Positions 1-64,000 are shown, numbered from the stretch's first letter. The stretch: DNA of 64,000 nucleotides from an uncultured Gemmatimonadaceae bacterium (GCA_963751275.1 CAVVTZ010000007.1:896001-960000), one strand, 5' to 3'. Notes: generated by a model from the letters alone, not told the origin. Translations and numbers: made by a program.

Positions 1-51
1 TGCAATATTTAGACTTTGGCCCCGCCCTCCAGTCGGTTATATTGATTGACT

Positions 52-1893
52 ATGGATATCCGTAATATCGCCATCATCGCCCACGTCGATCACGGCAAAA
101 CCACCCTCGTGGACAAAATGCTCCGGCAAGCCGGGGCGTTCCGCGAGAATCAGGTCGTCGAAGAGCGCGTGATGGATTCGAACCCGCTCGAGCGGGAGCG
201 GGGCATCACGATCCTCGCCAAGAACACGTCGGTGCGCTGGCACGGCGTGAAGATCAATATCGTCGACACCCCGGGTCACGCGGACTTCGGCGGCGAAGTG
301 GAGCGCATCCTCCGCATGGTGGATGGCGTCCTCCTCGTGGTGGACGCCTTCGACGGCCCGATGCCGCAGACGCGCTTCGTGCTCCGCAAGGCGCTCGCGT
401 TGGGCCGTACGCCCATCGTCGTCATAAATAAGATTGACCGGCCCGGCGCCGACCCGCACCGCGTGCATCACGAGGTGCTCGGCCTCTTCCTGGAACTCGA
501 AGCGAACGACGAGCAGCTCGACGCGCCCGTGGTCTACGCCTCGGCGCGGCAGGGCGTCGCGACGATGGACGCCGACAAGCCCGGCACCGATCTCGTGCCG
601 CTCTTCCAGACGATCGTCGATCACGTGCCCGCGCCGCGCTTCGCGCCCAGCGAGCCGTTCCAGATGCTCATCTCCACGATCGACCACTCGCCGTACCTCG
701 GCCGCCTGGGCATCGGCCGCATCGAGCGCGGCACCGTCACGGTGGGCGGCGAGCTCGCGCTCCTGCCGCTCGACCCGACGCTGCCCATGCAGCGCTCGCG
801 CGTCACGAAGCTCTTCGTCTACGAAGGACTCGAGCGCCTCGAAGTGCCCAGCGCGATGTCGGGCGACATTGTCGCGCTCGCGGGACTCGAAGGCGTCGAG
901 ATCGGGCTCACCGTCACCGCGGCCGACACGCCCGAGCGCCTCGCGGGGATCGCGGTGGAAGAGCCGACGATCAGCGTGGACTTCGTCGTGAACAATTCGC
1001 CCTTCGCCGGCAAGGAAGGGAAGTTCGTCACGTCGCGGCAATTGCGTGAGCGGCTCTATCGCGAATTGGAGCGCAACGTCGCGCTGCGTGTGGAGGACAC
1101 CGACGCCACGGACACGTGGAGCGTCTCCGGCCGCGGCGAGCTGCACCTCGGCATCCTCATGGAGACCATGCGGCGCGAGGGCTACGAGTTCCAGGTGTCG
1201 CGCCCGCGCGTGATCACGCGCGAGGGACCCGGCGGCGAGCGCCTCGAGCCGTACGAGGAACTCTCCATTGACGTGCCCGAGGAATTCCTCGGCGCCGTGA
1301 TCGAGAAGCTCGGGCCGCGCCGCGCCGAGATGCTCGAGATGAAGAACCCCGGTCAGAACCTCGTTCGGCTGCTCTATCGCATCCCGGCGCGTGGATTGTT
1401 CGGCTACCGGTCGGAATTCCTGACCGATACGCGGGGAACCGGGATCATCCATCATCGCTTCCTGGAGTACGGGCCGTGGGCCGGTCCGCTGGCGGGGCGC
1501 AAGCGCGGCACGCTCGTGAGCATGGAAGGCGGAGTGGCGGTGGCGTTCGGCTTGTGGAACCTTCAGGATCGCTCGACGTTATTCGTAGGACCGGGCACGC
1601 CGGTATACGAAGGGATGATCATCGGCGAGAACGCGCGTCCCGGCGACATGGATGTGAATCCGACGAAGGAGAAGAAGCTGTCGAACATGCGCACCACCGG
1701 CACCGACGAGAACATCCAGCTGGAGCCGCCGCGCGACATGACGCTGGAGATGGCGCTCGAATACATCGATGAGGACGAGCTGATCGAGATCACGCCGGCG
1801 AGCATCCGGCTTCGGAAGCGCGCGCTCAGCACGAACGATCGCCGCAAGCAGTCGCGGGAACTGAAGCGCGAGCGCGAGCGCGCGTCGTTGTAA
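52..1893 (+). CDS. typA: Translational GTPase TypA/BipA
   Basis: [45 protein letters not shown] motifs; BipA C-terminus ([17 protein letters not shown]). Confidence 0.98.
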
Positions 1894-1922
1894 CGGGACA
1901 CCTTCCTTCGGAGGCACCGGGC

Positions 1923-2195
1923 ATGCTGGACGAACTCGAGCCGTCAGAAGAACCGCGCATGTTCCGGCGCGGAGACGACGGCCTCGAAGCGGGCGCGGCG
2001 AAAGAGCCGGACGACGAGGACGACCTCGAAGACGAGGACGACCTCGACGACAATGAGATGGACGACGATGAAGATGATCTCGACGACGACCTCGACGACG
2101 ATCTGATCGATCTCGATGATGAGTTCGACGATCCCGAGGGGGATCGCGAGCGCCAGCATCCGCCCCACCCCCCGCGGCGGAAGTACGACGACTGA
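1923..2195 (+). CDS. Small, highly acidic hypothetical protein
   Basis: 90 aa ORF with GGAGG upstream; D/E-rich low-complexity core. Confidence 0.6.
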   Translation: MLDELEPSEEPRMFRRGDDGLEAGAAKEPDDEDDLEDEDDLDDNEMDDDEDDLDDDLDDDLIDLDDEFDDPEGDRERQHPPHPPRRKYDD

Positions 2196-2237
2196 TCGAT
2201 CGGCTCGGCGCGAGGCGCCGGGCAAGCCCACCATACA

Positions 2238-2314
2238 ATCGTGTCAATCATGTTCATCCTGTCAAAGCAGTGCACCGGCAACTACTTTGACAGGATGAAC
2301 GTGATGGACATGAT
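2238..2314. repeat. Palindrome of the GxxExxY-associated family (34-bp arms)
   Basis: ATCGTGTCAATCATGTTCATCCTGTCAAAGCAGT, 9 nt spacer, ACTACTTTGACAGGATGAACGTGATGGACATGAT. Confidence 0.9.
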
Positions 2315-2347
2315 GTGAACTGCACACCCGAATAACGGAGATCGGCC

Positions 2348-3040
2348 ATGCGCACGAGACTCATCGTTACTTCATTGCTCGTCGCGGCCCCTCTCGTCGC
2401 GCAGAGCCCCGACATGCAGCAGAAGGTCGCGGCGCTCAAGCAGTCGATCGCCGAGAACCAGGCGGCGCTGCGGAAGTACCAGTGGATCCAGACCACCAAG
2501 ATCTCGCTCAATGGCGAGGTCAAGCAGACGCAGGTTTCCCAGTGCCAGTATCAGGGCCCGGGCAAGCCGGTGTGCACGGAGCTGAGCAACACGCCGGCCG
2601 AGAAGCCGAGCGGCGGCCCGGTCCGGAAGAAGATGATCGAGAACAAGATCGCCGAGATGAAGGCGTACATGGACAGCGTGAAGACCCTCGTGGCCATGTA
2701 CGTGCCGCCGAACGGCGAGAAGATCGAGGCCGCGCGCAACACCGGGAACGTCTCGTTCTCCGAGAATCCCTCGGCCGGCACCGAGAGCATCGTGATCTCG
2801 AACTACGCCCAGAAGGGCGACAACATGGCGGTCGTGCTCGGCGCGGTGGGGAAGGGGATCCGGGAGCTGGTGATCAACTCGTGGCTCAACGATCCCACGC
2901 AGGTCGTGACGCTGCGCGTGACGATGGCCAAGCTCCCTGACGGCACGCGCTACTCCGCGAGCAAGGTGCTGAACGCGACGGCAAAGGGGATCACCGTGGC
3001 GATCACGGCGACGAATTACTCGATGGTCGCGGGCCAGTAA
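2348..3040 (+). CDS. Secreted hypothetical protein (paralogue 1)
   Basis: Signal peptide (APLVA-Q), GGAG RBS; similar to 3255-3959 (CQY..P.KPVCTE, EMKAYMD.V.TL). Confidence 0.85.
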   Translation: MRTRLIVTSLLVAAPLVAQSPDMQQKVAALKQSIAENQAALRKYQWIQTTKISLNGEVKQTQVSQCQYQGPGKPVCTELSNTPAEKPSGGPVRKKMIENKIAEMKAYMDSVKTLVAMYVPPNGEKIEAARNTGNVSFSENPSAGTESIVISNYAQKGDNMAVVLGAVGKGIRELVINSWLNDPTQVVTLRVTMAKLPDGTRYSASKVLNATAKGITVAITATNYSMVAGQ

Positions 3041-3088
3041 CGCGCGAGATGGTCTGACGGCTCACGCCGGCGTTCGGTGTTCGTCGTC

Positions 3089-3190
3089 ATCCTGTCAATC
3101 CTGAAAATCCTGTCATCCTGTCAAAGCAGTGCCGTTCCCACTAACGACACTGCTTTGACAGGATGACAGGATTTTCAGGATTGACAGGAT
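3089..3190. repeat. Perfect 43-bp-arm palindrome of the GxxExxY-associated family
   Basis: ATCCTGTCAATCCTGAAAATCCTGTCATCCTGTCAAAGCAGTG (3089-3131) and its exact reverse complement (3148-3190). Confidence 0.95.
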
Positions 3191-3254
3191 ACGGCTGGGT
3201 GTTCCATTTCTGGGCGGAAGGTTGGAGTATGCGTACGATCAACGGAGATGGAAC

Positions 3255-3959
3255 ATGCGAATGAAATACCTCGTGGCTTCATTGCTCATCGCGGCACCGC
3301 TCGCGGCGCCGCTCGCGGCACAGGCCCCCCAGCAGCAGGTGGCGGAGTTCCGGCAGATGCTGGCGGCGAACCAGGCGAAGCGGCGGATGTTCACGTGGCT
3401 CGAGACCACGCACGTCGCGTATCAGGGCGTGATCAAGGTGACCAAGGTGACGGACTGCCAGTACAGCGGGCCGAGTCCGAAGCCGGTGTGCACGGAGATC
3501 AGCCTGCAGCAGGCGCCGCCGCCGAGTGGGTTCTTCCGGCGGAAGATCGCGGAGAAGAAGGAAGGCGAGATGAAGGCGTACATGGACACCGTGCGCACGC
3601 TGCTCGCGGAGTACGTGCCGATCGCGCCGGCGCTAGTGGAAAAGGCGTACCAGAGCGGGAATGTCGCGATCTCGATGGATCCGTCGAACGGCACGAAGAA
3701 GCTGGTGATCTCGAGCTACCGGATGCCGAACGACAACCTGACCGTAGTCTTCAACGCGGCCACGAAGCAGTTGGTATCGGCGAGCATTGCGACGTACACG
3801 GGCACGGCGGCGAACCCGGTGCCGGTGACGGCCAACGTGACATTCGCGACGCTGCCGAATGGGGTGTTCTATGCGTACCAGAAGACTTTGAATGCCACGG
3901 GGGCGCAGATCACGGTGACCATTACCAGCACTGACTTCTCCGAGATGATCCAGCAGTAA
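3255..3959 (+). CDS. Secreted hypothetical protein (paralogue 2)
   Basis: Signal peptide (APLAA-Q), GGAG RBS; homologous to 2348-3040. Confidence 0.85.
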   Translation: MRMKYLVASLLIAAPLAAPLAAQAPQQQVAEFRQMLAANQAKRRMFTWLETTHVAYQGVIKVTKVTDCQYSGPSPKPVCTEISLQQAPPPSGFFRRKIAEKKEGEMKAYMDTVRTLLAEYVPIAPALVEKAYQSGNVAISMDPSNGTKKLVISSYRMPNDNLTVVFNAATKQLVSASIATYTGTAANPVPVTANVTFATLPNGVFYAYQKTLNATGAQITVTITSTDFSEMIQQ

Positions 3960-4040
3960 CTACCAGCGTCTGGACGGCAGACGGCAGTACAACGAACTGC
4001 TAGCTGCCGGAGTAGGACGAGGCACTGGCACTACGAACGC

Positions 4041-4145
4041 CGTCGTTTGCGAGTAACGCCGTAGAGAGTGAGACTGGGGACTTGATGCGCCATTCGTCGT
4101 TCAAGTCCCCAGTTCGACATTCTACGGCGTTACTCGCAAACGACG
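4041..4145. repeat. Long imperfect inverted repeat
   Basis: 25-bp perfect outer arms CGTCGTTTGCGAGTAACGCCGTAGA / TCTACGGCGTTACTCGCAAACGACG; 13-bp inner arms ACTGGGGACTTGA / TCAAGTCCCCAGT. Confidence 0.9.
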
Positions 4146-4395
4146 CCGTATGTGGTGCCCGCACCGGGTCCTACTCTCGGCAGTCGCGGATCGAGTGGCA
4201 TCGGTTCGATTCCGATAGGCTCCACCGAGGCGTTGCCAATCGCGGTGGAAGATTGTATCGTTGGAAACCGAAGGCAGTGTCGAGTCTCGCACACTCGGAT
4301 AAAGCATTGTTTTCGTCGCACACGGTGGAGCCCAAAGGGCCCGGAGGGCCGCCAGCAGCCGAGGCGGCCCTCGTTGCATCCGCCGCTCTCGTTCG

Positions 4396-4424
4396 TTGAC
4401 TGCGTGTATGAGCCCGGCTAACTT
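4396..4424 (+). promoter_or_regulatory. Sigma70-like promoter of tRNA-Ile
   Basis: TTGACT, 17 bp, TAACTT, ending 12 nt before the tRNA. Confidence 0.7.
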
Positions 4425-4436
4425 TGGTTGCTAACC

Positions 4437-4510
<74 letters not shown>

Positions 4511-4525
4511 TGGCACGGAAGATCA

Positions 4526-4559
4526 CGCCCCGCTTGAGCTTAAATGCTTGGGCGGGGCG
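4526..4559 (+). terminator. GC-rich hairpin after tRNA, repeated after the tRNA-derived att copies
   Basis: CGCCCCGC...GCGGGGCG stem; equivalents at 11611-11644, 13838-13870, 15212-15245, 19258-19291, 25477-25509. Confidence 0.7.
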
Positions 4560-4627
4560 ATTCACATCGGCGGATTCCGACCGATGGTGTAAGTTCGTGG
4601 TGTACGCGACCGCACGCCCAGGGGAAG

Positions 4628-5686
4628 ATGAGCGCTCTCGATCTCACCATTGCGATCCACGAAGCGGGACACGCAGTAATCGGCATTCGGCGGGGCCTTC
4701 GGCTGCTCTTCATCAAACGCGACTGTGGCAGGGACGACCCCAATCCCTGCTGTGGGTGGGCGCCGCACAATAATCCCCTGGATGTCATCGACATGATGCT
4801 CGCCGGAGAGATCGCTGGAGATCGCCATCACCTCGAGTTCGGGGGCGACCCGCAAGGCGAGCCCGGCCTTCAGCGAGATCGCGATGACGTCGAGGCCCGA
4901 CTGGCAGAAGTTGCACCAGGCATTGAGCAGCGCGCGCTGCTTCGCAAAGCGCGAGCTGCTGTGGTACGGGAGGAGATTGGCTCGAGCGTCGTATGGGGCG
5001 CGATCGAGGAGATCTCCGCCGCTCAGCTTCGCGACGGCCTTCTCGCGGGTGGCACGGTCGCCGCGATCGTCGCGAACCGGGCGCCCTTCCGACCTGCCGA
5101 CGGTCGCTCGCGGACGGGCCGAGCCGCTGGCGAATCGGCGAGCGCACCAGAGGCCGCGGTTCCGCGACGCGCTGAGCTCACGATCGCCTATGAGGAGTGC
5201 AAGGTGGCGCTCCTGCCCCTCCTCCGCGAGCGCGTCTTTCACGTCACGGCGGCTTCGAATCTTGACGCGATCATTGCCTCCGGGTCCCTACTGGCGAATC
5301 CTCCCGATGGCTCGACAGGTCACTTCGGTCGCTACCTCCAGTCCTATGGCCGCACGCTCAATAAGGTTTCATTCTTCGACTATCGGGAGCGGACCGAGGA
5401 GGCACTCGAGGAATCGTTCACCAAGTGCTCTCCGTGGTCCGGACTCCATGCGTGCGATCATCGCATCGCGATTCTGTTCCTGTCGCGGGTTGAGTGGCAC
5501 GCTCTGGAGCGCTGGACGCGCGAAGCGATGATCGCGACGCGGTGGCTCCAGGCTGTGCCGTGGGTCGAGTCGTGGCACGCGAGTCCGGTCCCTCTCAACC
5601 ACATCGAGGAGATTCTCCTTGTCGCCGTCGCTGAACCGACCGACCCTTTTCTACAAGCAATGCTCAAGCGTTCGCGGCGATCGTAG
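4628..5686 (+). CDS. Hypothetical protein: N-terminal HExxH (peptidase M41/M50-like) domain and C-terminal possible ADP-ribosyltransferase-like domain
   Basis: AIHEAGHAV...LAGEIA motif; RVFHVTAASNLDAIIASGSL and VESWHASPVPLNHIEEILLV resemble DarT/DUF4433 strands (by eye). Confidence 0.6.
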   Translation: MSALDLTIAIHEAGHAVIGIRRGLRLLFIKRDCGRDDPNPCCGWAPHNNPLDVIDMMLAGEIAGDRHHLEFGGDPQGEPGLQRDRDDVEARLAEVAPGIEQRALLRKARAAVVREEIGSSVVWGAIEEISAAQLRDGLLAGGTVAAIVANRAPFRPADGRSRTGRAAGESASAPEAAVPRRAELTIAYEECKVALLPLLRERVFHVTAASNLDAIIASGSLLANPPDGSTGHFGRYLQSYGRTLNKVSFFDYRERTEEALEESFTKCSPWSGLHACDHRIAILFLSRVEWHALERWTREAMIATRWLQAVPWVESWHASPVPLNHIEEILLVAVAEPTDPFLQAMLKRSRRS

Positions 5687-5797
5687 TGCTCGGGCGGGGC
5701 GTTTCCATTGCGTTCGAGCACCGAACGCTGTCTCTTGGAGGCAGCATCCGAACTGGGAGTGGCCCACGTCCATTGCCACGGGGAGACCTTGCCCACG

Positions 5798-8290
5798 ATG
5801 AACCCCGATCGCTCGCGCCGAATTTCCGGCAGGAATGTCGACCTGCCGGGTGAATTCCACCACGCGATCCGAACTCTTGGCCGCGCTCCAGGCTTCGCAG
5901 TCACGGTCGTGCTCACGCTCGCGCTCGGCCTTGCCGCGACGAGTACGATGTTCGAGCTGGTCGACCAAGTGCTGCTTCGGCCGTTACCGTACCGGGACGC
6001 GGATCGCCTCGTCACGCTCTTCCAGACCGGCACGTCCGGCGCCCGGCGGCTCGTCTCCTACCCGACGATGCAGGACTGGGCGCGGGACGATCAGCAATTC
6101 GCGGAGATGGCCTGGATGCGCGGGACGATGCACACGCTATCGGCGCCGGCAGGCGTGGATCGCGTCATCGCCGCCTACGTGTCGCCCGGCTTCTTCCACC
6201 TCATGGGCACCGCGCCGGCTCTCGGGCGCACCTTCGCTCCTGAGGAAGAAACGGCCAGCGGCGCCCCGGTCGTCGTGCTCTCAACCGAACTCTGGAAGCG
6301 ACTCTTCAACGCGGACTCCGGAGTGATCGGGCGAACGATCGATCTGGATGGCAGCCCCGTCGTCGTGATCGGCGTTATGCCGGAAGGGTTCGAGTATCCC
6401 TGGGGCGGCATGTGGCGCCCGCTGGCACCGGCGGCGGCGAAGGAACCGGTGATCGATCGTCGCGATTATCACGTGGACAGCCGGGCGATCGGCCGTCTCG
6501 CCCCCGGTGTGAGCATCGACGCGGCGCGCGGCGCCCTCACGATCGCCCAGCGCCGAGTCGCGGCGGCGTACCCTCATGAGGAGAGCGACTGGACCGGTGC
6601 CGCGGTGGCCCCGCTGCGCGACGAAGCCGTCGGCAATATCCGGCCCGCCCTGCTCGCGCTCGGCGGCGCTGTGGCGCTCCTCTTCCTCATCGTGTGCGTC
6701 AACGTCGCGAACTTGTCGGCGATCCGCGGCGCGTCGCGCTCGCGTGAGGTCGCGATCCGAACCGCCCTGGGAGCGAGCCGCGGCGATCTGGTTCGGGGCC
6801 TGTTCATCGAGTACTCGCTGCTCGCGGGCGCCGGCGGCGCCATCGGCATCTGGCTGTCGGTGCTGGCCGTCGGTTGGCTGCGCGCGACGGCGCCATGGGA
6901 TCTACTGCGCGTGCGAGAGATCGCGCTGGACGGTAAGACGCTCGCCGTCGCTGCGGCGATGAGCGCTCTCGTGGCGATCGTTGCCGGGGTCGTGCCCGCG
7001 CTCCGCGCGGCCTCTGAACGGGGAGCGACTTCCGGGTTGCTCGGCGCTCGAACCGGGAGTACCACCCGCCGCCATACGCACGTGCGGTCGCTGCTGACCG
7101 CGAGTCAATTCGCCCTCGCGCTGATGCTGCTCATCGGAACGGGACTGCTCATTCGAAGCTACGAACGCCTCGTGGCGGTTCCCCTCGGCTTCGATTCGCG
7201 CGGAGTCCTGGCGATCACGCTGTCTCCCGACCGCATTCCCAAGTATGCGGAGTCGCAGGCGACGCTGGCATTCTATGAGCGCATCATGGATCAGCTCCGC
7301 ACCGTTCCAGGTGTCGGGGACGCTGCCATCGTGAACTTCGTTCCCCTCGGTTCGGCGGGCATGCCCACGGCGCTCGAATTGCCAGGAAGGCCGGTGAGCG
7401 CGGACGACCAGGCGACGTATCTCACCGTCTCCGCGAATTACCTCCATACCATGGGGATCCGGCTCGTCCGCGGCCGCTGGTTCTCTCCGGCGGAGATGCG
7501 TGCGCCGGACGACGGCATCGTCGTGAGCGAATCGGTCGCGAAGCGATTCTGGCCGGGCGCCGATCCGATCGGGCAGACGATCACGATCCATCGCGTATCG
7601 CAGGATCGTGCGGACTTCGGGCGCGCCGTCCCTTCGATCGTGATCGGGGTCGTCGGCGATGTGTTGCAGTTCGGCCCGGAGTGGGGACCCGACAAGGCGG
7701 TCTATGTGCCGCTCGCGGCGGAAACGTGGCCGTGGGCGACGGTCGTGGTCCGAGCGCGGTCGTCGAGTGGTGCCATGCGGGCCGCCCTCGGTCGTGCGGT
7801 CGCCGGGGTCGACGCACAGGTGCTCGCGCCGGGATCGCCCGACGCTCTCTCGGGCTTCGAGCCCATCGAGGGCGCGCTCACGAACATGTTGGAGCCTCGG
7901 CGTTTCGTCCTCGCGTTCGTGACGGCGTTCAGTGGTTGTGCGCTCCTGCTCGCCGCGCTCGGTGTGTACGGGGTCATGAGCTACGCGGTCACGCAGCGCA
8001 CACACGAGATGGGCATCCGCATGGCGATCGGTGCGACGGCGCGCGATGTGCTGATGGTCGTGCTCACGCGAGGGATCGGGCTCGCGGTGATCGGATCTCT
8101 GGTTGGAATGGCTGGCGCCTTGGCGTTCGCGAAGGTGCTCGCGAGTCAGCTCTTCGAGACGTCTCCGGTCGATCCCGTCGTGTTCGTTCTGACGCCGGTG
8201 CTCTTGATCACTGTTGGGGCGCTGGCGTCCTACCTGCCGGCGCGCCGCGCCGCGAGCGTGGATCCGGTGATCGCGCTTCGAAGCGAGTGA
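5798..8290 (+). CDS. ABC transporter permease, duplicated MacB/FtsX (ADOP-like) family
   Basis: PGFAVTVVLTLALG, LLRPLPY, REVAIRTALGASR, RTHEMGIRMAIGA, PARRAASVDPVIALRSE; start approximate. Confidence 0.93.
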   Translation: MNPDRSRRISGRNVDLPGEFHHAIRTLGRAPGFAVTVVLTLALGLAATSTMFELVDQVLLRPLPYRDADRLVTLFQTGTSGARRLVSYPTMQDWARDDQQFAEMAWMRGTMHTLSAPAGVDRVIAAYVSPGFFHLMGTAPALGRTFAPEEETASGAPVVVLSTELWKRLFNADSGVIGRTIDLDGSPVVVIGVMPEGFEYPWGGMWRPLAPAAAKEPVIDRRDYHVDSRAIGRLAPGVSIDAARGALTIAQRRVAAAYPHEESDWTGAAVAPLRDEAVGNIRPALLALGGAVALLFLIVCVNVANLSAIRGASRSREVAIRTALGASRGDLVRGLFIEYSLLAGAGGAIGIWLSVLAVGWLRATAPWDLLRVREIALDGKTLAVAAAMSALVAIVAGVVPALRAASERGATSGLLGARTGSTTRRHTHVRSLLTASQFALALMLLIGTGLLIRSYERLVAVPLGFDSRGVLAITLSPDRIPKYAESQATLAFYERIMDQLRTVPGVGDAAIVNFVPLGSAGMPTALELPGRPVSADDQATYLTVSANYLHTMGIRLVRGRWFSPAEMRAPDDGIVVSESVAKRFWPGADPIGQTITIHRVSQDRADFGRAVPSIVIGVVGDVLQFGPEWGPDKAVYVPLAAETWPWATVVVRARSSSGAMRAALGRAVAGVDAQVLAPGSPDALSGFEPIEGALTNMLEPRRFVLAFVTAFSGCALLLAALGVYGVMSYAVTQRTHEMGIRMAIGATARDVLMVVLTRGIGLAVIGSLVGMAGALAFAKVLASQLFETSPVDPVVFVLTPVLLITVGALASYLPARRAASVDPVIALRSE

Positions 8291-8346
8291 AGCGCCGCAT
8301 TAAGTGGTGGCTGGAGGCCGCTGTGCATTGCGGCAGAAGAGGTGAC

Positions 8347-9324
8347 GTGCGCCGCGCTGCGTCTCTCGCCCTGATCTGCGCGCTCAGTGCCTGTAGCCGG
8401 CGAGCCGAGCGTCTTGTCGCAGGGCGGTCGGACACCGTAGTCGTAAACAGCCGCGGGCCAGTCCAATTGCCGGTGGAAGCGCTGGACGTTAGAGGTCGCA
8501 GCGTTGAGCTGACAGGAGCACGCTTCGCGTGGCTTACGGGCGATACAGTGCGAGTGACGACCGGTGGACTGGTGACGTGTGCCAGGCGCGCGAACGCCAC
8601 GGTGCGTGTTTCGACCCAGAGTCTGTCCACCGACTTCGTGCTCCAGTGCCGCCCGATCCGGGACTTGCACATTCCTTGGGACATGCGGTTGGTGCTCGGA
8701 GGTCCGTCGAAGCACTTGGAGATCGCTGCGATCGGTATCGATGGTCAGCCACTCAGCACAATTGCCGGCACGGCCACGGTACGGAACAGCCGGATCGCGC
8801 GGCTCGAGGGACTCGAAGTCTTCCCAGTGAGCGTTGGAGCGACGACTGTGGACATAGACGTCGGCGACTGCTCGGACGAGATCCCGATCGAGATCGACTC
8901 ACTCGTACGCACGCCCGCCGCACTGGGGCCATTTCGCGTCTTCGCCGAGCGCGTTGAATTGGTCCCGGGAGAGGTGCGGAGTTGGCACCTTGCGCCGGGA
9001 CCCTATGAGTTGTGGCTCGCGCCGGATAGCCTCGTCGACACCGCGCGAGAGCTCGTCACTCACAACACCAACTGCGTGCAAGTTCCGGGGGAGGGGAAGC
9101 GATATCTGTGCGTTGCTCTCCAGAATGCAGCGGTCGCGCTGCGCGATACGACGCGGCCGCGAAACGGGAAGGCGCTGACTGGCGAATTGTCGATGCGCAT
9201 GGACCTTGTTCAGCCTGATGATCCGACAGATGAGGCAGCGGCTGCTACCGCTGCGAGGCGGGACGCGCATGCGTGCAAGGAGATGGAAGTGCCGCGCTAC
9301 AGCTACGTCCTGTTAGCCCGATGA
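8347..9324 (+). CDS. Putative lipoprotein with Ig-like beta domains
   Basis: GTG start, lipobox LSAC, beta-rich sequence; 3' part of ORF 7681-9324. Confidence 0.6.
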   Translation: MRRAASLALICALSACSRRAERLVAGRSDTVVVNSRGPVQLPVEALDVRGRSVELTGARFAWLTGDTVRVTTGGLVTCARRANATVRVSTQSLSTDFVLQCRPIRDLHIPWDMRLVLGGPSKHLEIAAIGIDGQPLSTIAGTATVRNSRIARLEGLEVFPVSVGATTVDIDVGDCSDEIPIEIDSLVRTPAALGPFRVFAERVELVPGEVRSWHLAPGPYELWLAPDSLVDTARELVTHNTNCVQVPGEGKRYLCVALQNAAVALRDTTRPRNGKALTGELSMRMDLVQPDDPTDEAAAATAARRDAHACKEMEVPRYSYVLLAR

Positions 9325-11407
9325 AGTCGCGCCTCCTCGGGCTCTTCGTTTGCCTCGCGGCGTTCGGCGTGTATGCCGCCACGGCTTATCGTACCATCAA
9401 CTGGTGGGACGCGAGCGAGTATTCCCTCGTCGCGGTGTCGCTCGGCATTGCCCACCCGCCCGGATCCCTCTTGCTCACGTTATTGGGGTGGCTGTTTCTC
9501 CGCGTGCCGCTCGGCATCTCAGCGGCCCATCAACTCAGCCTCCTCGCCGGCGTACTAGCGGCGTCGACAGTGTATCTGACGTTCGTGATGGCGACGATGC
9601 TCGTTCGCCGTACGCAGCAACGCGATCCGATGGGGAATCCAAGCGAGTCCGTGATCCCTCTGGCCGCGGCAGCCGTCGCCAGCCTCAGCTTCGCATTCAG
9701 CCCGACTCTTTGGCTCTACGCGGTTCAGTTCACACCGTACGTGCTGAGCGGCCTCTTCAGTGCGCTGCTCCTGTTCACTCTCATTGGATGGTGGCAACAC
9801 GCCGACGACGCGCGAGGGTGGCTTTGGCTGCTTGCCTTTGCGCTGCTCCTCGGACTGGACTACAGCGTTCATCGCACGAATGCTCTGTTGGTCCCCGGTG
9901 CCGTTGCCTGGGTGATCATGCGCAAGCCGTCCACGCTGCGATCCGGAAAGGTGTGGGCGGTGTCGATCGGCGGATTGTTGGCTGGTCTGAGCGTCCAGCT
10001 GCTGCTTATCCCGATATCTCGCGCGCATCCCCTGTTCGACTTCGGGCGCACGGACAGTTGGCCGGGTTTCTACGACTATGAGTCGCTGCAGCGACTCGGC
10101 GGTGGCTTCCTTGTGAAGTTCTATCCGCGAAACGCTCCTCTCTGGACGGTGCAGGCGATGGACTTCGCCCGCGCGTTCGGAGCGAACTTTGGCTGGTGGT
10201 CTGGGCCCTGGCGAATCGTGGGTAGGCATTCTGGCCGGTATTCGCTCTGGTCGGCGCGGTCACGCTCTGGCGCCGGGATCGACGCCTGGCGTTGGCGTTC
10301 GGGATCCTTCTCGCGCTTCAGGCGGTCATGACCGTGGCATTCTTCAATATCCCGACCCATTTCTTCCGGACGTTCGACCGCCACTACCTGCCTGTATTCG
10401 TGACCTGGGCGGTCTTGCTCGTCTACGGCGCCTCGACCACCACCGAATGGCTATGGAGGAGGCTAGCGCGACGGTCGCCGAGACTGGCGATGATCGCGTT
10501 CATTCTCCCGGTGGTCCCAGCGGCGACGCAGTTGGCGCGCAACTGGCGATCGATCGACGGCTCCAAGCGGACATTCGCCCGCGACTTCGCCGTCAACATG
10601 CTGGCGGCGCTCCCGGAGCACGCCATCCTCTTCACGTTCGGCGACAACGACAGCTACCCGCTCTGGTACGAGCAAGCAGTCGAGCACGTCCGTCCGGACG
10701 TGCGAGTCTTGAATCTCTCGTTGCTCTACGCGGATTGGTACATTGGCGAGGTCGTGCGGGAAGATCCGCAGTTCCCGTTGCCGGCGGGATGGACGTTGCC
10801 GGCCATGTCTACGCCCTGGCGGGACACGACCATTATCGTATCCGTCGGACGCGCGGCGTTAGACCGCGACGTCCATGCGCCGGGCGATGGAGCCCGATCG
10901 GTCGCGTTGCACGTCGCGCCGGGCGAGGATGGGAACATCGGGCGATCAGATCTGCTGGTCGCAGCGATCGTGCAGGCCAACGCCTGGCGCCGTCCGCTCG
11001 CGACTTTCGCAGCGGTAACTCCCGCGGCGATACCCGCGCTCGCGCCGTTCGCGCGGCTTGAGGGATTGTTCTGGAGGTTCGTGCCGGAAGCGGACCCCCC
11101 ACTCGATCGCGAGACAGTGCGCACCGATCTGCTTCAGACGTACGTCTACCGCGGGTACTCGGATCCGAGCATAGCGCTGGATCTCACCGACAAGATGGTC
11201 GGCAGCATCTATTTCGATCCGCTGAAGACTCTGCTCCGCGCTGATGTCGCCGCTGGTGACTTCGCGGCGTGCGCACGCACGCGCGAACAGATGCTGAAGT
11301 GGCTTCCCCCCGCCCGACTCGGCTTGGACTCTGCGCAAACTCGCGATCTCATCCCCGAATGCAACGCCGATGCTAGCAGTTCCCGCGCGACGCTGCCAAC
11401 GCGATGA
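9321..11407 (+). CDS. DUF2723 / TMEM260-like membrane glycosyltransferase, frameshift near 10225
   Basis: WWDASEY...LGIAHPPG N-terminus; AILFTFGDNDSYPLWY...RPDVRVLNLSLL in the second frame. Confidence 0.85.
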
Positions 11408-11424
11408 AAGAGATCGGAGCGATG

Positions 11425-11595
11425 ATGCTGTCCGTTATGCTGCCCGTTCAGTGCGGCATTCTACGGCATGGAGGAAAGCAGAATCCGGCAGATCGCGCGA
11501 TTCATCAATGAGTTAACGGTTTCTTGCCGTCCTTTCGCGCCGTAAGTGCACTGCTGATAAGCGTGAGGTCCGAGGTTCAACTCCTCGCAGGCCCA
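11425..11595 (+). repeat. att-like site 1: 12-bp arm repeats plus exact tRNA-Ile 3' half (11554-11595)
   Basis: ATGCTGTCCGTT ATGCTGCCCGTT; CAGATCGCGCGAT; CTGATAAGCGTGAGGTCCGAGGTTCAACTCCTCGCAGGCCCA identical to the tRNA from the anticodon loop onward. Confidence 0.92.
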
Positions 11596-11857
11596 TGGAA
11601 GCGAAGATCACGCCCCGCTTCGACTTGACCGTCGGGGCGGGGCGATTCGCATCAGTGTACGCCCGCATGGCTTCGCGAAGATGTGCGGAATTGAGCGACC
11701 GAACCAGCGCGCGGCGCCAGCTTGAATTCGTCGAGTGGCTCGCCCAACGGCCTGTCGGTAAGTTGGTCGGTCGCGCGCGGCGTCCCGACCGCTGAACGCT
11801 CGTCGCCGTGATCGTGGTGTAGGTGGCGGCGTACGTTGGATTCCCGGAGATCATCGA

Positions 11858-12487
11858 GTGGCACCAAACGCCGAACCCCGTCCATCGGAAGTAGCGCGCC
11901 GTCTCTTCGAGGCATTCGAGAGTAAGCACTGGCTCGAAGTCGCTCGGCTGACGCACGCCGATGCGCTCTCCGAGTTTCGAGAGAGACATTCTGGAATGGC
12001 GAAGGCATTCGAGGCGCGTCGCCCACTCATGGAAACGCGCCCTCCAGAGCTGCCCGAGGCCGTTGCCAAGTACTTCGACGAGATGCAGACGCGTGTTAGG
12101 GCTCAGATGGGCAATCCAATCGTCATAGGATTCGCGCGCGTGCAGAGCTTCGCGGAGCTGGAACAACTCCCGCAGGACGAGTTCTATGCGCGTTGGCTCG
12201 AGGCTTCGGCTCCGCGCCCCGAGAACTACGATGATGGCCGCGGGCCCATCTCGAGGCGCAACGTGATAGGGGAGGTGCACGAGAGCCCTACGCTCGTGCA
12301 CGTGGTCTACCGCATCCAGACCGACGTGGGTCGGTACGGCAATACCGAGGAGACGGAGGTGATTACGGCCAAGCACACGCCGGATGGCTGGCGATTGCTC
12401 ATGACCCGGGATATGTCTTCCAGCGGCTCGATGCGTTTAACCACCTTTCGCCAAGAGCCGGGTGAGGCGCAGATCGACGGAGCGTGA
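11858..12487 (+). CDS. Hypothetical protein
   Basis: 209 aa ORF, GGAG upstream, protein-like composition. Confidence 0.7.
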   Translation: MAPNAEPRPSEVARRLFEAFESKHWLEVARLTHADALSEFRERHSGMAKAFEARRPLMETRPPELPEAVAKYFDEMQTRVRAQMGNPIVIGFARVQSFAELEQLPQDEFYARWLEASAPRPENYDDGRGPISRRNVIGEVHESPTLVHVVYRIQTDVGRYGNTEETEVITAKHTPDGWRLLMTRDMSSSGSMRLTTFRQEPGEAQIDGA

Positions 12488-12586
12488 TGCGGGCGCAGTG
12501 GTTCGTCTCCCATGCTGAGATGCTAGGCTGCGGAATCCCTGAACGATCACTGTTAGGAAGACTGACGTTCCTCGCTGGAGGCCGGC

Positions 12587-12874
12587 ATGACCGAGCCCGT
12601 TGCTCCGACTACATCCGAAGCTTTTCGCGGTATGGCATTGCGCGCCGTGATTTGGTGCGCCGTTGCCATCCCGTGCGGCATCGGGATTAGCAGGCTTTTC
12701 ACGAGTATGCACTGGCCTGGCAAGTATTACGCGACGTCCGCTGTCATACTCAGTAACACTTTCGTCCTGAATTGGCAGCCGCGGCTTACGAGAGCGGCTT
12801 GGGTGGAGCGGGTCACAATCTGGTTGGTGATCGTCTTGATCGCGGGTTACCTCTTCACGGCGAACAATGGCTGA
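12587..12874 (+). CDS. Small membrane protein
   Basis: GGAGG RBS, about 3 hydrophobic segments. Confidence 0.65.
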   Translation: MTEPVAPTTSEAFRGMALRAVIWCAVAIPCGIGISRLFTSMHWPGKYYATSAVILSNTFVLNWQPRLTRAAWVERVTIWLVIVLIAGYLFTANNG

Positions 12875-12991
12875 TACGGACGCATAGAGGTAGCGCGATA
12901 AGCATTGCGTCTTAGCTTCGTTTTCCTGACCGATTGAGACCTGGAGCCGCACCTGCGACGACTGCTTGGCTACTATCAACTATACGGTGCA

Positions 12992-13417
12992 ATGGCTGGG
13001 TTGGCAGTCACCCTCTGGGCTGGCCTCCACACCGGCACTCTCCTGAGCAGCGGCACGCTCGCTCTGACTATCCCGTTCGGCCTTGTTGGTACGGCCGGCC
13101 GCTGGATGCTTCGAGGTCGAACGGGCGCCCGGCGACTCACCGCAGTTGCTCAGCTGCTGCAGATCCCGATCATTCTCTTACCACAGTTTTCTTGGAAGTT
13201 CATTGCCGGCGCTATTCTCTCGATCACGATGACTGAAGCGGAAACGCGCATGTATCTGGGCGTTGAGGCGACCTGGAGTGTTGGTCACCGTGTCCTAACG
13301 GTCGCACCAGCCGTTGGCCTGAACATTCTTCCTCTGATCGCGCTAGGCTGCCTCTTTCTTGTGAAGCCGCCGCCCACGATTCACGACGGGCTAACTTCCG
13401 TTTCAGCCGACCGCTGA
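12992..13417 (+). CDS. Membrane hypothetical protein, possibly 5'-truncated
   Basis: Several hydrophobic segments; start uncertain. Confidence 0.55.
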   Translation: MAGLAVTLWAGLHTGTLLSSGTLALTIPFGLVGTAGRWMLRGRTGARRLTAVAQLLQIPIILLPQFSWKFIAGAILSITMTEAETRMYLGVEATWSVGHRVLTVAPAVGLNILPLIALGCLFLVKPPPTIHDGLTSVSADR

Positions 13418-13632
13418 GCTATGGAGTGCGCGCGTCGCTTGCGCGATCGCATCGCCCGCAGCTGAGCGCACTTTGTCAGCTGACCTCTCGGGACCCTATC
13501 GAATGCCCATATCGCGGGACGCAACTTGACGTAGCCCCCGCAAACGGGACCAACTAGTCTGGGTTCTGCGATAGGTTGGTCGTGCAGGCTCGACGGATGA
13601 AGGTCCGTGACCGCCGTGACCGCCGTGACCGT

Positions 13633-13822
13633 GGTGTAAGTTGTGGTGTAAGTTGGACCCGGCATCCTGCCGAATCGAGGGCCCAAAGTCCGGGCAGATC
13701 GCGCGATCCGCTCTATGAAAGACGGCATCGTGCCGGACTTCGGCCTACTATAGAAAGGCCTGATAAGCGTGAGGTCCGAGGTGGAGCTTCGCTCTCCTGC
13801 GGATCAACTCCTCGCAGGCCCA
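13633..13822 (+). repeat. att-like site 2: arm plus tRNA 3' half with 21-nt T-loop insertion
   Basis: GGTGTAAGTT twice; tRNA match 13758-13822 interrupted by GGAGCTTCGCTCTCCTGCGGA (13783-13803). Confidence 0.92.
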
Positions 13823-13932
13823 TACGTCCGAAGATCACGCCCCGCTCGAGCTTAGCGCTCGGGCGGGGCGTTTCGTTTCCGGCGTTGCCTATCTACCCGG
13901 TCTCTTCCATTGCGCAACAGTCATCCTGGGAG

Positions 13933-13961
13933 TTGCGAAGTGTATATGTCCATCGTATACT
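13933..13961 (+). promoter_or_regulatory. Sigma70-like promoter of brnTA, probably leaderless, with overlapping inverted repeat
   Basis: TTGCGA, 17 bp, TATACT; GTG start 7 nt downstream; GTATA/TATAC inverted pair. Confidence 0.65.
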
Positions 13962-13967
13962 TTAGCC

Positions 13968-14276
13968 GTGCCTGATCTGGACGAATTGCTCGCCGGAATG
14001 GAAGGATTCCAGTGGGACGCTGGCAACACGGACAAGAACGTGCTCGGCCACGATGTCACCCGATCGGAAGCCGAGGAGATGTTCTTTCACGCGCCGGTCG
14101 TCTTGCTCGAGGACGCCAAGCATTCCGTCGCCGAGTCGCGCTTCTTGATCTACGGCCCGACGAACGCCGGGCGCCTGCTGACAGCCGCGTTCGTCATAAG
14201 GGGTAAACGCATTCGAGTCATTTCGGTTCGCGACATGAGCCGCCAGGAGCGCCGCCGCTATGCCAAAACGCCATAA
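13968..14276 (+). CDS. brnT: BrnT family toxin (DUF497)
   Basis: FQWDAGN..KN..H.V..EAEE.F, HS..ESRF..G.T..GRLL..F..RG.RIRVISVR.MSR.ERR.Y. Confidence 0.93.
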   Translation: MPDLDELLAGMEGFQWDAGNTDKNVLGHDVTRSEAEEMFFHAPVVLLEDAKHSVAESRFLIYGPTNAGRLLTAAFVIRGKRIRVISVRDMSRQERRRYAKTP

Positions 14277-14577
14277 GAAGCTGAAGCCGATCCCGCATTT
14301 TCGCTCGGACGAAGAGGCCGGCAAGTTCTGGATGACGCACGACACGACGGCGTACGCGGACTGGAGCAAAGCACGCTTCGTCTCCTTCCCAAGCCTCCGG
14401 CCGTCGACGGCCACAATCTCGTTGCGGCTGCCTCAAAGCCTCCTCGATGAGCTTCGGACGCTGGCGAATCAACGCGATGTGCCGTATCAGTCGCTCCTCA
14501 AGGTCTATCTCGCGGAGCGCATCGCGCAGGAGCGCCGTCCCGTGCACCCGCGACGGCGTTCGCGCGCGAGCGCCTAG
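14260..14577 (+). CDS. brnA: BrnA/CopG family antitoxin
   Basis: IPHFRSDEEAGKFW.THD, TISLRLP...VPYQSLLKVYLAERI; overlaps the toxin. Confidence 0.9.
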   Translation: MPKRHKKLKPIPHFRSDEEAGKFWMTHDTTAYADWSKARFVSFPSLRPSTATISLRLPQSLLDELRTLANQRDVPYQSLLKVYLAERIAQERRPVHPRRRSRASA

Positions 14578-14625
14578 CAGGCCCATGCGCCTGTTCGTAC
14601 GCCGTCCGGCGCTCGCCACTACGCA

Positions 14626-14940
14626 ATGGCGCTATCGATCATGGTCGGTGGTGGCATCGCCAATCTGCTGGATCTTCTCCTCCACGGCTCCGTGACGGAC
14701 TTCATCGTGCTTCGAGTCCTTGGATATCGATTTGGCATCTTCAACCTGGCCGACATTGCGATCGTGTTCGGGGGCCTGCTATTCCTGTTCCTGCGCATAC
14801 GTGACGGGATTCGGGAGGAGGGTTGGCGCAGGGCGCTCTTCTCATTCTCATTGTCGCCAGATGTGTTGCTTCTGCCTCCGTCCATGCGGCCGGCGAAGCG
14901 CCCAAGCACGCCTCCTCCGACCAGCGGTCCCGGGCGATAG
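14626..14940 (+). pseudogene. lspA: C-terminal fragment of signal peptidase II
   Basis: GGGIANLLD..HGSVTDFI...GIFNLADIAI; N-terminal half with the N.G.AF motif is absent. Confidence 0.75.
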
Positions 14941-15006
14941 GTAATGAGTGGCGATCCATCGGCCTGGATCGAGAGGCCGGAACGCCGGGTGTCGTAGGGC
15001 CGCCGC

Positions 15007-15196
15007 GGTGTAAGTCGCGGTGTGAGTTCAACCCGGCATCCTGCTGTGTCTCGAGTCCGAAGTCCGGGCAGATCGCGCGATCCGCTCTATGAAACACGGC
15101 ATCGTGCCGGACTTCGACCTACTGTAGAATGGCCTGATAAGCGTGAGGTCCGAGGTGGAGCTTCGCTCTCCTGCGGATCAACTCCTCGCAGGCCCA
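15007..15196 (+). repeat. att-like site 3: arm plus tRNA 3' half with 21-nt insertion
   Basis: Colinear with 13633-13822; tRNA match 15132-15196, insertion 15157-15177. Confidence 0.92.
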
Positions 15197-15324
15197 TTCG
15201 AGTGAAGACTGCGCCCCGCTTCGACTCAACCGTCGAGGCGGGGCGTTTCGTTATGAGGACTCGGGCCGAGTGTCGCTCAGGTCTGGCCTGCTAAGAACCG
15301 TTCACCCGTCGGCCGCAACGACGG

Positions 15325-15489
15325 TTAGGCAGCTGCTCGGATGCGCAGCGCGAGGACGACAAACAGAGCACCGGATGCGAACAACCCCAGGGCACGCAGG
15401 AGATGTCCCGACGAAACGGCGAGTGCGGCAACCACCGCGAATGCTACTGCAACAACATAGGCCAACCACAACTGTGCGTTCTTGCCCAT
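15325..15489 (-). CDS. 54-aa two-helix membrane protein, not in the ORF track
   Basis: MGKNAQLWLAYVVAVAFAVVAALAVSSGHLLRALGLFASGALFVVLALRIRAAA with GGAG RBS. Confidence 0.6.
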   Translation of the reverse strand: MGKNAQLWLAYVVAVAFAVVAALAVSSGHLLRALGLFASGALFVVLALRIRAAA

Positions 15490-15818
15490 AGTCGTACTCC
15501 TGCGCTCGGAGTCTGTCTATCGCGGATGATGCGGCGCTCGGCACGTGGGCGCAAGGAAGATCTCTCTGACTCGAGGGGAAATCGTTAGCTGATGGAGGTG
15601 AGCGGCGGAACGACGGTGATCGGCGTGACCGCCGTTCTCACGGTCCATGTGCGGCTTCAGCGGGGTGCCCCGGAGCGTGTGCAAGCCGCGAGGTGCGATT
15701 CGTCTCCCTGCTGGGTGACTCTGGTCCGAGCCACGCCGCCGTCCGCGAGCCACCCCGCGCGGCAGAATACGGGAGATGCCGCGGGCGTTGCGACGTCGAT
15801 CGAGCCTCGGGTGGCATT

Positions 15819-16481
15819 GTGAGCGCCGAGTCCGCCCTTGACGCTCGCGGGAGCGCACGGATTTCGACCCTCGAACTGTTCGGCCTGCTGTGCGCGGCTA
15901 CACTCGCGATGGCATTCTACACCAACGAGGTGGTCCTCACTCGCGACGCATACCACTCGATGCTGGGCGGTCAACTGGATGCGAGTCGCATTGATGTCCT
16001 CTACCAGCTCACCCGCAAGATGCAGGTCCTCGGATATGTGCTCGCGCCGCTCTTCCTGGCGCTCCAGCTTTGGTTCCTGGCGTTCGTCGTACAGTTGTGC
16101 GCCCTCCTCTTCGGGAATGAAGTCGCGTTGGGCGCGATGTTCCGGCTCAGTGTCGTCGCGCGTTTCGCGATCCTCGCTGACACGGCCGCGCGCTCCTTCT
16201 GGCTCGGCACGATGCCGGCGTCGAGCGTGACCAAAGAGATGCTGAGTGTCGTGCCCTGGTCGTTCGCCGGGCTCTTCATGCGACCGGAGGATGCGCTCAG
16301 CCCTTCCTATGCGTTCGCCGCGGCGATCAATCCTGCGGAGCTCGCTTGGTGCTTGATCATGGTCGTCGGCCTGGCGCGGGGCGCCAAGATGACGATGGCG
16401 CGATCCGCGGCCGTCGTCGGTGGAATCTGGCTCGCCGCGCAGCTCATGAGCTACGTTCTGAGATCGTTCCTGACGCCATAG
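15819..16481 (+). CDS. Yip1-like membrane protein
   Basis: About 5 TM segments, INPAELAWC..M..GL motif; start approximate. Confidence 0.6.
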   Translation: MSAESALDARGSARISTLELFGLLCAATLAMAFYTNEVVLTRDAYHSMLGGQLDASRIDVLYQLTRKMQVLGYVLAPLFLALQLWFLAFVVQLCALLFGNEVALGAMFRLSVVARFAILADTAARSFWLGTMPASSVTKEMLSVVPWSFAGLFMRPEDALSPSYAFAAAINPAELAWCLIMVVGLARGAKMTMARSAAVVGGIWLAAQLMSYVLRSFLTP

Positions 16482-16539
16482 CATGCGCCGCACTGTCGCG
16501 CGGGCCGTTGAATCCATCTATGCTGAGGCTCGTTGAATC

Positions 16540-17253
16540 ATGATCGTCGTTTCCGGACTTGAGAAACGCTATCGGAACGTCCACGCGCTCCGAGGCGTCT
16601 CCTTCGAGGTGCCGCAAGGGGCGATCGTCGGACTCCTTGGACGGAACGGCGCGGGGAAGACCACCACGCTGCAATGCATTGCCGGCATCACGCGACCGGA
16701 CCAGGGAACGATCGTGATCGCCGGCCAGCGACTTGACGAGGCGCCGATCGAAGCCAGGCGCCGGCTGGCATTCATTCCCGACGAGCCGGAGTTCTTCGAC
16801 TATCTCACCGTGGACGAGCACATGGGCTTCTTCCGCCAGCTATACCCTGACGCGGAGGTGATCGACCCTGACCCGCTGTCCACCTTCGGCCTCGAGGAGA
16901 AGCGGGGGGCATTCCCCGATGAGTTGTCCCGCGGCATGAGGCAGAAGCTGGCCATGGCGTGCACGCTCTGGAGGCGGGCGGACGCCGTGCTGCTGGATGA
17001 ACCGCTCACGGGCCTCGACCCTTCCGGCATTGCGGAGGCGAAGCGTCTCGTGCGAGCGCTGGCCGCACAGGGCTCGGCGGTCCTGCTGAGCTCACATCTG
17101 CTGCATCTCGTGCGGGAACTCTGCTCGCGCATAGTCGTGATCGAACGCGGGGCGATCGTTGCCGACCAGGCGATCGCCAACGCAGCTGGCGCTGCCGGCG
17201 ACGAGCTCGAGCGGTTCTTCTCTCCGACTCTCCGCGAAGCGTCCGATTCGTGA
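16540..17253 (+). CDS. ABC transporter ATP-binding protein
   Basis: GRNGAGKTT, LSRGM, LLDEP, SSH motifs. Confidence 0.95.
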   Translation: MIVVSGLEKRYRNVHALRGVSFEVPQGAIVGLLGRNGAGKTTTLQCIAGITRPDQGTIVIAGQRLDEAPIEARRRLAFIPDEPEFFDYLTVDEHMGFFRQLYPDAEVIDPDPLSTFGLEEKRGAFPDELSRGMRQKLAMACTLWRRADAVLLDEPLTGLDPSGIAEAKRLVRALAAQGSAVLLSSHLLHLVRELCSRIVVIERGAIVADQAIANAAGAAGDELERFFSPTLREASDS

Positions 17254-18911
17254 CGGTGCCTCTCCGCTTCTTCGCGCTTCGTTCCTTCCGGAATGCAGCG
17301 GCCCGCCAGATCCGCACACCGCGCGGCGCCGCAGCGGTCGTGATCGGCGCGGTGTACGCGGGCTGGATGCTCCTCGGCCAGCGTCCTCTCCTGACGATCG
17401 TCGATGCAGCGTGGGTCGGCCGCATCGGGGCTGCCGCGGCGTTCCTCGCTTCGGGCATGGCATGGTGGCAAGGATCACGGCGCATCGCGTTACGCGCACC
17501 GGAGCGCCAGTGGCTCGCGACCGCGCCGATCACCAGCGGACGGGTCCTCAGCTTTCATGCACTGGGACGCGTGCCGACGCTGCTGCTCAGCGCCGGCGTT
17601 CTCGCGGTAATCCTGAGGGCACCCACAATATTTGGCACCCTCTACCGTGGCGCGGCGATCGTCGTGGTCCTCGGGGTCGTCGAGGCGCACCAGCTGATCG
17701 CTGCCGTCGTGGCGGAACGAGTTGATCGAGGCATACGGCGCGCCGCGACCCTTCGCTGGTTCGTGCGAGTCGGTTACTGCGGGCTGGCCCTGGCCGCAAT
17801 CGCTGTCGGCGTGGCGGCGCTGTTCGCGGTGCAGGATCTGGCGGCGCGCGCTGCGTTCCGCGCGTGGGCACAGCGGGTGGCCGACAACGACGTGTGGTTC
17901 GCTTTCGGTCCCTTCACGGTGCTGGCGCGCGGCGTACTCGAGGATGGCGGCGGCGAACGCATGCGGGCGCTGGGAACGGCCATCCTGCTGCTCGCGGTCG
18001 AGCTGGCCTGGCTCGCTCGGGCGGGCATTGCGTGGCCGGAGCAGGCCGCGGAGACTCGCAGGGCCGGCAATGGGCGGCGAATGTTTCGCCGTGCGCCGCC
18101 TTCGTTGTTTCCGGGCAGGCTACTGCGGGGGTCCGAGTTCGCGTTCGCCTGGAAGAACATGCTCACGGCACCTCGAACGCAGCGGCTGGCGCCGCAGCTT
18201 GCCCTGTGCGTCGCCGTGCCGCTGTTGCTGTGGTTGACGGCGACTCCGATCTTTCACCGTTTCACAGAGTTCGCGTTCGGGCTCTCCTCCGTGTGGGGAC
18301 TGACGCTGATCGCCGCCGGACCGATGCTGATCCGCAACGATCTGCGCATGGATCTTCCACGGCTCCGGCTGCTCAAGTCACTACCGTTGCGTTCGAGGAG
18401 ACTCTTGATGGCCGAGAGTCTTCCGGCCGCCATCCTCCTATGGTGCTTCCAGCTCGTACTCGTTTCGCTGGCGTGGGTCGCGCTCGCGCCGAACCCAGTC
18501 ATGGCCGGGGTTGGCGCCCTTGGCTGGCCGATCGTGATCGCCACGATCATTGCGCTGGCAGGGGTCAATCTCGCAGTGGTGCTCTGTCACACGCTCGTGG
18601 CGCTGTGGCTCCCTTCGCTCTCCCTGCTCGGTGTGGCACGTTCCTCGAGGATCCGGGGAGGTGGGCAGTACTACCTGTTGCTCACGGCTGCCCTGGTGCA
18701 GTTCGCGATCATCATGCTCCTGCCCGCCCTGGTGGGGCTCATCGCGTTCGGCGCCACGCAGGCATCGTGGGGCAGGGCGCCGGCGGCCATTCTCGCGGGA
18801 GCCGCGATAGGCATGGTGGCACTGGCCGAAGCCATGGTGTTGGTCGCACTGGGAGGGCGTGCGTTCGAGAGATTGAATGTGTCGGAAGTACCTCGCTCGG
18901 CGACCGGATGA
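17250..18911 (+). CDS. Putative ABC exporter permease
   Basis: Multi-TM, AFAWKN, RNDLRMDL..LKSLPL; overlaps the ATPase stop. Confidence 0.8.
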   Translation: MTVPLRFFALRSFRNAAARQIRTPRGAAAVVIGAVYAGWMLLGQRPLLTIVDAAWVGRIGAAAAFLASGMAWWQGSRRIALRAPERQWLATAPITSGRVLSFHALGRVPTLLLSAGVLAVILRAPTIFGTLYRGAAIVVVLGVVEAHQLIAAVVAERVDRGIRRAATLRWFVRVGYCGLALAAIAVGVAALFAVQDLAARAAFRAWAQRVADNDVWFAFGPFTVLARGVLEDGGGERMRALGTAILLLAVELAWLARAGIAWPEQAAETRRAGNGRRMFRRAPPSLFPGRLLRGSEFAFAWKNMLTAPRTQRLAPQLALCVAVPLLLWLTATPIFHRFTEFAFGLSSVWGLTLIAAGPMLIRNDLRMDLPRLRLLKSLPLRSRRLLMAESLPAAILLWCFQLVLVSLAWVALAPNPVMAGVGALGWPIVIATIIALAGVNLAVVLCHTLVALWLPSLSLLGVARSSRIRGGGQYYLLLTAALVQFAIIMLLPALVGLIAFGATQASWGRAPAAILAGAAIGMVALAEAMVLVALGGRAFERLNVSEVPRSATG

Positions 18912-19052
18912 CCTCGGGGGCAAGGCTCGTGAAGCAACGCCCGTACCAGACTAATCACCTTCATTCCGTCAGAGACACGGAGTTCGTCACGGCGAAGCAG
19001 GGTGTTAAGTCGCGGCCCGGGCGCGCGTGAGACGGAGCGCGCGACTCTTCGC

Positions 19053-19242
19053 GGTGTAAGTTGTGGCGTAAGTTCGACCCAGCTTCCTGCTGTTTCTATG
19101 GGTCGAAATCCGGGCAGATCGCGCAATCCGCTCTATGAAACACGGCATAGTCCCGGAACTCGGCCTACTATAGAAAGGCCTGATAAGCGTGAGGTCCGAG
19201 GTGGAGCTTCGCTCTCCTGCGGATCAACTCCTCGCGGGCCCA
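19053..19242 (+). repeat. att-like site 4: arm plus tRNA 3' half with 21-nt insertion
   Basis: Colinear with sites 2 and 3; tRNA match 19178-19242, insertion 19203-19223. Confidence 0.92.
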
Positions 19243-19406
19243 TATCGATCAAGATCACGCCCCGCTTGAGGCAGCCTGCACAAGCGGGGCGTTGTCGAAT
19301 CCACGCGACGTGAACCTCGCCGAGCACGCGCGCAGCGCCAGGCTTACCCCTACATAACGCCAGCGAATGCGACCACAGTCGCGTGACCTGACGTGCGCTA
19401 TCCTGA

Positions 19407-20537
19407 GTGCATGATTCGCATCACGTCCGCCGACTGCACCGGCGCCACCGCCGCCGATTCGCGGAGATCGGCGTGAGCACCGGCGCCGTTGCGCTCGGCC
19501 CGGCCCCGACGGCTGTACCGTCGTTACCGAAGTGGCTCGCCGGCGTGTCCGGCGCCATCGCGCTCTGGGTCGTCGTGTATTGGCAATTGGAACCGCTCTC
19601 GCACTGGATCACCCTGCAGCTCGGCCTCGAACGCGGCACCCACCTCGAGGAGGCGGTGCGATTCTTCGCCTTTGATGCGCCGAAGGTGTTGATGCTGCTG
19701 ACCCTCGTCGTGTTCGCGATGGGGGTCGTGCGCACGTACTTTTCGCCCGAGCGGACCCGGGCGCTGTTGGCCGGGAAGGCCGAGGGCGTCGGCAACATCG
19801 CGGCGGCCGGACTCGGCATCTTCACCCCGTTCTGCTCCTGCTCCGCGGTGCCGCTCTTCGTGGGATTCGTTTCCGCCGGGATCCCGCTCGGAGTCACCTT
19901 CTCCTTCCTGATCGCGGCGCCGATGATCAACGAGGTGGCGCTCGGTCTCCTCTTCGCCCTGCTCGGCTGGCAGACCGCGCTCACCTACCTCTTCTTCGGC
20001 CTCGCGGTCGCCATCGTCGCCGGCTGGGTCATCGGCCGTCTGCACCTGGAAGGCTGGCTCGAGGAGTGGGTGCGTGGCGTTCGCGCCGTGGATGCCGCGG
20101 TGCCGACGGAACAGTTCACCTTCGTCGGCCGACTGAAGGCAGGCCTCTCCTCCATTCGCGAGATCGTCGAAAAGGTCTGGATGTGGATCATCGGCGGGAT
20201 CGCGGTCGGGGCCTTCATCCACGGCTATGTGCCCGCTGAACTCCTGGCGACGATCATGGGCAAGGGATCATGGTGGTCGGTGCCGGCGGCCGTGCTCGTC
20301 GGCATCCCAATGTATTCCAACGCCGCGGGCATCATCCCGATCGTCGAAGCGCTCCTCGGCAAGGGCGCAGCGCTGGGGACGGTGCTCGCCTTCATGATGT
20401 CGGTGATCGCGCTGTCGCTCCCCGAGATGATCATCCTGCGCAAGGTGCTGAGCGGCAAGCTGATCGCGGTCTTCATCGCGGTGGTCGCCGCCGGCATTCT
20501 GGCGGTGGGATTCCTGTTCAACTTCCTGTTCACTTAG
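19407..20537 (+). CDS. ArsP/DUF318 family permease
   Basis: TPFCSCSAVPLF, FSFLIAAPMINEV, GIPMYSNAAG, ALSLPEMIILRKV; true start may be near 19473. Confidence 0.9.
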   Translation: MHDSHHVRRLHRRHRRRFAEIGVSTGAVALGPAPTAVPSLPKWLAGVSGAIALWVVVYWQLEPLSHWITLQLGLERGTHLEEAVRFFAFDAPKVLMLLTLVVFAMGVVRTYFSPERTRALLAGKAEGVGNIAAAGLGIFTPFCSCSAVPLFVGFVSAGIPLGVTFSFLIAAPMINEVALGLLFALLGWQTALTYLFFGLAVAIVAGWVIGRLHLEGWLEEWVRGVRAVDAAVPTEQFTFVGRLKAGLSSIREIVEKVWMWIIGGIAVGAFIHGYVPAELLATIMGKGSWWSVPAAVLVGIPMYSNAAGIIPIVEALLGKGAALGTVLAFMMSVIALSLPEMIILRKVLSGKLIAVFIAVVAAGILAVGFLFNFLFT

Positions 20538-20553
20538 CGCGAGGCAACGGATC

Positions 20554-20793
20554 ATGAAGGACTTCAAGATCCTTGGACCCGGATGTTCCAATTGCAAGAC
20601 CACGACGGCCCTCATCGAGACCGTCGCCCGGGAGAAAGGTGTGGAGATCCGTCTCACCAAAGTGGTGGAGATGGAGGACATCATGTCCTATGGCATCATG
20701 TCCACTCCGGGCGTGGTGCTGGACGAGCGCGTCGTTCACGCGGGCGGTGTACCGAGCCGAGCCAAGATCGAGGGTTGGTTCGCCGGAGCGTGA
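20554..20793 (+). CDS. Small redox-active disulfide protein (MTH895/TM0996 thioredoxin family)
   Basis: ILGPGCSNC...YGIMSTPGVVLDE.VV.AG.VPS. Confidence 0.92.
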   Translation: MKDFKILGPGCSNCKTTTALIETVAREKGVEIRLTKVVEMEDIMSYGIMSTPGVVLDERVVHAGGVPSRAKIEGWFAGA

Positions 20794-21128
20794 GGTCCGA
20801 GGTCGCCCCCCGACCCCGGAACCCATCACCGATCGTCCCGGAACGGGGGCACCCTCAAGTGCGGAATCGCATGCTCACACCTCCGCATCGATATCCGATA
20901 GGCTCTTGCAGGGTACTACGAAATCGAAGGCGAAAGAAACTGTACGGCGGCGATCAAGTACTCGCACGCCCATTCAAGTGCAGGTGATGCCGCGCCTCGA
21001 CCACACGGTCCCGGCGGGGCGCTCGTTCGAAGCGCCTTCGCCCTTGGCCACGGCACTCCGCATCGGCTAGCTTCCAAGCCGCTGTTCACCTGCCGAATCA
21101 TCACTCGCGAACGTCGGAGCAAGAATCC

Positions 21129-22607
21129 ATGAGCGTCACCCTGCGCCGGATCTCCTCGTTGGTCATCATGAGTGCCGCCTCGATGACTCTCATCGCGGGC
21201 TGCAGCAAGAAGGACGACGCGATCTCCCAGGCCGCGAAGAACGACGCAGCCAAGGGCGTGTCCGCGCCGGGCATCGAGCAGACCAAGGCGATCGCCGAGG
21301 AAGGGTTCGTCTACGGACTGCCGCTCGTCATGAACTACGCGGTGATGTACGAGTTCGCGGTGGACAGCACCTCGAGCCAGTTCAAGGCGCCCTTCAACCA
21401 GATCAACAACCAGCACCGCGTGGCGACCTACCTCGACTCGGCGGTCATCACGCCGAACAGCGACACGCCGTATTCCATGTTGTGGCTGGATCTGCGCGCG
21501 GAGCCGATGGTGATCACGGTGCCGGCGGTGCCGAAGCCGCGCTACTACTCGGTGCAGTTGATCGACGGGAACACCTACAATGACGGCTACATCGGCAGCC
21601 GCACCACCGGCACCGAGGCCGGGAGTTATCTCGTCGCCGGTCCCGGCTGGACGGGCAAGACTCCCGCCGGCATCAAGAAGGTGTTCACGTCGACGACTCC
21701 CTTCATGCTCACGCTCTTCCGCACGCAGCTGTTCGACCCGGCCGACATGCCGAACGTCGAGAAGGTGCAGGCCGGCTATAGCGCGCAGCCGCTGTCGGCG
21801 TTCCTCAAGCAGCCCGCGCCGCCCGCGGCGCCCAAGATCGATTTCCTCCCGGCCACCACGGCCGGGATCAAAGCGAATTTCTACGAGTACCTCTCGTTCG
21901 CGCTGCAGTTCGTTCCGCCCACCGCGCAGGACAGCGGGATCCGCGCGCGGCTCGCGAGCATCGGCGTCGGGCCGGGCAAGACGTTCGAGTTCAAGGACCT
22001 GTCGGTCGAGCACAAAGCCGCGGTGCTGCTCGGCATGAAGGCGGGCGACGACCAGGTGGACAAGTTCCTCGCCAGCGGGAACAAGAACATCAACGGCTGG
22101 AACGTCGGCGCGTTCTTCGGAGACAGCGCGTTCTTCAAGGGCCGCTGGCTCATGCGGGCCGCGGCGGCCAAGGGCGGACTCTACGGGAATGACGCCGAGG
22201 AGGCGATGTATCCGTACACGCGCACGGATGGGAAGGGTGAAACGTTGGACGGCAGCAAGCACAACTACACGATCACGTTCGCGAAAGGGCAGCTCCCGCC
22301 GGTGAACGCGTTCTGGTCGGTGACGATGTACGATGGCAAGAGCCAGCTGCTGATCAAGAACCCGCTCGACCGGTATCTGATCAACTCGCCGATGCTGTCC
22401 GCCATGAAGAAGGGCGCCGACGGCTCGGTCACGCTCTACATCCAGAAGGATTCGCCGGGCAAGTCACTCGAGTCCAACTGGCTGCCCGCGCCGAACGACG
22501 TGATCTACATGGTCCTTCGCCTCTACTGGCCGAAGACCACGGCGCCGTCCATCCTGCCGCCCGGCGACGGAACGTGGAAGCCGCCGGCCATCACAGTGTC
22601 GAAATAG
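21129..22607 (+). CDS. DUF1254/DUF1214 lipoprotein
   Basis: Lipobox IAGC; TPNSDTPYS..WLDL..EP, LDGS..Y..F..GQLPPVNAFWSVTMY, NWLPAP, LRLYWP. Confidence 0.92.
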   Translation: MSVTLRRISSLVIMSAASMTLIAGCSKKDDAISQAAKNDAAKGVSAPGIEQTKAIAEEGFVYGLPLVMNYAVMYEFAVDSTSSQFKAPFNQINNQHRVATYLDSAVITPNSDTPYSMLWLDLRAEPMVITVPAVPKPRYYSVQLIDGNTYNDGYIGSRTTGTEAGSYLVAGPGWTGKTPAGIKKVFTSTTPFMLTLFRTQLFDPADMPNVEKVQAGYSAQPLSAFLKQPAPPAAPKIDFLPATTAGIKANFYEYLSFALQFVPPTAQDSGIRARLASIGVGPGKTFEFKDLSVEHKAAVLLGMKAGDDQVDKFLASGNKNINGWNVGAFFGDSAFFKGRWLMRAAAAKGGLYGNDAEEAMYPYTRTDGKGETLDGSKHNYTITFAKGQLPPVNAFWSVTMYDGKSQLLIKNPLDRYLINSPMLSAMKKGADGSVTLYIQKDSPGKSLESNWLPAPNDVIYMVLRLYWPKTTAPSILPPGDGTWKPPAITVSK

Positions 22608-22692
22608 CGAGGCCCGATCATGCGCAAACTCATTGCACTCGCCGCGCTGGGTGTTTCGCTCGCCCGCGCGTCTCGCCGCGGATGTGATGCGC

Positions 22693-25386
22693 TCACGGCT
22701 TGGCCTTCGCCTTCAGCGCCTGGGTCCAGTTCTCGGTGACGATCAGCTCCACTCCCTCCGCCGCGCCGCCCGTCTCGCGCAGCATCAGGAAGCGGCGGTC
22801 ATCCGGCGCCACTGAGTACATCGTCCGGGAACCCGATGCCACGTAGGGCGCCGCATTGAATAGCGCGCGTTGCTGAGCGGCGCTGAACACCGGGCTCGTC
22901 ACGACCGCTGCGGCGACGAACATTCCCTTCCCATTCCTGAAATACAGCTCTCCACCGCTGTGCGACCAGGCGGGCTCGCTCCCGCCGGCAACCGAGACCT
23001 GCCAGCGCGCCTTCGCGGCGTCGGGGAAGGGGCGCACATACACCTCTTTCGCGCCGGTCTCGTTCGAGACGTAGGCGAGCCACCTGCCGTCGGGGGAGAC
23101 CGCCGGCGAGGTCTCCCGCGCCGGACTCGCGACGAGCGGCGCGAGCGCGCTATCCCCCTCCTTCACGCCGAAGATATCTCCATTCCCCGGTTCAAGGGTC
23201 TGCCGCCGCGCGACGTACCATTTCCCGGCCGGTGATTCCTCAATCTCGGAAAAGGTCCAGGACGACGGGAAGAGCGGTCGCGCCGCACTCGCGCCATCGG
23301 CGCTCTTCGACATGGGGACGCCGCCCAAGTTGCCGCGATCCGACACGTACAGCACCGCGCGGCCATCCGCGGACCAACTCGGATGCAGGCTCGAAGTGTC
23401 GCCGAGCGTGAGACGGGAGAACGGTCCGCCAGGGATCCGCTTCACCCAAATGTCGGTGTGCGGTGGCTGCTCGAGCTCCACGGCGATCGCCTTGCCGTCG
23501 GGAGACAGCGCCGCGCCGATGACGTTTCCCTCCGCGCGCCACGTGGAGTCCACCGGTGTGCTCTTGCCCTCGCGGCTCACCCAGTCGATCTCCCGCCCGA
23601 CGGGCTTGGCCAGCCGCTGGAAGACGAGGGTGCCCGAATTGGAGAGCGCGATGCCCGACGAATAGATGGCCGTCTCCAGTCCGTCGTAGAGCACGACCGG
23701 CGCACCGGTGAGCGCGAGCGAGCGTTCGCTGAAGGGGACGGCGAGGAGCTTCCCGTCCGCGGTGACGACGAGGAGGTGGCCGCTCGGGGAGTAGCGCGCG
23801 TAAATGCCGCGGATCAGTTGACGCGGCTCACCAGCGGGGCGGGGGATCACCACGATCTGCTCATCGCCCGGTCCGCCCCCCTGGTAGCGGATGCGGACGA
23901 TCACGCCGCGGCCCCCCGGCAACAGACTCGCGAATTCCACGCCGACCTCACGGCGCGCACTCGAGATCATGTAGAAGCGGTCGATCTTCCCGCCGCCGCT
24001 GGGGATGCGCGCGAGGCCCGAGTCGGTCTCGAAGTAGATGAAGCCGTCGGTACCCCAGGAGGCGGCCGTGGTCGCGGCACTGTCGGTGAGGATGCGCGGC
24101 GCGGTCCCGTCCAGCGGCACCACTCGGATGCTCCGCCCCTCCTTCACGTACGCGAGCTGCTTTCCGTCGGGCGAGAAGAAGGGCTCCGCCATCCCCTCGG
24201 TGCCGGGGATCGGTTCGGGGCGTGCCCTGTCCCGCTCCTTCACGAAGAGACGGATCGTGCCCTCTCCCTTGCCCACATAGACGATGCGCCCGCCATGCGG
24301 GGAGATCGCGAGGAGCGACAGGAGCAGGTTCGGTCCTCCGGGCTGGAACGCCGCCTCAGCGGGGAGGGCGAGACTGTACTGCGTGAGCGGCGGCGGCGCA
24401 CCGCCGCGCAGCCATCCCCACGCCGCCGCCACGGCGAAGATGATCGTCGCCGCGCCGAGGATCGCGGCGAGCCGGCCGCCGCGCAGGCGTGCGGCCGGCG
24501 TGAAGGAGGGGATCGCCATCGTCGCACCCGCGGGATCGACCGCCGGTGCGCCGATGGCGCGAATGAACGTGTCGGCGCTGTTGAAGCGATCCGCGGGCAG
24601 CTTGGCGAGCGCGCGATGCACCGCCGCGGCGATCTGCGGGGGCACCGTGGGCCGCCGCGATGAGAGCGGCTCGGGCGCTCGCGTCACCACGGCGGCGATC
24701 ACGGCTTGCATCGTCGCGCCGGTGTGCGGCGGCGAGCCGGCGATCATTTCATAGACGAGCGTGCCCAGCGAGTAGACATCCGAGCGCGCGTCGAGTTTCC
24801 GCTCGCCCGTCGCCTGTTCCGGGCTCATGTAGTCCGGCGTGCCGACGGACATGCCCGTCCCGGTCATCCGGCCCCGGTCGGCTGAACTCACCGCCAGCGC
24901 GATCCCGAAGTCCGCCACCAGCGCCTGGCCGTCGTGCAGCAGGATGTTCTCAGGCTTGATGTCGCGGTGGATCACGCCGTGCCGGTGCGCGTAATCGAGG
25001 GCGGAACCGACCTCCGTCGCGATGCGCACGACGTCTTCGATCGGGAGCTGCGTCTCGCGCTGGAGGCGCGTGCGCAGGCTCTCCCCTTCGACGAGCGGCA
25101 TCACATAGTAGAGGAACGAATCCACCTGCCCTGAATCGAAGAGCGGGAGAATGTGCGGGTGCTGCAGCGCGGCGGTGGTCTTGATCTCGGCGAGGAATCG
25201 TTCGGCGCCGATCACGGCCGCGAGCTCAGGCCGCAACACCTTGAGCGCGACCTTCCGGTCGTGGCGAAGGTCATGGGCCACGTACACGGTCGCCATCCCT
25301 CCCTCGCCGAGCACGCCCTCGATGCGGTAGCGGTCGGCGATCGCCGCGGCGAGGCGCGCGGGCGGCGTTTCAGGCGAGTCGGTCAC
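22693..25386 (-). CDS. Ser/Thr protein kinase with TM segment and PD40/TolB-like beta-propeller
   Basis: LGEGGMATVY, VALK, HRDIKPEN, DFGIA, GTPDYMSPE; SPDG repeats. Confidence 0.95.
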   Translation of the reverse strand: MTDSPETPPARLAAAIADRYRIEGVLGEGGMATVYVAHDLRHDRKVALKVLRPELAAVIGAERFLAEIKTTAALQHPHILPLFDSGQVDSFLYYVMPLVEGESLRTRLQRETQLPIEDVVRIATEVGSALDYAHRHGVIHRDIKPENILLHDGQALVADFGIALAVSSADRGRMTGTGMSVGTPDYMSPEQATGERKLDARSDVYSLGTLVYEMIAGSPPHTGATMQAVIAAVVTRAPEPLSSRRPTVPPQIAAAVHRALAKLPADRFNSADTFIRAIGAPAVDPAGATMAIPSFTPAARLRGGRLAAILGAATIIFAVAAAWGWLRGGAPPPLTQYSLALPAEAAFQPGGPNLLLSLLAISPHGGRIVYVGKGEGTIRLFVKERDRARPEPIPGTEGMAEPFFSPDGKQLAYVKEGRSIRVVPLDGTAPRILTDSAATTAASWGTDGFIYFETDSGLARIPSGGGKIDRFYMISSARREVGVEFASLLPGGRGVIVRIRYQGGGPGDEQIVVIPRPAGEPRQLIRGIYARYSPSGHLLVVTADGKLLAVPFSERSLALTGAPVVLYDGLETAIYSSGIALSNSGTLVFQRLAKPVGREIDWVSREGKSTPVDSTWRAEGNVIGAALSPDGKAIAVELEQPPHTDIWVKRIPGGPFSRLTLGDTSSLHPSWSADGRAVLYVSDRGNLGGVPMSKSADGASAARPLFPSSWTFSEIEESPAGKWYVARRQTLEPGNGDIFGVKEGDSALAPLVASPARETSPAVSPDGRWLAYVSNETGAKEVYVRPFPDAAKARWQVSVAGGSEPAWSHSGGELYFRNGKGMFVAAAVVTSPVFSAAQQRALFNAAPYVASGSRTMYSVAPDDRRFLMLRETGGAAEGVELIVTENWTQALKAKAKP

Positions 25387-25433
25387 GCGGGCAAGTTGCA
25401 GGTGATGTACGGGAGTAGCAAGCGCCCTGACGC

Positions 25434-25509
25434 CCGAGGTGGAGCTCCGCGCTGGTACGGTTCAACTCAAAGGCCACGCCCCGCCCGAGCTTCGCGCTCG
25501 GGCGGGGCG
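25434..25509 (+). repeat. Degenerate att-like copy (T arm with 21-nt insertion plus hairpin)
   Basis: CCGAGGT-GGAGCTCCGCGCTGGTACGGT-TCAACTC followed by the CGCCCCGC...GCGGGGCG hairpin. Confidence 0.7.
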
Positions 25510-25535
25510 TTGCGTTCGTGTGGCTCCGGCGCCGC

Positions 25536-26975
25536 TCAGTGCTTCTCCGGCTCGATCACGGTCGGCAGCGGATACGCGCTCTGCAGTGCCTTGAGGTAAT
25601 CCGCGTACAGTGCCTGCAGCCCGGTGAATTCCTTCGTCACCGTCGCGCGATACTTAGCGTCGGTCGCGAACGCATAGAGAATGCCCGTCATCGCCTGCGC
25701 GTCGATCACGAACGCGTTGTGGCCGATGTCGTTCAGCGCATCGGTCTCCATCTCGAAGGTGTGATAGCCGCCGCTCGAACTGTAGGCGGTGACGCCGACG
25801 CCGGGGATCTGCGTGGCCACGGTGCCCGTCTCCTCATAGGGAATGGGCGCGCCGGGCTCGGCGTTCACGTGCGTCGCGCCGAGCTGTTTCAGGTAGGTGA
25901 ACGCGAGATCGTTCAACGCGGCCACCGAGATGCCGTCGCGCGCGGCCGAGTCTACCTGGATGTGCACCTTCGTTCCCGTCGCGAGCGCGGCGCCGCGCGC
26001 GGCGTCCTCCACCTGGTCGCGGATCTGCTTGAGGTAGACCTCATCCGGGTAGCGGATCCAGATCTCCGCGGCGGTGCGGTCGGGGACGACGTTGGGCGCT
26101 TTCCCTCCCTCGGTGATGATCCCCTGAATGCGGGCCTCGGGGCGGATCGTCTTCCGGATCGCGTCGATGTGATTGAACAGCTCGATGACCGCGGTCAGCG
26201 CGTCGCGGCCGTTCCACGCCGTGAGTTGGTGTGCCGGCGCGCCGTAGAAGGTGAAGTGCAGCACATCGATGTTGAGACAGCAGCTCCCGAATCCTCCCTC
26301 GGAACGCTGCGTTGCGGTGGAGGAATGCGAGCGCACGATGACGTCGGCATCCTTGAACACTCCCGCGAGGTACATCGTGGTCTTCGCTTCCGGCGCGCCC
26401 ACCTCCTCGGCGGGCGTGCCGTACACGATCACCGTGCCCGGCGTCTTCGACTGCGTGAGGAACTCCGCCATCGCTACGGCCACGGCCATCCCCACCGGGC
26501 CCTGCGCGCTGTGCTGGTCGCCGTGGAAGTCGCGCGACGTTCCGCGCAGTGCGTCGTACTCGAGGATCACGCCGAGCTTCGGGCCCGCGGTCCCTTTCGT
26601 GTAGCGCGCGACGAACGCGGTGGGCATTCCGGCCACGCCTTGCTCGACGGCGAATCCGTGAGCAGTCAAGTAATCGGTGAGGATCTTCACGGAGCGTGTC
26701 TCGTGCCAGCCCACTTCGGGATGCTTCGTGATGTCGTCGGCCATCGCGAGGAGTTCCTTGTCCATCAGCTCTTTCGCGCGCGCCATCACGGCGTCGCGGC
26801 GCTTATCGGGCGCGCTCAGGCGCGAGACCATGGCGGGCAGTTGCAGCGAGGTCTCGAGCTCGCTCATGCGCTTGATCACATCAGCCGCGGCGTTACGCTC
26901 GGTGGGCGTTTCCTGGCCGGCGGCGGTCGCGGCGAGGAGCAAGGTGCAGGCGAGCAACAGGAGTGAACGGCGCAC
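25536..26975 (-). CDS. Peptidase M20 family amidohydrolase with signal peptide
   Basis: HPEVGWHE, EYDAL, GTPAEE, FYGAPAH, GIITEGGKAPNVVPD. Confidence 0.9.
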   Translation of the reverse strand: MRRSLLLLACTLLLAATAAGQETPTERNAAADVIKRMSELETSLQLPAMVSRLSAPDKRRDAVMARAKELMDKELLAMADDITKHPEVGWHETRSVKILTDYLTAHGFAVEQGVAGMPTAFVARYTKGTAGPKLGVILEYDALRGTSRDFHGDQHSAQGPVGMAVAVAMAEFLTQSKTPGTVIVYGTPAEEVGAPEAKTTMYLAGVFKDADVIVRSHSSTATQRSEGGFGSCCLNIDVLHFTFYGAPAHQLTAWNGRDALTAVIELFNHIDAIRKTIRPEARIQGIITEGGKAPNVVPDRTAAEIWIRYPDEVYLKQIRDQVEDAARGAALATGTKVHIQVDSAARDGISVAALNDLAFTYLKQLGATHVNAEPGAPIPYEETGTVATQIPGVGVTAYSSSGGYHTFEMETDALNDIGHNAFVIDAQAMTGILYAFATDAKYRATVTKEFTGLQALYADYLKALQSAYPLPTVIEPEKH

Positions 26976-27064
26976 GAGGTGGTCTCCCGGTGAGTGGGTT
27001 GGGACGAAAGTATACGGGCGCGAGGCGCCCGCCACCATTTCGCCGCAGGCTGCGTCTCGCGCGC

Positions 27065-27772
27065 CTAGTAATTCCAGAACGCGCTGAGCGCCAGGATGTC
27101 GTCGCTCTTGTCGGGCGCGTTCGTGCCGAACACGTACTGATGCAGGTAGCCGAACTCGATCGTCACCGTCGGGCTGACGGCCACGCCGGGGCCGATGAAG
27201 AATCGGTTACGGTCGGAGCCGGCGGTGGCGCCGTAGTTGGTGCTGTTCAGGTTGTAGAAATATTCGTCGTACAGCACGCCTGACCATCGCGACCCGAGCG
27301 GCACGGACAGCTTGACGAATTCGCGCAGCCGCCAGCCGGTCTCGCTGCCGGTGCTCACGAACCGTTCTTCCAATCGCGTGCGCGACGAGAGCCGGCTGCT
27401 GCCGACTCGGCTGCTCCAGGTCGCCTGTTCCCAGATGCGACTCTCATACGTGCTGGTGGAGGCATACGGCGGCTCGGTGTTGATATAGGCGTAGCCGAGC
27501 CACACGGTCCACGCCCCGCTCAGCGAGTAGCCGACGCCGGGACGGATGATCCCCTGCGCGAACGTGCTCGCGTCATCGCCGAAGCGGAGCTGCATGTCGA
27601 GCCAGAGACGCCATGAGCCGCTCGTGTCGTTGAGCGCCGGCGGGAGTTTCCCGTTGACGAAGCCGCCGAGCCAGATGCCGAAGTCCTCGGTCTGCGCGTG
27701 GGCGCGCATGGCGGGCGCGAACAGGAGCACGGCGCAGGCGACGCGGACGAAGCGGCTCCTGGAGCGAGACAT
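27065..27772 (-). CDS. DUF2490 family outer-membrane protein
   Basis: Signal peptide; RPGVGY, ESRIWEQ, RTRLEERF, DRNRFFIG. Confidence 0.85.
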   Translation of the reverse strand: MSRSRSRFVRVACAVLLFAPAMRAHAQTEDFGIWLGGFVNGKLPPALNDTSGSWRLWLDMQLRFGDDASTFAQGIIRPGVGYSLSGAWTVWLGYAYINTEPPYASTSTYESRIWEQATWSSRVGSSRLSSRTRLEERFVSTGSETGWRLREFVKLSVPLGSRWSGVLYDEYFYNLNSTNYGATAGSDRNRFFIGPGVAVSPTVTIEFGYLHQYVFGTNAPDKSDDILALSAFWNY

Positions 27773-27775
27773 GCC

Positions 27776-28180
27776 CTAGCGCTTCCTCGCCGTCTTGCCG
27801 TTGTGCGTCACCGCCGCCTTCACGAGCGCCTTGAATGCGCGCGCATCGACCGTTTCTCCTTCGTGGATGTCGATCGCCCTGCGCGTCGCGCCTTCCAAGC
27901 TGGAATTGAAGAGCTTCTTCGGATCCGGAAGGCTCGCCCCACGCGCGAACGTGAGCTTCAAGGCTTTCTTGTACGCTTCGCCCGTGGTGACGATCCCGTG
28001 ATGCGACCAAACGGGATTGGCCCACTTCCACTCCTCGGTCATTTCGGGATCGGCTTCCAGGATCAGCGCTCGCATGCGGGCCAGCGTCTCGCCGCGCCAC
28101 CCTTCGAGCTCACGGATCCGCTGGTCGATGAGCCGGCCGGCTGCTTCTTTGTCTGGAAAAGGATTCGTCTTCATTGGCAT
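27776..28180 (-). CDS. DUF1801 domain protein
   Basis: WRGETLARMRALI.EADP..EEWKW..PVW, LTFARGASLPDP. Confidence 0.9.
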   Translation of the reverse strand: MPMKTNPFPDKEAAGRLIDQRIRELEGWRGETLARMRALILEADPEMTEEWKWANPVWSHHGIVTTGEAYKKALKLTFARGASLPDPKKLFNSSLEGATRRAIDIHEGETVDARAFKALVKAAVTHNGKTARKR

Positions 28181-28204
28181 TATTGAAGTAGGAAGCGTTC
28201 GGAA

Positions 28205-28582
28205 CTATCGCTGCTGCCCCGACCGCAGGCTCCACAGTCCGCGCACCGAGAGCATGAAGGAGAAGAGCCCGGTCACGCCCTGCGCGAGGATCAGCCAGAC
28301 CCAGAAGGCTCCGTGGGTCTTGGCGAGTTCGCTGCCCGGCCCCGTCATGTGGATGGTGGCGGTGCCCGCCCCAAGGATCGAACCGACGAGCATGATGATC
28401 AACCCCGATCGCCGTTCGGGGAGCACCAGCGTTCCGTACAGCCACACAGCCAGGACCGGCACCGTGACGAAGAAGTATGACGCCATCCCGCCCTGGTCGC
28501 GGAGGATGTCCTCCATCATGTGAAAGGTCATGAGGAGGATCGAGAGCAGCGACGCGATGGTCAACGCCGTGTTTGGTTTCAT
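28205..28582 (-). CDS. Small 4-TM membrane protein
   Basis: Hydrophobic 125 aa ORF in an operon context. Confidence 0.75.
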   Translation of the reverse strand: MKPNTALTIASLLSILLMTFHMMEDILRDQGGMASYFFVTVPVLAVWLYGTLVLPERRSGLIIMLVGSILGAGTATIHMTGPGSELAKTHGAFWVWLILAQGVTGLFSFMLSVRGLWSLRSGQQR

Positions 28583-28595
28583 TCAATACTCCGCG

Positions 28596-29730
28596 TCAGT
28601 ACGCGTAGCCCAGCTTCAGGTAGATGCCGTAGTTGCCCGCGTTGCCGTGCGCGTACTCGAGGTTCGCGATCATCCGCTGCACGGGCTTGATCACGTAGTG
28701 GATGCCGACGCCGAACGCCGGGTAGATCGTGTTCTCGTCCGTCGCGCCGGTCACGCCGCCGCCGTACAAGTACGCCGCGCCCAACGAACGCCGTCGCGCC
28801 CCAACGCTCCGAGATCTTGAATCGCTCCTCCGCCTCGAGCGACGACATGTACTGCCCGAGGTACTGTCCCTGCTTGTAGCCGCGCAGCAGCACGGACGCC
28901 TCGGCCGAACCCGGCGCGTCGAAGGTCCACCAGTTGTACTGTCGCACGGCGAGCACGTGTCCGCTCCCGTGCTCCCAGTATCCGCGCCCGTCCAGCCGCA
29001 CGACGCTGTACGTGCTGTCGCCCGGGAACCAGTCGCCGTACCACACGTTGTTGGCGTTCAGGTACCAGCCGCGCGTGGGCATGTCCTGATTGTCGCGCGA
29101 GTCCTGCATCGCCACGAGCCCAACGCCGGCCGATTTGAACGGGCGAATGCCGAGGCTCTCGAGGACCTCCTGATCCTGGGCGTCGTCGCCGAGCACTTGG
29201 TAGTTCGCGAATGATGTTTGCGCGCCAACGAACCAGTCGCCGGTGAGCCGGTACTCATAGCGCACGAAGATGGCGCGCAGGTTGTCCTGCGTCTGGAGCG
29301 GCTGGCCGGTGCCGAGGTAGTCCTCGTAGTTGTTGTTGATCTGTCCGTACGCGCCGAGCGCGGTGATGCGGTGGTGATCCTCGCCGAATGAGAGGCGCGC
29401 GAAGAGGCCGGCGATCTGCGAATGCGTGGTGGTGTACGTGTACATCGCGCCGATCATCGACGTGCGCGATTTCTCGTCGAACTTCTTCACCCAGGCGCCG
29501 AGCGCGCCGACCGCCGTGCCCAGCTTCGGGTTCGACGAGAGGGTGGGGAGGATGAGCCAGGGGGAGCCCACGGCCTTCACGAGGGAGTCCACGGGCGTCA
29601 CTTGGGCGTGCGAACCGGTCGCGAACGCGGCGAGCATCACGGCGCCGCACCAGATCTGCGCGATGCAGCGCCGGCTCGTTGCAGGTCCGCATTCGAATCC
29701 GACTCCACGCCGCACCGCGCCTAGTACCAC
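28596..29730 (-). CDS. Surface antigen (BamA/TamA-like) beta-barrel, frameshift near 28785
   Basis: LSSNPKLGT, DSRDNQDMPTRGW, LRGYKQGQY; C-terminus YLKLGYAY in another frame; start uncertain. Confidence 0.8.
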
Positions 29731-30383
29731 TTGGCGTTGAACTGATGACAGTAGTGGTTCGGGTCAGCGCGCAGCCACTCCTGCTTGGTCATCCAGGAGT
29801 ACGCCTCACACTCCTCCTTGAGCTGCTGCTTCTGCTGCTTCACCTCGGTCTTCAACGCCTTCTGCCACTCCTTCGCAAATGCGACGGATGGGAATCGATA
29901 CACCCCCTCCCACACGTGCCCATGGGCGAGTAGGTCGAAGGCGGCGGTGAGTTGGGCATCCTGTCCCTTGATGTTCCATTTCAGGCCGCCCTTCGAGATG
30001 TCGCCCGCGTAGCTCCACTGCCACGCGTCGCCCGACTTCACGACCAGCATGCATTGGAATCCGCTGTTCGGCCGCGCGTTGTCGTACTGTCCCGACCAGA
30101 CCCAAGAGCCGTTCCGGCTGATGGTCAGCTCCGCCGACCCGCCCCCGTTCTTGAACTCCCAGTGGATGATGATCTGCCCGTTCTTGCCGATCCCGCGCTG
30201 GATCCCCGTGTTCTCCTCGACCGGAGCCTCGACCGTCTGCTCGGTCTGAAGGGCCGGAATGGGCTGGCTGCTATCCGCCGCGTGCTTCTTCTTCCCCCCT
30301 CCTTGCGCACTCAATGGATTCGCCAGCGCGACGACGAGCAGGCAGACGCAGGCGACCGCAATCGGTGAGTTCCGCATCGTCAT
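29721..30383 (-). CDS. Secreted hypothetical protein
   Basis: GGAG RBS, signal peptide (PLSA-Q). Confidence 0.7.
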   Translation of the reverse strand: MTMRNSPIAVACVCLLVVALANPLSAQGGGKKKHAADSSQPIPALQTEQTVEAPVEENTGIQRGIGKNGQIIIHWEFKNGGGSAELTISRNGSWVWSGQYDNARPNSGFQCMLVVKSGDAWQWSYAGDISKGGLKWNIKGQDAQLTAAFDLLAHGHVWEGVYRFPSVAFAKEWQKALKTEVKQQKQQLKEECEAYSWMTKQEWLRADPNHYCHQFNAKWY

Positions 30384-30607
30384 GGCTCCCAATGTTAGGG
30401 GAAGCTGCGTTTCCAACATAGGGCGGATGGGGCCGGAGCGCGACAGGGGCATTCGTCGAACAACCGGGAGCCGATTGCCGGGAGCCGATGAGGCATGACA
30501 ACGCATGGCGTCACTACTTGCGACTCAGGATTCTCCCGACGCGGCGAGGGTGTTTACGCGGTATGATTCTAACGGCGCGAAAGCGCTCACTCGTCCAGGA
30601 GATCCTC

Positions 30608-32536
30608 TTGAATCGCATCGCCCGCTGTCTCGATCTGCTCGCGCCCGTTCTCACGGCCGTGATTCTCGCGAACACCGCCGCCGCGCAGGGTGCGCCGGCG
30701 GCCGACACCACGCGCAAGCCGATCGAGGCGAAGAAGCCCGACTATTCGCCGTACCCCGATCAGAACTTCCCCACTCGCGTCTACTGGGGCGTCGCGCACG
30801 TGCACACCGGATTCTCCTTCGACGCTGGCATGTTCGGGATCACGCTCACGCCCGATGATCTCTTCCGCGTCGCCCGCGGCGGCACGGTGGTCATGGACAA
30901 CGGCCAGACCTTCAAGATGGACCGGCCGCTGGATTGGGTGTCGGTCACGGATCACGCCGAGTACCTCGGCATCTCCGACCAGATCCGCAACGCCAGCCCC
31001 GAGCTGCTCGAGAACCCGCAGGGGAAGCGGTGGTACGAGATGTCGAAGACGAGCCCGGAAGAAGGGGTGAAGGCCGCGATCGAGGCCGTCGTCTCCATGC
31101 AGACGGGCAAGCCGGTGTTCAAGAGCGACAAGCTCGCCGCCGCGGCGTGGCTGCACGCGACCGCCGCCGCCGAGAAGTGGAACGAGCCGGGCGTCTTCAC
31201 GGCGCTGCACGGCTTCGAGTGGACCTCCGCGCCGGGCGCGAACAACCTGCACCGCACGGTGATCTTCCGCGACAACGCGGACCGGGTGAACCAGATCCTT
31301 CCATTCTCGACGTTCGACAGTCCGGATCCGCTGGAGTTGTGGAAGTTCATGGACGGATACGAGAAGAAGACGGGCGGCCAGGTGCTCGCCATTCCGCACA
31401 ACGGCAATTTGAGCAACGGCGCAATGTACTCGGCTTCGACGTTCGACGGGAAGCCGATGGACCTGGCATACGCCGAGATGCGTGCGGCGCATGAGCCGCT
31501 GTTCGAGGCGACGCAGATCAAGGGCGACGGCGAGACGACGCCGTATCTCTCGCCCACCAATGAGTTCGCGAACTTCGAGCGCTGGGACGTCAGTTTCGGA
31601 AGCATGGAGAAGGCGAAGGACAGCGTGCTGAATGGCAATTACGTCCGGTCGGCGTTCCGACTGGGACTGGAACTCGAGAACAAGATCGGCGCCAACCCCT
31701 ACAAGTCGGGCCTCATCGGCGGGAACGACGCGCATGTCGGCGTCGTTACGACGCGCGAGGATAATTTCTTTGGGGAGTTCGCCAATGGCCTGCCGTCGCC
31801 GGATCGGTGGAAGGCGCCGCTTGCCATGATCGACAACGATCCGAAAAAGGGACCGCTCGTCTCCGTGTGGAACGAATCCGCGTCGGGACTCGGCGGCGTG
31901 TGGGCGCGCGAGAACACGCGCGAAGCGATCTGGGATGCGCTCAAGCGGAAAGAGGTGTACGCGACCACGGGCGACCGGCCGGTGGTGCGCGTGTTCGCGG
32001 GATGGGACTTCAAGCCGTCGGACAAGAACCGTCCGGATTTCGCGGCGAACGGATACGCGCACGGCGTGCCGATGGGCGGGAATCTCTCGGCGGCGCCCGC
32101 GGGGAAGCGGCCCACGTTCCTGGTGCTCGCGTGGCGTGATCCCGATGGTCCGAACCTCGACCGCATTCAGGTGGTGAAGGGCTGGCTGGGCGCCGACGGC
32201 AAGAGTCACGAGCGCATCTTCGACATCGCCGTGTCCGGCAGCCGCACGATCGGCGCGGATGGGCGCTGCCGCACGCTGGTAGGCAGCACGGTGAACATTG
32301 CGGACGCGAGCTACACGAACAGCATCGGCGCGCCAGCGCTCTCGGCGTACTGGAAGGATCCCACGTTCGTGGCATCGCAGCGCGCGTTCTACTATGTGCG
32401 CGTGATCCAGATCCCGTCGCCGCGCTGGACGGCGTACGATCAGAAGCGCTTCGGGATCAAGATGCCGGCGTACGTGCCGATGACCGTCACCGACCGCGCG
32501 TACACGTCGCCGATCTGGTATTCGCCGGCGAAGTGA
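30608..32536 (+). CDS. DUF3604 protein (PHP-like metallohydrolase)
   Basis: YWG.AHVHT, VTDHAEY, FEWTS, NLHR.VIFR, IPHNGNLSNG, KEVYATTG, RAYTSPIWY; start approximate. Confidence 0.92.
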   Translation: MNRIARCLDLLAPVLTAVILANTAAAQGAPAADTTRKPIEAKKPDYSPYPDQNFPTRVYWGVAHVHTGFSFDAGMFGITLTPDDLFRVARGGTVVMDNGQTFKMDRPLDWVSVTDHAEYLGISDQIRNASPELLENPQGKRWYEMSKTSPEEGVKAAIEAVVSMQTGKPVFKSDKLAAAAWLHATAAAEKWNEPGVFTALHGFEWTSAPGANNLHRTVIFRDNADRVNQILPFSTFDSPDPLELWKFMDGYEKKTGGQVLAIPHNGNLSNGAMYSASTFDGKPMDLAYAEMRAAHEPLFEATQIKGDGETTPYLSPTNEFANFERWDVSFGSMEKAKDSVLNGNYVRSAFRLGLELENKIGANPYKSGLIGGNDAHVGVVTTREDNFFGEFANGLPSPDRWKAPLAMIDNDPKKGPLVSVWNESASGLGGVWARENTREAIWDALKRKEVYATTGDRPVVRVFAGWDFKPSDKNRPDFAANGYAHGVPMGGNLSAAPAGKRPTFLVLAWRDPDGPNLDRIQVVKGWLGADGKSHERIFDIAVSGSRTIGADGRCRTLVGSTVNIADASYTNSIGAPALSAYWKDPTFVASQRAFYYVRVIQIPSPRWTAYDQKRFGIKMPAYVPMTVTDRAYTSPIWYSPAK

Positions 32537-33396
32537 TGCGGCTGGCGGATGCAGCGAAGAAGATAGTTCGCGAGCCGCTGGTTCACTTCCTGCTGCTGGG
32601 GGCGGTGATCTTCGCCGTCTTCGGCTGGCGGAGCGGGCAGTTCGACAGCGGCTCCAAGACGATCGTGGTCACGCAGGGCCGGATCGCGAGCCTCGCGAAC
32701 ACCTTCTCCACGACATTCATGCGCGAACCGAGCCCGCAGGAGCTGGACGGGCTCGTGCGCGACTACGTGCGGGAGGAGGCGGCGGTGCGCGAGGCCACCG
32801 CCCTCGGCCTCGATCGCGACGACCAGATCGTGCGCCGGCGGTTGCGCCAGAAGCTCGACTTCGTGGCGCAGGGATTCACCGCGCCGCCGGAGCCGAGCGA
32901 CAGCCAGCTGCAGGCGTATCTCACATCGCACCCGGAACAGTTCGCCACCGAGCGGCGATTCACCTTCCGGCAAGTGTATCTGGATCCATCGCGCCACGGC
33001 GCGGAGACGGCGCGCGACGCGGAGCGCGTGCGCGCCGAGCTGAGGAAGGAGGGCGCCAAGGCCGATCTGCGGCGGATCGGCGACGCGTCCGTGGTCGGCA
33101 ACGACTTCTCGAACGTGTCGTCGCAGGATGTGAAGTTCTCATTCGGCGACGCCTTCGCGACGGAGCTGGCCGGCGTCGCGCCCGGGCAGTGGGAGGGTCC
33201 GCTGCGGTCCACCTTCGGCGCGCACATCGTGTTCGTGTCCGCGCGCACGGAGGCCGGCACGCCGCCGCTCGCGAGGTGCACGACGCGGTGCGCCGCGAGT
33301 GGATGGCCGCGCAGCAGAAGGCGGCATCCGACGAGTTCTACGCGGCGCTCCTGCAACGCTACACCGTGGTGACGATTCGAGGGGACGACGCGGTGA
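32533..33396 (+). CDS. PpiC-type peptidyl-prolyl isomerase, frameshift near 33270
   Basis: REPLVHFLLLGA, LGLDRDDQIVRRRLRQK, WEGPLRSTFGAH; C-terminus continues in another frame. Confidence 0.85.
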
Positions 33397-34381
33397 AGCG
33401 CGCGCTCCTGCTGCTGGCGCTGCTCGCTCGGCGTTCGCGCCGCGCGCGAACGCGCACGAGATCCGGCCCGCGTATCTCGCGCTGCGGCAGACGGGGCCGG
33501 ACACCTATGACGTGCTCTGGAAGGTGCCCGGCAACGGTGATCTCCGGCTTGGCATCTACGTGCGCTTGCCGGAAGGCACGACGAACGTGACCGAGCCCAC
33601 GTGGGTGCTGGTGGACAACGCCTACGTGGAACGCTGGACAGTGCGGCGCGCGGGCGGGCTTACCGGCGAGACGATCCGCATCGACGGACTGAGTGCGATC
33701 GCGGTGGACGTGCTGGTGCGCGTCGAGCGGCTGGATGGTACCACGCAAGTGGAGCGGCTCACGCCGGCGTCGCCGTCATTCGTGATGCTGGCGAAGCCGG
33801 ACCGGGTGCAAGTGGCGCGCAATTACCTCGCGCTCGGCGTCGAGCACATCCTCACGGGCTTCGACCATCTGCTGTTCCTGCTCGGTCTCTTGCTGTTGGT
33901 GCGCGGCCTGGTGCCGCTGCTCAAGACGATCACGGCGTTCACGGTCGCGCACAGCATCACGCTCACGCTCGCCGCATTGGGCGTCGTGCACGTGCCGCCG
34001 CCGCCGGTGGAGGCGACCATCGCACTGAGCATCGTGTTCGTCGGCGCGGAACTGGTGAAGCAGCAGCGCGGCATCGTGAGTTTGGCGCAGCAGTATCCGT
34101 GGGTGGTGGCCGGTGCGTTCGGCTTCCTGCACGGATTGGGATTCGCCGGCGCCCTCGCGCGCATGGGGCTCCCGCAGGGGGACATTCCGCTCGCGCTGTT
34201 CATGTTCAACGTGGGCGTGGAGATCGGCCAGTTGATGTTCGTCGCCGCGTTCCTCGTGCTCGCTCGCGCCGTGCGCCGGGTAGAGATCCGGTGGCCGAGC
34301 TGGACGCGGCTCGTTCCGGGCTACGCGATCGGGAGCATCGCGGCGTTCTGGATGATCCAGCGGGTGGTAGGAGGATGGTGA
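33393..34381 (+). CDS. HupE/UreJ family protein, frameshift near 33430
   Basis: AHEIRPAYL, GVEHILTGFDHLLF, TAFTVAHSITL, FGFLHGLGFA, FNVGVEIGQ. Confidence 0.9.
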
Positions 34382-34391
34382 CGCGGGGACT

Positions 34392-35381
34392 CTAGCAGTC
34401 CGCGCCGCCGAGTACGCGCGCGAACACGTCGCGGTCCACATTGCCGCCGGAGATCACGATCCCCGCGCGCTTGCCGCGCATTGCGGGCGCTTCAGAAAGG
34501 AGTGCCGCGAGCGGCGCCGCGCCCGCGCCCTCCGCCACGTTGTGCGTGTCGCTGAACAACGCGCGCATGGCGTCGGCCACCTGGGCGTCGCTCACCTCGA
34601 TCACGCGCGCGAGCTTGCCGCGCATCGCGGCGAGCGCGTCGGCTACCGGCGTGCGGCAGGCCATGCCGTCGGCGAGCACGGTGGTCACCGGCGCCGATTG
34701 CAGCGTGCCGCTCTCGATCGAGCGCGCGTAGGCGGGCGCCTGCGACGAGACGACGCCCACGATCTCGGTGCGCAGGCCGAGCGCATCGCGCGCCGCGATC
34801 ATCCCGCAGATGCCCGACCCAAGTCCGATCGGCACGTACACCACATCGAGCGGCGGCGCACCACGAAGGAATTCGAGCGCGTACGTGCCCACGCCCTGTA
34901 CCAGCCACGGGTGAAATGACGGGATACGGTACCATCCGCGTTCGCTGGCGAGCTTCTCCGCATGTTCGAGCGACGCCTGGAAATCATCGCCGCTCTCGAT
35001 GAGCTCCACCCCGAGCGCGCGCATCGCGGCGTCCTTCTCCTTGCTGTTGCCGCGCGGGACCACGACGGCCGCCTTGATCCCGAAGCGCGCCGCCGCGAGC
35101 CCGATCGATTGGCCGTGATTGCCGCGCGTGGCGGTGACCACGCCCGGCACGCTCACGCCGCTCGCGGCGAGCTCGTGGAAGAACACCAGCCCGCCGCGCA
35201 CCTTGAACGCGCCCACCGGCGTGTGGTTCTCGTGCTTCACCCACACCTCGGTGCCCACGCGCTGGTCGAGGAGCGGCCAGCGCTGCTGCGGCGTGGCCGC
35301 GAGCACCTCGTGCACGATGGCGCTCGCGCGCTCCAGCTCGGCGAGCGTGGGGAGGAGTCTCCCCGAGGCGACGCTGGTCAT
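34392..35381 (-). CDS. Threonine/serine dehydratase-like PLP enzyme
   Basis: KHENHTPVGAFKVRGG, ATRGNHGQS, PIGLGSG, SGGNVD. Confidence 0.93.
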   Translation of the reverse strand: MTSVASGRLLPTLAELERASAIVHEVLAATPQQRWPLLDQRVGTEVWVKHENHTPVGAFKVRGGLVFFHELAASGVSVPGVVTATRGNHGQSIGLAAARFGIKAAVVVPRGNSKEKDAAMRALGVELIESGDDFQASLEHAEKLASERGWYRIPSFHPWLVQGVGTYALEFLRGAPPLDVVYVPIGLGSGICGMIAARDALGLRTEIVGVVSSQAPAYARSIESGTLQSAPVTTVLADGMACRTPVADALAAMRGKLARVIEVSDAQVADAMRALFSDTHNVAEGAGAAPLAALLSEAPAMRGKRAGIVISGGNVDRDVFARVLGGADC

Positions 35382-35428
35382 GCTTTGGATGTTAGCGATG
35401 GGCCATGCGCCTTGACAGATTCGCGTCG

Positions 35429-35551
35429 AACCAAACTGCTTTTGACAGGATGACAGGATAGGAGCAGGATTGACAGGATGACAGCCTCGCGCGAGGCTGT
35501 CATCCTGTCAATCCCGCTCCTATCCTGTCATCCTGTCAAAGCAGTTTGGTT
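35429..35551. repeat. ~61-bp-arm loopless palindrome of the GxxExxY-associated family (MITE-like orientation)
   Basis: AACCAAACTGCTTTTGACAGGATGACAGG...CAGCCTCGC|GCGAGGCTG...CCTGTCATCCTGTCAAAGCAGTTTGGTT. Confidence 0.93.
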
Positions 35552-35616
35552 TGAACTGTCAGAACTCTAGGGGAACTGGGCTACCCGAAGGGTCCTTTCC
35601 ATGGGAGGAGGATGCC

Positions 35617-36372
35617 ATGACCCAACCGAATCTCGACCGCCGCCAGTTCGTGAAATTCGGAACGCTCACCGGCGCGGGTGCGCTGCTGTTCGGATGCCGG
35701 CCTTCGCCGGAGCCGTGCCCCGCGCCGCCGGCCGCCGCGCCGCGCAAAGTCGTGACGCTCACCAAGGAGTGGCAGCAGGCGCTTACGCCGGAGGAGATCG
35801 TGGACTTGGCGAAGGCGGGCAACCAGCGTTTCGTTAACGATGAACGGCAGGATCGGGATTATCACCATGATGTCTCCGCCACCGCCGCCGGCCAGCATCC
35901 CGCGGCGGTGATCCTCAGTTGCATCGATTCACGCGCGCCCGCTGAGATCATCCTCGATGCCGGGATCGGCGACATGTTCAACGCGCGGATCGCGGGGAAC
36001 TTCGTGGACCGCGATCTCGCGGGGAGCATGGAGTTCGCGTGCGCCGTGGCCGGTGCCAAGGTGGTGATGGTCATGGGCCACACGAGCTGCGGTGCGATCA
36101 AGGGCGCCATCGACGGCGCGAAGCTCGGGAACCTCACGGCGCTCCTCGAAAAGCTCACACCGGCCGTGAACGCGGTGAAGAACTTCAATGGCGAGCGCAC
36201 GGCGAAGAACCCCGACTTCGTGAACGCCGTCGCCACCGAGAACGTGAAGCTCACCCTCGCCGAGATCCGGAAGATCAGCCCCGTGCTCGCGGGACTCGAG
36301 AAGGACAAGAAGATCCTGATGGTCGGCGCGATGTACCACGTTGAGACGGGGGCGGTGGAATTCCTCGGCTAG
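35617..36372 (+). CDS. Beta-class carbonic anhydrase with Tat-type signal
   Basis: DRRQFVK; LSCIDSR, RIAGN, GHTSCGA. Confidence 0.93.
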   Translation: MTQPNLDRRQFVKFGTLTGAGALLFGCRPSPEPCPAPPAAAPRKVVTLTKEWQQALTPEEIVDLAKAGNQRFVNDERQDRDYHHDVSATAAGQHPAAVILSCIDSRAPAEIILDAGIGDMFNARIAGNFVDRDLAGSMEFACAVAGAKVVMVMGHTSCGAIKGAIDGAKLGNLTALLEKLTPAVNAVKNFNGERTAKNPDFVNAVATENVKLTLAEIRKISPVLAGLEKDKKILMVGAMYHVETGAVEFLG

Positions 36373-36377
36373 CCAGC

Positions 36378-37205
36378 TTGCCGCGCGGTGATACCGATGG
36401 GAGATTCGCATCCATGCGCTTCCGGTGCCGGAACAGGGCGATCAGGTGCGGATGCAAGAGCTACCGCGCGGCCGTCGCCGTCGGGGCGCTGGCAGGCGCT
36501 GCGTGGCTCCCGGCGCAGACGCCGGACTCGCAGGCGCCGAAACCGGCCGCGCCGGCATTGATCTACACGCCGGGAACGATCCAGTATCCGCAGGCCATGA
36601 AGCCCTGGTCCCACAAGATGGCGGCGGGCGTGAGCCTCATCTCGATGCCCGCCGCCATCGCACAGTCCGGCAGCACGATCCGCTGGCCGCTGTTCGTCTA
36701 TGAGTACACGCTCGGGTTGCCGGCCCACTTCACGCTCGCCACGAGCTTCTCGACTGAGATCGTCACGAACCACATCGAGGCGATGCCACGCTGGCAGTTC
36801 GCCATCAGTGACCGGCTGCACGGGGATGTCGGCCTTGGCGTCGCCTATTGGTTCGGCCAGCTGACGGTCAACCGGTTCGATCAGCACATCCACGGATGGA
36901 TGGCCTATCCGTATGTCGGGATCGGTTACGACTGGGGCAAGCTCGCGCTCTCCTTCCAGGCGACGGGCACCCACGTCCTGTCGCTCGACACCAAGTCCGG
37001 CGACCTCACCGCGAACTACTCCACGGACTGGTACAGCGGCACGTCGTACCGGTTGATCCTCGAGCAGCCGATGTTCGGCCACACCACGCTCGGGTTCGCG
37101 CTGCAGGCGAGCCGCATCAAGTTCTACTACCCGCAGTGGCCGCTCTTCCCGACGTTCGACCGCTACTTCTGGATCCCCGAAGCACAGTTCTACTTCACGC
37201 TATGA
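36378..37205 (+). CDS. Hypothetical outer-membrane/secreted protein
   Basis: Aromatic beta-rich sequence ending QFYFTL; start uncertain. Confidence 0.65.
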   Translation: MPRGDTDGRFASMRFRCRNRAIRCGCKSYRAAVAVGALAGAAWLPAQTPDSQAPKPAAPALIYTPGTIQYPQAMKPWSHKMAAGVSLISMPAAIAQSGSTIRWPLFVYEYTLGLPAHFTLATSFSTEIVTNHIEAMPRWQFAISDRLHGDVGLGVAYWFGQLTVNRFDQHIHGWMAYPYVGIGYDWGKLALSFQATGTHVLSLDTKSGDLTANYSTDWYSGTSYRLILEQPMFGHTTLGFALQASRIKFYYPQWPLFPTFDRYFWIPEAQFYFTL

Positions 37206-38446
37206 TGATCTGGCGCCGAGGGATCACCCTGTTCGCGCTTGGCGCGGCGCTTGCCGCGTGCACGGAGCAGTTCGCCGCGGTCGTGCCGCAGTGGCCCAAC
37301 GGCGGGAACCTCGCGGGCACCCGCGCGCTCACCGCGGCCGAGAAGCGCTCGCTCGAGGGCGTGTACGTCGTGACCGAGGCCAACGGCCAATTCGGCGACA
37401 CGCTCGTGCTCAAGTGGAACGGCGAGTACCTCAGCGTCTACGCCGGGGTCCGGACGGCGTACATGATCATGCAAGCCGGCGCCACGCTGGACAGCGCCAC
37501 CGGCGACAGCACGATCTTCGTGCAGGGATACTGGGGCTACATCAGCACGGCCGCCACCGGCCTCGCGCAGATGACCACGCCGCTCCACCCGCCCTCCGGC
37601 GCCGCATTCACGGGCGCGTACGGCAACGGGAGCGGGCCCGCGACGAGCCTCATGGCGTTCCGGTTCCTGCGCCCGATCAGCCCCGCCGTGTTGTCGAAGA
37701 CGTTCTACTTGATCAGCCACCACGGCTCCGGCGGCACGCCCGAGCTCTTGCCGCAATCTGAGAACACGGTGGAGATCGCGAAGATCATCGAGCGCTACGG
37801 CGCCAACGGGATCGAGATCGACACGCGTCCCACCAAGGACAGCATCCCCGTGCTCTTCCACGACGGCTCGATGACGCCGCGTCTCACGCTCAAGGGATCG
37901 CTCGAAGGCCCGGTGGAGAACTACACCTTCGCGCAGCTCGAGCAGTATGTGAGGCTGCTGCACGGCGAGAAGATCCCCTCGCTCGCGGCCTTCCTCGACA
38001 CGGTGATCGTCGCCACGAACCTCGAATTCATCTACGTGGACATGAAATCCACGTCGGTCAACTTCGTCCCTCAGATCGTACAGGTGCAGGAGGCGGCGAT
38101 CGCCAAGGCCGCCCTGCTGCACCGGAACGTGCACATCTACATCGCCATCACCACCGACGATCTCTTCAACAAGTTCATCGCCCTGCCCGGGTACCAGGAC
38201 ATCCCGACGATCTGCGAACTCAGCATCGACCAGCTCGAGCAGGCGAATTCGCAGGTCTGGTCGCCCCAATCGAACCAGCAGATACCGCAGAGCGACATTG
38301 ACATGCTGCACGCGCAGGGCAAGCTCGCGATCACGTGGACCGTGGACGTGAGCGATTATCTGCGACAGTTCATCGAGCAGGGGCAGCTCGATGGAGTCCT
38401 CACGGATTATCTGCCCTTGGCATCGTACTACTACTACAAGCAATAG
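37202..38446 (+). CDS. Glycerophosphodiester phosphodiesterase family lipoprotein
   Basis: Lipobox LAAC; SENT, GIEID..TKD.IPVLFHD, WTVD, DGVLTDY. Confidence 0.85.
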   Translation: MMIWRRGITLFALGAALAACTEQFAAVVPQWPNGGNLAGTRALTAAEKRSLEGVYVVTEANGQFGDTLVLKWNGEYLSVYAGVRTAYMIMQAGATLDSATGDSTIFVQGYWGYISTAATGLAQMTTPLHPPSGAAFTGAYGNGSGPATSLMAFRFLRPISPAVLSKTFYLISHHGSGGTPELLPQSENTVEIAKIIERYGANGIEIDTRPTKDSIPVLFHDGSMTPRLTLKGSLEGPVENYTFAQLEQYVRLLHGEKIPSLAAFLDTVIVATNLEFIYVDMKSTSVNFVPQIVQVQEAAIAKAALLHRNVHIYIAITTDDLFNKFIALPGYQDIPTICELSIDQLEQANSQVWSPQSNQQIPQSDIDMLHAQGKLAITWTVDVSDYLRQFIEQGQLDGVLTDYLPLASYYYYKQ

Positions 38447-38447
38447 C

Positions 38448-39024
38448 GTGCGAGCGATCCGGTGGGCGGGAGCGGCGCTGGTGCTGGCCGTGGGCGCGGC
38501 GCACAGCCAGGACGTGCAGGCGAACAACACCACCACGCTCTTCGGCAACCTCGGTTACGAGTACAACGTCTCCGGCTTCACGCTCTCGCCGCCCGGCCTC
38601 GACCGGAGCGGACCCGTCGCGAGCGTGCGGATGATGTGGCATCCGGAATACCTCCTCAGTTTCGGCTGGGAGGCCGGGTACACGCGCCGCTTCTCCGTGA
38701 AGCAATCCGGCGACTTATCGATCAACAGCACATTCGAGCGCGTACCCGGTGCTCTTCGTCCTCTCGATGTCGCCCCTGCGGCGACTGCTCATCAACGCCG
38801 GCGCCGGGCCGGTGATCTCCACCACGAGCGTCAGGGCGCTCGGCGTCACGGCCACGCAAAGCACCGGACTCCGCGCGGGATTCATGGCGTCGGCGGCCTA
38901 TCTCTTCCCGGTCGCGCACCGCTGGGACATGGGCGCCGAATTCCGTTACCTGCGCGCCGAGCAGTACAACGACAATTTGTTGTCGTTGCAGCTCACTATG
39001 GCGTACCGGCTGAGCGGGAAGTAG
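38448..39024 (+). CDS. Small outer-membrane beta-barrel, frameshift near 38745
   Basis: Signal peptide, WHPEYLLSFGWEAGY; C-terminal strands in ORF 38749-39024. Confidence 0.65.
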
Positions 39025-39147
39025 CCGCCACGCGGCGGCGCGGCTGCAACGCTGCGACAGGGCGCTTCGTAATTATCGGGCGGCGCTGGCGGCGGCCCAC
39101 CGGGCGTCGTAGAATCCCGCTCGCCACTCAAAACGAGAGACTGCCTG

Positions 39148-41863
39148 ATGTCCACTCATAGTCCGTTCCGCATTCTCGCTCTTCTGCTGCTCGCTGCGCT
39201 CCCGCTCGCTGCGCAGAAGCCCGCCGCCAAGAAGGCGCCGGCGTCCGCGCCGACGGCCGACTCCACGCCGGACCCCATCTCGAAATTCGCCGAGAGCTTC
39301 TCCTATCGCGGCATCGGACCCGCCGCGTACTCCGGGCGCGTCACGTCGATCGCCGTGCCCACGAGCACGGAACCGCGCCCCAAAACATTCTACATTGGCG
39401 CGGCCGGCGGCGGCGTCTGGAAAACAGTCAACGGCGGCATCACCTGGCACGCCTCCTCGTCCGGACTCGGCAGCGAGACGATCGGCGATCTCGCCGTCGC
39501 CCCCTCCGACAGCCAGATCCTCTGGGCCGGCACCGGCGAGAAGAACAGCCTGCGCTCGCAGTACTGGGGCGATGGCGTGTACAAGTCGGTGAATGGCGGC
39601 AAAGAGTGGAAGAAGATGGGGCTCGCCGATACCAAGAGCATCGGCCGCGTCATCATCCACCCCACCGGTCCCGACACGGTGTACGTCGCCGCGCTCGGCC
39701 ATCTCTGGGGCCCCAACAATGAACGCGGCGTCTACAAGACCACCGACGGCGGCAAGAGCTGGACGCGCGTGCTCTTCGTGGATGACACGACGGGCTTCGT
39801 GGATCTCGCGATGGATCCGAGCGATCCCAACACGCTCTACGCCGCGGCGTGGCACCGGCTGCGCTGGGGCGGCGCGCACATGGAAGGTGTGGGCAAGGGC
39901 AGCGGCATCTACAAGACCACCGACGGCGGCAAGACGTGGATACGGCTCACCGATCCCAAGCTGAACAACGGACTCCCCACGGATCGCATGGGCCGCATCG
40001 GCCTCGCGGTCACGCCGCAGAACCCGAAGCTCGTGTACGCGATGATCGAAGTGGATCGCGGCATCACCAGCGCCACGCAGGGGCGCTTCGGCGGCGTCTT
40101 CCGCTCGAACGACGGCGGCGCTCACTGGACGCAGCTGAACGATCTGCAGGCCGAGCCGCACTACTATTATGATGCGATCTTCGTGGACCCCAACGATTCG
40201 CAGCACGTGTTCGTGGCCACGAGCCCGCTGCTCGAGAGCAAGGATGGCGGCCACACCTTCGCGCCCGAGTCGTTGTTCAATGTGCACGTGGACAATCACG
40301 CGCTCTGGATCGATCCGCACGATCGCGGTCACCGCATCCTCGGCAACGACGGCGGCGCGTACGTCACGTACGACGCGGGCAAGGCGTGGTGGCACATGCC
40401 GCTGCCCATCGGCCAGTTCTATACCGTGATCGTGGACAGCTCGCTCGCGCCGTACCAGCTGTGCGGCGGGCTGCAGGACAACGGCGTGTGGTGCGGACCG
40501 AGCGCTGTGCGCGACTCGAGCGGCATCTCCGACGCCGATTGGTACCCGGTGAATGGCGGCGACGGGATGTGGGTGCAGGTGCCGCCGAACGATCCGTGGA
40601 CCGTGTACTCGGGCTGGCAGTACGGGAACATCTCCAAGCTCGATCTCCGCACGTGGAAGCGCGACGACGTCGTGCCCGCATCCCTCGACGCCGGCGCCGA
40701 GAGCGGGTATGCGTACACCTGGGGCTGGACGACGCCCATCCTCATTTCCACGCACGATTCAGGCACGGTGTATCTCGGCGCCAACCGGCTCTTCCGCCTG
40801 AAGCAGGGCGGCAAGGATTGGGAGGCGCTCGGCCCCGACATGACCAAGACGCCGCGCGAGAAGCCGGCGCCCGAAGTGGGGAACACGAGCTATCACGCCA
40901 TCTTCTCGATCGCGGAGAGTCCGAAGAATGCGGCGGTGCTGTGGACCGGCACCGACGACGGCAACATCTGGGTGTCGCGCGACACGGGCAAGACGTGGAG
41001 CAACACGTCGAGCAAGCTTCCCAAGGGCGTGCCCACCGATTGCTTCGTGCAGTACATCGCCGCGTCGGCGCATGCCGATGGCGCCGCGTGGGTGGCGCTC
41101 GATTGTCATCATCGCGACGACTACCGGCCGCATATCTTGCGCACCACCGACTTCGGGGCGACGTGGACCGAGATGGTGAACGGCCTGCCCGTGGATCGCG
41201 GCAGCATGATCGTGGTGGAGAGTCCGCGCAACCCGCGCGTGCTGTGGGCGGGCACGTCGGACGGCGTGTACATCACGCTCGACGGCGGGCAGAAGTGGCG
41301 GCGCTTCGGCAAGGACTTCCCGAAGGTGATGGTGGAGGCGATGGCGATCTCGGCGCGCACGCATGAGTTGGTTGTGGGAACGCACGGGCGCGGCATCTAC
41401 ATCGCCGGCATCGGACCTGCGGAGGAATACACGGATTCACTGCTCGCGTCGCCGGTGCACCTGTTCGACGTGGCGCCGGCGTACCAGTTCCGCTGGCATC
41501 ACACTCGGGCGAGCGACGGCAGCGCGCCGTTCATGGCGCCGAACCCGCCGCGCGGCGCCGTGATCCACTACTATATAAAGGAGCCGCAGCCCGAAGGCGT
41601 GAAGCTGGTGATCACGTCGGCCGCGGGCGACACCGTGCGCACGATCACCGGGTCCGGCGTGCCGGGAATGCAGAGCGTCACGTGGGATCTGTCGAGTGCG
41701 CGACCGCGTCCGCGCGGACTGGGCGATCCCACGGACGCGATCGGAGTTGGTGCGCGTGCTGCCGGGTACGTACACCGTGCAGCTCACCCTCGGGAAGACG
41801 ACGCTCGAACGCACGATCGTGGTGACCGAGCTGGGGCCGGACAAGTTGGGAAGGATCCGGTAA
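39148..41863 (+). CDS. BNR/Asp-box repeat (VPS10-like) glycosyl hydrolase, frameshift near 41745
   Basis: Repeated (S/T).DGG.(T/S)W boxes, GGLQDNG, GTHGRG; true C-terminus LPGTYTVQLT...IR* in the shifted frame. Confidence 0.9.
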
Positions 41864-42065
41864 CCGTAGGCGCGCGTTTGGCCGTTGCGCCCCGCCTCAA
41901 TGCGATCGAGGCGGGGCGCGCTGTATTGCGACACTCGCGATTCCACTCCTTACAAGATGTAGGCGAATCCCCCGCAAGCACCGCAGGCGGGTGGGCTATT
42001 GTTCGCCGCCTGCTCTGCATTCGAGCGGCCTGATGCTCACTCTCGAACCTGGTTTGGAGGCGTAT

Positions 42066-42641
42066 ATGTCACTCGACATCAAGAAGCTTGGCCTCACAGC
42101 GACGGCAATGCTGGTCGCGCTCTCCCTCGGTGCGCAGCAGCCCGCAGCGGCGCCAGCCGCTCCGATCGCGGGCGGAGTCGTCGGCGAAGTCACGCAGTGG
42201 AAGGGGGTGGTCCAGTCGGTCGATCTTCAGACGCGGTGGGTCGTGGTCCAAGGCATGCAGGGGACGATCCACGCCTTCAAGGCGCAGAAGGGTGTGAACC
42301 TGAACAGCGTCAAGGCGGGCGACTCGCTGACGGTGGACTACGTGGAATCGATCGCGGTCTACCTGCGGAAGGCCACTGATCCACCGGTCGCCGGCTCCGC
42401 GAATCTGACCACCGTCAAGCCGAAGGGGCTGCCCGCGGTGACGGACGTGTCAGTGACGGAAGTCCAGGCGAATGTGACCGCGGTGAATCAGGCGAAGCGC
42501 TCACTCACGGTGGTCGGCCCGGGCGCGAAGTCGTACACGTTCACGGTCGATCCGAGCGTCACCGCCTTCTCGCAGGTGAAGGTGGGCGACCAGATCGTGG
42601 TCCGCTACACCGAGTCGATCGCGGTCAAGGTCACGAAGTAA
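42066..42641 (+). CDS. Secreted hypothetical protein with two OB-like repeats
   Basis: GGAGG RBS; repeated VKAGDSLTVDYVESIAV / VKVGDQIVVRYTESIAV. Confidence 0.8.
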   Translation: MSLDIKKLGLTATAMLVALSLGAQQPAAAPAAPIAGGVVGEVTQWKGVVQSVDLQTRWVVVQGMQGTIHAFKAQKGVNLNSVKAGDSLTVDYVESIAVYLRKATDPPVAGSANLTTVKPKGLPAVTDVSVTEVQANVTAVNQAKRSLTVVGPGAKSYTFTVDPSVTAFSQVKVGDQIVVRYTESIAVKVTK

Positions 42642-42728
42642 CGGAGTATCGCTGACGCCGGCGCGCGCCCGGGTGTTCCCGGGTGCGCGCCGGATTCCAT
42701 TGGTTGGGGACTAACGGGGGAACTTCGC

Positions 42729-45421
42729 ATGCAGAATTCTCGCACGATGGCGGAAGTGATCCGAGTTGCCGCTGCAACGGTGCTGGCGCTAGCGAGCATC
42801 GCGCCGATCGCCTCCGCCCAGGTCGTCACCGGCACACCGGGAAGCCCAAGCGCTACGACCACGATCAGCGGGAACCAGCTCCCCGCGCCGCCGCAGAAAT
42901 TCGGCGGCGTCATCAAGGATGTCGCCAAGGAATCGAAGCCCTGGTGGCCCGAGACGATCGTGCCGGGGAAGGGCGCGCCGAACATCCTGCTCATCATGAC
43001 CGACGACGCGGGCTACGGCGTGGACGGCACGTTCGGCGGCGTCATCCCCACGCCAACGATGGACAAGATCGCGGCGGAAGGACTGCGCTTCACGCAATTC
43101 CACTCCACATCGCTCTGCTCACCGACGCGCGCGGCGCTCATCACCGGGCGCAATCACCACTCGGTGGGTTTCGGCGTGGTCACCGAGATGTCCACGGGGT
43201 ACCCGGGCTACAACTCGATCATCGGACCGGAGAACGCGACGGTCGGCCGGATCCTCAAGGACCACGGCTACGCGACCTCCTGGTTCGGCAAGAATCACAA
43301 CACGCCGGGCTTCCAGCTGAGCAGCGCCGCCGGTCCCTTCGATCAGTGGCCGAGCGGAATGGGCTTCGACTATTTCTACGGCTTCATGGGCGGCGAAACG
43401 GACCAGTGGCATCCGTATCTCTTCCGGAACCACGATCAGGTCTTCCCGTGGATCGGGCGCCCGGATGGCGAGTACAACCTGATCACCGACATGGCGGATG
43501 ATGCCATTCGCTATCTCAAGGAGCTGAACGCGTCCGCGCCGGACAAGCCGTTCTTCCTCTACTACGTGCCGGGCGCGACGCACGCGCCGCACCACCCCAA
43601 GCCGGAGTGGGTCGCGAAGTTCAAGGGGAAGTTCGACATGGGATTCGAGAAGCTGCGCGACTCGATCTTCGCGAATCAGCAGCGGCTCGGCGTCATCCCG
43701 CCGGGAACGCAGCTCACGCCATGGCCGGCTGATCTCCCGAAGTGGGACACACTGTCCGCATTGCAGAAGCGCCTGTACGCGCGGCAGGCCGAGGTGTTCG
43801 CCGGCTACGGCGCGTACGTGGACAACGAGATCGGCCGCGTGATCCAGGCTGTGGCCGATCTGGGGAAGCTCGATAACACGCTGATCATCTACATCTGCGG
43901 CGACAACGGCACGAGTCCCGAGGGCGCGGTGCAGGGAACGCCGAACGAGCAGACCACGTTCAACGGCATCCAGCACCTGCCCGATGCGGTGCAGCTGCTC
44001 CACTACAACGATTGGGGTTCCGAGTACACGTACCCGCACATGTCGGCCGCGTGGGCGTGGGCGTTCGACACGCCGTTCAAGTGGACGAAGCAAGTGGCGT
44101 CGCACTTCGGCGGCACGCGCCAGGGGATGGTCATCGCGTGGCCCGGTCACATCGCCGACAAGGGCGGCATCCGCACGCAGTTCCATCACGTGATCGATGT
44201 GGTGCCCACGATCCTCGAGGCCAGCGGCATCAAGGCGCCCGAGTACGTGGACGGGATCAAGCAGACGCCGCTCGACGGCGTGAGCATGCTCTACACGCTC
44301 GACAAGGCGAACGCGAACGCGCCGTCGCACCGCACCACGCAGTACTTCGAGATGATCGGCAATCGCGCGATCTATCACGACGGCTGGGTCGCGGCCACCA
44401 CGCCGCCCGAGCCGCCTTGGTTGATGGGCTCGGGTCCGAAGCTGCCGGAGGACATCATCGGCGGCTACAAGTGGGAGCTCTACCACATCACCGACGATTA
44501 CTCGGAGAACAACGATCTGGCGGCGAAGGAACCGGCGAAGCTCAAGGAGATGGAGGCGCTCTTCTACACCGAGGCGGCCAAGTACCACGTGCTGCCCCTC
44601 GACAACACGTCGCTCCCGCGCTTCGTGACGCCGCGGCCCAGCGCCGTGGCGGGGCGCACGGAGTTCACGTACTGCCGGCGTGATCACCGGGATCCCCAAT
44701 GGGAACACGCCGAGCATCCTTCTCGAAGGACTTCACGATCACGGCGGACGTGACGTGCCGAGCGGCGGTGGCGAAGGGACGATCGTGACCTACGGCGGCC
44801 GTTTCGGCGGTTACGCGCTCTATCTCAGCCGCACGTTCAACTGGTGGTATCGTGCGAGCTGCTTCCGGCGGATCGGTCTCGTGCTGGCGGTGATCGGGCT
44901 GCTCTTCGTGGCGCTCGGCGCGCAGGCGGCAGTGGGGGAAGTTCGGCATGCGCTTCAGCTATGGCTGGCGATCGCCGGGGCCGGCTGGTGGGTATCGTGC
45001 GTGGTGGTGGAATGCTCGGGATCGGGAGCGGAAAACCGGTGTTCCTGTACAACTTCCTGGACCTGGAACGCGCCCAAGTGGGAGGGACCATCACTCGGCG
45101 CCGGCAAGCACACGATCGTCTTCGACTTCAAGTACGACGGCCCCGGTCTCGCGAAGGGGGGCACGGGCATGCTCAGCGTGGATGGCAAGGAGGTCGCCCG
45201 GCAGACCATGGAGCACACGATCCCGATCATGATGTCGAACGGCGAGACGCTGGACATCGGGCTCGACACGCGCACTCCGGTGGACGACAACGAGTACCAC
45301 GTCCCGTTCGCGTTCACCGGAACGATCGACAAGGTGACGTACAAGCTCGGCCCGGACCAAATGTCGGCCGAGGACAAGAAGACGGTGGCGACGAGTGGTG
45401 CGGGACGACATCAACAACTAA
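42729..45421 (+). CDS. Arylsulfatase with several frameshifts after ~44675; paralogue of 57835-60528
   Basis: PNILLIMTDD, CSPTRAALITGR, GKNH, GDNG; C-terminus colinear with the intact paralogue. Confidence 0.9.
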
Positions 45422-45522
45422 CGGCAACGGCGTGTGTAGTCGTTGACGTGTAGCAACAGCTGACTGCAAAGGCGCGGGTGGTCGTTGCCACACGTCAACG
45501 ACCACACGCGCCTCTGCCGTTA
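45419..45522. repeat. Long inverted repeat between convergent genes
   Basis: TAACGGCAACGGCGTGTGTAGTCGTTGACGTGTAGCAAC / GTTGCCACACGTCAACGACCACACGCGCCTCTGCCGTTA. Confidence 0.8.
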
Positions 45523-45975
45523 TTCGTGCAGCAACACGATGTCCATGAAGTCGCCGATCATGTTGTAGTACGCCACCGCGGCCCAGGGAACGTAGCGCAC
45601 CGTGGGGCGGCCGACGTGGCCGGCGTTGTCGCGCGGAATGCGCCGCAGTACTATCCCGTCCGCGTTGACCGCAATCAGGTCATAGTTCTGTGGCTCCTGA
45701 TTGAGTTGCACCTGCTTGTTGAGGCAGCTCGACATGAGCGAACGGGGTGAGTCCCAGTGATTCGTGAAATCGGCGGAGTGGCAGATGGGGGCGTCGCCTT
45801 GGGCGCCTCCGGTCGGCGCGCTCGACGGCGGCGCGGGCGGAGCCGGCGGCGGATGCATGGGCGCGATCGGCGCAACGGCCGGCTTGATGGGCTTCGGTGT
45901 CTGCGCCTGCAGCCCCGATACGAGCGCGGCGGTCACAGCGATCACCAACAGCGACTGGAACGGCTTCCGGATCAT
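45520..45975 (-). CDS. Secreted proline-rich hypothetical protein
   Basis: AGGAG RBS, signal peptide, Pro-rich linker. Confidence 0.7.
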   Translation of the reverse strand: MIRKPFQSLLVIAVTAALVSGLQAQTPKPIKPAVAPIAPMHPPPAPPAPPSSAPTGGAQGDAPICHSADFTNHWDSPRSLMSSCLNKQVQLNQEPQNYDLIAVNADGIVLRRIPRDNAGHVGRPTVRYVPWAAVAYYNMIGDFMDIVLLHE

Positions 45976-46068
45976 GGCTCCTCTCCGTCGGAGGGTGTGC
46001 CAGTACGGTAGCCGCAATGGCCGCCGCGCGCCATTGGCGCGCGGGCCCGTGGGGGTTAGGATAGGCTG

Positions 46069-46542
46069 GTGACCGCGCCGAACGCGTCCGAACCGGCCAA
46101 TGCTCCGCGCACCTACCGCGTCGCGGCAGGGTGGCGCGTGTTCCTCACGCTCGCGGGCCTCGCCTTCTCAATCGGGGGCCTTTTTTGCTCCTGGTTCGCG
46201 TGGAACACTCATAGCGAGGAGGCCACGTTCTTCTGGCGGATCGTAGCCGCCGTGGGCTCTCTCGTTTGGGGCGTGGGAGTCGGCTTGTACGGCATCGTCG
46301 CCGCCTCGCGCAACCATCTCGTGCTCACCGCCGACCGGATCATCGTCTACCAATTGCTGTACGGCAGGCAGAGCCTGCGGCGGGACGAGATCGCAGGTCG
46401 TCGCCGGAAAATGCACTATACATTACTAGTTCCGACTCGGCCCGGTCTCGATGCGGTCAGGGTCGATTCGGGCTATGCGACCGACTCGGCGTTTGACGCA
46501 TGGCTGGCGTCGATCCCGACTCTCGACGCAGCGAATTCCTAG
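46069..46542 (+). CDS. Membrane hypothetical protein (2 TM plus PH-like domain)
   Basis: Two hydrophobic helices then a beta domain. Confidence 0.6.
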   Translation: MTAPNASEPANAPRTYRVAAGWRVFLTLAGLAFSIGGLFCSWFAWNTHSEEATFFWRIVAAVGSLVWGVGVGLYGIVAASRNHLVLTADRIIVYQLLYGRQSLRRDEIAGRRRKMHYTLLVPTRPGLDAVRVDSGYATDSAFDAWLASIPTLDAANS

Positions 46543-46561
46543 TCTCACACGGAGGTATCCA

Positions 46562-47108
46562 ATGCGCACCACACGAATGCTCGCCCTCGCGCTCCTCGCG
46601 TTCCCCATCATGGCGCCGGCCCGTCGCGCGCCCGCGCGGAGCGATGAACACGCGGAATGTTCTCAAGACCATTTCCGAGATGACCAAGAAGGATTCGGGG
46701 CTCACCAAGTTCTTCAAGGGCTCGGCGGGCTATGCGGTATTCCCCACGATCGGCAAAGGCGCGATCGGCATCGGCGGCGCGCACGGCGATGGCGAGCTCA
46801 TCGTCGGCGGAACGGCGCTCGGCGAGACCTCGATGACGCAGGTGACGATCGGCTTCCAGCTCGGCGGGCAGGCCTACTCCGAGATCATCTTCTTCGAGGA
46901 CGCGAAGACGCTCGCCAATTTCCAGAAGGGCGACTTCGAGTTCGCCGCGCAGGTGAGCGCGGTCGCGCTGAAGGCGGGCGCGTCGGCGAACGCCAAGTAC
47001 GCGAACGGCGTCGCCGTGTTCACCATGGCGAAGGGCGGTCTCATGTACGAAGCGAGCGTGGGCGGACAGAAATTCGGGTACAAGCCCTTCAAGCCCGCGG
47101 AAAAATGA
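46562..47108 (+). CDS. Ysc84/SYLF lipid-binding protein, frameshift near the 5' end
   Basis: GYAVFPTIGKG..GIGGAHG.G, GFQLGGQ.YSEIIFF, GGLMYEASVGGQKF. Confidence 0.85.
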
Positions 47109-47204
47109 TGCCCGGCGTCGTGGGATGACGCGCGCGGAGAACTGATGCCGTTGTAGTCCATCATGGCCATCATGTTCATCCTGTCCAGTTCTTGGCTTTA
47201 CAAC

Positions 47205-47681
47205 AACTGCTTTGACAGGATGAACATGATGGACATGGTGGGGGCTCCTCGAAATGACCTGCTCACCGAGAGAGTGATCGGGTTGGCAATGAAGGTGCAT
47301 CGAGCGCTTGGACCGGGCTTCCTCGAGGCGGTGTATCGAAGGGCACTCCTCATTGAATTGAGAAACGCGGGCATTCCGGCCGAAGCAGAATGCCGGATCT
47401 CGGTGATGTATGCAGGACTGCCCGTCGGTGAGTACGTCGCTGACATCACGGTGCAGTGCGCTGTAATCGTGGAATTGAAGGCTGTGGTTGCGCTGAGCAC
47501 GGCGCACGAGGTGCAGCTCGTACACTACCTAACCGCCACCGGCCTCGATGTGGGCCTCTTGCTCAACTTTGGCGCCGAGCGCCTGCAATTCAAACGAAAA
47601 CATCGATTGCCACGCGCCGCGACGATCTGAGCCTCACGCCGTTCCATCATGATCATCATGTTCATCATGTCAAGAGCAGTT
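47205..47681. mobile_element. GxxExxY cassette 1, bounded by inverted repeats
   Basis: AACTGCTTTGACAGGATGAACATGATGGACATGGTGG (47205-47241) and CCATCATGATCATCATGTTCATCATGTCAAGAGCAGTT (47644-47681); extra inverted copy at 47158-47187. Confidence 0.7.
47220..47630 (+). CDS. GxxExxY protein (PD-(D/E)XK nuclease-like)
   Basis: IGLAMKVHRALGPGFLEAVY, ADITV..VIVELKAV, QLVHYL.ATGL.VGLLLNFG. Confidence 0.93.
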   Translation: MNMMDMVGAPRNDLLTERVIGLAMKVHRALGPGFLEAVYRRALLIELRNAGIPAEAECRISVMYAGLPVGEYVADITVQCAVIVELKAVVALSTAHEVQLVHYLTATGLDVGLLLNFGAERLQFKRKHRLPRAATI

Positions 47682-47743
47682 GGTTTGAACTCAACTGCAC
47701 GACGATGCTCGTCATGGTGCGAGCGGCGCCCACCAGGAGATAG

Positions 47744-50426
47744 ATGGCCGCTCCAATCATGACCGGTGGTCCGGCGGCCACGCGCCCGCGTGCTGCTGCC
47801 CCATCGAGCCAAGCGGACAGCGACGCCCTCCGGCGCATCGCCTGGTGCGATGCCACGGCGGCGCTCACGGCGCTCGACGCCAAGCGCGAGGGGCTGGACG
47901 AGGAAGAGGTCGAGCGCCGCCGCGAGCAGTTCGGCCGCAATGAGGTCGCGCACGAGAAGGCGCCCGCGTGGTACACGCAGCTGCGCCACGCCTTCGCGAA
48001 TCCGTTCAACTTCCTGCTCAGCACCCTGGCCATCGCGTCCGGCGTCACCGGCGATCGCGAGGCCGTGGTGGTCATCGGGCTCATGGTGGCGCTGAGCGTC
48101 GGCCTTCGCTTCGCGCAGGAATTCCGCAGCAACAAGTCCGCCGAGGCGCTGCGGAAGCTCGTGAGCACCAGCACGGCGGTGGAGCGCAGTGACGACGAGT
48201 TCCATCCCGGCAGCACGCCCGCCGCGCGCCGCCGCGAGATCCCGATGTCCGACCTCGTGCCGGGGGACATCGTCTATCTCTCCGCGGGCGACATGGTGCC
48301 CGCCGACGTGCGCCTGATCGCGGCGAAGGACCTGTTCGTGAGCCAGAGTGCGCTCACCGGCGAGTCGCTTCCGGTGGAGAAGCTCGACCGCAGCGCGGCG
48401 CCGGAGAAGCCGGCGGCGCTCACCGAGATCCCGACCGTCTGCTTCATGGGCACGAGCGTGATCAGCGGCACCGCGACGGCCGTCGTCGCCACGACCGGCG
48501 CGCGCACCGCGTTCGGCGCGATGGCGAAGGGGCTCGTCGGGCCAGCGCGTCACGACGGCGTTCGACGTGGGCGTGAGCAAGGTGAGCTGGCTCTTCATCC
48601 GGTTCATCGTGGTGATGGTGCCGATCGTCTTCCTGCTCAACGGGCTGAACAAGCACGATTGGCTGGAGGCGTTCCTGTTCGGGCTCGCGGTGGCGGTGGG
48701 GCTCACCCCCGAGATGCTGCCGATGATCGTGACGACGAACCTCGCGAAGGGCGCCGTCACGATGGCGAAGCACAAGACGATCGTGAAGCGGCTCAACGCC
48801 ATCCAGAACTTCGGCGCGATGGATGTGCTGTGCACCGACAAGACGGGCACGCTCACGCAGGACAAGATCGTGCTCGAGCGGCACATCAACGTCGTGGGCG
48901 AGGAGGACGACGCGGTGCTCGCGCTCGCGTACCTGAACAGCTTCTACCAGACGGGGCTCAAGAATCTCCTGGACGTGGCGGTGCTGGAGCACGGCGAGAT
49001 CAAGGCCGAGCTGGCGATCGACAAGTCCTACTCGAAGGTGGATGAGATCCCCTTCGACTTCACGCGCCGCCGGATGTCGGTGGTGGTGGAGCACGAGCAT
49101 CAGACGCAGCGCCTCATCTGCAAGGGCGCGGTGGAGGAGATGCTCCGCATCTGCCGGTCGGCGCACGATGAGGACCGGGTGACGGAGCTGAATGACGAGC
49201 GGCGCGAGGACGCGAAGGAGCTCGTGGATGGAGATGAGCGAGGACGGGTTCCGCGTGGTGGCCGTGGCGTACCGCGACTTCGCGCCGCGCACGGGTCCGT
49301 ACACCGTGGCCGACGAGAGCGATCTCGTGCTGGCGGGGTTCATCGGCTTCCTCGATCCGCCCAAGGAGAGCGCCGCGCCGGCGATCAAGGCGCTCGCGCA
49401 GCACGGCGTGAGCGTGAAGATCCTCACCGGCGACAACGACCTCGTCTCGCGCAAGGTCTGCCAGGATGTGGGCCTCGAAGTCGGACACATCGTGCTCGGC
49501 AACGAGATCGACGGGACTCGACGACGAAGCAGCTCGGCGACGTGGCGTCGACAAAGGCACGGTGTTCGCGAAGCTGACGCCCGACGACAAGGTGCGCATC
49601 GTGCGCGCGCTGCGCGCGCGCGGCCACACCGTGGGCTTCATGGGCGATGGCATCAACGACGCCGGCGCGCTGCGCGAGTCCGACGTGGGCATCTCGGTGG
49701 ATTCCGCGGTGGACATCGCCAAGGAATCCGCCGACATCATCCTGCTCGAGAAGAGCCTGATGGTGCTGGAGGAGGGCGTGCTCGAGGGGCGGAAGACGTT
49801 CGGCAACACCATCAAGTACATCAAGATGACGGCGAGCTCGAACTTCGGGAACGTGTTCAGCGTGCTCATCGCGAGCGCGTTCCTGCCGTTCCTGCCGATG
49901 CTGCCGATCCAGCTCCTCACGGTGAATCTGCTCTACGATCTGTCGCAGACGTCCATCCCGTGGGACGACATGGACCCGGAGTATCTGACCGTGCCGCGGA
50001 AGTGGCGCGCCGACGACATCGGCCGGTTCATGATCTTCATCGGGCCGATCAGCTCGATCTTCGACGTGATCACCTTCGGCGTGATGTGGTACGTCTTCGC
50101 GCGCCAACGGCCCGGCCCACCAGTCGCTCTTCCAGTCGGGGTGGTTCATCGAGTCGCTGCTCACGCAGACGCTCATCGTGCACATGATCCGCACGGCGAA
50201 GGTGCCGTTCATCCAGAGCCGCGCGACGTGGCCGGTGCTCACGGTGACGGCGCTGACCATGGTGATGGGCATCGTGCTGCCCTTCACGCCGCTCGGGAAG
50301 AACCTCGGTCTCGAGGCGCTGCCGGCGAGCTATTTCCTCTGGCTCTTCGCGATCCTCTCGGGCTATTCCGCGCTCACGCAGGTGATGAAGGGCTGGTACA
50401 TCCGGCGGTTCGGGACGTGGCTGTGA
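47744..50426 (+). CDS. mgtA: Magnesium-translocating P-type ATPase with several frameshifts
   Basis: [58 protein letters not shown] spread over several frames. Confidence 0.9.
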
Positions 50427-50572
50427 GGGTGAACGGGCGTTGGTGCTGTTGAACGGTTCGAACACCGCATGCGGCGCTTGACTTCGCGACGGGTGAATGC
50501 TCAAACTGGATAGCGTCGTTCGCTGCGGCGCGCAGCGCAGGCCCACTCGTCCGAGCTCAGCTCCGGGGGATC

Positions 50573-52078
50573 ATGCGGCTCTTTTCCATTGCCGGTGCGG
50601 TCTTGACCGCCGCGTTCATCGCGGCCGGCACGGTATCGGCACCGGCCCAGGTGGCCACGAGAGCACCGGCGGTGCGGACGACGATGGCGCCCGCGCCGGC
50701 TGGATTGCAGGCCTTCACTACACCATCGGTGTGCGCGCAGCACTCCGACGTGCCGAACTGCACCGGTGCGCTCGAGCACGGGCTCGTGCTCTTCACCTGG
50801 ACGTGCGCGAACTGTGACCCGAACTGGCAGGCGCTGTTCGTCGTGAACGGGCAGCCGGGGGCGGTCTCGGATCTCACTCTCGCGCCTTCCAAGCACGCCG
50901 CGCTCAGTGTGCGCGCGAACCAGTTCAAGTCCGCCGATTGCGTGGCGGTGCGGATCTACAACCCGGCGCAGGCGGGGCAGCAGGCGACGAGCAATGCGGT
51001 GTGCCTGGCGCAGGTGATGGCGGCGCACGTCACGGTGGCGCCACCGGCGGCCAACGTGCGCGCGGCGCCCGCCGCCGGCGCCGCGGTCGCGACGGCGAAG
51101 GCGCCGGCGGCCGTGAGCGCCTCGTTCGTTCCCACGCCCAGCGGCATGGGCAGCACGCACGATCCGCACATGTGCGCGTCGCACGGCGGCACCGCGGGCA
51201 GTCTCGCCTGCTCGGCGGCGCTGCCAGCGGGCCAGCTCGCGCTCGTCTGGACCTGCCACGGATGCAAGGTGAGCGGCTACCGTCTGTATCGCGTGGACAA
51301 CGGCCAGCACACGCTGCTCCCGGCGAACGGCGCGTACGCCAGCGATGCCACGATCACGCTCGCGCTGCTCGAGCCGCCGGGCGACGGATTCAATGGGAAG
51401 TGCTGGGCGGTGGCGGCGTACAACGGCTCGAATGAATCGACGCTGAGTAACAGCTGGTGCGCCGGCGCCGGGAGCACGATCTCATCGATGACGCTGCAGC
51501 CGGGGCACGCGCTGCACTGGCAGCATTATCGTCCCTCGCGCACCGGAGTGATCGGCCACACGGACAAGCCGATCGATACGTACGACGCGACGATCTACGT
51601 GGGCTACGCGGATCACTATTGGAACAACGAGTTCGGCGATTCCTACGATGACTACATCCACCGGTCGGGCGTGTACTTCGATCTCTCGCCGCTGGCCGGG
51701 AAGACCGTGAGCAAAGCGGTGCTGCAATTCAACGCGTTCTCGTCATGGCACGACTACGACAATACGTCGGGGGATGCTCCGAACCTGACGGCGCAGAGCA
51801 CGGAGGCGTGCGTCGCCAGGATCTACAAGGCCACGGATCACTGGTGGGAGAACAACGACCTCGCCTCGAAGGTCTCGTACAGTGCGCCCGGGAATTACAA
51901 CGGGCCGACGTTCGGCATCGACGTGACCTCCGCGATCGCCGGCTGGCTCAAGAACCCATCGACGAACTTCGGATTCATCCTGGCGGGTTCCGACGAGAAT
52001 GACACGTGGCACGGCAACCGGAACAACGTGTGTCTCACGCAGCTGGAGTCGGTGGCGCTGGTGGTGAGCTACCACTGA
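50573..52078 (+). CDS. Secreted Cys-rich protein with C-terminal DNRLRE-like domain
   Basis: Signal peptide; two WTCxxC modules; FDLSPL...KAVL...DVTSAI.GWL..NFGFIL. Confidence 0.75.
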   Translation: MRLFSIAGAVLTAAFIAAGTVSAPAQVATRAPAVRTTMAPAPAGLQAFTTPSVCAQHSDVPNCTGALEHGLVLFTWTCANCDPNWQALFVVNGQPGAVSDLTLAPSKHAALSVRANQFKSADCVAVRIYNPAQAGQQATSNAVCLAQVMAAHVTVAPPAANVRAAPAAGAAVATAKAPAAVSASFVPTPSGMGSTHDPHMCASHGGTAGSLACSAALPAGQLALVWTCHGCKVSGYRLYRVDNGQHTLLPANGAYASDATITLALLEPPGDGFNGKCWAVAAYNGSNESTLSNSWCAGAGSTISSMTLQPGHALHWQHYRPSRTGVIGHTDKPIDTYDATIYVGYADHYWNNEFGDSYDDYIHRSGVYFDLSPLAGKTVSKAVLQFNAFSSWHDYDNTSGDAPNLTAQSTEACVARIYKATDHWWENNDLASKVSYSAPGNYNGPTFGIDVTSAIAGWLKNPSTNFGFILAGSDENDTWHGNRNNVCLTQLESVALVVSYH

Positions 52079-52117
52079 AACTGATAGACGTTGGACGTTA
52101 GACGTTAGAACAGACAG

Positions 52118-52150
52118 GACGCCCCGCTCGAGACACTCGAGCGGGGCGTC
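52118..52150. terminator. GC-rich hairpin
   Basis: GACGCCCCGCTCGAG ACA CTCGAGCGGGGCGTC. Confidence 0.6.
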
Positions 52151-52268
52151 GGCGTCACGATCCTGGCATCCGGCCCGGCCCCTCTTGCCAATTCGTTAGA
52201 CGATTCTCACATTACTGGCCCGACGCTCGATCCTGCCCGAGAAGTCCCTACACCAAGAAGAGGTAGCT

Positions 52269-53981
52269 ATGAGACTTCGACCACAAACACTCGCCGTCCT
52301 CGCTGCGGGGGCGCTCGCAACGGCGCTCGTTCCATGGTCTTCGCTCGGTGCACAGGCGAAGACGAGCAAGCCGAACATCATGTTCATCATGGGCGATGAC
52401 ATTGGCTGGATGCAGGTCGGGCTGTACCACGAAGGGTTGGCACTCGGCGAAACGCCGAACATTGACCGCATCGGCCGCGAGGGTGCGAAGTTCACGACCT
52501 ACTACGCGGAGCAGAGTTGCACCTCGGGCCGCAACGCCTTCTTCACGGGCATGCATCCGTTGCGCACCGGAATGATCCCGCCGCAGCTGCCGGGCAGCCC
52601 ATCGTACCTGCGTCCCGGTACGCCGGCGATCGCGAAGTTCCTGCACGACCTGGGCTACACCACCGGTGAGTTCGGCAAGAATCACTTGGGCGACCACACC
52701 GCCGCTTTGCCCACGGCCCACGGCTTCCAGGAATTCTTCGGCTATCTGTACCATTTGGACGCCATGGAGCAGGTCAGCTTCCCCGACATCAACAAGACGC
52801 CTCTCCTGCAGGGCTTCGCGCCACCGTGCAAGAACACGCCGATCAAGGGAATGGCCGATGTCCCCGGCGCAGTGGACCCGATGACCACGACCTGTCTGAC
52901 GCCGCCGCGGCCGATGATGCTCTGCACGTCGTCCGATGGCACCGAGGCCAATCAGACGTGCAAGGATGAGGGCCCGCTCACGTTGGAGCGCTCGCGCGGT
53001 GTGGACGAGGAGATCTCGGCTCACGTGATCGATTTCCTCGATCGCAACGATCCGAAGAAGACCGGCAAACCGTTCTTCGTCTGGTACAATCCCGCGCGCA
53101 TGCACATCACCACCATGCTGTCGCCGAAATACCTGGCGATGGTCGGCGAGCAGGGCGGCAAGGATTGGGGGATCAACGAGGCCGGCATGAAGCAGATGGA
53201 CGACAACATTGGCCTCGTCATCAAGAAGCTCGAGGAGATGGGCCAGCTCGATAACACGATCCTGGCATTCACAACCGACAATGGCGCCGAGACGCAGACG
53301 TTCCCCGACGGTGGGACCACGCCATTCAAGGGGCAGAAGCTGACCACGTGGGAAGGCGGCATGCGCGTGCCTATGGTGGTGCGGTGGCCCGGGCACATCA
53401 AGCCTGGCACGCTCTTGACCGAGATGTTCGCTTCGCTCGACTGGCTGCCGACTCTCGTCGACATCGCTGGCGGTCCCAAGGGCGACGCATTGAACAAGCA
53501 GATCCAGGCCGGCCAGTATCCGGGCATCGTGAAGACCATGCTCGACGGCGTGGACCAGACCGACTATCTGCTCGGGAAGTCGGATACTTCGATGCGCAAC
53601 ACGTTCTTCTACTACGCCGACGCGACACCCTCGGCGGTGCGCTTCAAGAATTGGAAGTTCTACTATACGATGGCCGGTTCGACGGGCGCCGCCGCGCTCG
53701 ATCCGCCGGTGACGTTCCACTGGACCCAGATCGATAACATTCGGCGCGACCCGTTCGAGCAGGCCGTTGGGGATGGGCAGAAGTCCATTCTCTCGTACGG
53801 CGGTGCGCTCGCGTCACCCACCACGGCGTATCTCTACGACTGGAACCTGCTTCCGGTGGGGCAGCTGCTGTGGCTGAAGGAGCTCGAATCGTATAAGAAG
53901 TTCCCGCCGCTGCAGGCGCCGGAGACGTACAATCTCGATGGCATTCTCAAGGCCATGCAGGACGTACACCAAAGCAACTAG
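52269..53981 (+). CDS. Arylsulfatase
   Basis: PNIMFIMGDD, SCTSGR, GKNHLGD, TDNG, WEGGMRVP. Confidence 0.93.
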   Translation: MRLRPQTLAVLAAGALATALVPWSSLGAQAKTSKPNIMFIMGDDIGWMQVGLYHEGLALGETPNIDRIGREGAKFTTYYAEQSCTSGRNAFFTGMHPLRTGMIPPQLPGSPSYLRPGTPAIAKFLHDLGYTTGEFGKNHLGDHTAALPTAHGFQEFFGYLYHLDAMEQVSFPDINKTPLLQGFAPPCKNTPIKGMADVPGAVDPMTTTCLTPPRPMMLCTSSDGTEANQTCKDEGPLTLERSRGVDEEISAHVIDFLDRNDPKKTGKPFFVWYNPARMHITTMLSPKYLAMVGEQGGKDWGINEAGMKQMDDNIGLVIKKLEEMGQLDNTILAFTTDNGAETQTFPDGGTTPFKGQKLTTWEGGMRVPMVVRWPGHIKPGTLLTEMFASLDWLPTLVDIAGGPKGDALNKQIQAGQYPGIVKTMLDGVDQTDYLLGKSDTSMRNTFFYYADATPSAVRFKNWKFYYTMAGSTGAAALDPPVTFHWTQIDNIRRDPFEQAVGDGQKSILSYGGALASPTTAYLYDWNLLPVGQLLWLKELESYKKFPPLQAPETYNLDGILKAMQDVHQSN

Positions 53982-54189
53982 CTGGCCGCGTGCGGATCGA
54001 GTATCACGGCGGGCGGTCCCTGCGGGGGCCGCCCGTTTCGCCTCATGCAGAGATCGTGGTGCGCACGGAGACGTGCGCACTCTCCCCTCTTGCGCCGAGC
54101 GGCGAACTTTTCCACTCGTGGTCGTATTCGATCAGCAGGTTGTTGCCCCCCGCAGGATCAGCTACCGCACCTACAACGAGGACAGCGCG

Positions 54190-55876
54190 ATGATAAGCTT
54201 TGGATGGCGAAGGAGCGGCGTCCGCTACGCCGCCGCGACGGCGGCTCTCATGCTTGCCGTGCCGCTGGTGATCCAGGCGCAGGCGTCGGCCAAGAAACCG
54301 AATATCGTCATGCTGATGACCGACGATACCGGTTGGGGCGACTGGGGCTACATTCGGGCGGCGGCGCCGCGCTCGGCCACCCCACGCCGAACATCGACCG
54401 CGTGGCGAAGGAAGGCACCTACTTCACGAACTGGTATGGCCAGGCGAGCTGCACCGCGGGGCGCGCGTCGTTCATCACGGGCCGCATCCCCATTCGCTCG
54501 GCGCTCTCGATCGTGGTGGCGCCGGGCGATGAGAACGGGTTGCACAAGGAGACGCCCACCATCGCCGAGTTCTTCAAGAAGAACGGCTATCAGACCTACT
54601 TCTCGGGGAAGTGGCACCTGGGTGACAAGCCGGAATTCTATCCCATCGAGCACGGCTTCGATGAGATGCGGAACTTCGCGGCGTATTACCCGGGCGTGTA
54701 CACGTACAGCGATACGTCGCCGCGGATGCACCCGTGGTTCCCGCGGTACAATCCGGAATTCTGGAAGATGTACCAGGACGCGGTGAACCTGCACGAATGG
54801 TCGGGCGTGGCCGGCAAGCCCGCGGTGCAAGGGCGAACTGATCACGTGGGATGCGCTCGGCGGAGTTCGATGTGCGCCAGACGGCCTCGGCCGTCGCGTA
54901 CATCAAGGAGCACGCCAAGGACGCGAAGCCGTTCTTCATGGACGTCAACTTCATGAAGATGCACAACCCGAACAACCCGGCCAAGGAATTCGCCGGCAAG
55001 ACGCACCTCGGCAATTACTCGGACGCGATGCTCGAGCTCGATTCCAACATTGGCAAGATCATGGATGCGATCCGCGCCGAGGCGCCGAACACGATCGTGA
55101 TCATCACGGCCGACAACGGGGCGTGGCAGGATGCCTATCCGGACGCCGGCACCGTGCCCTTCCGCGGCGAGAAGGGGACCGCCTTCGAAGGCGGCTGGCG
55201 CGTGCCGGGCATCATGTGGTCGCCCGGGCGGATCCCGGCCGGCCAGCACCTGGATGAGATGATGTCGCACATGGATGTGTGGCCGACGACGGCCGCGATG
55301 GTGGGGCTCAAGCCGCCGCCAACGGGGGAGTGGACCGACAACGCCGGCAAGCCCATCTACTTCGATGGCATCGACAACAGCGCCTACGTCACCGGCAAGG
55401 CCATGCACTCGGCGCGCGATGGGTGGATCTACATCGACGGCGAGAATTTCCTGGGCATGCGCGCCGACATCGGCGGCGATCCCAACGAGCCGTGGCTGCG
55501 CATCGCCTGGAAGTATCTGTATACCGCGAAGGACACGTGGCTCGGCCCCGACCAGAACCTCGGTTCCATTGGCGCGACGTACAACCTGACCATGGATCCC
55601 TACGAGAAGTATTCCATGACGTTCAATGGCGCGGTCGCCTCGCGCATGCCGGGCGAATCGCCGGGCAAGTACGCGGGTGAGGACAACGGGTGGGTGCTCG
55701 CGCTCCTGTATCCCGTGCTGGTGAATTTCGACTTGTCCATCATGAAGTATCCGAACATCCAGCGCGTGCCGGGCGGCGCCTCGAACGATCTCGTGCCGAA
55801 CCTGAAGATGCCATCGAATCCGGTGCCATTGCTCGATCCGAAGAAGCCGGTGAAGGCCATTCCAGCGATCGATTGA
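54190..55876 (+). CDS. Arylsulfatase, frameshifts near 54355 and 54840
   Basis: PNIVMLMTDD, SCTAGR, GKWHLGD, ADNG, EGGWRVP across three frames. Confidence 0.9.
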
Positions 55877-56019
55877 ACGAAGTCGAGGTGATGTGAAGCG
55901 GGCGGTCCGAGAGGGCCGCCCGTTTCGCGTTCGGGATGGGTTCATCGCGCGGGTTTTCGATGTCGATGCCTACGTGGCATTCTGGCATCTTCCCGGCGGA
56001 GAGATCCATCACGGCAACT

Positions 56020-56538
56020 GAACTGCTTTGACAGGATTATCAGGATGGACGGGATTGACGGGATGACTGCACCCCGAGCGCCGCTAGACGATCCGGTGAC
56101 GGAGCGCGTGATCGGGCTCGCAATGAAAGTCCATCGAGTGCTGGGACCCGGATTCCTGGAGTCCGTTTACCGAAGAGCGCTCTTGGTTGAACTGCGAACG
56201 GCCGGCGTCGCGGCCGAAGAGGGCAGGCGGATCAGCGTCGCATACAGCGGCGTCTCAGTGGGCGAGTTCATCGCCGACATCATCGTCGGCGAAAGAGTGG
56301 TCGTTGAGTTGAAAGCCGTCGAAGCGCTCCACAGTGCACACGAATTTCAGATAGTGAACTATCTGACCGCGACGGGCATCGACGTGGGCCTCTTATTCAA
56401 CTTCGGCAGTGCGCAGTTGCAGTTCAAACGAAAATATCGCCGTGGCCGAGCGAACCAAGGCGCCCGGGAACGGCGAGAACGACTCGGACCATCATCCTGA
56501 CAATCCCGTTCATCCCGTGAATCCTGTCAAAGCAGTTC
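56020..56538. mobile_element. GxxExxY cassette 2, bounded by 47-bp inverted repeats
   Basis: GAACTGCTTTGACAGGATTATCAGGATGGACGGGATTGACGGGATGA (56020-56066) / TCATCCTGACAATCCCGTTCATCCCGTGAATCCTGTCAAAGCAGTTC (56492-56538). Confidence 0.75.
56063..56500 (+). CDS. GxxExxY protein (PD-(D/E)XK nuclease-like)
   Basis: VHRVLGPGFLESVY, ADIIV..VVVELKAV, QIVNYL.ATGIDVGLLFNFG; alternative start 56045. Confidence 0.93.
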   Translation: MTAPRAPLDDPVTERVIGLAMKVHRVLGPGFLESVYRRALLVELRTAGVAAEEGRRISVAYSGVSVGEFIADIIVGERVVVELKAVEALHSAHEFQIVNYLTATGIDVGLLFNFGSAQLQFKRKYRRGRANQGARERRERLGPSS

Positions 56539-56617
56539 GTTCAGGATGCCAGGATGACCAGGATGCTGAGGCTGCGCACGAGTTCGTGAACGAGCATGTG
56601 TGCCTGCACTCGCAAGT

Positions 56618-57659
56618 CTACGGCGTGAGCTCCGTCATGTGGAGCGTCGCCTTCAGGATCTTCATCACCACCGCCATCCCATTCTCCCCATTGGTGAAGA
56701 TCACGATGCCGCGCTTCGACGCGGGCAGAAGGAGTACGATCGTCTTGATCCCCTCATCCGATCCGGTGTGCATCAGGATCACGGGATCCTCGGCAGGGCC
56801 CTTCATCACTTCCCAGCCGAGTCCCATCGCTTCGGTGGTGCTGTGCTCGAACCAGACCTGCGGCGTGGTCATGTCGGCGTAGACCGCGGGCGAGAGGCCG
56901 GCGCCGTTCAGCACGTTCGCCGCGAAGCGCGCGTAGTCGCCGATGGTGGTCACGAGCCAGTCGGCGGCGTTCGGGCGTGACATGGGATGCATCGACGTGT
57001 ACACGATCGCACCCGTCGTGTCGTGCCCGTACGCGAACAGCGACGAATCGTGGCGCGGGTCCCAGCCGTACGTGGTGTTCGTCATGCCGAGCGGTGCGAA
57101 GAGGATCGAGTCGGAAAGCCGCTGGAGCGACTCGCCGAACTTGTGCTCGAGGGCATGACGCAGGTATTCGAAACCTTCGCCCGAATATTTGTACTTGGTG
57201 CCGGGCGGAAAGAGGAAGACGAGCTTCCCCGACGCCGACGCGCCGCGCCAATTCGGGAATCCGGTCTGATGGCTGAGGATGACGCGCGGCGTGAGCTTCG
57301 CCGCCCACGGATCGCCCGCGAGGTCGGGATCCACCCAGTCGGCCGCGAGCGAGCCGTCGAGCTCCAACCGGCCCGCGCTCACGAGGCGCAGCGTCGTCAC
57401 GGCGACCACCGGCTTCGTGAGCGACGCGACGTTCCAAAGGGCACTCGTGTCGAGCGACACGCCCGGCTCGGAGCTCGCCGAAGGTCTCGACCGTCCGGAT
57501 GCGGCCGTTCTCGACGATACCGATCGCCACGCCGGGCACGTGACTCTCGCGCATCCAGGCCGGCATGTTGTAATGAAAGGTCAGCGGGATCGACGTCTGC
57601 GCCTGGCCCGCGCTCGACAGGAGCAATGCGAGCGCTACGCCTAATCGTTGCAGCTTCAT
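56618..57659 (-). CDS. Serine hydrolase (beta-lactamase/AmpC-like family), frameshift near 57462
   Basis: ASLTK (SxxK), LSHQTG, YKYSGEG, HTG; signal peptide and VPGVAIG in the upstream frame. Confidence 0.88.
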
Positions 57660-57834
57660 GGGCCGGGCCTCCATCGCGGGGGTCGGGGTCGGATACCCTA
57701 CGGCAAGGAGCCGCGCGAGTGACAAGCGGCGCACTCGAGGCGGACGGACTGTTACGCGGCCCGCTCTATCCAAGCGGTTAAGAAACGGCTAATGTCTGCC
57801 GCCATCACGACGGTTCGCCATCCCGAAAGGAGCG

Positions 57835-60528
57835 TTGCAAATGGAACATGTTCGCGCGTGGATCCCTCGCATCACGATCGGCGCCACGGCGCTCTTCGTC
57901 ACCGTTGCCGCCGCCGCCCCGCTCGCGGCGCAGGTCGTCACCGGCACGCTCGGTGCGCCGAGTGCCACGACCACCGTGAAGGGCGACCAGCTCCCCGCGC
58001 CGCCGATGAAGTTCGGCGGCAAGATCGCCGATGCGGCTTCGGCGAGCACGCCGTGGTGGCCGCCGCGCATCGTGCCGCCGGCGAAGGCGCCGAACATCCT
58101 GCTCATCATGACGGACGACCAGGGCTACGGCGTCCCCGGCACGTTCGGCGGCGTGATCCCCACGCCGGCGCTCGACCGGATAGCGAAGAACGGGCTGCGC
58201 TACACGGAATTCCATTCCACCGCGCTCTGCTCGCCCACGCGCGCCGCGCTCATCACCGGGCGCAATCACCATTCCGTGGGCTTCGGCGTCATCGGCGAAC
58301 TGTCCACCGGTTTCCCCGGTTACAACTCCGTGATCGGTCCGGAGAACGCCACCATCGGGCGCATCCTCAAGGACAACGGCTACGCGACCTCGTGGTTCGG
58401 CAAGAATCACAACACGCCCGGCTTCCAGTATAGCAGCACAGCCGGCCCGTTCGATCAATGGCCGTCGGGGATGGGCTTCCAGTATTTCTACGGCTTCATG
58501 GGCGGCGAGACGGACCAGTGGGAGCCGTATCTCTTCCGCGACCACACGCAGATCTATCCGTGGATCGGGCGCGAAGGCGAGTACAATCTCACCACCGACA
58601 TGGCGGACGAGGCGATCAAGTACATGCGCGACCTGAACGCGGCCGCGCCCGACAAGCCCTTCTTCCTCTATTACGTGCCCGGTGGCAGTCACTCGCCGCA
58701 CCAGCCCAAGCAGGAATGGATCGACAAGTTCAAGGGCAAGTTCGACATGGGCTTCGAGAAGATGCGCGATTCGATCTTCGCGAATCAGAAGAAGCTCGGC
58801 GTGATCCCGGCGAACACGATGCTCACGCCGTGGCCGGCGGACCTGCCGCACTGGGATACGCTGTCCGAGGTGCAGAAGAAATTGTTCGAGCGGCAAGCCG
58901 AGGTGTTCGCCGGATACGTGGCGTATACCGACAATGAGATCGGCCGCGTGATCCAGGAGGTGCAGGATCTCGGCAAGCTCGACAACACGATCATCATCTA
59001 CATCGACGGCGACAACGGCACGAGCCCCGAGGGCGCGATCGAGGGCACGTTCAACCAGCTCACGGCGTACAACGGCGTGATCGGCTTCCCGCACGAGGAA
59101 GCGGTGCAGTTCGCGCACATCGACCAGTGGGGCGGCCCGAAGACGTATCCGCACATGTCGGCGGCGTGGGCGTGGGCCTTCGACACGCCCTTCAAGTACA
59201 CGAAGCAGGTGGCGTCGCACTTCGGCGGCACGCGCCAAGGGCTCGCGATCTCGTGGCCCGGCCACATCACCGACGTCGGCGGCATCCGCTCGCAGTTCCA
59301 CCATGTGATCGACATCGTGCCCACACTGCTCGAGATCACGGGGATACCGGCGCCGACGACGGTCGATGGGATCAAGCAGCGCCCGATCGAGGGGATCAGC
59401 ATGGCGTACACCTTCGACAAGGCGAACGCCAACGCGCCCTCGAAGCGCAGCACGCAGTACTTCGAGATGGTCGGCAACCGCGCGATCTACCACGACGGCT
59501 GGATCGCCGCGACGCACCCGCCGCTCCCACCCTGGGCGATGGGCGTGGGCACGATGCCGAACATCATGACCGGCTACAAGTGGGAGCTGTACAACATCGC
59601 CGACGACTACTCCGAGTACAACGATCTGGCCGACAAGTTTCCGGCGAAGCTCAAGGAGCTGCAGGCGCTCTTCCTCAAGGAGGCCGGCAAGTATCAGGTG
59701 TTCCCGCTCGACAATTCCGGATTCGTGCGGCTGCTCACGGAGCGGCCGAGCGCGATCGCGGGCCGCAATGAATTCACCTACACCGGCGTGAACCTCGGCA
59801 TTCCGATGGGCAGTGCGCCGAGCATCCTGAACAAGGACTACACGATCACCGCGGATGTGACGATCCCGAGCGGAGGGGCGGAGGGCATGCTCGTGACGCT
59901 CGGCGGGCGCTTCGGCGGCTACGCGCTGTACCTGAGCCGCAGCTTCAACTGGTGGTTCCACGAGGCGTTCTTCCGGCGGCTCGCGCTCATCGTTCTCGTC
60001 GCCGGGCTGTTCTTCATGTGGCTGGCGGCGCGCGGGAAGTGGGGGAAGGCCGGCACGTTCTTCGGCAACGCGCTCGCGGTGGCGGGGGGCGGCGGCTGGC
60101 TGCTCATCGCGATCGTGGGCCTGCTGCATTTGGGGGCGGGGAAGCCGACGTTCGTCTACAACTTCCTGGACCTGCAGCGCACGAAGTGGACCGGGCCGGC
60201 GCTCGGCGCCGGCAAGCACACCGTCACGTTCGACTTCAAGTACGACGGCCCCGGCCCGGCCAAGGGCGGCACCGGCATCCTGAGCGTGGATGGCAAGGAA
60301 GTGGACCGCAAGACGATGGAGCACACCATCCCGCTGCTGATGGCGATCGATGAGACATTCGACATCGGCGCCGACACGCGCACGGGCGTGGACGATTTCG
60401 AGTACGCGGTGCCCTTCGCCTTCACCGGCACGATCGACACGCTCAAGATGAAACTCGGCCCGTCGCAGATCTCGATGCCCGAGAAGGCGGCGGCGCAGCG
60501 CGCGGTGCAGGACAAGGTGAACAACTGA
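57835..60528 (+). CDS. Arylsulfatase with C-terminal domain containing a two-TM insertion
   Basis: CSPTRAALITGR, GKNH, GDNG, GNRAIYHDGW; intact 897 aa ORF. Confidence 0.95.
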   Translation: MQMEHVRAWIPRITIGATALFVTVAAAAPLAAQVVTGTLGAPSATTTVKGDQLPAPPMKFGGKIADAASASTPWWPPRIVPPAKAPNILLIMTDDQGYGVPGTFGGVIPTPALDRIAKNGLRYTEFHSTALCSPTRAALITGRNHHSVGFGVIGELSTGFPGYNSVIGPENATIGRILKDNGYATSWFGKNHNTPGFQYSSTAGPFDQWPSGMGFQYFYGFMGGETDQWEPYLFRDHTQIYPWIGREGEYNLTTDMADEAIKYMRDLNAAAPDKPFFLYYVPGGSHSPHQPKQEWIDKFKGKFDMGFEKMRDSIFANQKKLGVIPANTMLTPWPADLPHWDTLSEVQKKLFERQAEVFAGYVAYTDNEIGRVIQEVQDLGKLDNTIIIYIDGDNGTSPEGAIEGTFNQLTAYNGVIGFPHEEAVQFAHIDQWGGPKTYPHMSAAWAWAFDTPFKYTKQVASHFGGTRQGLAISWPGHITDVGGIRSQFHHVIDIVPTLLEITGIPAPTTVDGIKQRPIEGISMAYTFDKANANAPSKRSTQYFEMVGNRAIYHDGWIAATHPPLPPWAMGVGTMPNIMTGYKWELYNIADDYSEYNDLADKFPAKLKELQALFLKEAGKYQVFPLDNSGFVRLLTERPSAIAGRNEFTYTGVNLGIPMGSAPSILNKDYTITADVTIPSGGAEGMLVTLGGRFGGYALYLSRSFNWWFHEAFFRRLALIVLVAGLFFMWLAARGKWGKAGTFFGNALAVAGGGGWLLIAIVGLLHLGAGKPTFVYNFLDLQRTKWTGPALGAGKHTVTFDFKYDGPGPAKGGTGILSVDGKEVDRKTMEHTIPLLMAIDETFDIGADTRTGVDDFEYAVPFAFTGTIDTLKMKLGPSQISMPEKAAAQRAVQDKVNN

Positions 60529-60570
60529 ACTGCAGGGGCGCGTCTGGCAACTGAGCGTGTAGATAAAGCT

Positions 60571-60598
60571 GGGGGCCGGCGCGAACGCGCCGGCCCCC
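60571..60598. terminator. Hairpin between convergent genes
   Basis: GGGGGCCGGCGCG AA CGCGCCGGCCCCC. Confidence 0.6.
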
Positions 60599-60641
60599 AT
60601 GTCGTATCCATACGCTCCGTTGCTAAGCGCGCCTGCTTTGT

Positions 60642-61658
60642 CTACTCCCAACCGAATATCTTCTTCCAATCCCGCTTCATCGAGATCACGATCCATCCGG
60701 AATTCACCGCCTCATCATACAACCCCTGCGTGAACGTTCCGACCTTCGTGTCGGGCAGTCCGGTCGCCGGGCCGTAGGCGTATTCGCGCGAGGCGTCGTC
60801 GTGCAGCACGATCATCGCCAGGCGCAGCCCCGTTCCGCCCTTGGTGTATTCGAGCATCTGCTGATCGCCCGTCGAATTCCCGGCGGCGGCGTAGGGGCGG
60901 CGGCCGATCATCAATTGGATCGCCTCGGGCTTTCCGGCGTCGTTGTCGTTGACGATGATCTTCGGAAGCTTCACCAGGTGCGGCGTGCCGCCGTTCGGGA
61001 ACACATACTTCACCTCGCCGGCGCTGCCGACCACCTGCTCGGGCGGCACGCCGTACGTCGCCTCCGCATACGTGCGCACGAAGTCCTGGCCGCCGCCCGT
61101 CACGATGTAGGTCTTGTAGCCATTCGCGCGCAGGTACGCCATCAGCTCCTTCATCGGTTGGTACGTCAGATCGGTGAAGTGCTTGTGCCAGCGCGGGTCC
61201 TGCGCCTGCGCGAGCCACGCGGCGACCTGAGAATGGAATTCGTCGATCGTCATGCCGGACAAGGTCGCGCCGGCCAGCTTCTCGAGATCGAGCATCGAGA
61301 GCTTCGAGATCGCCTCCATGTTCCTCGACATCACCGTCTTGTACGGCTCGACGTTCGCGAGCTTCGGGTCCGCCTTCACGAGCGCGGGCACGCGGTCGAA
61401 GATGTACATCAGCTGCGTATAGGCGGGATGCTCGGTCCAGAGCGTGCCGTCCTGGTCGAAGGTCGCGATGCGCTCCTCGACCGGCACGAAATTGGGTCCG
61501 CCGGGCGTCGTGGTGCCCTGGACGAACGAGACGATCGCCACCTTGGCGCTGCCTTCGTTCCAGGAGGGGAGGGGATCGGACTGCGCGCGCGCGGCGGAGA
61601 CGGAAAGTGCGACAGCGACGAGCGCAGCGGCTGGCGAAGGGCAATGGATGATTCGCAT
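60642..61658 (-). CDS. HAD family hydrolase (nonspecific acid phosphatase-like)
   Basis: LPSWNEG, FDQDGTLW.E.P, YIVTGGG, GNSTGD, ISMKRDW. Confidence 0.92.
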   Translation of the reverse strand: MRIIHCPSPAAALVAVALSVSAARAQSDPLPSWNEGSAKVAIVSFVQGTTTPGGPNFVPVEERIATFDQDGTLWTEHPAYTQLMYIFDRVPALVKADPKLANVEPYKTVMSRNMEAISKLSMLDLEKLAGATLSGMTIDEFHSQVAAWLAQAQDPRWHKHFTDLTYQPMKELMAYLRANGYKTYIVTGGGQDFVRTYAEATYGVPPEQVVGSAGEVKYVFPNGGTPHLVKLPKIIVNDNDAGKPEAIQLMIGRRPYAAAGNSTGDQQMLEYTKGGTGLRLAMIVLHDDASREYAYGPATGLPDTKVGTFTQGLYDEAVNSGWIVISMKRDWKKIFGWE

Positions 61659-61737
61659 CTTCGTTCTCCATCGAGGGTCGTGAGCCGAATAATCGTGCGC
61701 CAGGCCGGCGCGGCGCCAGGGAATACGAGCTTGAGGG

Positions 61738-62050
61738 GCGTGAGGCGCACCCCCCAACGCCGTGAGACGAAACCCGAACGCCGTGAGGCGCGAGGCGCAC
61801 CCCGAATCCCGTGAGGCGTGAGGCGCACCCCGAATCCCGTGAGGCGTGAGGCGTGCGACGAAAGGACCGTACGGCGTGAGGCGCGACCCGAACTCCGTGA
61901 GGCGCGAGCGCACTCACGGCGTTCGGGGTTACGCCTCACGCCGTATCATCAGTTCGCTGCACGCCTCACGCCTCACGGTGTTTCGGGGTGCGCCTCACGC
62001 CGTGCAGTCAGTTCGCCGCACGCCTCACGCCTCACGGAGTTCGGGTTACG
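61738..62050. repeat. Composite GTGAGGC heptamer array, direct then inverted (REP/BIME-like)
   Basis: Many (C)GTGAGGCG copies 61738-61905, including a 28-bp tandem unit, then CGCCTCAC(G) copies 61912-62040. Confidence 0.88.
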
Positions 62051-62148
62051 GCGAACGTTGTCAGGGTTTCCACTCACGCCCCCGCCCCCTCGGGAGTTAC
62101 ATTTGAGCCGCGACAGTCGCCCCCCATCTCCGTCCCCCGGATCTCGAA

Positions 62149-63840
62149 ATGCCCTCCCGTTCGACCTCCATAGCCGCCTGGACCCTCGCGGCGCTCTTGT
62201 CCCTCGGCGCTCTCGCGCCCGTCTCCGCGCAGGACAAGGACTCGGCGCACGCCAAGCCTGCCCCGGACACCACCCAGCGCTACGGCCAACTTCCCGCGAA
62301 GTTCACGATCATGGTGGGCGGCTTCCTCCCGGCGATCGCCTCGAAAGTGCAATTCTCCACCGCGCTCCTCGAGGGAAACGGGATCGATCTGGAGAAGCGT
62401 CTGGGGCTGCAGCCGACGACCCAGAACTTCGAGGCGGGGGCGACATTCCGACTGAGCAAGAAGCAGATGCTCACCTTCGACTATTTCCACCTGAACCGCG
62501 GCGCGAACAAGACGATCGAGGACAGCATCATCTTCGGCGGCAACGTCTATCACGCTGGCGCGACGATCAACACGACCACCGCGATGCAATACTACGGCAT
62601 CCAGTACCGCTACTACATCTGGCGCCGCGAGAAGTGGGAGTTCGGCGCGGGGCTCGGGATCGACGCCTTCAGCCTATCGGGGAAGCTCGGCATCAAGGCC
62701 ACGGTCGAAGGGCAGTCCGACAGCCTGCAGAAGAGCGGCAGTTTCACCGCGCCGGCGCCGATGATCGGCCTCTACGGCGATTGGGAGCTCGTCCCGAAGC
62801 TGTTCCTGCGCGGCGATCTCCAGATGCTCTACATCAATAACGTGTCCGGATACGGCGGCTCGGTGACGGATGACCGCATCGCCGCCGAGTGGTTCCCCTT
62901 CCACAACTACGGCTTCGGGCTGTCCTACCATTACGTCGGGCTCACCGCCAACAAGTTCTTCGACAACGGCGCCGAGCTCACCTACAAGTATGCGATCGAA
63001 GGGCCCTCGCTCTATCTGAAGGCGGCCTTCGGTGCGCCGTCGCCGGTAGCGCCGATCGTATCGAACGAGGTCCCGTATCCCGACAGCCTGCCGCGGTACG
63101 GAATGGTCCCGCACCCCTGGCAGTTCGCGATCGGCGGCTACGGGCCGGCGGTCAACTCGGACGCGCAATTCACCAATTCGTCGGGCACCTATCCCGGCAT
63201 CGATCTCGAGAAGATCCTCAAGCTGCCGACGACCTCGAAGGACATCGATCTCCATGCGGCGTTCCAGTGGGGCGGGAGGAACATGCTGACGGCGGAGTAC
63301 TTCAGCGTGGTGCGCAACGGCGAGAACACGATCGCCGACACGATCCACTTCGGCGACTCCACGTACGCGCCCGGCGTGACGCTGAGCTCCACGGCCAACT
63401 TCCACTACGTCGGTCTCTCCTACCGCTACTACATCTGGCAGAAGGACTGGTGGCAGCTCGGCGCCGGGATCGGCATCGACTGGGTCGCGAGCGCGATGAG
63501 CTTCGGCATCGCGGGCCCTGAAGGGCATCGGACCTCGGTGAACGGCAGCGGGATCAGCGCGGCGGTGCCGCTGCTCGGCATCTACGCGGACTTCGCGCCC
63601 GCCTCCAACCTCTTCGTTCGCCTGCAAGGCGAACTGTTGCCCTTCAACATCGACAGCTACGCCGGCCACGTCACCGACGACCGGCTGAACCTCGAATGGT
63701 TCCCCTTCAAGAACTACGGCCTCGGACTCGGCTATCACTTCCTGAACGCCGACATCACGAAGACCCTGCGCAATGGCAATGCGGTGTCACTCGATTATCA
63801 GCTGAACGGGCCGTTCCTGTATCTAACGGCGGCGTTCTGA
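62149..63840 (+). CDS. Outer-membrane protein with two tandem homologous beta-barrel domains
   Basis: Both halves share GIDLEK.L.L, YRYYIW, GAG.GID, P..G.Y.D, VTDDR..EWFPF.NYG.GL.YH, GP.LYL.AAF. Confidence 0.85.
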   Translation: MPSRSTSIAAWTLAALLSLGALAPVSAQDKDSAHAKPAPDTTQRYGQLPAKFTIMVGGFLPAIASKVQFSTALLEGNGIDLEKRLGLQPTTQNFEAGATFRLSKKQMLTFDYFHLNRGANKTIEDSIIFGGNVYHAGATINTTTAMQYYGIQYRYYIWRREKWEFGAGLGIDAFSLSGKLGIKATVEGQSDSLQKSGSFTAPAPMIGLYGDWELVPKLFLRGDLQMLYINNVSGYGGSVTDDRIAAEWFPFHNYGFGLSYHYVGLTANKFFDNGAELTYKYAIEGPSLYLKAAFGAPSPVAPIVSNEVPYPDSLPRYGMVPHPWQFAIGGYGPAVNSDAQFTNSSGTYPGIDLEKILKLPTTSKDIDLHAAFQWGGRNMLTAEYFSVVRNGENTIADTIHFGDSTYAPGVTLSSTANFHYVGLSYRYYIWQKDWWQLGAGIGIDWVASAMSFGIAGPEGHRTSVNGSGISAAVPLLGIYADFAPASNLFVRLQGELLPFNIDSYAGHVTDDRLNLEWFPFKNYGLGLGYHFLNADITKTLRNGNAVSLDYQLNGPFLYLTAAF

Positions 63841-63872
63841 ACCACAGGCCTAGGCCTAGCGCCTAGGTCTGC

Positions 63873-64000
63873 TCAAGCGAACACCCGCCGCCGGGCCCGG
63901 ATCTCCTTCTCGAGCCGGCCGCACATGATGTCGCAGAGGCGGAAGACGTCGGGATCGGCGAGCGTGTAGTACGTGCTGACGCCCTCCTTCCGCCGCTCGA
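63873..64000 (-). CDS. ArsR/SmtB family regulator, 3' end (runs off the window)
   Basis: Manual translation ERRKEGVSTYYTLADPDVFRLCDIMCGRLEKEIRARRRVFA*. Confidence 0.75.
   Translation of the reverse strand, partial: ERRKEGVSTYYTLADPDVFRLCDIMCGRLEKEIRARRRVFA

Follow-up and report, generated by a model that had tools for sequence, protein, structure and literature searches.

CIMEs of the ICESt1 type are att-bounded elements that stand in tandem next to a target gene and carry neither integrase nor transfer genes. The attC sites of integrons are hairpins bounded by inverse-core and core sites (the R''/R' pair, RYYYAAC / GTTRRRY), with a G|TT junction, and are located near intI and attI. For islands in tRNA genes, the Islander criteria, as given in excerpts of PMC4383910, take a boundary of tRNA identity at the anticodon loop to point to crossover in this loop. 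A different arrangement is described in excerpts of a report on Dehalococcoides ssrA islands, where a conserved 15-bp motif that cannot be aligned with ssrA lies just upstream of a 20-bp repeat and placed the insertion at a mid-T-loop position (PMC3146451). According to the same excerpts, 15 of these islands have no integration module, and such module-less islands are read as cis-mobilizable and joined by accretion (PMC3146451). In the literature that we searched, no description was found of a tRNA repeat interrupted by a conserved 21-nt hairpin at T54/T55.

Organization of the tRNA-Ile array

The window analysed here is a stretch of 64,000 nt from an uncultured soil bacterium of the Gemmatimonadaceae. 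It carries an intact tRNA-Ile(GAT) gene, the sole tRNA-Ile copy of this assembly in a search with a 42-nt pattern. Downstream of this gene are tRNA-Ile fragments at 11552, 13758, 15132, 19178 and 25428, all of them on the + strand. The following features were found:

4437..4510, + strand: intact tRNA-Ile(GAT), head of the array, without insert (ARAGORN; Rfam RF00005, 72.4 bits)
4511..11551, + strand: module A, with an unknown ORF, an ADOP/MacB-type permease (5708-8290), a TMEM260-like gene (9273-10331) and others, integrase-less (Pfam, NCBIfam and PHROGs scans; genome-wide PF00589 search)
11552..11595, + strand: site 1, tRNA-Ile 3' fragment without insert, tRNA identity from the anticodon loop (CTGATAAG), then a terminator-like hairpin (sequence)
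13629..13757, + strand: site 2 arm, a conserved element arm in which CCGGCA/TGCCGG and GGTGTAAGTT motifs recur (repeat family D1)
13758..13782, + strand: site 2, tRNA-like stretch from anticodon loop to T54 (sequence)
13783..13803, + strand: site 2, 21-nt insert (exact match)
13804..13822, + strand: site 2, tRNA 3' end, the last 19 nt from T55 to the discriminator base (sequence)
13837..13871, + strand: terminator-like hairpin 3' of site 2, with a stem of 15 bp and then a T run (terminator scan)
15003..15131, + strand: site 3 arm (repeat family D1)
15132..15196, + strand: site 3 block of tRNA-like 25 nt, insert (15157-15177) and 19-nt 3' end (sequence)
15211..15246, + strand: terminator-like hairpin 3' of site 3 (terminator scan)
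19049..19177, + strand: site 4 arm (repeat family D1)
19178..19242, + strand: site 4 block, in which a 19-nt 3' end with a single A-to-G change follows the tRNA-like 25 nt and the insert (19203-19223) (sequence)
19258..19291, + strand: hairpin 3' of site 4, CGCCCCGCTTG...CAAGCGGGGCG (read by eye; not called by the terminator scan)
25428..25468, + strand: site 5, decayed tRNA-like stretch, diverged 21-mer (25441-25461) and TCAACTC, the remaining 3' end deleted (family D12; covariance-model match, 22.1 bits)
25477..25509, + strand: terminator-like hairpin 3' of site 5 (sequence)

Most module genes and all terminators share one strand. The units are 1.4-7 kb in size, with several genes each and 130-nt arms. 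They are bounded by att sites on both sides, and Pfam, NCBIfam and PHROGs scans found no recombination or transfer genes in them. A gene fragment in module C is a C-terminal piece of lspA, so the array is decaying at least in part. The outermost site, site 5, is armless and has decayed flanks; its fragment ends after TCAACTC with the terminator directly joined. Synteny with G041, a genome of the same genus, restarts at 25527, just beyond this site; a diverged insert followed by TCAACTC and a terminator beside syntenic DNA favours an element-side position of the insert.

The array resembles Islander-type attR fragments in that an intact tRNA heads it and same-orientation 3' direct repeats, each with a terminator, follow downstream. 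As in such islands, related arms are found in integrase-bearing elements of relatives, and both anticodon-centred junctions and junctions in the T-stem region occur. The intact target tRNA and the displaced fragments in the same orientation, for which the Islander test looks, are present, but an integrase inside each island is not, and the repeat is split by a 21-nt hairpin at T54/T55. Like CIMEs, the modules are att-bounded, arranged in tandem beside the target gene and devoid of integrase and transfer genes. In contrast to CIMEs, the array is partly decaying, as the lspA piece indicates, and any mobility in cis or in trans is putative.

Position and conservation of the insert

A sequence search of the window found the 21-mer GGAGCTTCGCTCTCCTGCGGA as exact matches at 13783-13803, 15157-15177 and 19203-19223 on the + strand; 100 shuffles gave no match to it. 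At these sites (2 to 4) its left neighbour is GCCTGATAAGCGTGAGGTCCGAGGT and its right neighbour is TCAACTCCTCGC(A/G)GGCCCA. The insertion point lies between T54 and T55, after the first T of the T loop, of tRNA-Ile(GAT) 3' fragments, and the insert splits the 44 nt of tRNA identity into 25 + 19 nt. The T-loop sequence is uninterrupted in the intact tRNA (4437-4510) and at site 1 (11552-11595). At site 5, a relative, GGAGCTCCGCGCTGGTACGGT, occupies 25441-25461 with 15 of 21 positions identical (manual count), and repeat family D12 aligns here with 80% identity over 41 nt. The earlier note was thus right about the shared T-loop insert at 13783, 15157 and 19203, the diverged 21-mer at 25441, the absence of an insert from the tRNA and site 1, and the mini-hairpin GAGC-TTC-GCTC, which is found within the insert. 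Its statement that the T stem stays pairable is accurate for the window, where both strands, CGAGG and CCTCG, are preserved. In relatives, the upstream T-stem strand differs from that of the host in 8 of the 20 insert sites whose left flank is tRNA-like, compared with 1 of 29 sites without insert, and GTCGG is common to six insert sites whose hosts have GGAGG (both by manual reading). Because the strands are often unmatched in relatives, pairability is not a general property.

Identity among the three insert sites is 98-100% in the 65-nt block, which spans exactly from anticodon loop to tRNA 3' end, and 83-86% in the flanking arms and 68-72% in the trailers. The site 2 arm is 92% identical to an arm of G041. 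This genome also has a site that is orthologous to window site 3 on both flanks and lacks the insert, so a single homologous site can gain or lose its insert. On sequence comparison, this presence/absence difference fits gene conversion as well as element history.

The earlier note had considered that the insertion might be unique to this locus. This was checked, and tRNA-Ile fragments of at least 17 other Gemmatimonadota genomes and of 7 metagenome contigs have homologous inserts (21, 37-38 or 42 nt) at the same position. The pattern CCTNCGGNTCAACTCCTCNNNGGCCCA matched 15 stretches in 13 MAGs, all titled Gemmatimonad*, and the 7 metagenome contigs; BLAST added insert sites in G304, G093, G028, G105 and G308. 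Among 57 distinct sites with an intact 3' block, 28 contain an insert. A covariance model gave 30 insert-type matches at E <= 0.002 among the collected loci, three of them new. The inserts of L046 and L050 are one base off the window insert, although their arms can hardly be aligned. The perfect 19-mer 3' of the inserts is partly imposed by the anchor of the search pattern; in sites found without the anchor it is kept at 18/19 or 15/19 or is lost (L054:2889, L062:4303, L026, L076). The window-type pattern has real matches in only two of 401 family genomes (G000 and G304), and the four one-mismatch matches of this search all lie in unrelated contexts. An exact 21-nt match in G355 to part of the unit lies within an ORF and was judged to be chance. 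Scanning viral contigs with the insert pattern gave no matches, and BLAST of the unit against plasmids and phages gave none.

None of the 23 intact tRNA-Ile genes examined carries the insert (9 from the site survey, 12 next to an integrase, and those of G041 and G403), and all insert sites lack the tRNA 5' half. For these reasons a tRNA intron was rejected. The gene is single-copy in all five genomes tested. The 21-mer is a conserved hairpin-forming module of non-functional tRNA-Ile 3' copies and not a tRNA mutation, and the copies that bear it mark junctions of integrase-less island modules in the Gemmatimonadaceae array.

Predicted fold and variants

The predicted fold (-18.8 kcal/mol for 41 nt, z -2.6) joins the 5' strand of the T stem to CCTGCGG of the insert instead of to the other T-stem strand, and the insert together with this 5' strand would form one long hairpin. 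Variation is concentrated at predicted bulge, loop and closing positions. Covariation analysis, as the earlier note had proposed, gave modest support for the hairpin. Longer variants arise by tandem doubling to 42 nt (L016, L024, L057) and by nested palindromic growth to 37-38 nt (L042-L044, L060, L061), and L059 contains at least 2.5 tandem 66-nt units. The inverted repeat CCTGCG...CGCAGG between the insert end and the acceptor strand was rejected as a general core site; it is perfect in the window and, by eye, is not kept elsewhere.

Junctions, arms and recombinases

Plain fragments have their boundary of tRNA identity at the anticodon loop, and the arms beside the window inserts belong to the same family as the arms of insert-less sites that start there. 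Some arms keep the whole anticodon stem-loop (L067:543, L077, L060:1132). With an anticodon-loop crossover, the insert would be on the displaced, target-derived side and not on the element side. Judged from the sequences, there is a second junction exactly at the insertion point, with tRNA identity starting at TCAAC. At 1127192 in G041, the tRNA identity of a fragment is limited to TCAAtTCC...CCA. 'Mini' or 'empty' units, in which a tRNA or plain fragment is followed by a short spacer, the hairpin, TCAACTCC..CCA and a terminator, are present in L027, L033, L045 (two), L048, L052 and L059, and also in L044, L051, L060 and L061. As this junction coincides with the insertion point, the insert need never have been inside a tRNA. 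The expectation in the earlier note that serial integration should displace intact tRNA halves holds if every crossover is 5' of the insert, in the anticodon loop, but not for the second junction at TCAAC.

No PF00589 match was found among the 30 ORFs of 4500-27000, and there is no integrase in the five modules. A genome-wide six-frame PF00589 search gave three matches, all elsewhere (XerC, XerD and IntI). No PF00589 match lies within 5 kb of the insert in the 14 MAG loci scanned. G402 has an insert site and only two PF00589 matches, with scores similar to those of the Xer pair in the genome analysed here. In G103, G403 and G401, by contrast, related arms are accompanied by an integrase; these three array-side integrases form one family (41-49% identity) and are found with both kinds of right end. 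The integrase-bearing element of G401 has its insert at the integrase-distal end, and none of 13 integrase-adjacent tRNA-Ile blocks contains one. The G401 integrase has no relative in the viral contigs. A serine recombinase, considered by analogy with Dehalococcoides, was rejected after PF00239 gave no match in G000, G041 and G401-G403.

Origin of the insert

By analogy with the ssrA islands, we tentatively favour, at somewhat less than an even chance, that the insert is an element-side att-site motif abutting a mid-T-loop junction; its location on the element side of the crossover is held with the same reserve. Among the results given above, those in favour of this reading are the spread of the insert, its absence from intact genes, the junction at TCAAC, the structure of site 5, the high identity of the 65-nt block, the upstream T-stem strands that differ from those of the hosts, and the integrase-distal insert of G401. 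Those against it are the arms with tRNA identity from the anticodon loop, the single integrase family found with both kinds of right end, the insert-less G041 site, the 19-mer partly imposed by the search anchor, the PF00589 and PF00239 searches that yielded no recombinase for a T-loop junction, and the modest covariation. To the right of the insert would be the 19-nt repeat (TCAACTCC...GGCCCA) and the terminator, kept by any integration that restores the single-copy tRNA-Ile. To the left would be arm DNA, which in this lineage is still tRNA-like from anticodon loop to T54. If the junction is 3' of the insert, serial integration of the related modules B to E would leave an insert at each right end, and the working tRNA gene would never be interrupted. 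Pairing of the insert with the 5' T-stem strand would abolish the T arm, and this loss together with the 25/19 split should reduce exchange with the gene; if exchange did take place 5' of the insert, the T loop of the resulting tRNA-Ile gene would contain a hairpin. The insert may act in recombination or help to keep the array stable. The suggestion of the earlier note that it limits recombination with the tRNA may be correct, as the tRNA-like sequence upstream of the insert has decayed, which fits it indirectly.

The ssrA islands, as far as the excerpts describe them, share with this array tandem islands downstream of a single-copy essential gene, each ending in a short 3' repeat, an element-side motif directly upstream of this repeat with a mid-T-loop junction, and many members without an integration module. 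They differ in that they use the serine recombinase DsiB and a tmRNA gene, according to the same excerpts, whereas here the target is tRNA-Ile and PF00239 is not found in five genomes. Moreover, the hairpin forms here with the retained tRNA-like stretch, so that the motif looks like an insertion into a fragment, unlike in the ssrA islands.

A selectively neutral origin seems unlikely. In a dead fragment, template switching or slippage at the inverted repeat of the T arm would have created a palindromic indel, which then spread by short-patch gene conversion through the 25-nt and 19-nt homologies, while selection excludes it from the essential gene. An orthologous site known both with and without insert, three identical copies inside diverged flanks, and the doubled, nested and 66-nt tandem variants are as expected for such an indel; the weak covariation and the rarity of the window-type pattern (2/401 family genomes) also fit. 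However, the insert and the adjoining GCGTGAGGTC are nearly invariant where arms and trailers have diverged past easy alignment, variation is confined mostly to predicted bulge, loop and closing positions, and the inserts form one sequence lineage across many genera instead of many independent events. It is a little less probable still that the insert belongs to non-autonomous units with anticodon-loop recombination, in whose P' (integrase-side) arm it would lie, and that these units insert at secondary sites. Such units would not rebuild a working tRNA-Ile, so only the att sites of resident elements would be viable and the units would accumulate distal to a normal element. One inference of the earlier note was that units with the insert cannot rebuild a normal tRNA and must use secondary array sites, which fits a single-copy gene and the absence of the insert from any intact copy. 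Accretion at module B's right end would produce the order of tRNA, plain site 1 and insert sites 2-4, the limits of the conserved block are exactly the anticodon loop and the tRNA 3' end, and the anticodon-loop boundary of the plain fragments is typical of such integrases in the excerpts of PMC4383910. Evidence against it comes from the integrase side, where the insert is found in 0/13 blocks, and from G401, where it is at the integrase-distal end. The outermost site 5 would be expected to be the original plain half and instead has a diverged insert. L044, L051, L061 and the mini units are without any anticodon-loop sequence, the anticodon-loop heptamer is substituted at many insert sites (by eye, with no formal count), and the right flank of site 3 is common to the insert-less G041 site.

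Doubtful to a slightly greater degree is a function of the predicted hairpin in RNA, either in read-through transcripts from the upstream module or in the pre-tRNA-Ile 3' trailer of mini units. There it might sequester the variable loop and the T-stem 5' strand and block folding or processing of the T arm, or it might mark a processing or stability site before the terminator. The earlier note had likewise suggested a structured RNA or processing signal, to which the hairpin potential and the sense-strand G-U bias lend weak support. The sense fold is better than the antisense fold in 21 of 29 sites, with 47 predicted G-U pairs in sense folds and 7 in antisense folds, but this excess is due to two or three inherited positions. 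Nested stems enter the loop while the basal stem is kept, and most module genes share their strand with all of the terminators. L048 and L052 carry the motif in the trailer of their intact tRNA, and its sequence there complements the T-stem 5' strand and T loop of the same tRNA. Against this, stability relative to shuffles is modest (mean z -1.05; 5 of 28 below -2), sequence conservation of the stem is higher than structure alone would require, no promoter-like site is near the units, and Rfam 15 matched the whole window only with RF00005, at the tRNA. An independent sRNA gene was rejected, as neither a sigma-70-like site near the units nor an Rfam match was found.

Analogy to folded sites and significance

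The structural analogy to attC comprises an imperfect hairpin next to a junction, a variable bulged base, and a loop that ranges from 3 nt to a nested stem. Integrase-less units stand in an array in both, and this genome encodes an integron integrase (TIGR02249, 414 bits). The differences are that there is no R''/R' pair here, that the junction is not G|TT, and that the units are multigene (1.4-7 kb) with 130-nt arms. An integron array with attC sites was rejected. Only the native T loop GTTCAAC fits RYYYAAC, with no partner box and the junction one base off. The intI gene is at the end of another contig (C9), where the upstream 11 kb showed no attC-like array, and G402 has its insert site with just two PF00589 matches; the integron was kept as an analogy. 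A REP or MITE family was also rejected: GAGCNNNGCTCNCCTNCGG, searched with up to one mismatch in its own genome, gave 3 exact and 2 one-mismatch matches compared with 5 matches of the reversed control, and the 218-nt unit is found at this locus only.

By analogy, the hairpin might also be the working part of a recombination site recognised when folded and single-stranded, as for attC or the attP of CTX phage, or a trailer anti-T-stem hairpin that controls maturation of the sole tRNA-Ile; we regard this as very improbable. If a folded site were used, the tRNA-Ile locus of Gemmatimonadota would anchor a cassette-like array with a trans-acting recombinase and a mid-T-loop junction. If the module instead belongs to an att site as favoured above, it would define a second, mid-T-loop junction at a single-copy essential tRNA and a lineage of integrase-less modules across a poorly studied soil phylum. 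Should it make exchange with the gene unproductive, stabilising the array would be a simple route to cargo fixation. Displaced tRNA fragments are standard marks in island mapping, and the split into 25 + 19 nt could hide or misplace junctions. At present, the insert is of value as a well-defined putative motif with about 30 natural variants.

The tRNA-Ile array in the window

Downstream of an intact tRNA-Ile(GAT) gene, five copies of its 3′ part were found on the same strand. The features of the array are:

4437–4510, + strand: intact tRNA-Ile(GAT) gene, without insert
11552–11595, + strand: site 1, uninterrupted tRNA-Ile 3′ fragment
13758–13822, + strand: site 2, fragment with insert
15132–15196, + strand: site 3, fragment with insert
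19178–19242, + strand: site 4, fragment with insert
25428–25468, + strand: site 5, fragment whose flanks are decayed and whose end is deleted after TCAACTC

At sites 2, 3 and 4, GGAGCTTCGCTCTCCTGCGGA is flanked by GGT on its left and TCAAC on its right, which places it directly behind the first T-loop base. Site 5 carries a relative that is identical at 15 of 21 positions. The T-loop insert that the earlier note had described in the displaced fragments was therefore borne out at sites 2–4, with a diverged relative at site 5. In a control search, the 21-mer was matched in none of 100 shuffles, and a search of the own genome ruled out that it is a dispersed repeat there. Each of sites 2–4 closes a copy of a 218-nt repeat (family D1) on the 3′ side. 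Behind every site there is a GC-rich, terminator-like hairpin; its inner stem varies among the copies while pairing is kept. The conserved arm to the left of the sites contains a further hairpin, CGGCATCGTGCCG (13723–13735 and 15097–15109), which, read on the minus strand, is a short hairpin with a T-rich run behind it and could stop antisense transcription into the modules between the sites. ARAGORN also called a permuted tmRNA at 4132–4628, overlapping the tRNA-Ile gene; this is probably a false call, since there was no Rfam tmRNA match in the window.

Occurrence of the insert in other genomes

A BLAST search with the 218-nt unit matched 194 of 401 family genomes, mostly in the tRNA part, in many cases including the arm and in some including the insert. 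The window-type pattern itself is rare, with true matches in 2 of the 401. These tallies and the 251-genome integrase tally below include two unpublished genomes (G134 and G297), on neither of which any specific claim rests. When one genome per species was scanned for the exact pattern, 15 stretches were hit in 13 MAGs, every one of them titled Gemmatimonad*, and the corresponding metagenome scan gave 7 contigs; a viral collection yielded 0 matches to the insert pattern. The earlier note had named uniqueness to this locus as a point that would tell against its proposal; the insert is not unique, as inserts at the same point occur in other Gemmatimonad* MAGs and in metagenome contigs. The extracted loci contain 57 distinct sites whose 3′ block is intact: the T arm is plain in 28, an insert occupies this point in another 28, and one site shows neither state. 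A covariance model trained on 11 of the insert sites found 30 insert-type matches (E ≤ 0.002), 3 of them missed by the pattern. Most inserts are 21 nt long. In five loci (L042–L044, L060 and L061) the length is 37–38 nt and the loop encloses a second, nested stem, and in three (L016, L024 and L057) it is 42 nt, corresponding to two tandem units. A 21-nt exact match to GGTGGAGCTTCGCTCTCCTGC in another genome (L078, G355:C6, about 758220–758245) was judged to be due to chance; it lies inside an apparent membrane-protein ORF (...PGWSFALLLLG...).

No intact gene examined carries the insert. It was absent from all 9 intact tRNA-Ile genes in extracted loci with 3′ blocks, from all 12 beside an integrase, and from the genes of G041 (same genus) and G403 (a relative). 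A 42-nt pattern of tRNA-Ile(GAT) occurred once per genome in 5 genomes, 3 of which are 99–100% complete. Because the gene is single-copy and none of these intact genes carries the insert, an insert inside it is most likely not tolerated.

Junction types and integrases

Two types of junction were observed. In plain fragments, those without the insert, the sequence shared with the tRNA begins at the anticodon loop and continues to the 3′ end, and some arms retain a complete anticodon stem-loop. In the Islander site classes (PMC4383910), such a fragment boundary denotes an anticodon-centred site. Three relatives (G103, G403 and G401) have elements that combine arms of this family with an integrase on the tRNA side. 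Their integrases share 41–49% mutual identity; at E ≤ 1e-40, members of their family were detected in 39 of the 251 genomes. Across 30 loci with this integrase family, the gene lies beside an intact tRNA-Ile in 12 cases and beside a fragment in one, and all 13 blocks are plain.

The second junction type falls exactly at the insert position. A fragment in G041 has only TCAAtTCC...CCA in common with the tRNA. ‘Mini’ or ‘empty’ units consist of the hairpin followed directly by TCAACTCC..CCA and a terminator, and lie a few tens to ~200 nt behind a tRNA or plain fragment. In locus L059, a 66-nt unit composed of a 19-nt tRNA end, a spacer and the hairpin is repeated at least 2.5 times, which is tandem amplification of a mini unit. 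On this metagenome contig (Ga0193726_1025045, first ~150 nt, + coordinates) the repeats lie directly behind an intact tRNA-Ile and run up to the contig end. The textbook reading for the insert-point junction pattern comes from the Dehalococcoides ssrA islands, where a conserved motif that does not align to the gene is found just upstream of the short repeat. This motif marks element DNA adjoining a mid-T-loop junction; islands that lack integration genes build up there by accretion (PMC3146451).

Position of the crossover

Under the proposed mechanism, the crossover would lie 3′ of the insert and modules B to E would be related units. The right arm of each unit would end in a tRNA-like stretch plus insert, and every integration would have restored only the last 19 nt of the tRNA and the terminator. 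Such a junction would account for the lack of an insert in the gene and in site 1, for the decayed insert directly before the terminator and syntenic DNA at the outermost site 5, and for the drift of the stretch 5′ of the insert from the host tRNA in other genomes. By our reading of the site comparison, GTCGG stands upstream of the insert in hosts with GGAGG, and the upstream stretch mismatches the host tRNA at 8 of 20 insert sites versus 1 of 29 plain sites. Several points speak against a junction at the 3′ edge. The arm is common to insert sites and to plain sites of anticodon-centred appearance, and the insert is absent from the G041 site whose two flanks are orthologous to those of site 3. 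One integrase family occurs with both kinds of right end. The 19-mer downstream of the insert was imposed by the search pattern, and it too decays in unanchored sites. Nor was a recombinase for a T-loop junction found: PF00589 gave no match in the array or within 5 kb of the insert in the 14 loci scanned, and PF00239 gave none in 5 genomes. The earlier note's interpretation is partly right. Its statement that units with the insert cannot rebuild the tRNA holds for an exchange 5′ of the insert, and the insert splits the homology with the tRNA gene; an unusual history of insertions need not follow if the junction lies at the 3′ edge. The insert sites are read as remnants of att sites in an accretion-type array, and they carry a conserved hairpin.

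Structure and conservation of the hairpin

The 3′ part of the insert, CCTnCGG, is complementary to the variable loop and the 5′ strand of the T stem, and the tip of the hairpin is GAGC-nnn-GCTC. The predicted fold is a single long hairpin with a bulged base at the n of CCTnCGG. Eleven copies of equal length vary at the bulge, the loop and the closing pair; GAGC/GCTC is changed to GACC/GGTC in two of them and to GGGC/GCTC in two. On 28 distinct rows of an alignment that had been fitted to the model, 79.8% of cells are paired, compared with 38–56% when partners are slid, and 3 pairs show changes on both sides. The observed percentage paired was reached by 8 of 500 shuffles and the covariation score by 29 of 500, so that formal covariation support is modest. 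The 28 insert sites had a mean fold z of -1.05 against shuffles, and the 22 plain sites one of 0.02. The sense strand gave the better fold in 21 of 29 sites. Sense folds contain 47 G-U pairs versus 7 in antisense folds, an excess that traces to two or three inherited positions.

Identity among the window sites is 83–86% in the arms, 68–72% in the trailers to the right of the sites and 98–100% in the 65-nt block. By our arithmetic, the probability that two independent pairs keep all 21 insert bases at ~15% divergence is about 0.001. Across genomes (partly judged by eye), the insert and the adjoining GCGTGAGGTC are nearly fixed, the arms diverge and the anticodon-loop heptamer gains changes. To judge from these sequence comparisons, the block would either be functional, or be homogenised by gene conversion within genomes and young between them; we give function, be it in DNA or in RNA, somewhat more weight. 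There was no promoter call near the units and no Rfam match for the insert in the window.

Cargo and genomic setting

Synteny with G041 ends at the tRNA and restarts at 25527, so the entire 21 kb is variable DNA. The five intervals measure 1.4 to 7 kb, and their cargo genes lie mainly on the + strand. They encode an ADOP/MacB-type permease, a TMEM260-like protein, a BrnA-like antitoxin, an lspA fragment, an ABC ATPase, an ArsP permease, a DUF1254/DUF1214 protein and a Ser/Thr kinase with PD40 repeats; no recombinase genes were found in them. In module C (13962–14940), the BrnA-like antitoxin ORF (14260–14577) matches NF047399 with 42 bits, below the cut-off of 60, and the ORF at 14626–14940 matches signal peptidase II over its C-terminal third alone. 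A homologous lspA-like stretch is present in G041, where the module order is different.

In the own assembly (3.1 Mb, 83% complete), PF00589 is represented only by XerC, XerD and an integron integrase, none of them within the window. The integron integrase gene (C9:726650–727786, L041:1150–2286; TIGR02249, 414 bits, cut-off 265) is located ~1 kb from the end of contig C9. The 11 kb upstream showed no attC-like array, so a cassette array, if any, may sit past the assembly break. Repeats of 21–28 nt of the CCCGAACGCCGTGAGGCG type are clustered in both direct and inverted order at window 61753–61908 and at L064:3666–4068 and 6564–6763, with 69–96-nt inverted arms on contig C9; they appear to be a dispersed repeat family of their own in this genome. 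Window positions 42816–45366 and 57928–60474, 15.1 kb apart, share 71–81% identity across several 140–300-nt blocks (families D2–D5, D7 and D9), which points to the duplication of a gene cluster. Some motifs there, CTCATCATGACCGACGAC among them, look like those of sulfatases. An acidic, Asp/Glu-rich repeat with 18-nt periodicity (family D6) is located at 1995–2141, just 3′ of the typA/bipA ORF (46–1893).

Follow-up and report, generated by a model that had tools for sequence, protein, structure and literature searches.

GxxExxY nuclease-like genes enclosed by the arms of a genus-specific family of intergenic palindromes in an uncultured Gemmatimonadaceae bacterium

Long intergenic palindromes are common and, to our knowledge, mostly without explanation outside the REP/RAYT systems. 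In these systems, dispersed extragenic palindromes of about 100 nt form long hairpins and higher-order arrays (PMC3116915). Each genome has one gene or a few genes for the cognate enzyme, flanked by the same repeat; the families are lineage-specific and persist for long at orthologous sites without target duplication, and changes in one of the two arms are compensated in the other. A related design is found in the intervening sequences (IVS) of 23S rRNA. The description of the Coxiella burnetii IVS reports a 28-bp stem of terminal inverted repeats, in which RNase III cuts, and tandem heptamers (GACAGAT) placed ahead of the start of a small ORF (PMC4990558).

We analyzed a 64-kb stretch of DNA from an uncultured Gemmatimonadaceae bacterium (hereafter the window; coordinates are counted from its first letter), which carries two GxxExxY genes, each within a cassette of inverted repeats (Table 1). 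The traits of REPINs listed above recur here, long persistence at orthologous sites apparently among them, with dispersed hairpin-forming extragenic doublets and a low-copy gene flanked by the same repeat. In contrast to RAYT, an IS200/IS605-like Y1 (HUH) transposase, the enzyme is a PD-(D/E)XK nuclease of about 130 aa, and a search of the genome, at 83% completeness, with PF01797 (Y1/RAYT transposase) found no such enzyme by which the repeats might otherwise be explained. RAYT genes merely adjoin their repeats, whereas the genes of the two cassettes are placed within the loop of the hairpin. The arms also differ in being built from tandem 8-10-bp units. Finally, REPIN-RAYT systems are described as vertically inherited, whereas the unit word found here accompanies related proteins in several phyla, a pattern suggestive of horizontal movement.

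Table 1. Coordinates of the gene-less hairpins and of the parts of the two cassettes in the window.
Feature	Position	Strand	Remarks
Gene-less 'back-to-back' hairpin	2238..2314	.	Orthologous site occupied in 4/4 congeneric genomes compared
Gene-less 'back-to-back' hairpin	3085..3193	.	Stem of ~50 bp, near-perfect
Gene-less 'closed' hairpin	35429..35552	.	Left arm, 4-nt loop, right arm; z = -19.2
Extra right-type arm, upstream of cassette 1	47158..47185	.	Pairs with left arm; 28 nt, 93% complementary; DNA fold z = -8.1
Cassette 1 left arm	47205..47241	+	Outer word AACTGCTTTGACAGGAT, then 9-bp units of ATCATG type; start codon inside
GxxExxY gene 1, PD-(D/E)XK	47220..47630	+	136 aa from ATG 47220; open frame from 47163
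Cassette 1 right arm	47644..47681	-	Outer end is the limit of homology with a congener's orthologous cassette
Cassette 2 left arm	56020..56066	+	Outer word and four 9-bp units of CAGGAT/CGGGAT type; ATG 56045 and ATG 56063 inside
GxxExxY gene 2	56045..56500	+	151 aa; stop codon within right arm
Cassette 2 right arm	56492..56538	-	47 nt, 87% complementary to left arm
CAGGATG units, left-type, without outer word	56545..56565	+	Just 3' of cassette 2 right arm; direct-repeat copy 56547-56565

A preliminary description of this DNA had noticed that inverted repeats, made of an outer word and units of about 9 bp, tightly bracket both genes, and our analysis bears this out. In cassette 1 the inverted arms (47212-47241 and 47644-47673) are 87% complementary over 30 nt, the same level as in the longer arms of cassette 2. 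The 9-bp period is real, with direct-repeat spacings of 9 and 18 in the arms and units that are legible in the sequence. Allowing at most two mismatches, the outer word has eight matches in the window, while any match at all was seen in 0 of 100 shuffles. Its 17 nt are identical in three of the four main arms, despite a gene dS of 1.4-1.75. The arms are also, as claimed, more alike within a cassette (identity 0.89 and 0.87; the ATCATG and ATCCCG types of that description) than between cassettes (0.76-0.81). The likely start codons had been placed in the left arms and the stop of cassette 2 in its right arm, which is where we find them: translation of gene 1 can begin at the ATG within its left arm and that of gene 2 at either of two, and the stop codon lies 14 nt 5' of the right arm in cassette 1 (47628-47630) and inside it in cassette 2 (56498-56500). 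Each cassette encodes GxxExxY only and sits, as described before, between unrelated genes. Cassette 1 is flanked by genes for a 202-aa protein and a P-type ATPase, cassette 2 by a sulfatase gene and a serine-hydrolase-like one.

The surroundings of the cassettes hold further arm-like sequences. The extra arm upstream of cassette 1, which is absent from the preliminary description, pairs with the left arm of the cassette, so that the left side of cassette 1 is by itself a complete 'back-to-back' hairpin. DNA folds of this left-end hairpin and of the three gene-less copies in the window have z-scores of -8.1, -19.2, -18.6, and -7.7. The CAGGATG units that follow cassette 2 look like the remnant of an adjoining arm. 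Four DNA runs searched over 46400-48400 gave short low-depth contigs only, and no joints.

The GxxExxY/PDDEXK_3 family is large and occurs in many phyla. It was listed as 'Unknown' in a 2012 survey of the superfamily (PMC3424549). The ORFs at 47163..47630 and 56045..56500 match TIGR04256 (E = 3.4e-39 and 5.2e-39; 133.8 and 133.2 bits, cut-off 35) and PF13366, the Pfam PDDEXK_3 profile (E = 6.1e-38 and 1.7e-37; 130.2 and 128.8 bits, cut-off 22). Scores so far above the cut-offs confirm the earlier assignment of both genes to GxxExxY and to the PD-(D/E)XK superfamily. The proteins have the G-x-x-E-x-x-Y motif and the PD-(D/E)XK catalytic residues (D ... E-x-K); among 29 GxxExxY sequences, G36, E39, Y42, D78, E88, and K90 are invariant, with Q102 and Y106 conserved almost as strictly. 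The protein is predicted to have a restriction-endonuclease-like fold: with the structural model (pLDDT 88.1), Foldseek retrieved, as the nearest solved folds, lambda exonuclease, RecE, and Cas4 SSO0001 (E from 4e-4 to 2e-3), and Hjc (2wiw) at a TM of 0.48. A sequence search against solved structures returned nothing relevant to GxxExxY, PHROGs gave no match to the GxxExxY proteins, and PADLOC found nothing for protein 2 beyond weak Cas4 matches (E 0.009-0.05). The gene is under purifying selection (dN/dS 0.12-0.21, at the dS given above), with its catalytic motif intact.

The preliminary description had suggested a genome-wide census of the repeat, and this placed the two cassettes in a much larger family. 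A search of the genome, a draft of 14 contigs and 3.1 Mb, with a 15-mer core and at most two mismatches gave 87 matches in 48 loci, i.e., 26 closed hairpins, 19 back-to-back hairpins, one tandem array, and the two cassettes. Together with 14 loci from a de novo palindrome search, the family comprises at least 62 loci, and GxxExxY is the sole cargo found. In an arm of the family, the conserved outer word precedes a tandem series of three to five 9-bp units, which contain CAGGAT or a sequence close to it. The genome's third GxxExxY gene immediately follows a closed hairpin, which belongs to a sister family with CGCGGAT units. These hairpins are part of a landscape of at least 235 long intergenic palindromes in this genome. 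Rfam recognized no family in the hairpins, with only sub-threshold generic miRNA-precursor-like matches, and its sole match within the window is a tRNA. We considered a sigma-70 promoter in the outer word, as the ATCATG-type arms read TTGACA and, 16 nt on, CATGAT (10 of 12 positions). This was dropped as a general explanation because such a site is lacking in cassette 2 and is often replaced by TTTAGACAGGAT in relatives from other phyla.

The hairpin family is genus-specific. The core word was found in four of six genomes of the genus (76, 39, 37, and 21 matches) and in none of 25 genomes of other genera. Within the genus, the five orthologous hairpin sites that we compared are all occupied in at least three of four congeners, hence copying must be rare. 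The search for empty sites and target duplications, also proposed earlier, was successful in its first part only: we found one clean empty orthologous site, for a gene-less copy. There is no consistent direct repeat at 46 family members, and the sequence shared at the one empty site is at most the 3-nt TCA. Hence, the hairpin family does not show the flanking target duplication of MITEs and insertion sequences. Cassette 1 is in the same neighborhood in two congeners and appears to be inherited vertically within it, not hopping. This, the missing target duplications, the persistence of the hairpins, and the similar packaging of other genes (see below) fit poorly with the minimal selfish element that spreads of the preliminary description. 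In another genome of the genus (G004, 76% complete), cassette 1 is missing at the orthologous site and 21 core matches remain. The region of cassette 2 is rearranged in all congeners, where the adjacent hydrolase gene has no match.

The link between gene and repeat extends far beyond this genome. Taking an inverted-repeat score of at least 34 as bracketing, 34 of the 55 GxxExxY loci in a sample of the phylum are bracketed, compared with 15 of 596 random called genes. The repeats are thus enriched near GxxExxY, as had been anticipated. Bracketing was also found at 48 of 75 loci in a cross-phylum sample, gathered by a search with a single GxxExxY protein. We defined genomes with at least five matches to a three-unit arm pattern as arm-rich (19 of 121 in the phylum). 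GxxExxY is present in 17 of these and in 24 of the 102 others (Fisher odds ratio 27.6, p = 7e-8), an association that is overstated because the genomes are kin; of the two arm-rich genomes without an intact gene, one has a frameshifted copy and one has none. We examined five genomes for the unit type of their cassette arms, and in all five it proved to be amplified genome-wide as well (66 to 474 matches); two of them also have a second unit type of comparable or higher abundance.

The expected co-phylogeny of repeat and protein was found as well. On the protein tree, the unit word requires 7 changes in the phylum sample, against a shuffled mean of 14.2, and 6 changes (the minimum possible being 4) in the cross-phylum sample, against 20.2; in both cases none of 300 shuffles was as low. 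Among loci whose protein shares at least 55% identity with the window's, 26 of 37 combine CAGGAT upstream with ATCCTG downstream, compared with 8 of 39 among those below this level. The hosts are assigned by name to Verrucomicrobiota, Chloroflexota, Planctomycetota, Bacteroidota, and others, and the local GC is 0.41-0.71. The closest proteins outside the genus are in other phyla and have the same unit word. The co-phylogeny would likewise be expected if gene and arms simply travel together. We found no description in the literature of the GxxExxY/PDDEXK_3 family together with repeats. As these checks were mostly favorable, the analogy with REP/RAYT drawn in the preliminary description is partly supported: association, co-occurrence, and co-phylogeny are in its favor, whereas no target duplications are seen and most hairpins stay in place at orthologous sites. 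Four-helix-bundle genes, which do not encode nucleases, also lie within hairpins of this design (5/6 in this genome and 5/5 in two other genomes), so the packaging does not need a nuclease. Two of the 15 bracketed control genes mentioned above are four-helix-bundle genes.

To account for these patterns in the sequences, we tentatively propose that the nuclease recognizes the unit word in the arms and in the gene-less copies and, by cutting, drives their copying, a reading that we find plausible while stopping short of calling it probable. Both genes would be gene-bearing members of the family of intergenic DNA palindromes, and the PD-(D/E)XK enzyme would recognize the unit word alike in its own arms and in the gene-less ones. 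It would cut the palindromes, probably as hairpin or cruciform DNA, and cutting would drive their copying, their replacement, and their occasional precise loss in intergenic slots. Three steps of this model are inferred: binding of the word by the protein, its cleavage of DNA, and copying as a consequence of cleavage. The nuclease would be the counterpart of RAYT for REPINs and, being unrelated to RAYT, would therefore act by a different chemistry. In a transcribed cassette, the arms would pair and enclose the ribosome-binding region and the start codon, and the resulting stem would be an expected substrate of RNase III, as in the ORF-bearing IVS of 23S rRNA. Several points count against copying driven by the nuclease. 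The joining of DNA strands is beyond a PD-(D/E)XK enzyme on its own, several of the abundant palindrome clusters in this genome are without a gene-bearing copy, and the two GxxExxY genes of G004 have no bracketing arms. A broader version, which we regard as rather doubtful, is that GxxExxY and the four-helix-bundle 'IVS proteins' would be trans-acting partners of a second class of REPIN-like replicators, independent of HUH enzymes. Each clade would recognize its own unit word and maintain intergenic palindromes, and gene and arms would move between phyla as one unit.

Alternatively, the palindromes may be made, spread, or kept by the host or another factor, with GxxExxY being a selfish gene whose endonuclease cleaves 'empty' hairpins at the word it recognizes, and which is copied into the loop by repair and spreads itself only. 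The intron-encoded homing endonuclease I-Ssp6803I has a PD-(D/E)XK fold, and in the cassettes a small PD-(D/E)XK gene lies inside what may be its own recognition sequence, the gene-less copies being candidate empty sites. The closed hairpin at 35429..35552 has the layout of a cassette minus the gene, and closed gene-less hairpins retain the inner GGATGACTGC, which is the site of the start codon in cassette 2. Their arms also pair better than those of the cassettes (partner scores mostly 100-126 compared with 51 and 65). Yet, the gene is carried by 2 of the 62 loci, which fits such a passenger by itself, while a homing gene should fill many sites and some 60 suitable ones stay empty. Hairpin slots persist and their type switches at the same slot, gene present or absent, as this alternative would have it, but no site was seen to be polymorphic for gene and no gene in the same hairpin. 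G004 lacks cassette 1 within a 2.2-kb indel that takes out two ordinary genes as well and does not leave a clean empty hairpin, and cassette 1 is not at new sites in the congeners that have it. An enzyme and its target site would also be expected to share a phylogeny, as word and protein do here; the rarity of arm-rich genomes without the gene (2/19), however, is unexpected if hairpins are independent host features. There is also no intron or intein here. We consider this explanation unlikely.

It is also conceivable, and in our view quite improbable, that the arms act only in the transcript. The stem cut by RNase III would release or silence the small gene and insulate its neighbors, the gene-less copies would be elements of RNA processing or stability, and the nuclease would have an unrelated job, e.g., in defense or repair. 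This draws on the shared design with the Coxiella 23S IVS (PMC4990558), in which a small ORF also lies in the loop of a terminal-inverted-repeat stem that includes the ribosome-binding region, the tandem 7-nt units are close to the GACAGGAT unit of the cassettes, and the size is about 0.45-0.5 kb. The left arm holds AGGA-like words besides the start codon, the arms are paired in the RNA fold of cassette 2 (z = -7.5, a value that none of 100 shuffles reached), and the gene upstream of each cassette is in the same sense. The likeness to IVS has limits, since the cassettes lie between protein-coding genes and not in 23S rRNA helices, and their ORF is GxxExxY instead of the S23p four-helix bundle (TIGR02436 genes are found elsewhere in the genome). 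If the stem acted as RNA, its mismatches might be expected to bear the signature of wobble pairing, but there is no sense-strand G:U excess: 34 cassettes gave 46 sense, 65 antisense, and 96 transversion mismatches (binomial p = 0.087, in the wrong direction). All 48 core-search loci are intergenic, none being inside a called gene, and often fill the spacer, which suits elements of the transcript; however, 8 of 33 hairpin loci lie between divergent genes, as far as crude gene calls can tell. Moreover, a stem needs complementarity only, yet a specific word is kept across phyla and tracks the protein clade, and the genome-wide co-occurrence of arms and gene is left unexplained. Lastly, the probability that chance or the mis-assembly of repeats yielded the inverted repeats is negligible: the assembly is a draft and two or more genes close to the cassettes are broken up between reading frames, possibly by indel errors, but no shuffle matched the outer word, orthologous copies exist in congeners, and the same design in independent assemblies from many phyla refutes this explanation.

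Because a protein clade is tied to a particular repeat word, the function of these proteins can be tested directly via a defined 9-bp word. The gene-repeat pair would be a second example of long-lived intragenomic replicators, one with a different mechanism, and it bears on an old puzzle, the nature of rRNA intervening sequences and of their ORFs. If the reading as HUH-independent replicators is true, a very large orphan protein family would gain a function, and many 'anonymous' intergenic palindromes would be explained, as would the origin of the ORF-bearing 23S IVS.

Both GxxExxY genes of the window are packaged between inverted arms, each made of an outer word, AACTGCTTTGACAGGAT, followed by tandem 9-bp units. 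The open reading frames at 47163..47630 (cassette 1) and 56045..56500 (cassette 2) match TIGR04256 (GxxExxY) with E-values of 3.4e-39 and 5.2e-39, respectively, and PF13366 at about 1e-37. The outer word occurs eight times in the window at up to two mismatches, and shuffled sequences gave no match. Start codons lie in the left arms (47220 in cassette 1, 56045 or 56063 in cassette 2); the stop codon of cassette 2 is inside the right arm, and that of cassette 1 is 14 nt ahead of it. The arms are more alike within cassettes (0.89 and 0.87) than between them (0.76-0.81), and they are paired in the RNA fold of cassette 2 (z = -7.5). This anatomy confirms, with small additions, the preliminary description of genes tightly bracketed by inverted repeats, with arms that match best within a cassette, starts in the left arms and the stop of cassette 2 in the right one. 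The ATCATG-type arms contain a match to the sigma-70 consensus (TTGACA, 16 nt, CATGAT; 47646-47673 and 47160-47187, minus strand) at 10 and 9 of 12 positions, reading from the outer word towards the units; such a match is lacking in cassette 2. The P-type ATPase gene directly after cassette 1 is broken into three overlapping frames and a sulfatase gene into two (47744-50452 and 54045-55876), which makes them either frameshifted pseudogenes or assembly indel errors.

Coordinates of arms, gene-less hairpins and bracketed genes (window positions unless a contig of the window's own genome, G000, is named)
Feature	Position	Details
Cassette 1 arms	47212-47241 + 47644-47673	30 nt, 87% complementary
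Cassette 1 additional arm	47158-47185	93% pairing with left arm, giving a complete hairpin upstream of the gene
Cassette 2 arms	56020-56066 + 56492-56538	47 nt, 87% complementary
Back-to-back gene-less hairpin (right arm, short loop, left arm)	2238-2314	arms as in cassettes
Back-to-back gene-less hairpin (right arm, short loop, left arm)	3085-3193	arms as in cassettes
Closed gene-less hairpin (left arm, 4-nt loop, right arm)	35429-35552	DNA fold z = -19
Bracketed four-helix-bundle genes, outside the window	G000:C9:82638-82958, C9:147359-147679, C10:15624-15872, C9:571057-571296, C9:285473-285673	inverted repeats of other dispersed palindrome clusters

We then took the census of repeats against GxxExxY loci that had been proposed earlier, in the whole draft genome (3.1 Mb, 68% G+C, 83% complete), where the window is C7:896001-960000. 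At up to two mismatches, the 15-mer core has 87 matches at 48 loci: 26 closed hairpins, 19 back-to-back hairpins, one tandem array and the two cassettes, which alone have a loop of more than a few dozen bases. Another 14 loci, with diverged cores, came from a de novo search for palindromes and bring the family to 62 loci, only two of which hold the gene. The tandem array (G000:C2:51721-52260) comprises four closed hairpins with a period of about 140-147 bp. A sister family, with arms that begin AACGGCTTCCACGCGGAT, has a closed hairpin immediately before the third GxxExxY gene of the genome (C12:52281-52607). None of the 48 core loci falls inside a called gene, and where a gene is called nearby on each side (33 loci), the two genes are co-directional in 19 cases, divergent in 8 and convergent in 6; these calls are crude, being made via third-position G+C, and give the wrong strand for the gene lying upstream of hairpin 2238-2314.

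To assess packaging across genomes, we gave each gene the score of the best inverted repeat that its two 260-nt flanks form with each other. At a threshold of at least 34, brackets are found at 34 of the 55 GxxExxY loci sampled within the phylum (32/53 without the genomes G012 and G079) and at 48 of 75 from named genomes of many phyla. The control was 15 of 596 random called genes of G000, two of them four-helix-bundle genes. Elsewhere the architecture is the same with other unit words (CACGAAG, CACGGAG, CACAGAG, CGCAGAG, CGCAGAT, CGCGGAT). The core word of the cassette family is present in four of six genomes of the genus (76 matches in G000 and 39, 37 and 21 in its congeners G005, G002 and G004); there are none in the two highly fragmented assemblies of the genus, nor in 25 genomes of other genera. 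Among 121 genomes of the phylum, 19 have at least five matches to a pattern of three CRCRRAG units, and 17 of these carry a GxxExxY gene at E <=1e-20 (16/18 without G012 and G079, which are flagged as unpublished); the exceptions are G081, with a frameshifted copy, and G111, with no such gene. Of the 102 remaining genomes, 24 have the gene, and many of these 24, G000 among them, have other unit words. The association has a Fisher odds ratio of 27.6 (p = 7e-8), a p-value that is overstated, since the genomes are related. The unit type of the cassette arms is amplified genome-wide in all five genomes examined: G037 (CACAGAG, 192 matches), G077 (CACGGAG, 66), G098 (CACAGAG, 152), G123 (CACGGAG, 66) and G127 (CGCGGRG, 474). 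A second type, CACGGAG, is also abundant in G037 (29) and G127 (216).

The unit word follows the protein tree. Among 54 proteins of the phylum, the two main clades divide the arms by type, with all 12 GAT-type arms on one side and all 9 GAG-type arms on the other; arm type changes 7 times, against a mean of 14.2 with shuffled labels, and none of 300 shuffles is that low. The closest proteins outside the genus (55-69% identity) come from entries titled Verrucomicrobiota, Bacteroidota, Chloroflexota, Planctomycetota and others, at loci with a local G+C of 0.41 to 0.71, yet with the same unit word. The combination of an upstream CAGGAT and a downstream ATCCTG is seen at 26 of 37 loci with at least 55% protein identity and at 8 of 39 below it, where the word shifts to CACGGA, CACAGA, CGCAGA or CACGAA. 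The arm itself codes for one of the cross-phylum search patterns, MNMMDMVG; at most loci, however, the match starts no earlier than residue 12-15, so that these were found via other patterns. In a 75-protein tree, the five word classes are explained by 6 changes (minimum possible 4; shuffled mean 20.2; 0/300). The two window genes differ with a dS of 1.75 and a dN/dS of 0.16. At such divergence a word in the non-coding right arm would have been lost if it were neutral. Judging from these comparisons, the unit word is under constraint, and the constraint follows the protein. Co-phylogeny of repeat and protein was thus recovered in both trees, but it would likewise follow from gene and arms travelling together. 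That the gene merely homes into pre-existing hairpins, of which the family has many without a gene, seems to us rather unlikely.

The history of the loci was studied in congeneric genomes. Cassette 1 has orthologs in G005 and G002 (DNA identity 71-74%), with the same upstream hairpin; homology runs precisely to the outer edge of the right arm and no further, and the immediate neighbours differ. In G002 (G002:C3:131125-131443, L052) the gene is frameshifted over two frames and the arms are kept. G004 is without a 2.2-kb segment that includes cassette 1 and two ordinary genes. The congeners have no ortholog of cassette 2, and the surroundings of that cassette are rearranged. We also compared five gene-less hairpin sites in four congeneric genomes. 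Three genomes have one of the hairpins, which G004 cleanly lacks; at most a 3-nt TCA is shared at the junction of the empty site. Local DNA identity is about 95% between G002 and G004 and 83-89% otherwise, which nests G004 among the carriers, so the absence is probably a precise loss. The cassette family occupies two sites in all four genomes, and one site is closed in G000 and back-to-back in the other three. One slot (L082:2943-3071 = G000:C7:529943-530070, compared with L090, L086 and L089) is occupied by three palindrome families: that of the cassettes in G000, another in both G005 and G004, and yet another in G002. In G000, the threonine-dehydratase gene and its hairpin (window 34394-35552) have other neighbours than in G005 (L051) and G002 (L052), where they lie between the 202-aa gene and the cassette; rearrangement breakpoints hence coincide with hairpins. 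At 46 family members, the flanks show no consistent target duplication. Of the empty sites and target duplications looked for, we thus found one clean empty gene-less site and no consistent duplication. Occupancy and absent duplications suggest that hairpins are long-lived occupants of intergenic slots, apparently subject to occasional loss, replacement and re-arrangement, and are not frequent hoppers.

In 29 sequences of the protein, E39, D78, E88 and K90 are invariant and Q102 and Y106 nearly so; we take this E...D...ExK...QxxxY to be the pattern of RecB/Cas4-type PD-(D/E)XK nucleases. A sequence search of solved structures found no relative. The predicted structure (pLDDT 88) is nearest to LHK-exo, RecE, lambda exonuclease and Cas4 SSO0001 (E 4e-4 to 2e-3), and the junction resolvase Hjc is also near (TM 0.48, 25% identity). 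The modelled fold speaks for an active nuclease, not for any particular substrate.

The arms might also have a purely RNA-level role. The nearest described counterpart of the cassettes is an RNA element: the 23S rRNA intervening sequence of Coxiella has a 28-bp terminal stem, cut by RNase III, and tandem GACAGAT heptamers ahead of the S23p ORF start (PMC4990558). By analogy, transcripts through the 30-50-bp stems of cassettes and hairpins should be putative RNase III substrates. However, stem mismatches in 34 bracketed cassettes comprise 46 that are G:U-compatible on the sense strand, 65 that are so on the antisense strand and 96 transversions, which is not the pattern expected from selection on sense-transcript pairing alone, and we consider a purely RNA-level role unlikely. 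Closed gene-less copies are nearly perfectly paired (partner scores mostly 100-126 of 126), although mutually divergent and old, which points to correction or copying acting on both arms together. An artefact is extremely improbable.

The genome contains at least 235 long palindromes (at least 22 nt of perfect pairing within 260 nt) in 26 sequence clusters, about one per 13 kb; examples in the window are 4041-4145 and 61792-62037. Many clusters have arms of tandem 7-9-nt units, and several abundant ones have no gene-bearing copy. An ordinary tRNA gene (Rfam RF00005, 72 bits) lies at 4437-4510. The small cargo genes number nine (3 GxxExxY and 6 four-helix-bundle, the latter TIGR02436, S23p/Avd-like), and each adjoins arms of a dispersed cluster. 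Inverted arrays of other units enclose five of the six four-helix-bundle genes; in G081 and G111 such arrays, there of 6-7-nt units, enclose 5/5. That a non-nuclease family shares the packaging is, along with joint travel of gene and arms as another source of co-phylogeny, a main weakness of an account in which the nuclease acts on the arms.

We found no paper linking the GxxExxY/PDDEXK_3 family to repeats, and PDDEXK_3 is entered as 'Unknown' in PMC3424549. The preliminary description had proposed a minimal selfish element, analogous to RAYT/REP, with the nuclease spreading the repeats. The sites compared do not show frequent hopping, and no Y1 transposase was found in G000 (83% complete); as this defining enzyme is absent, the cassettes are not members of the REPIN-RAYT family. 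What stands is the association of word and protein, seen in co-phylogeny and co-occurrence. There is perhaps a little under an even chance that the nuclease acts on the arms and thereby maintains or spreads the family. From the sequences, the best-supported account would be that a protein clade and a repeat word are partners, in a system that may work like REPIN-RAYT.
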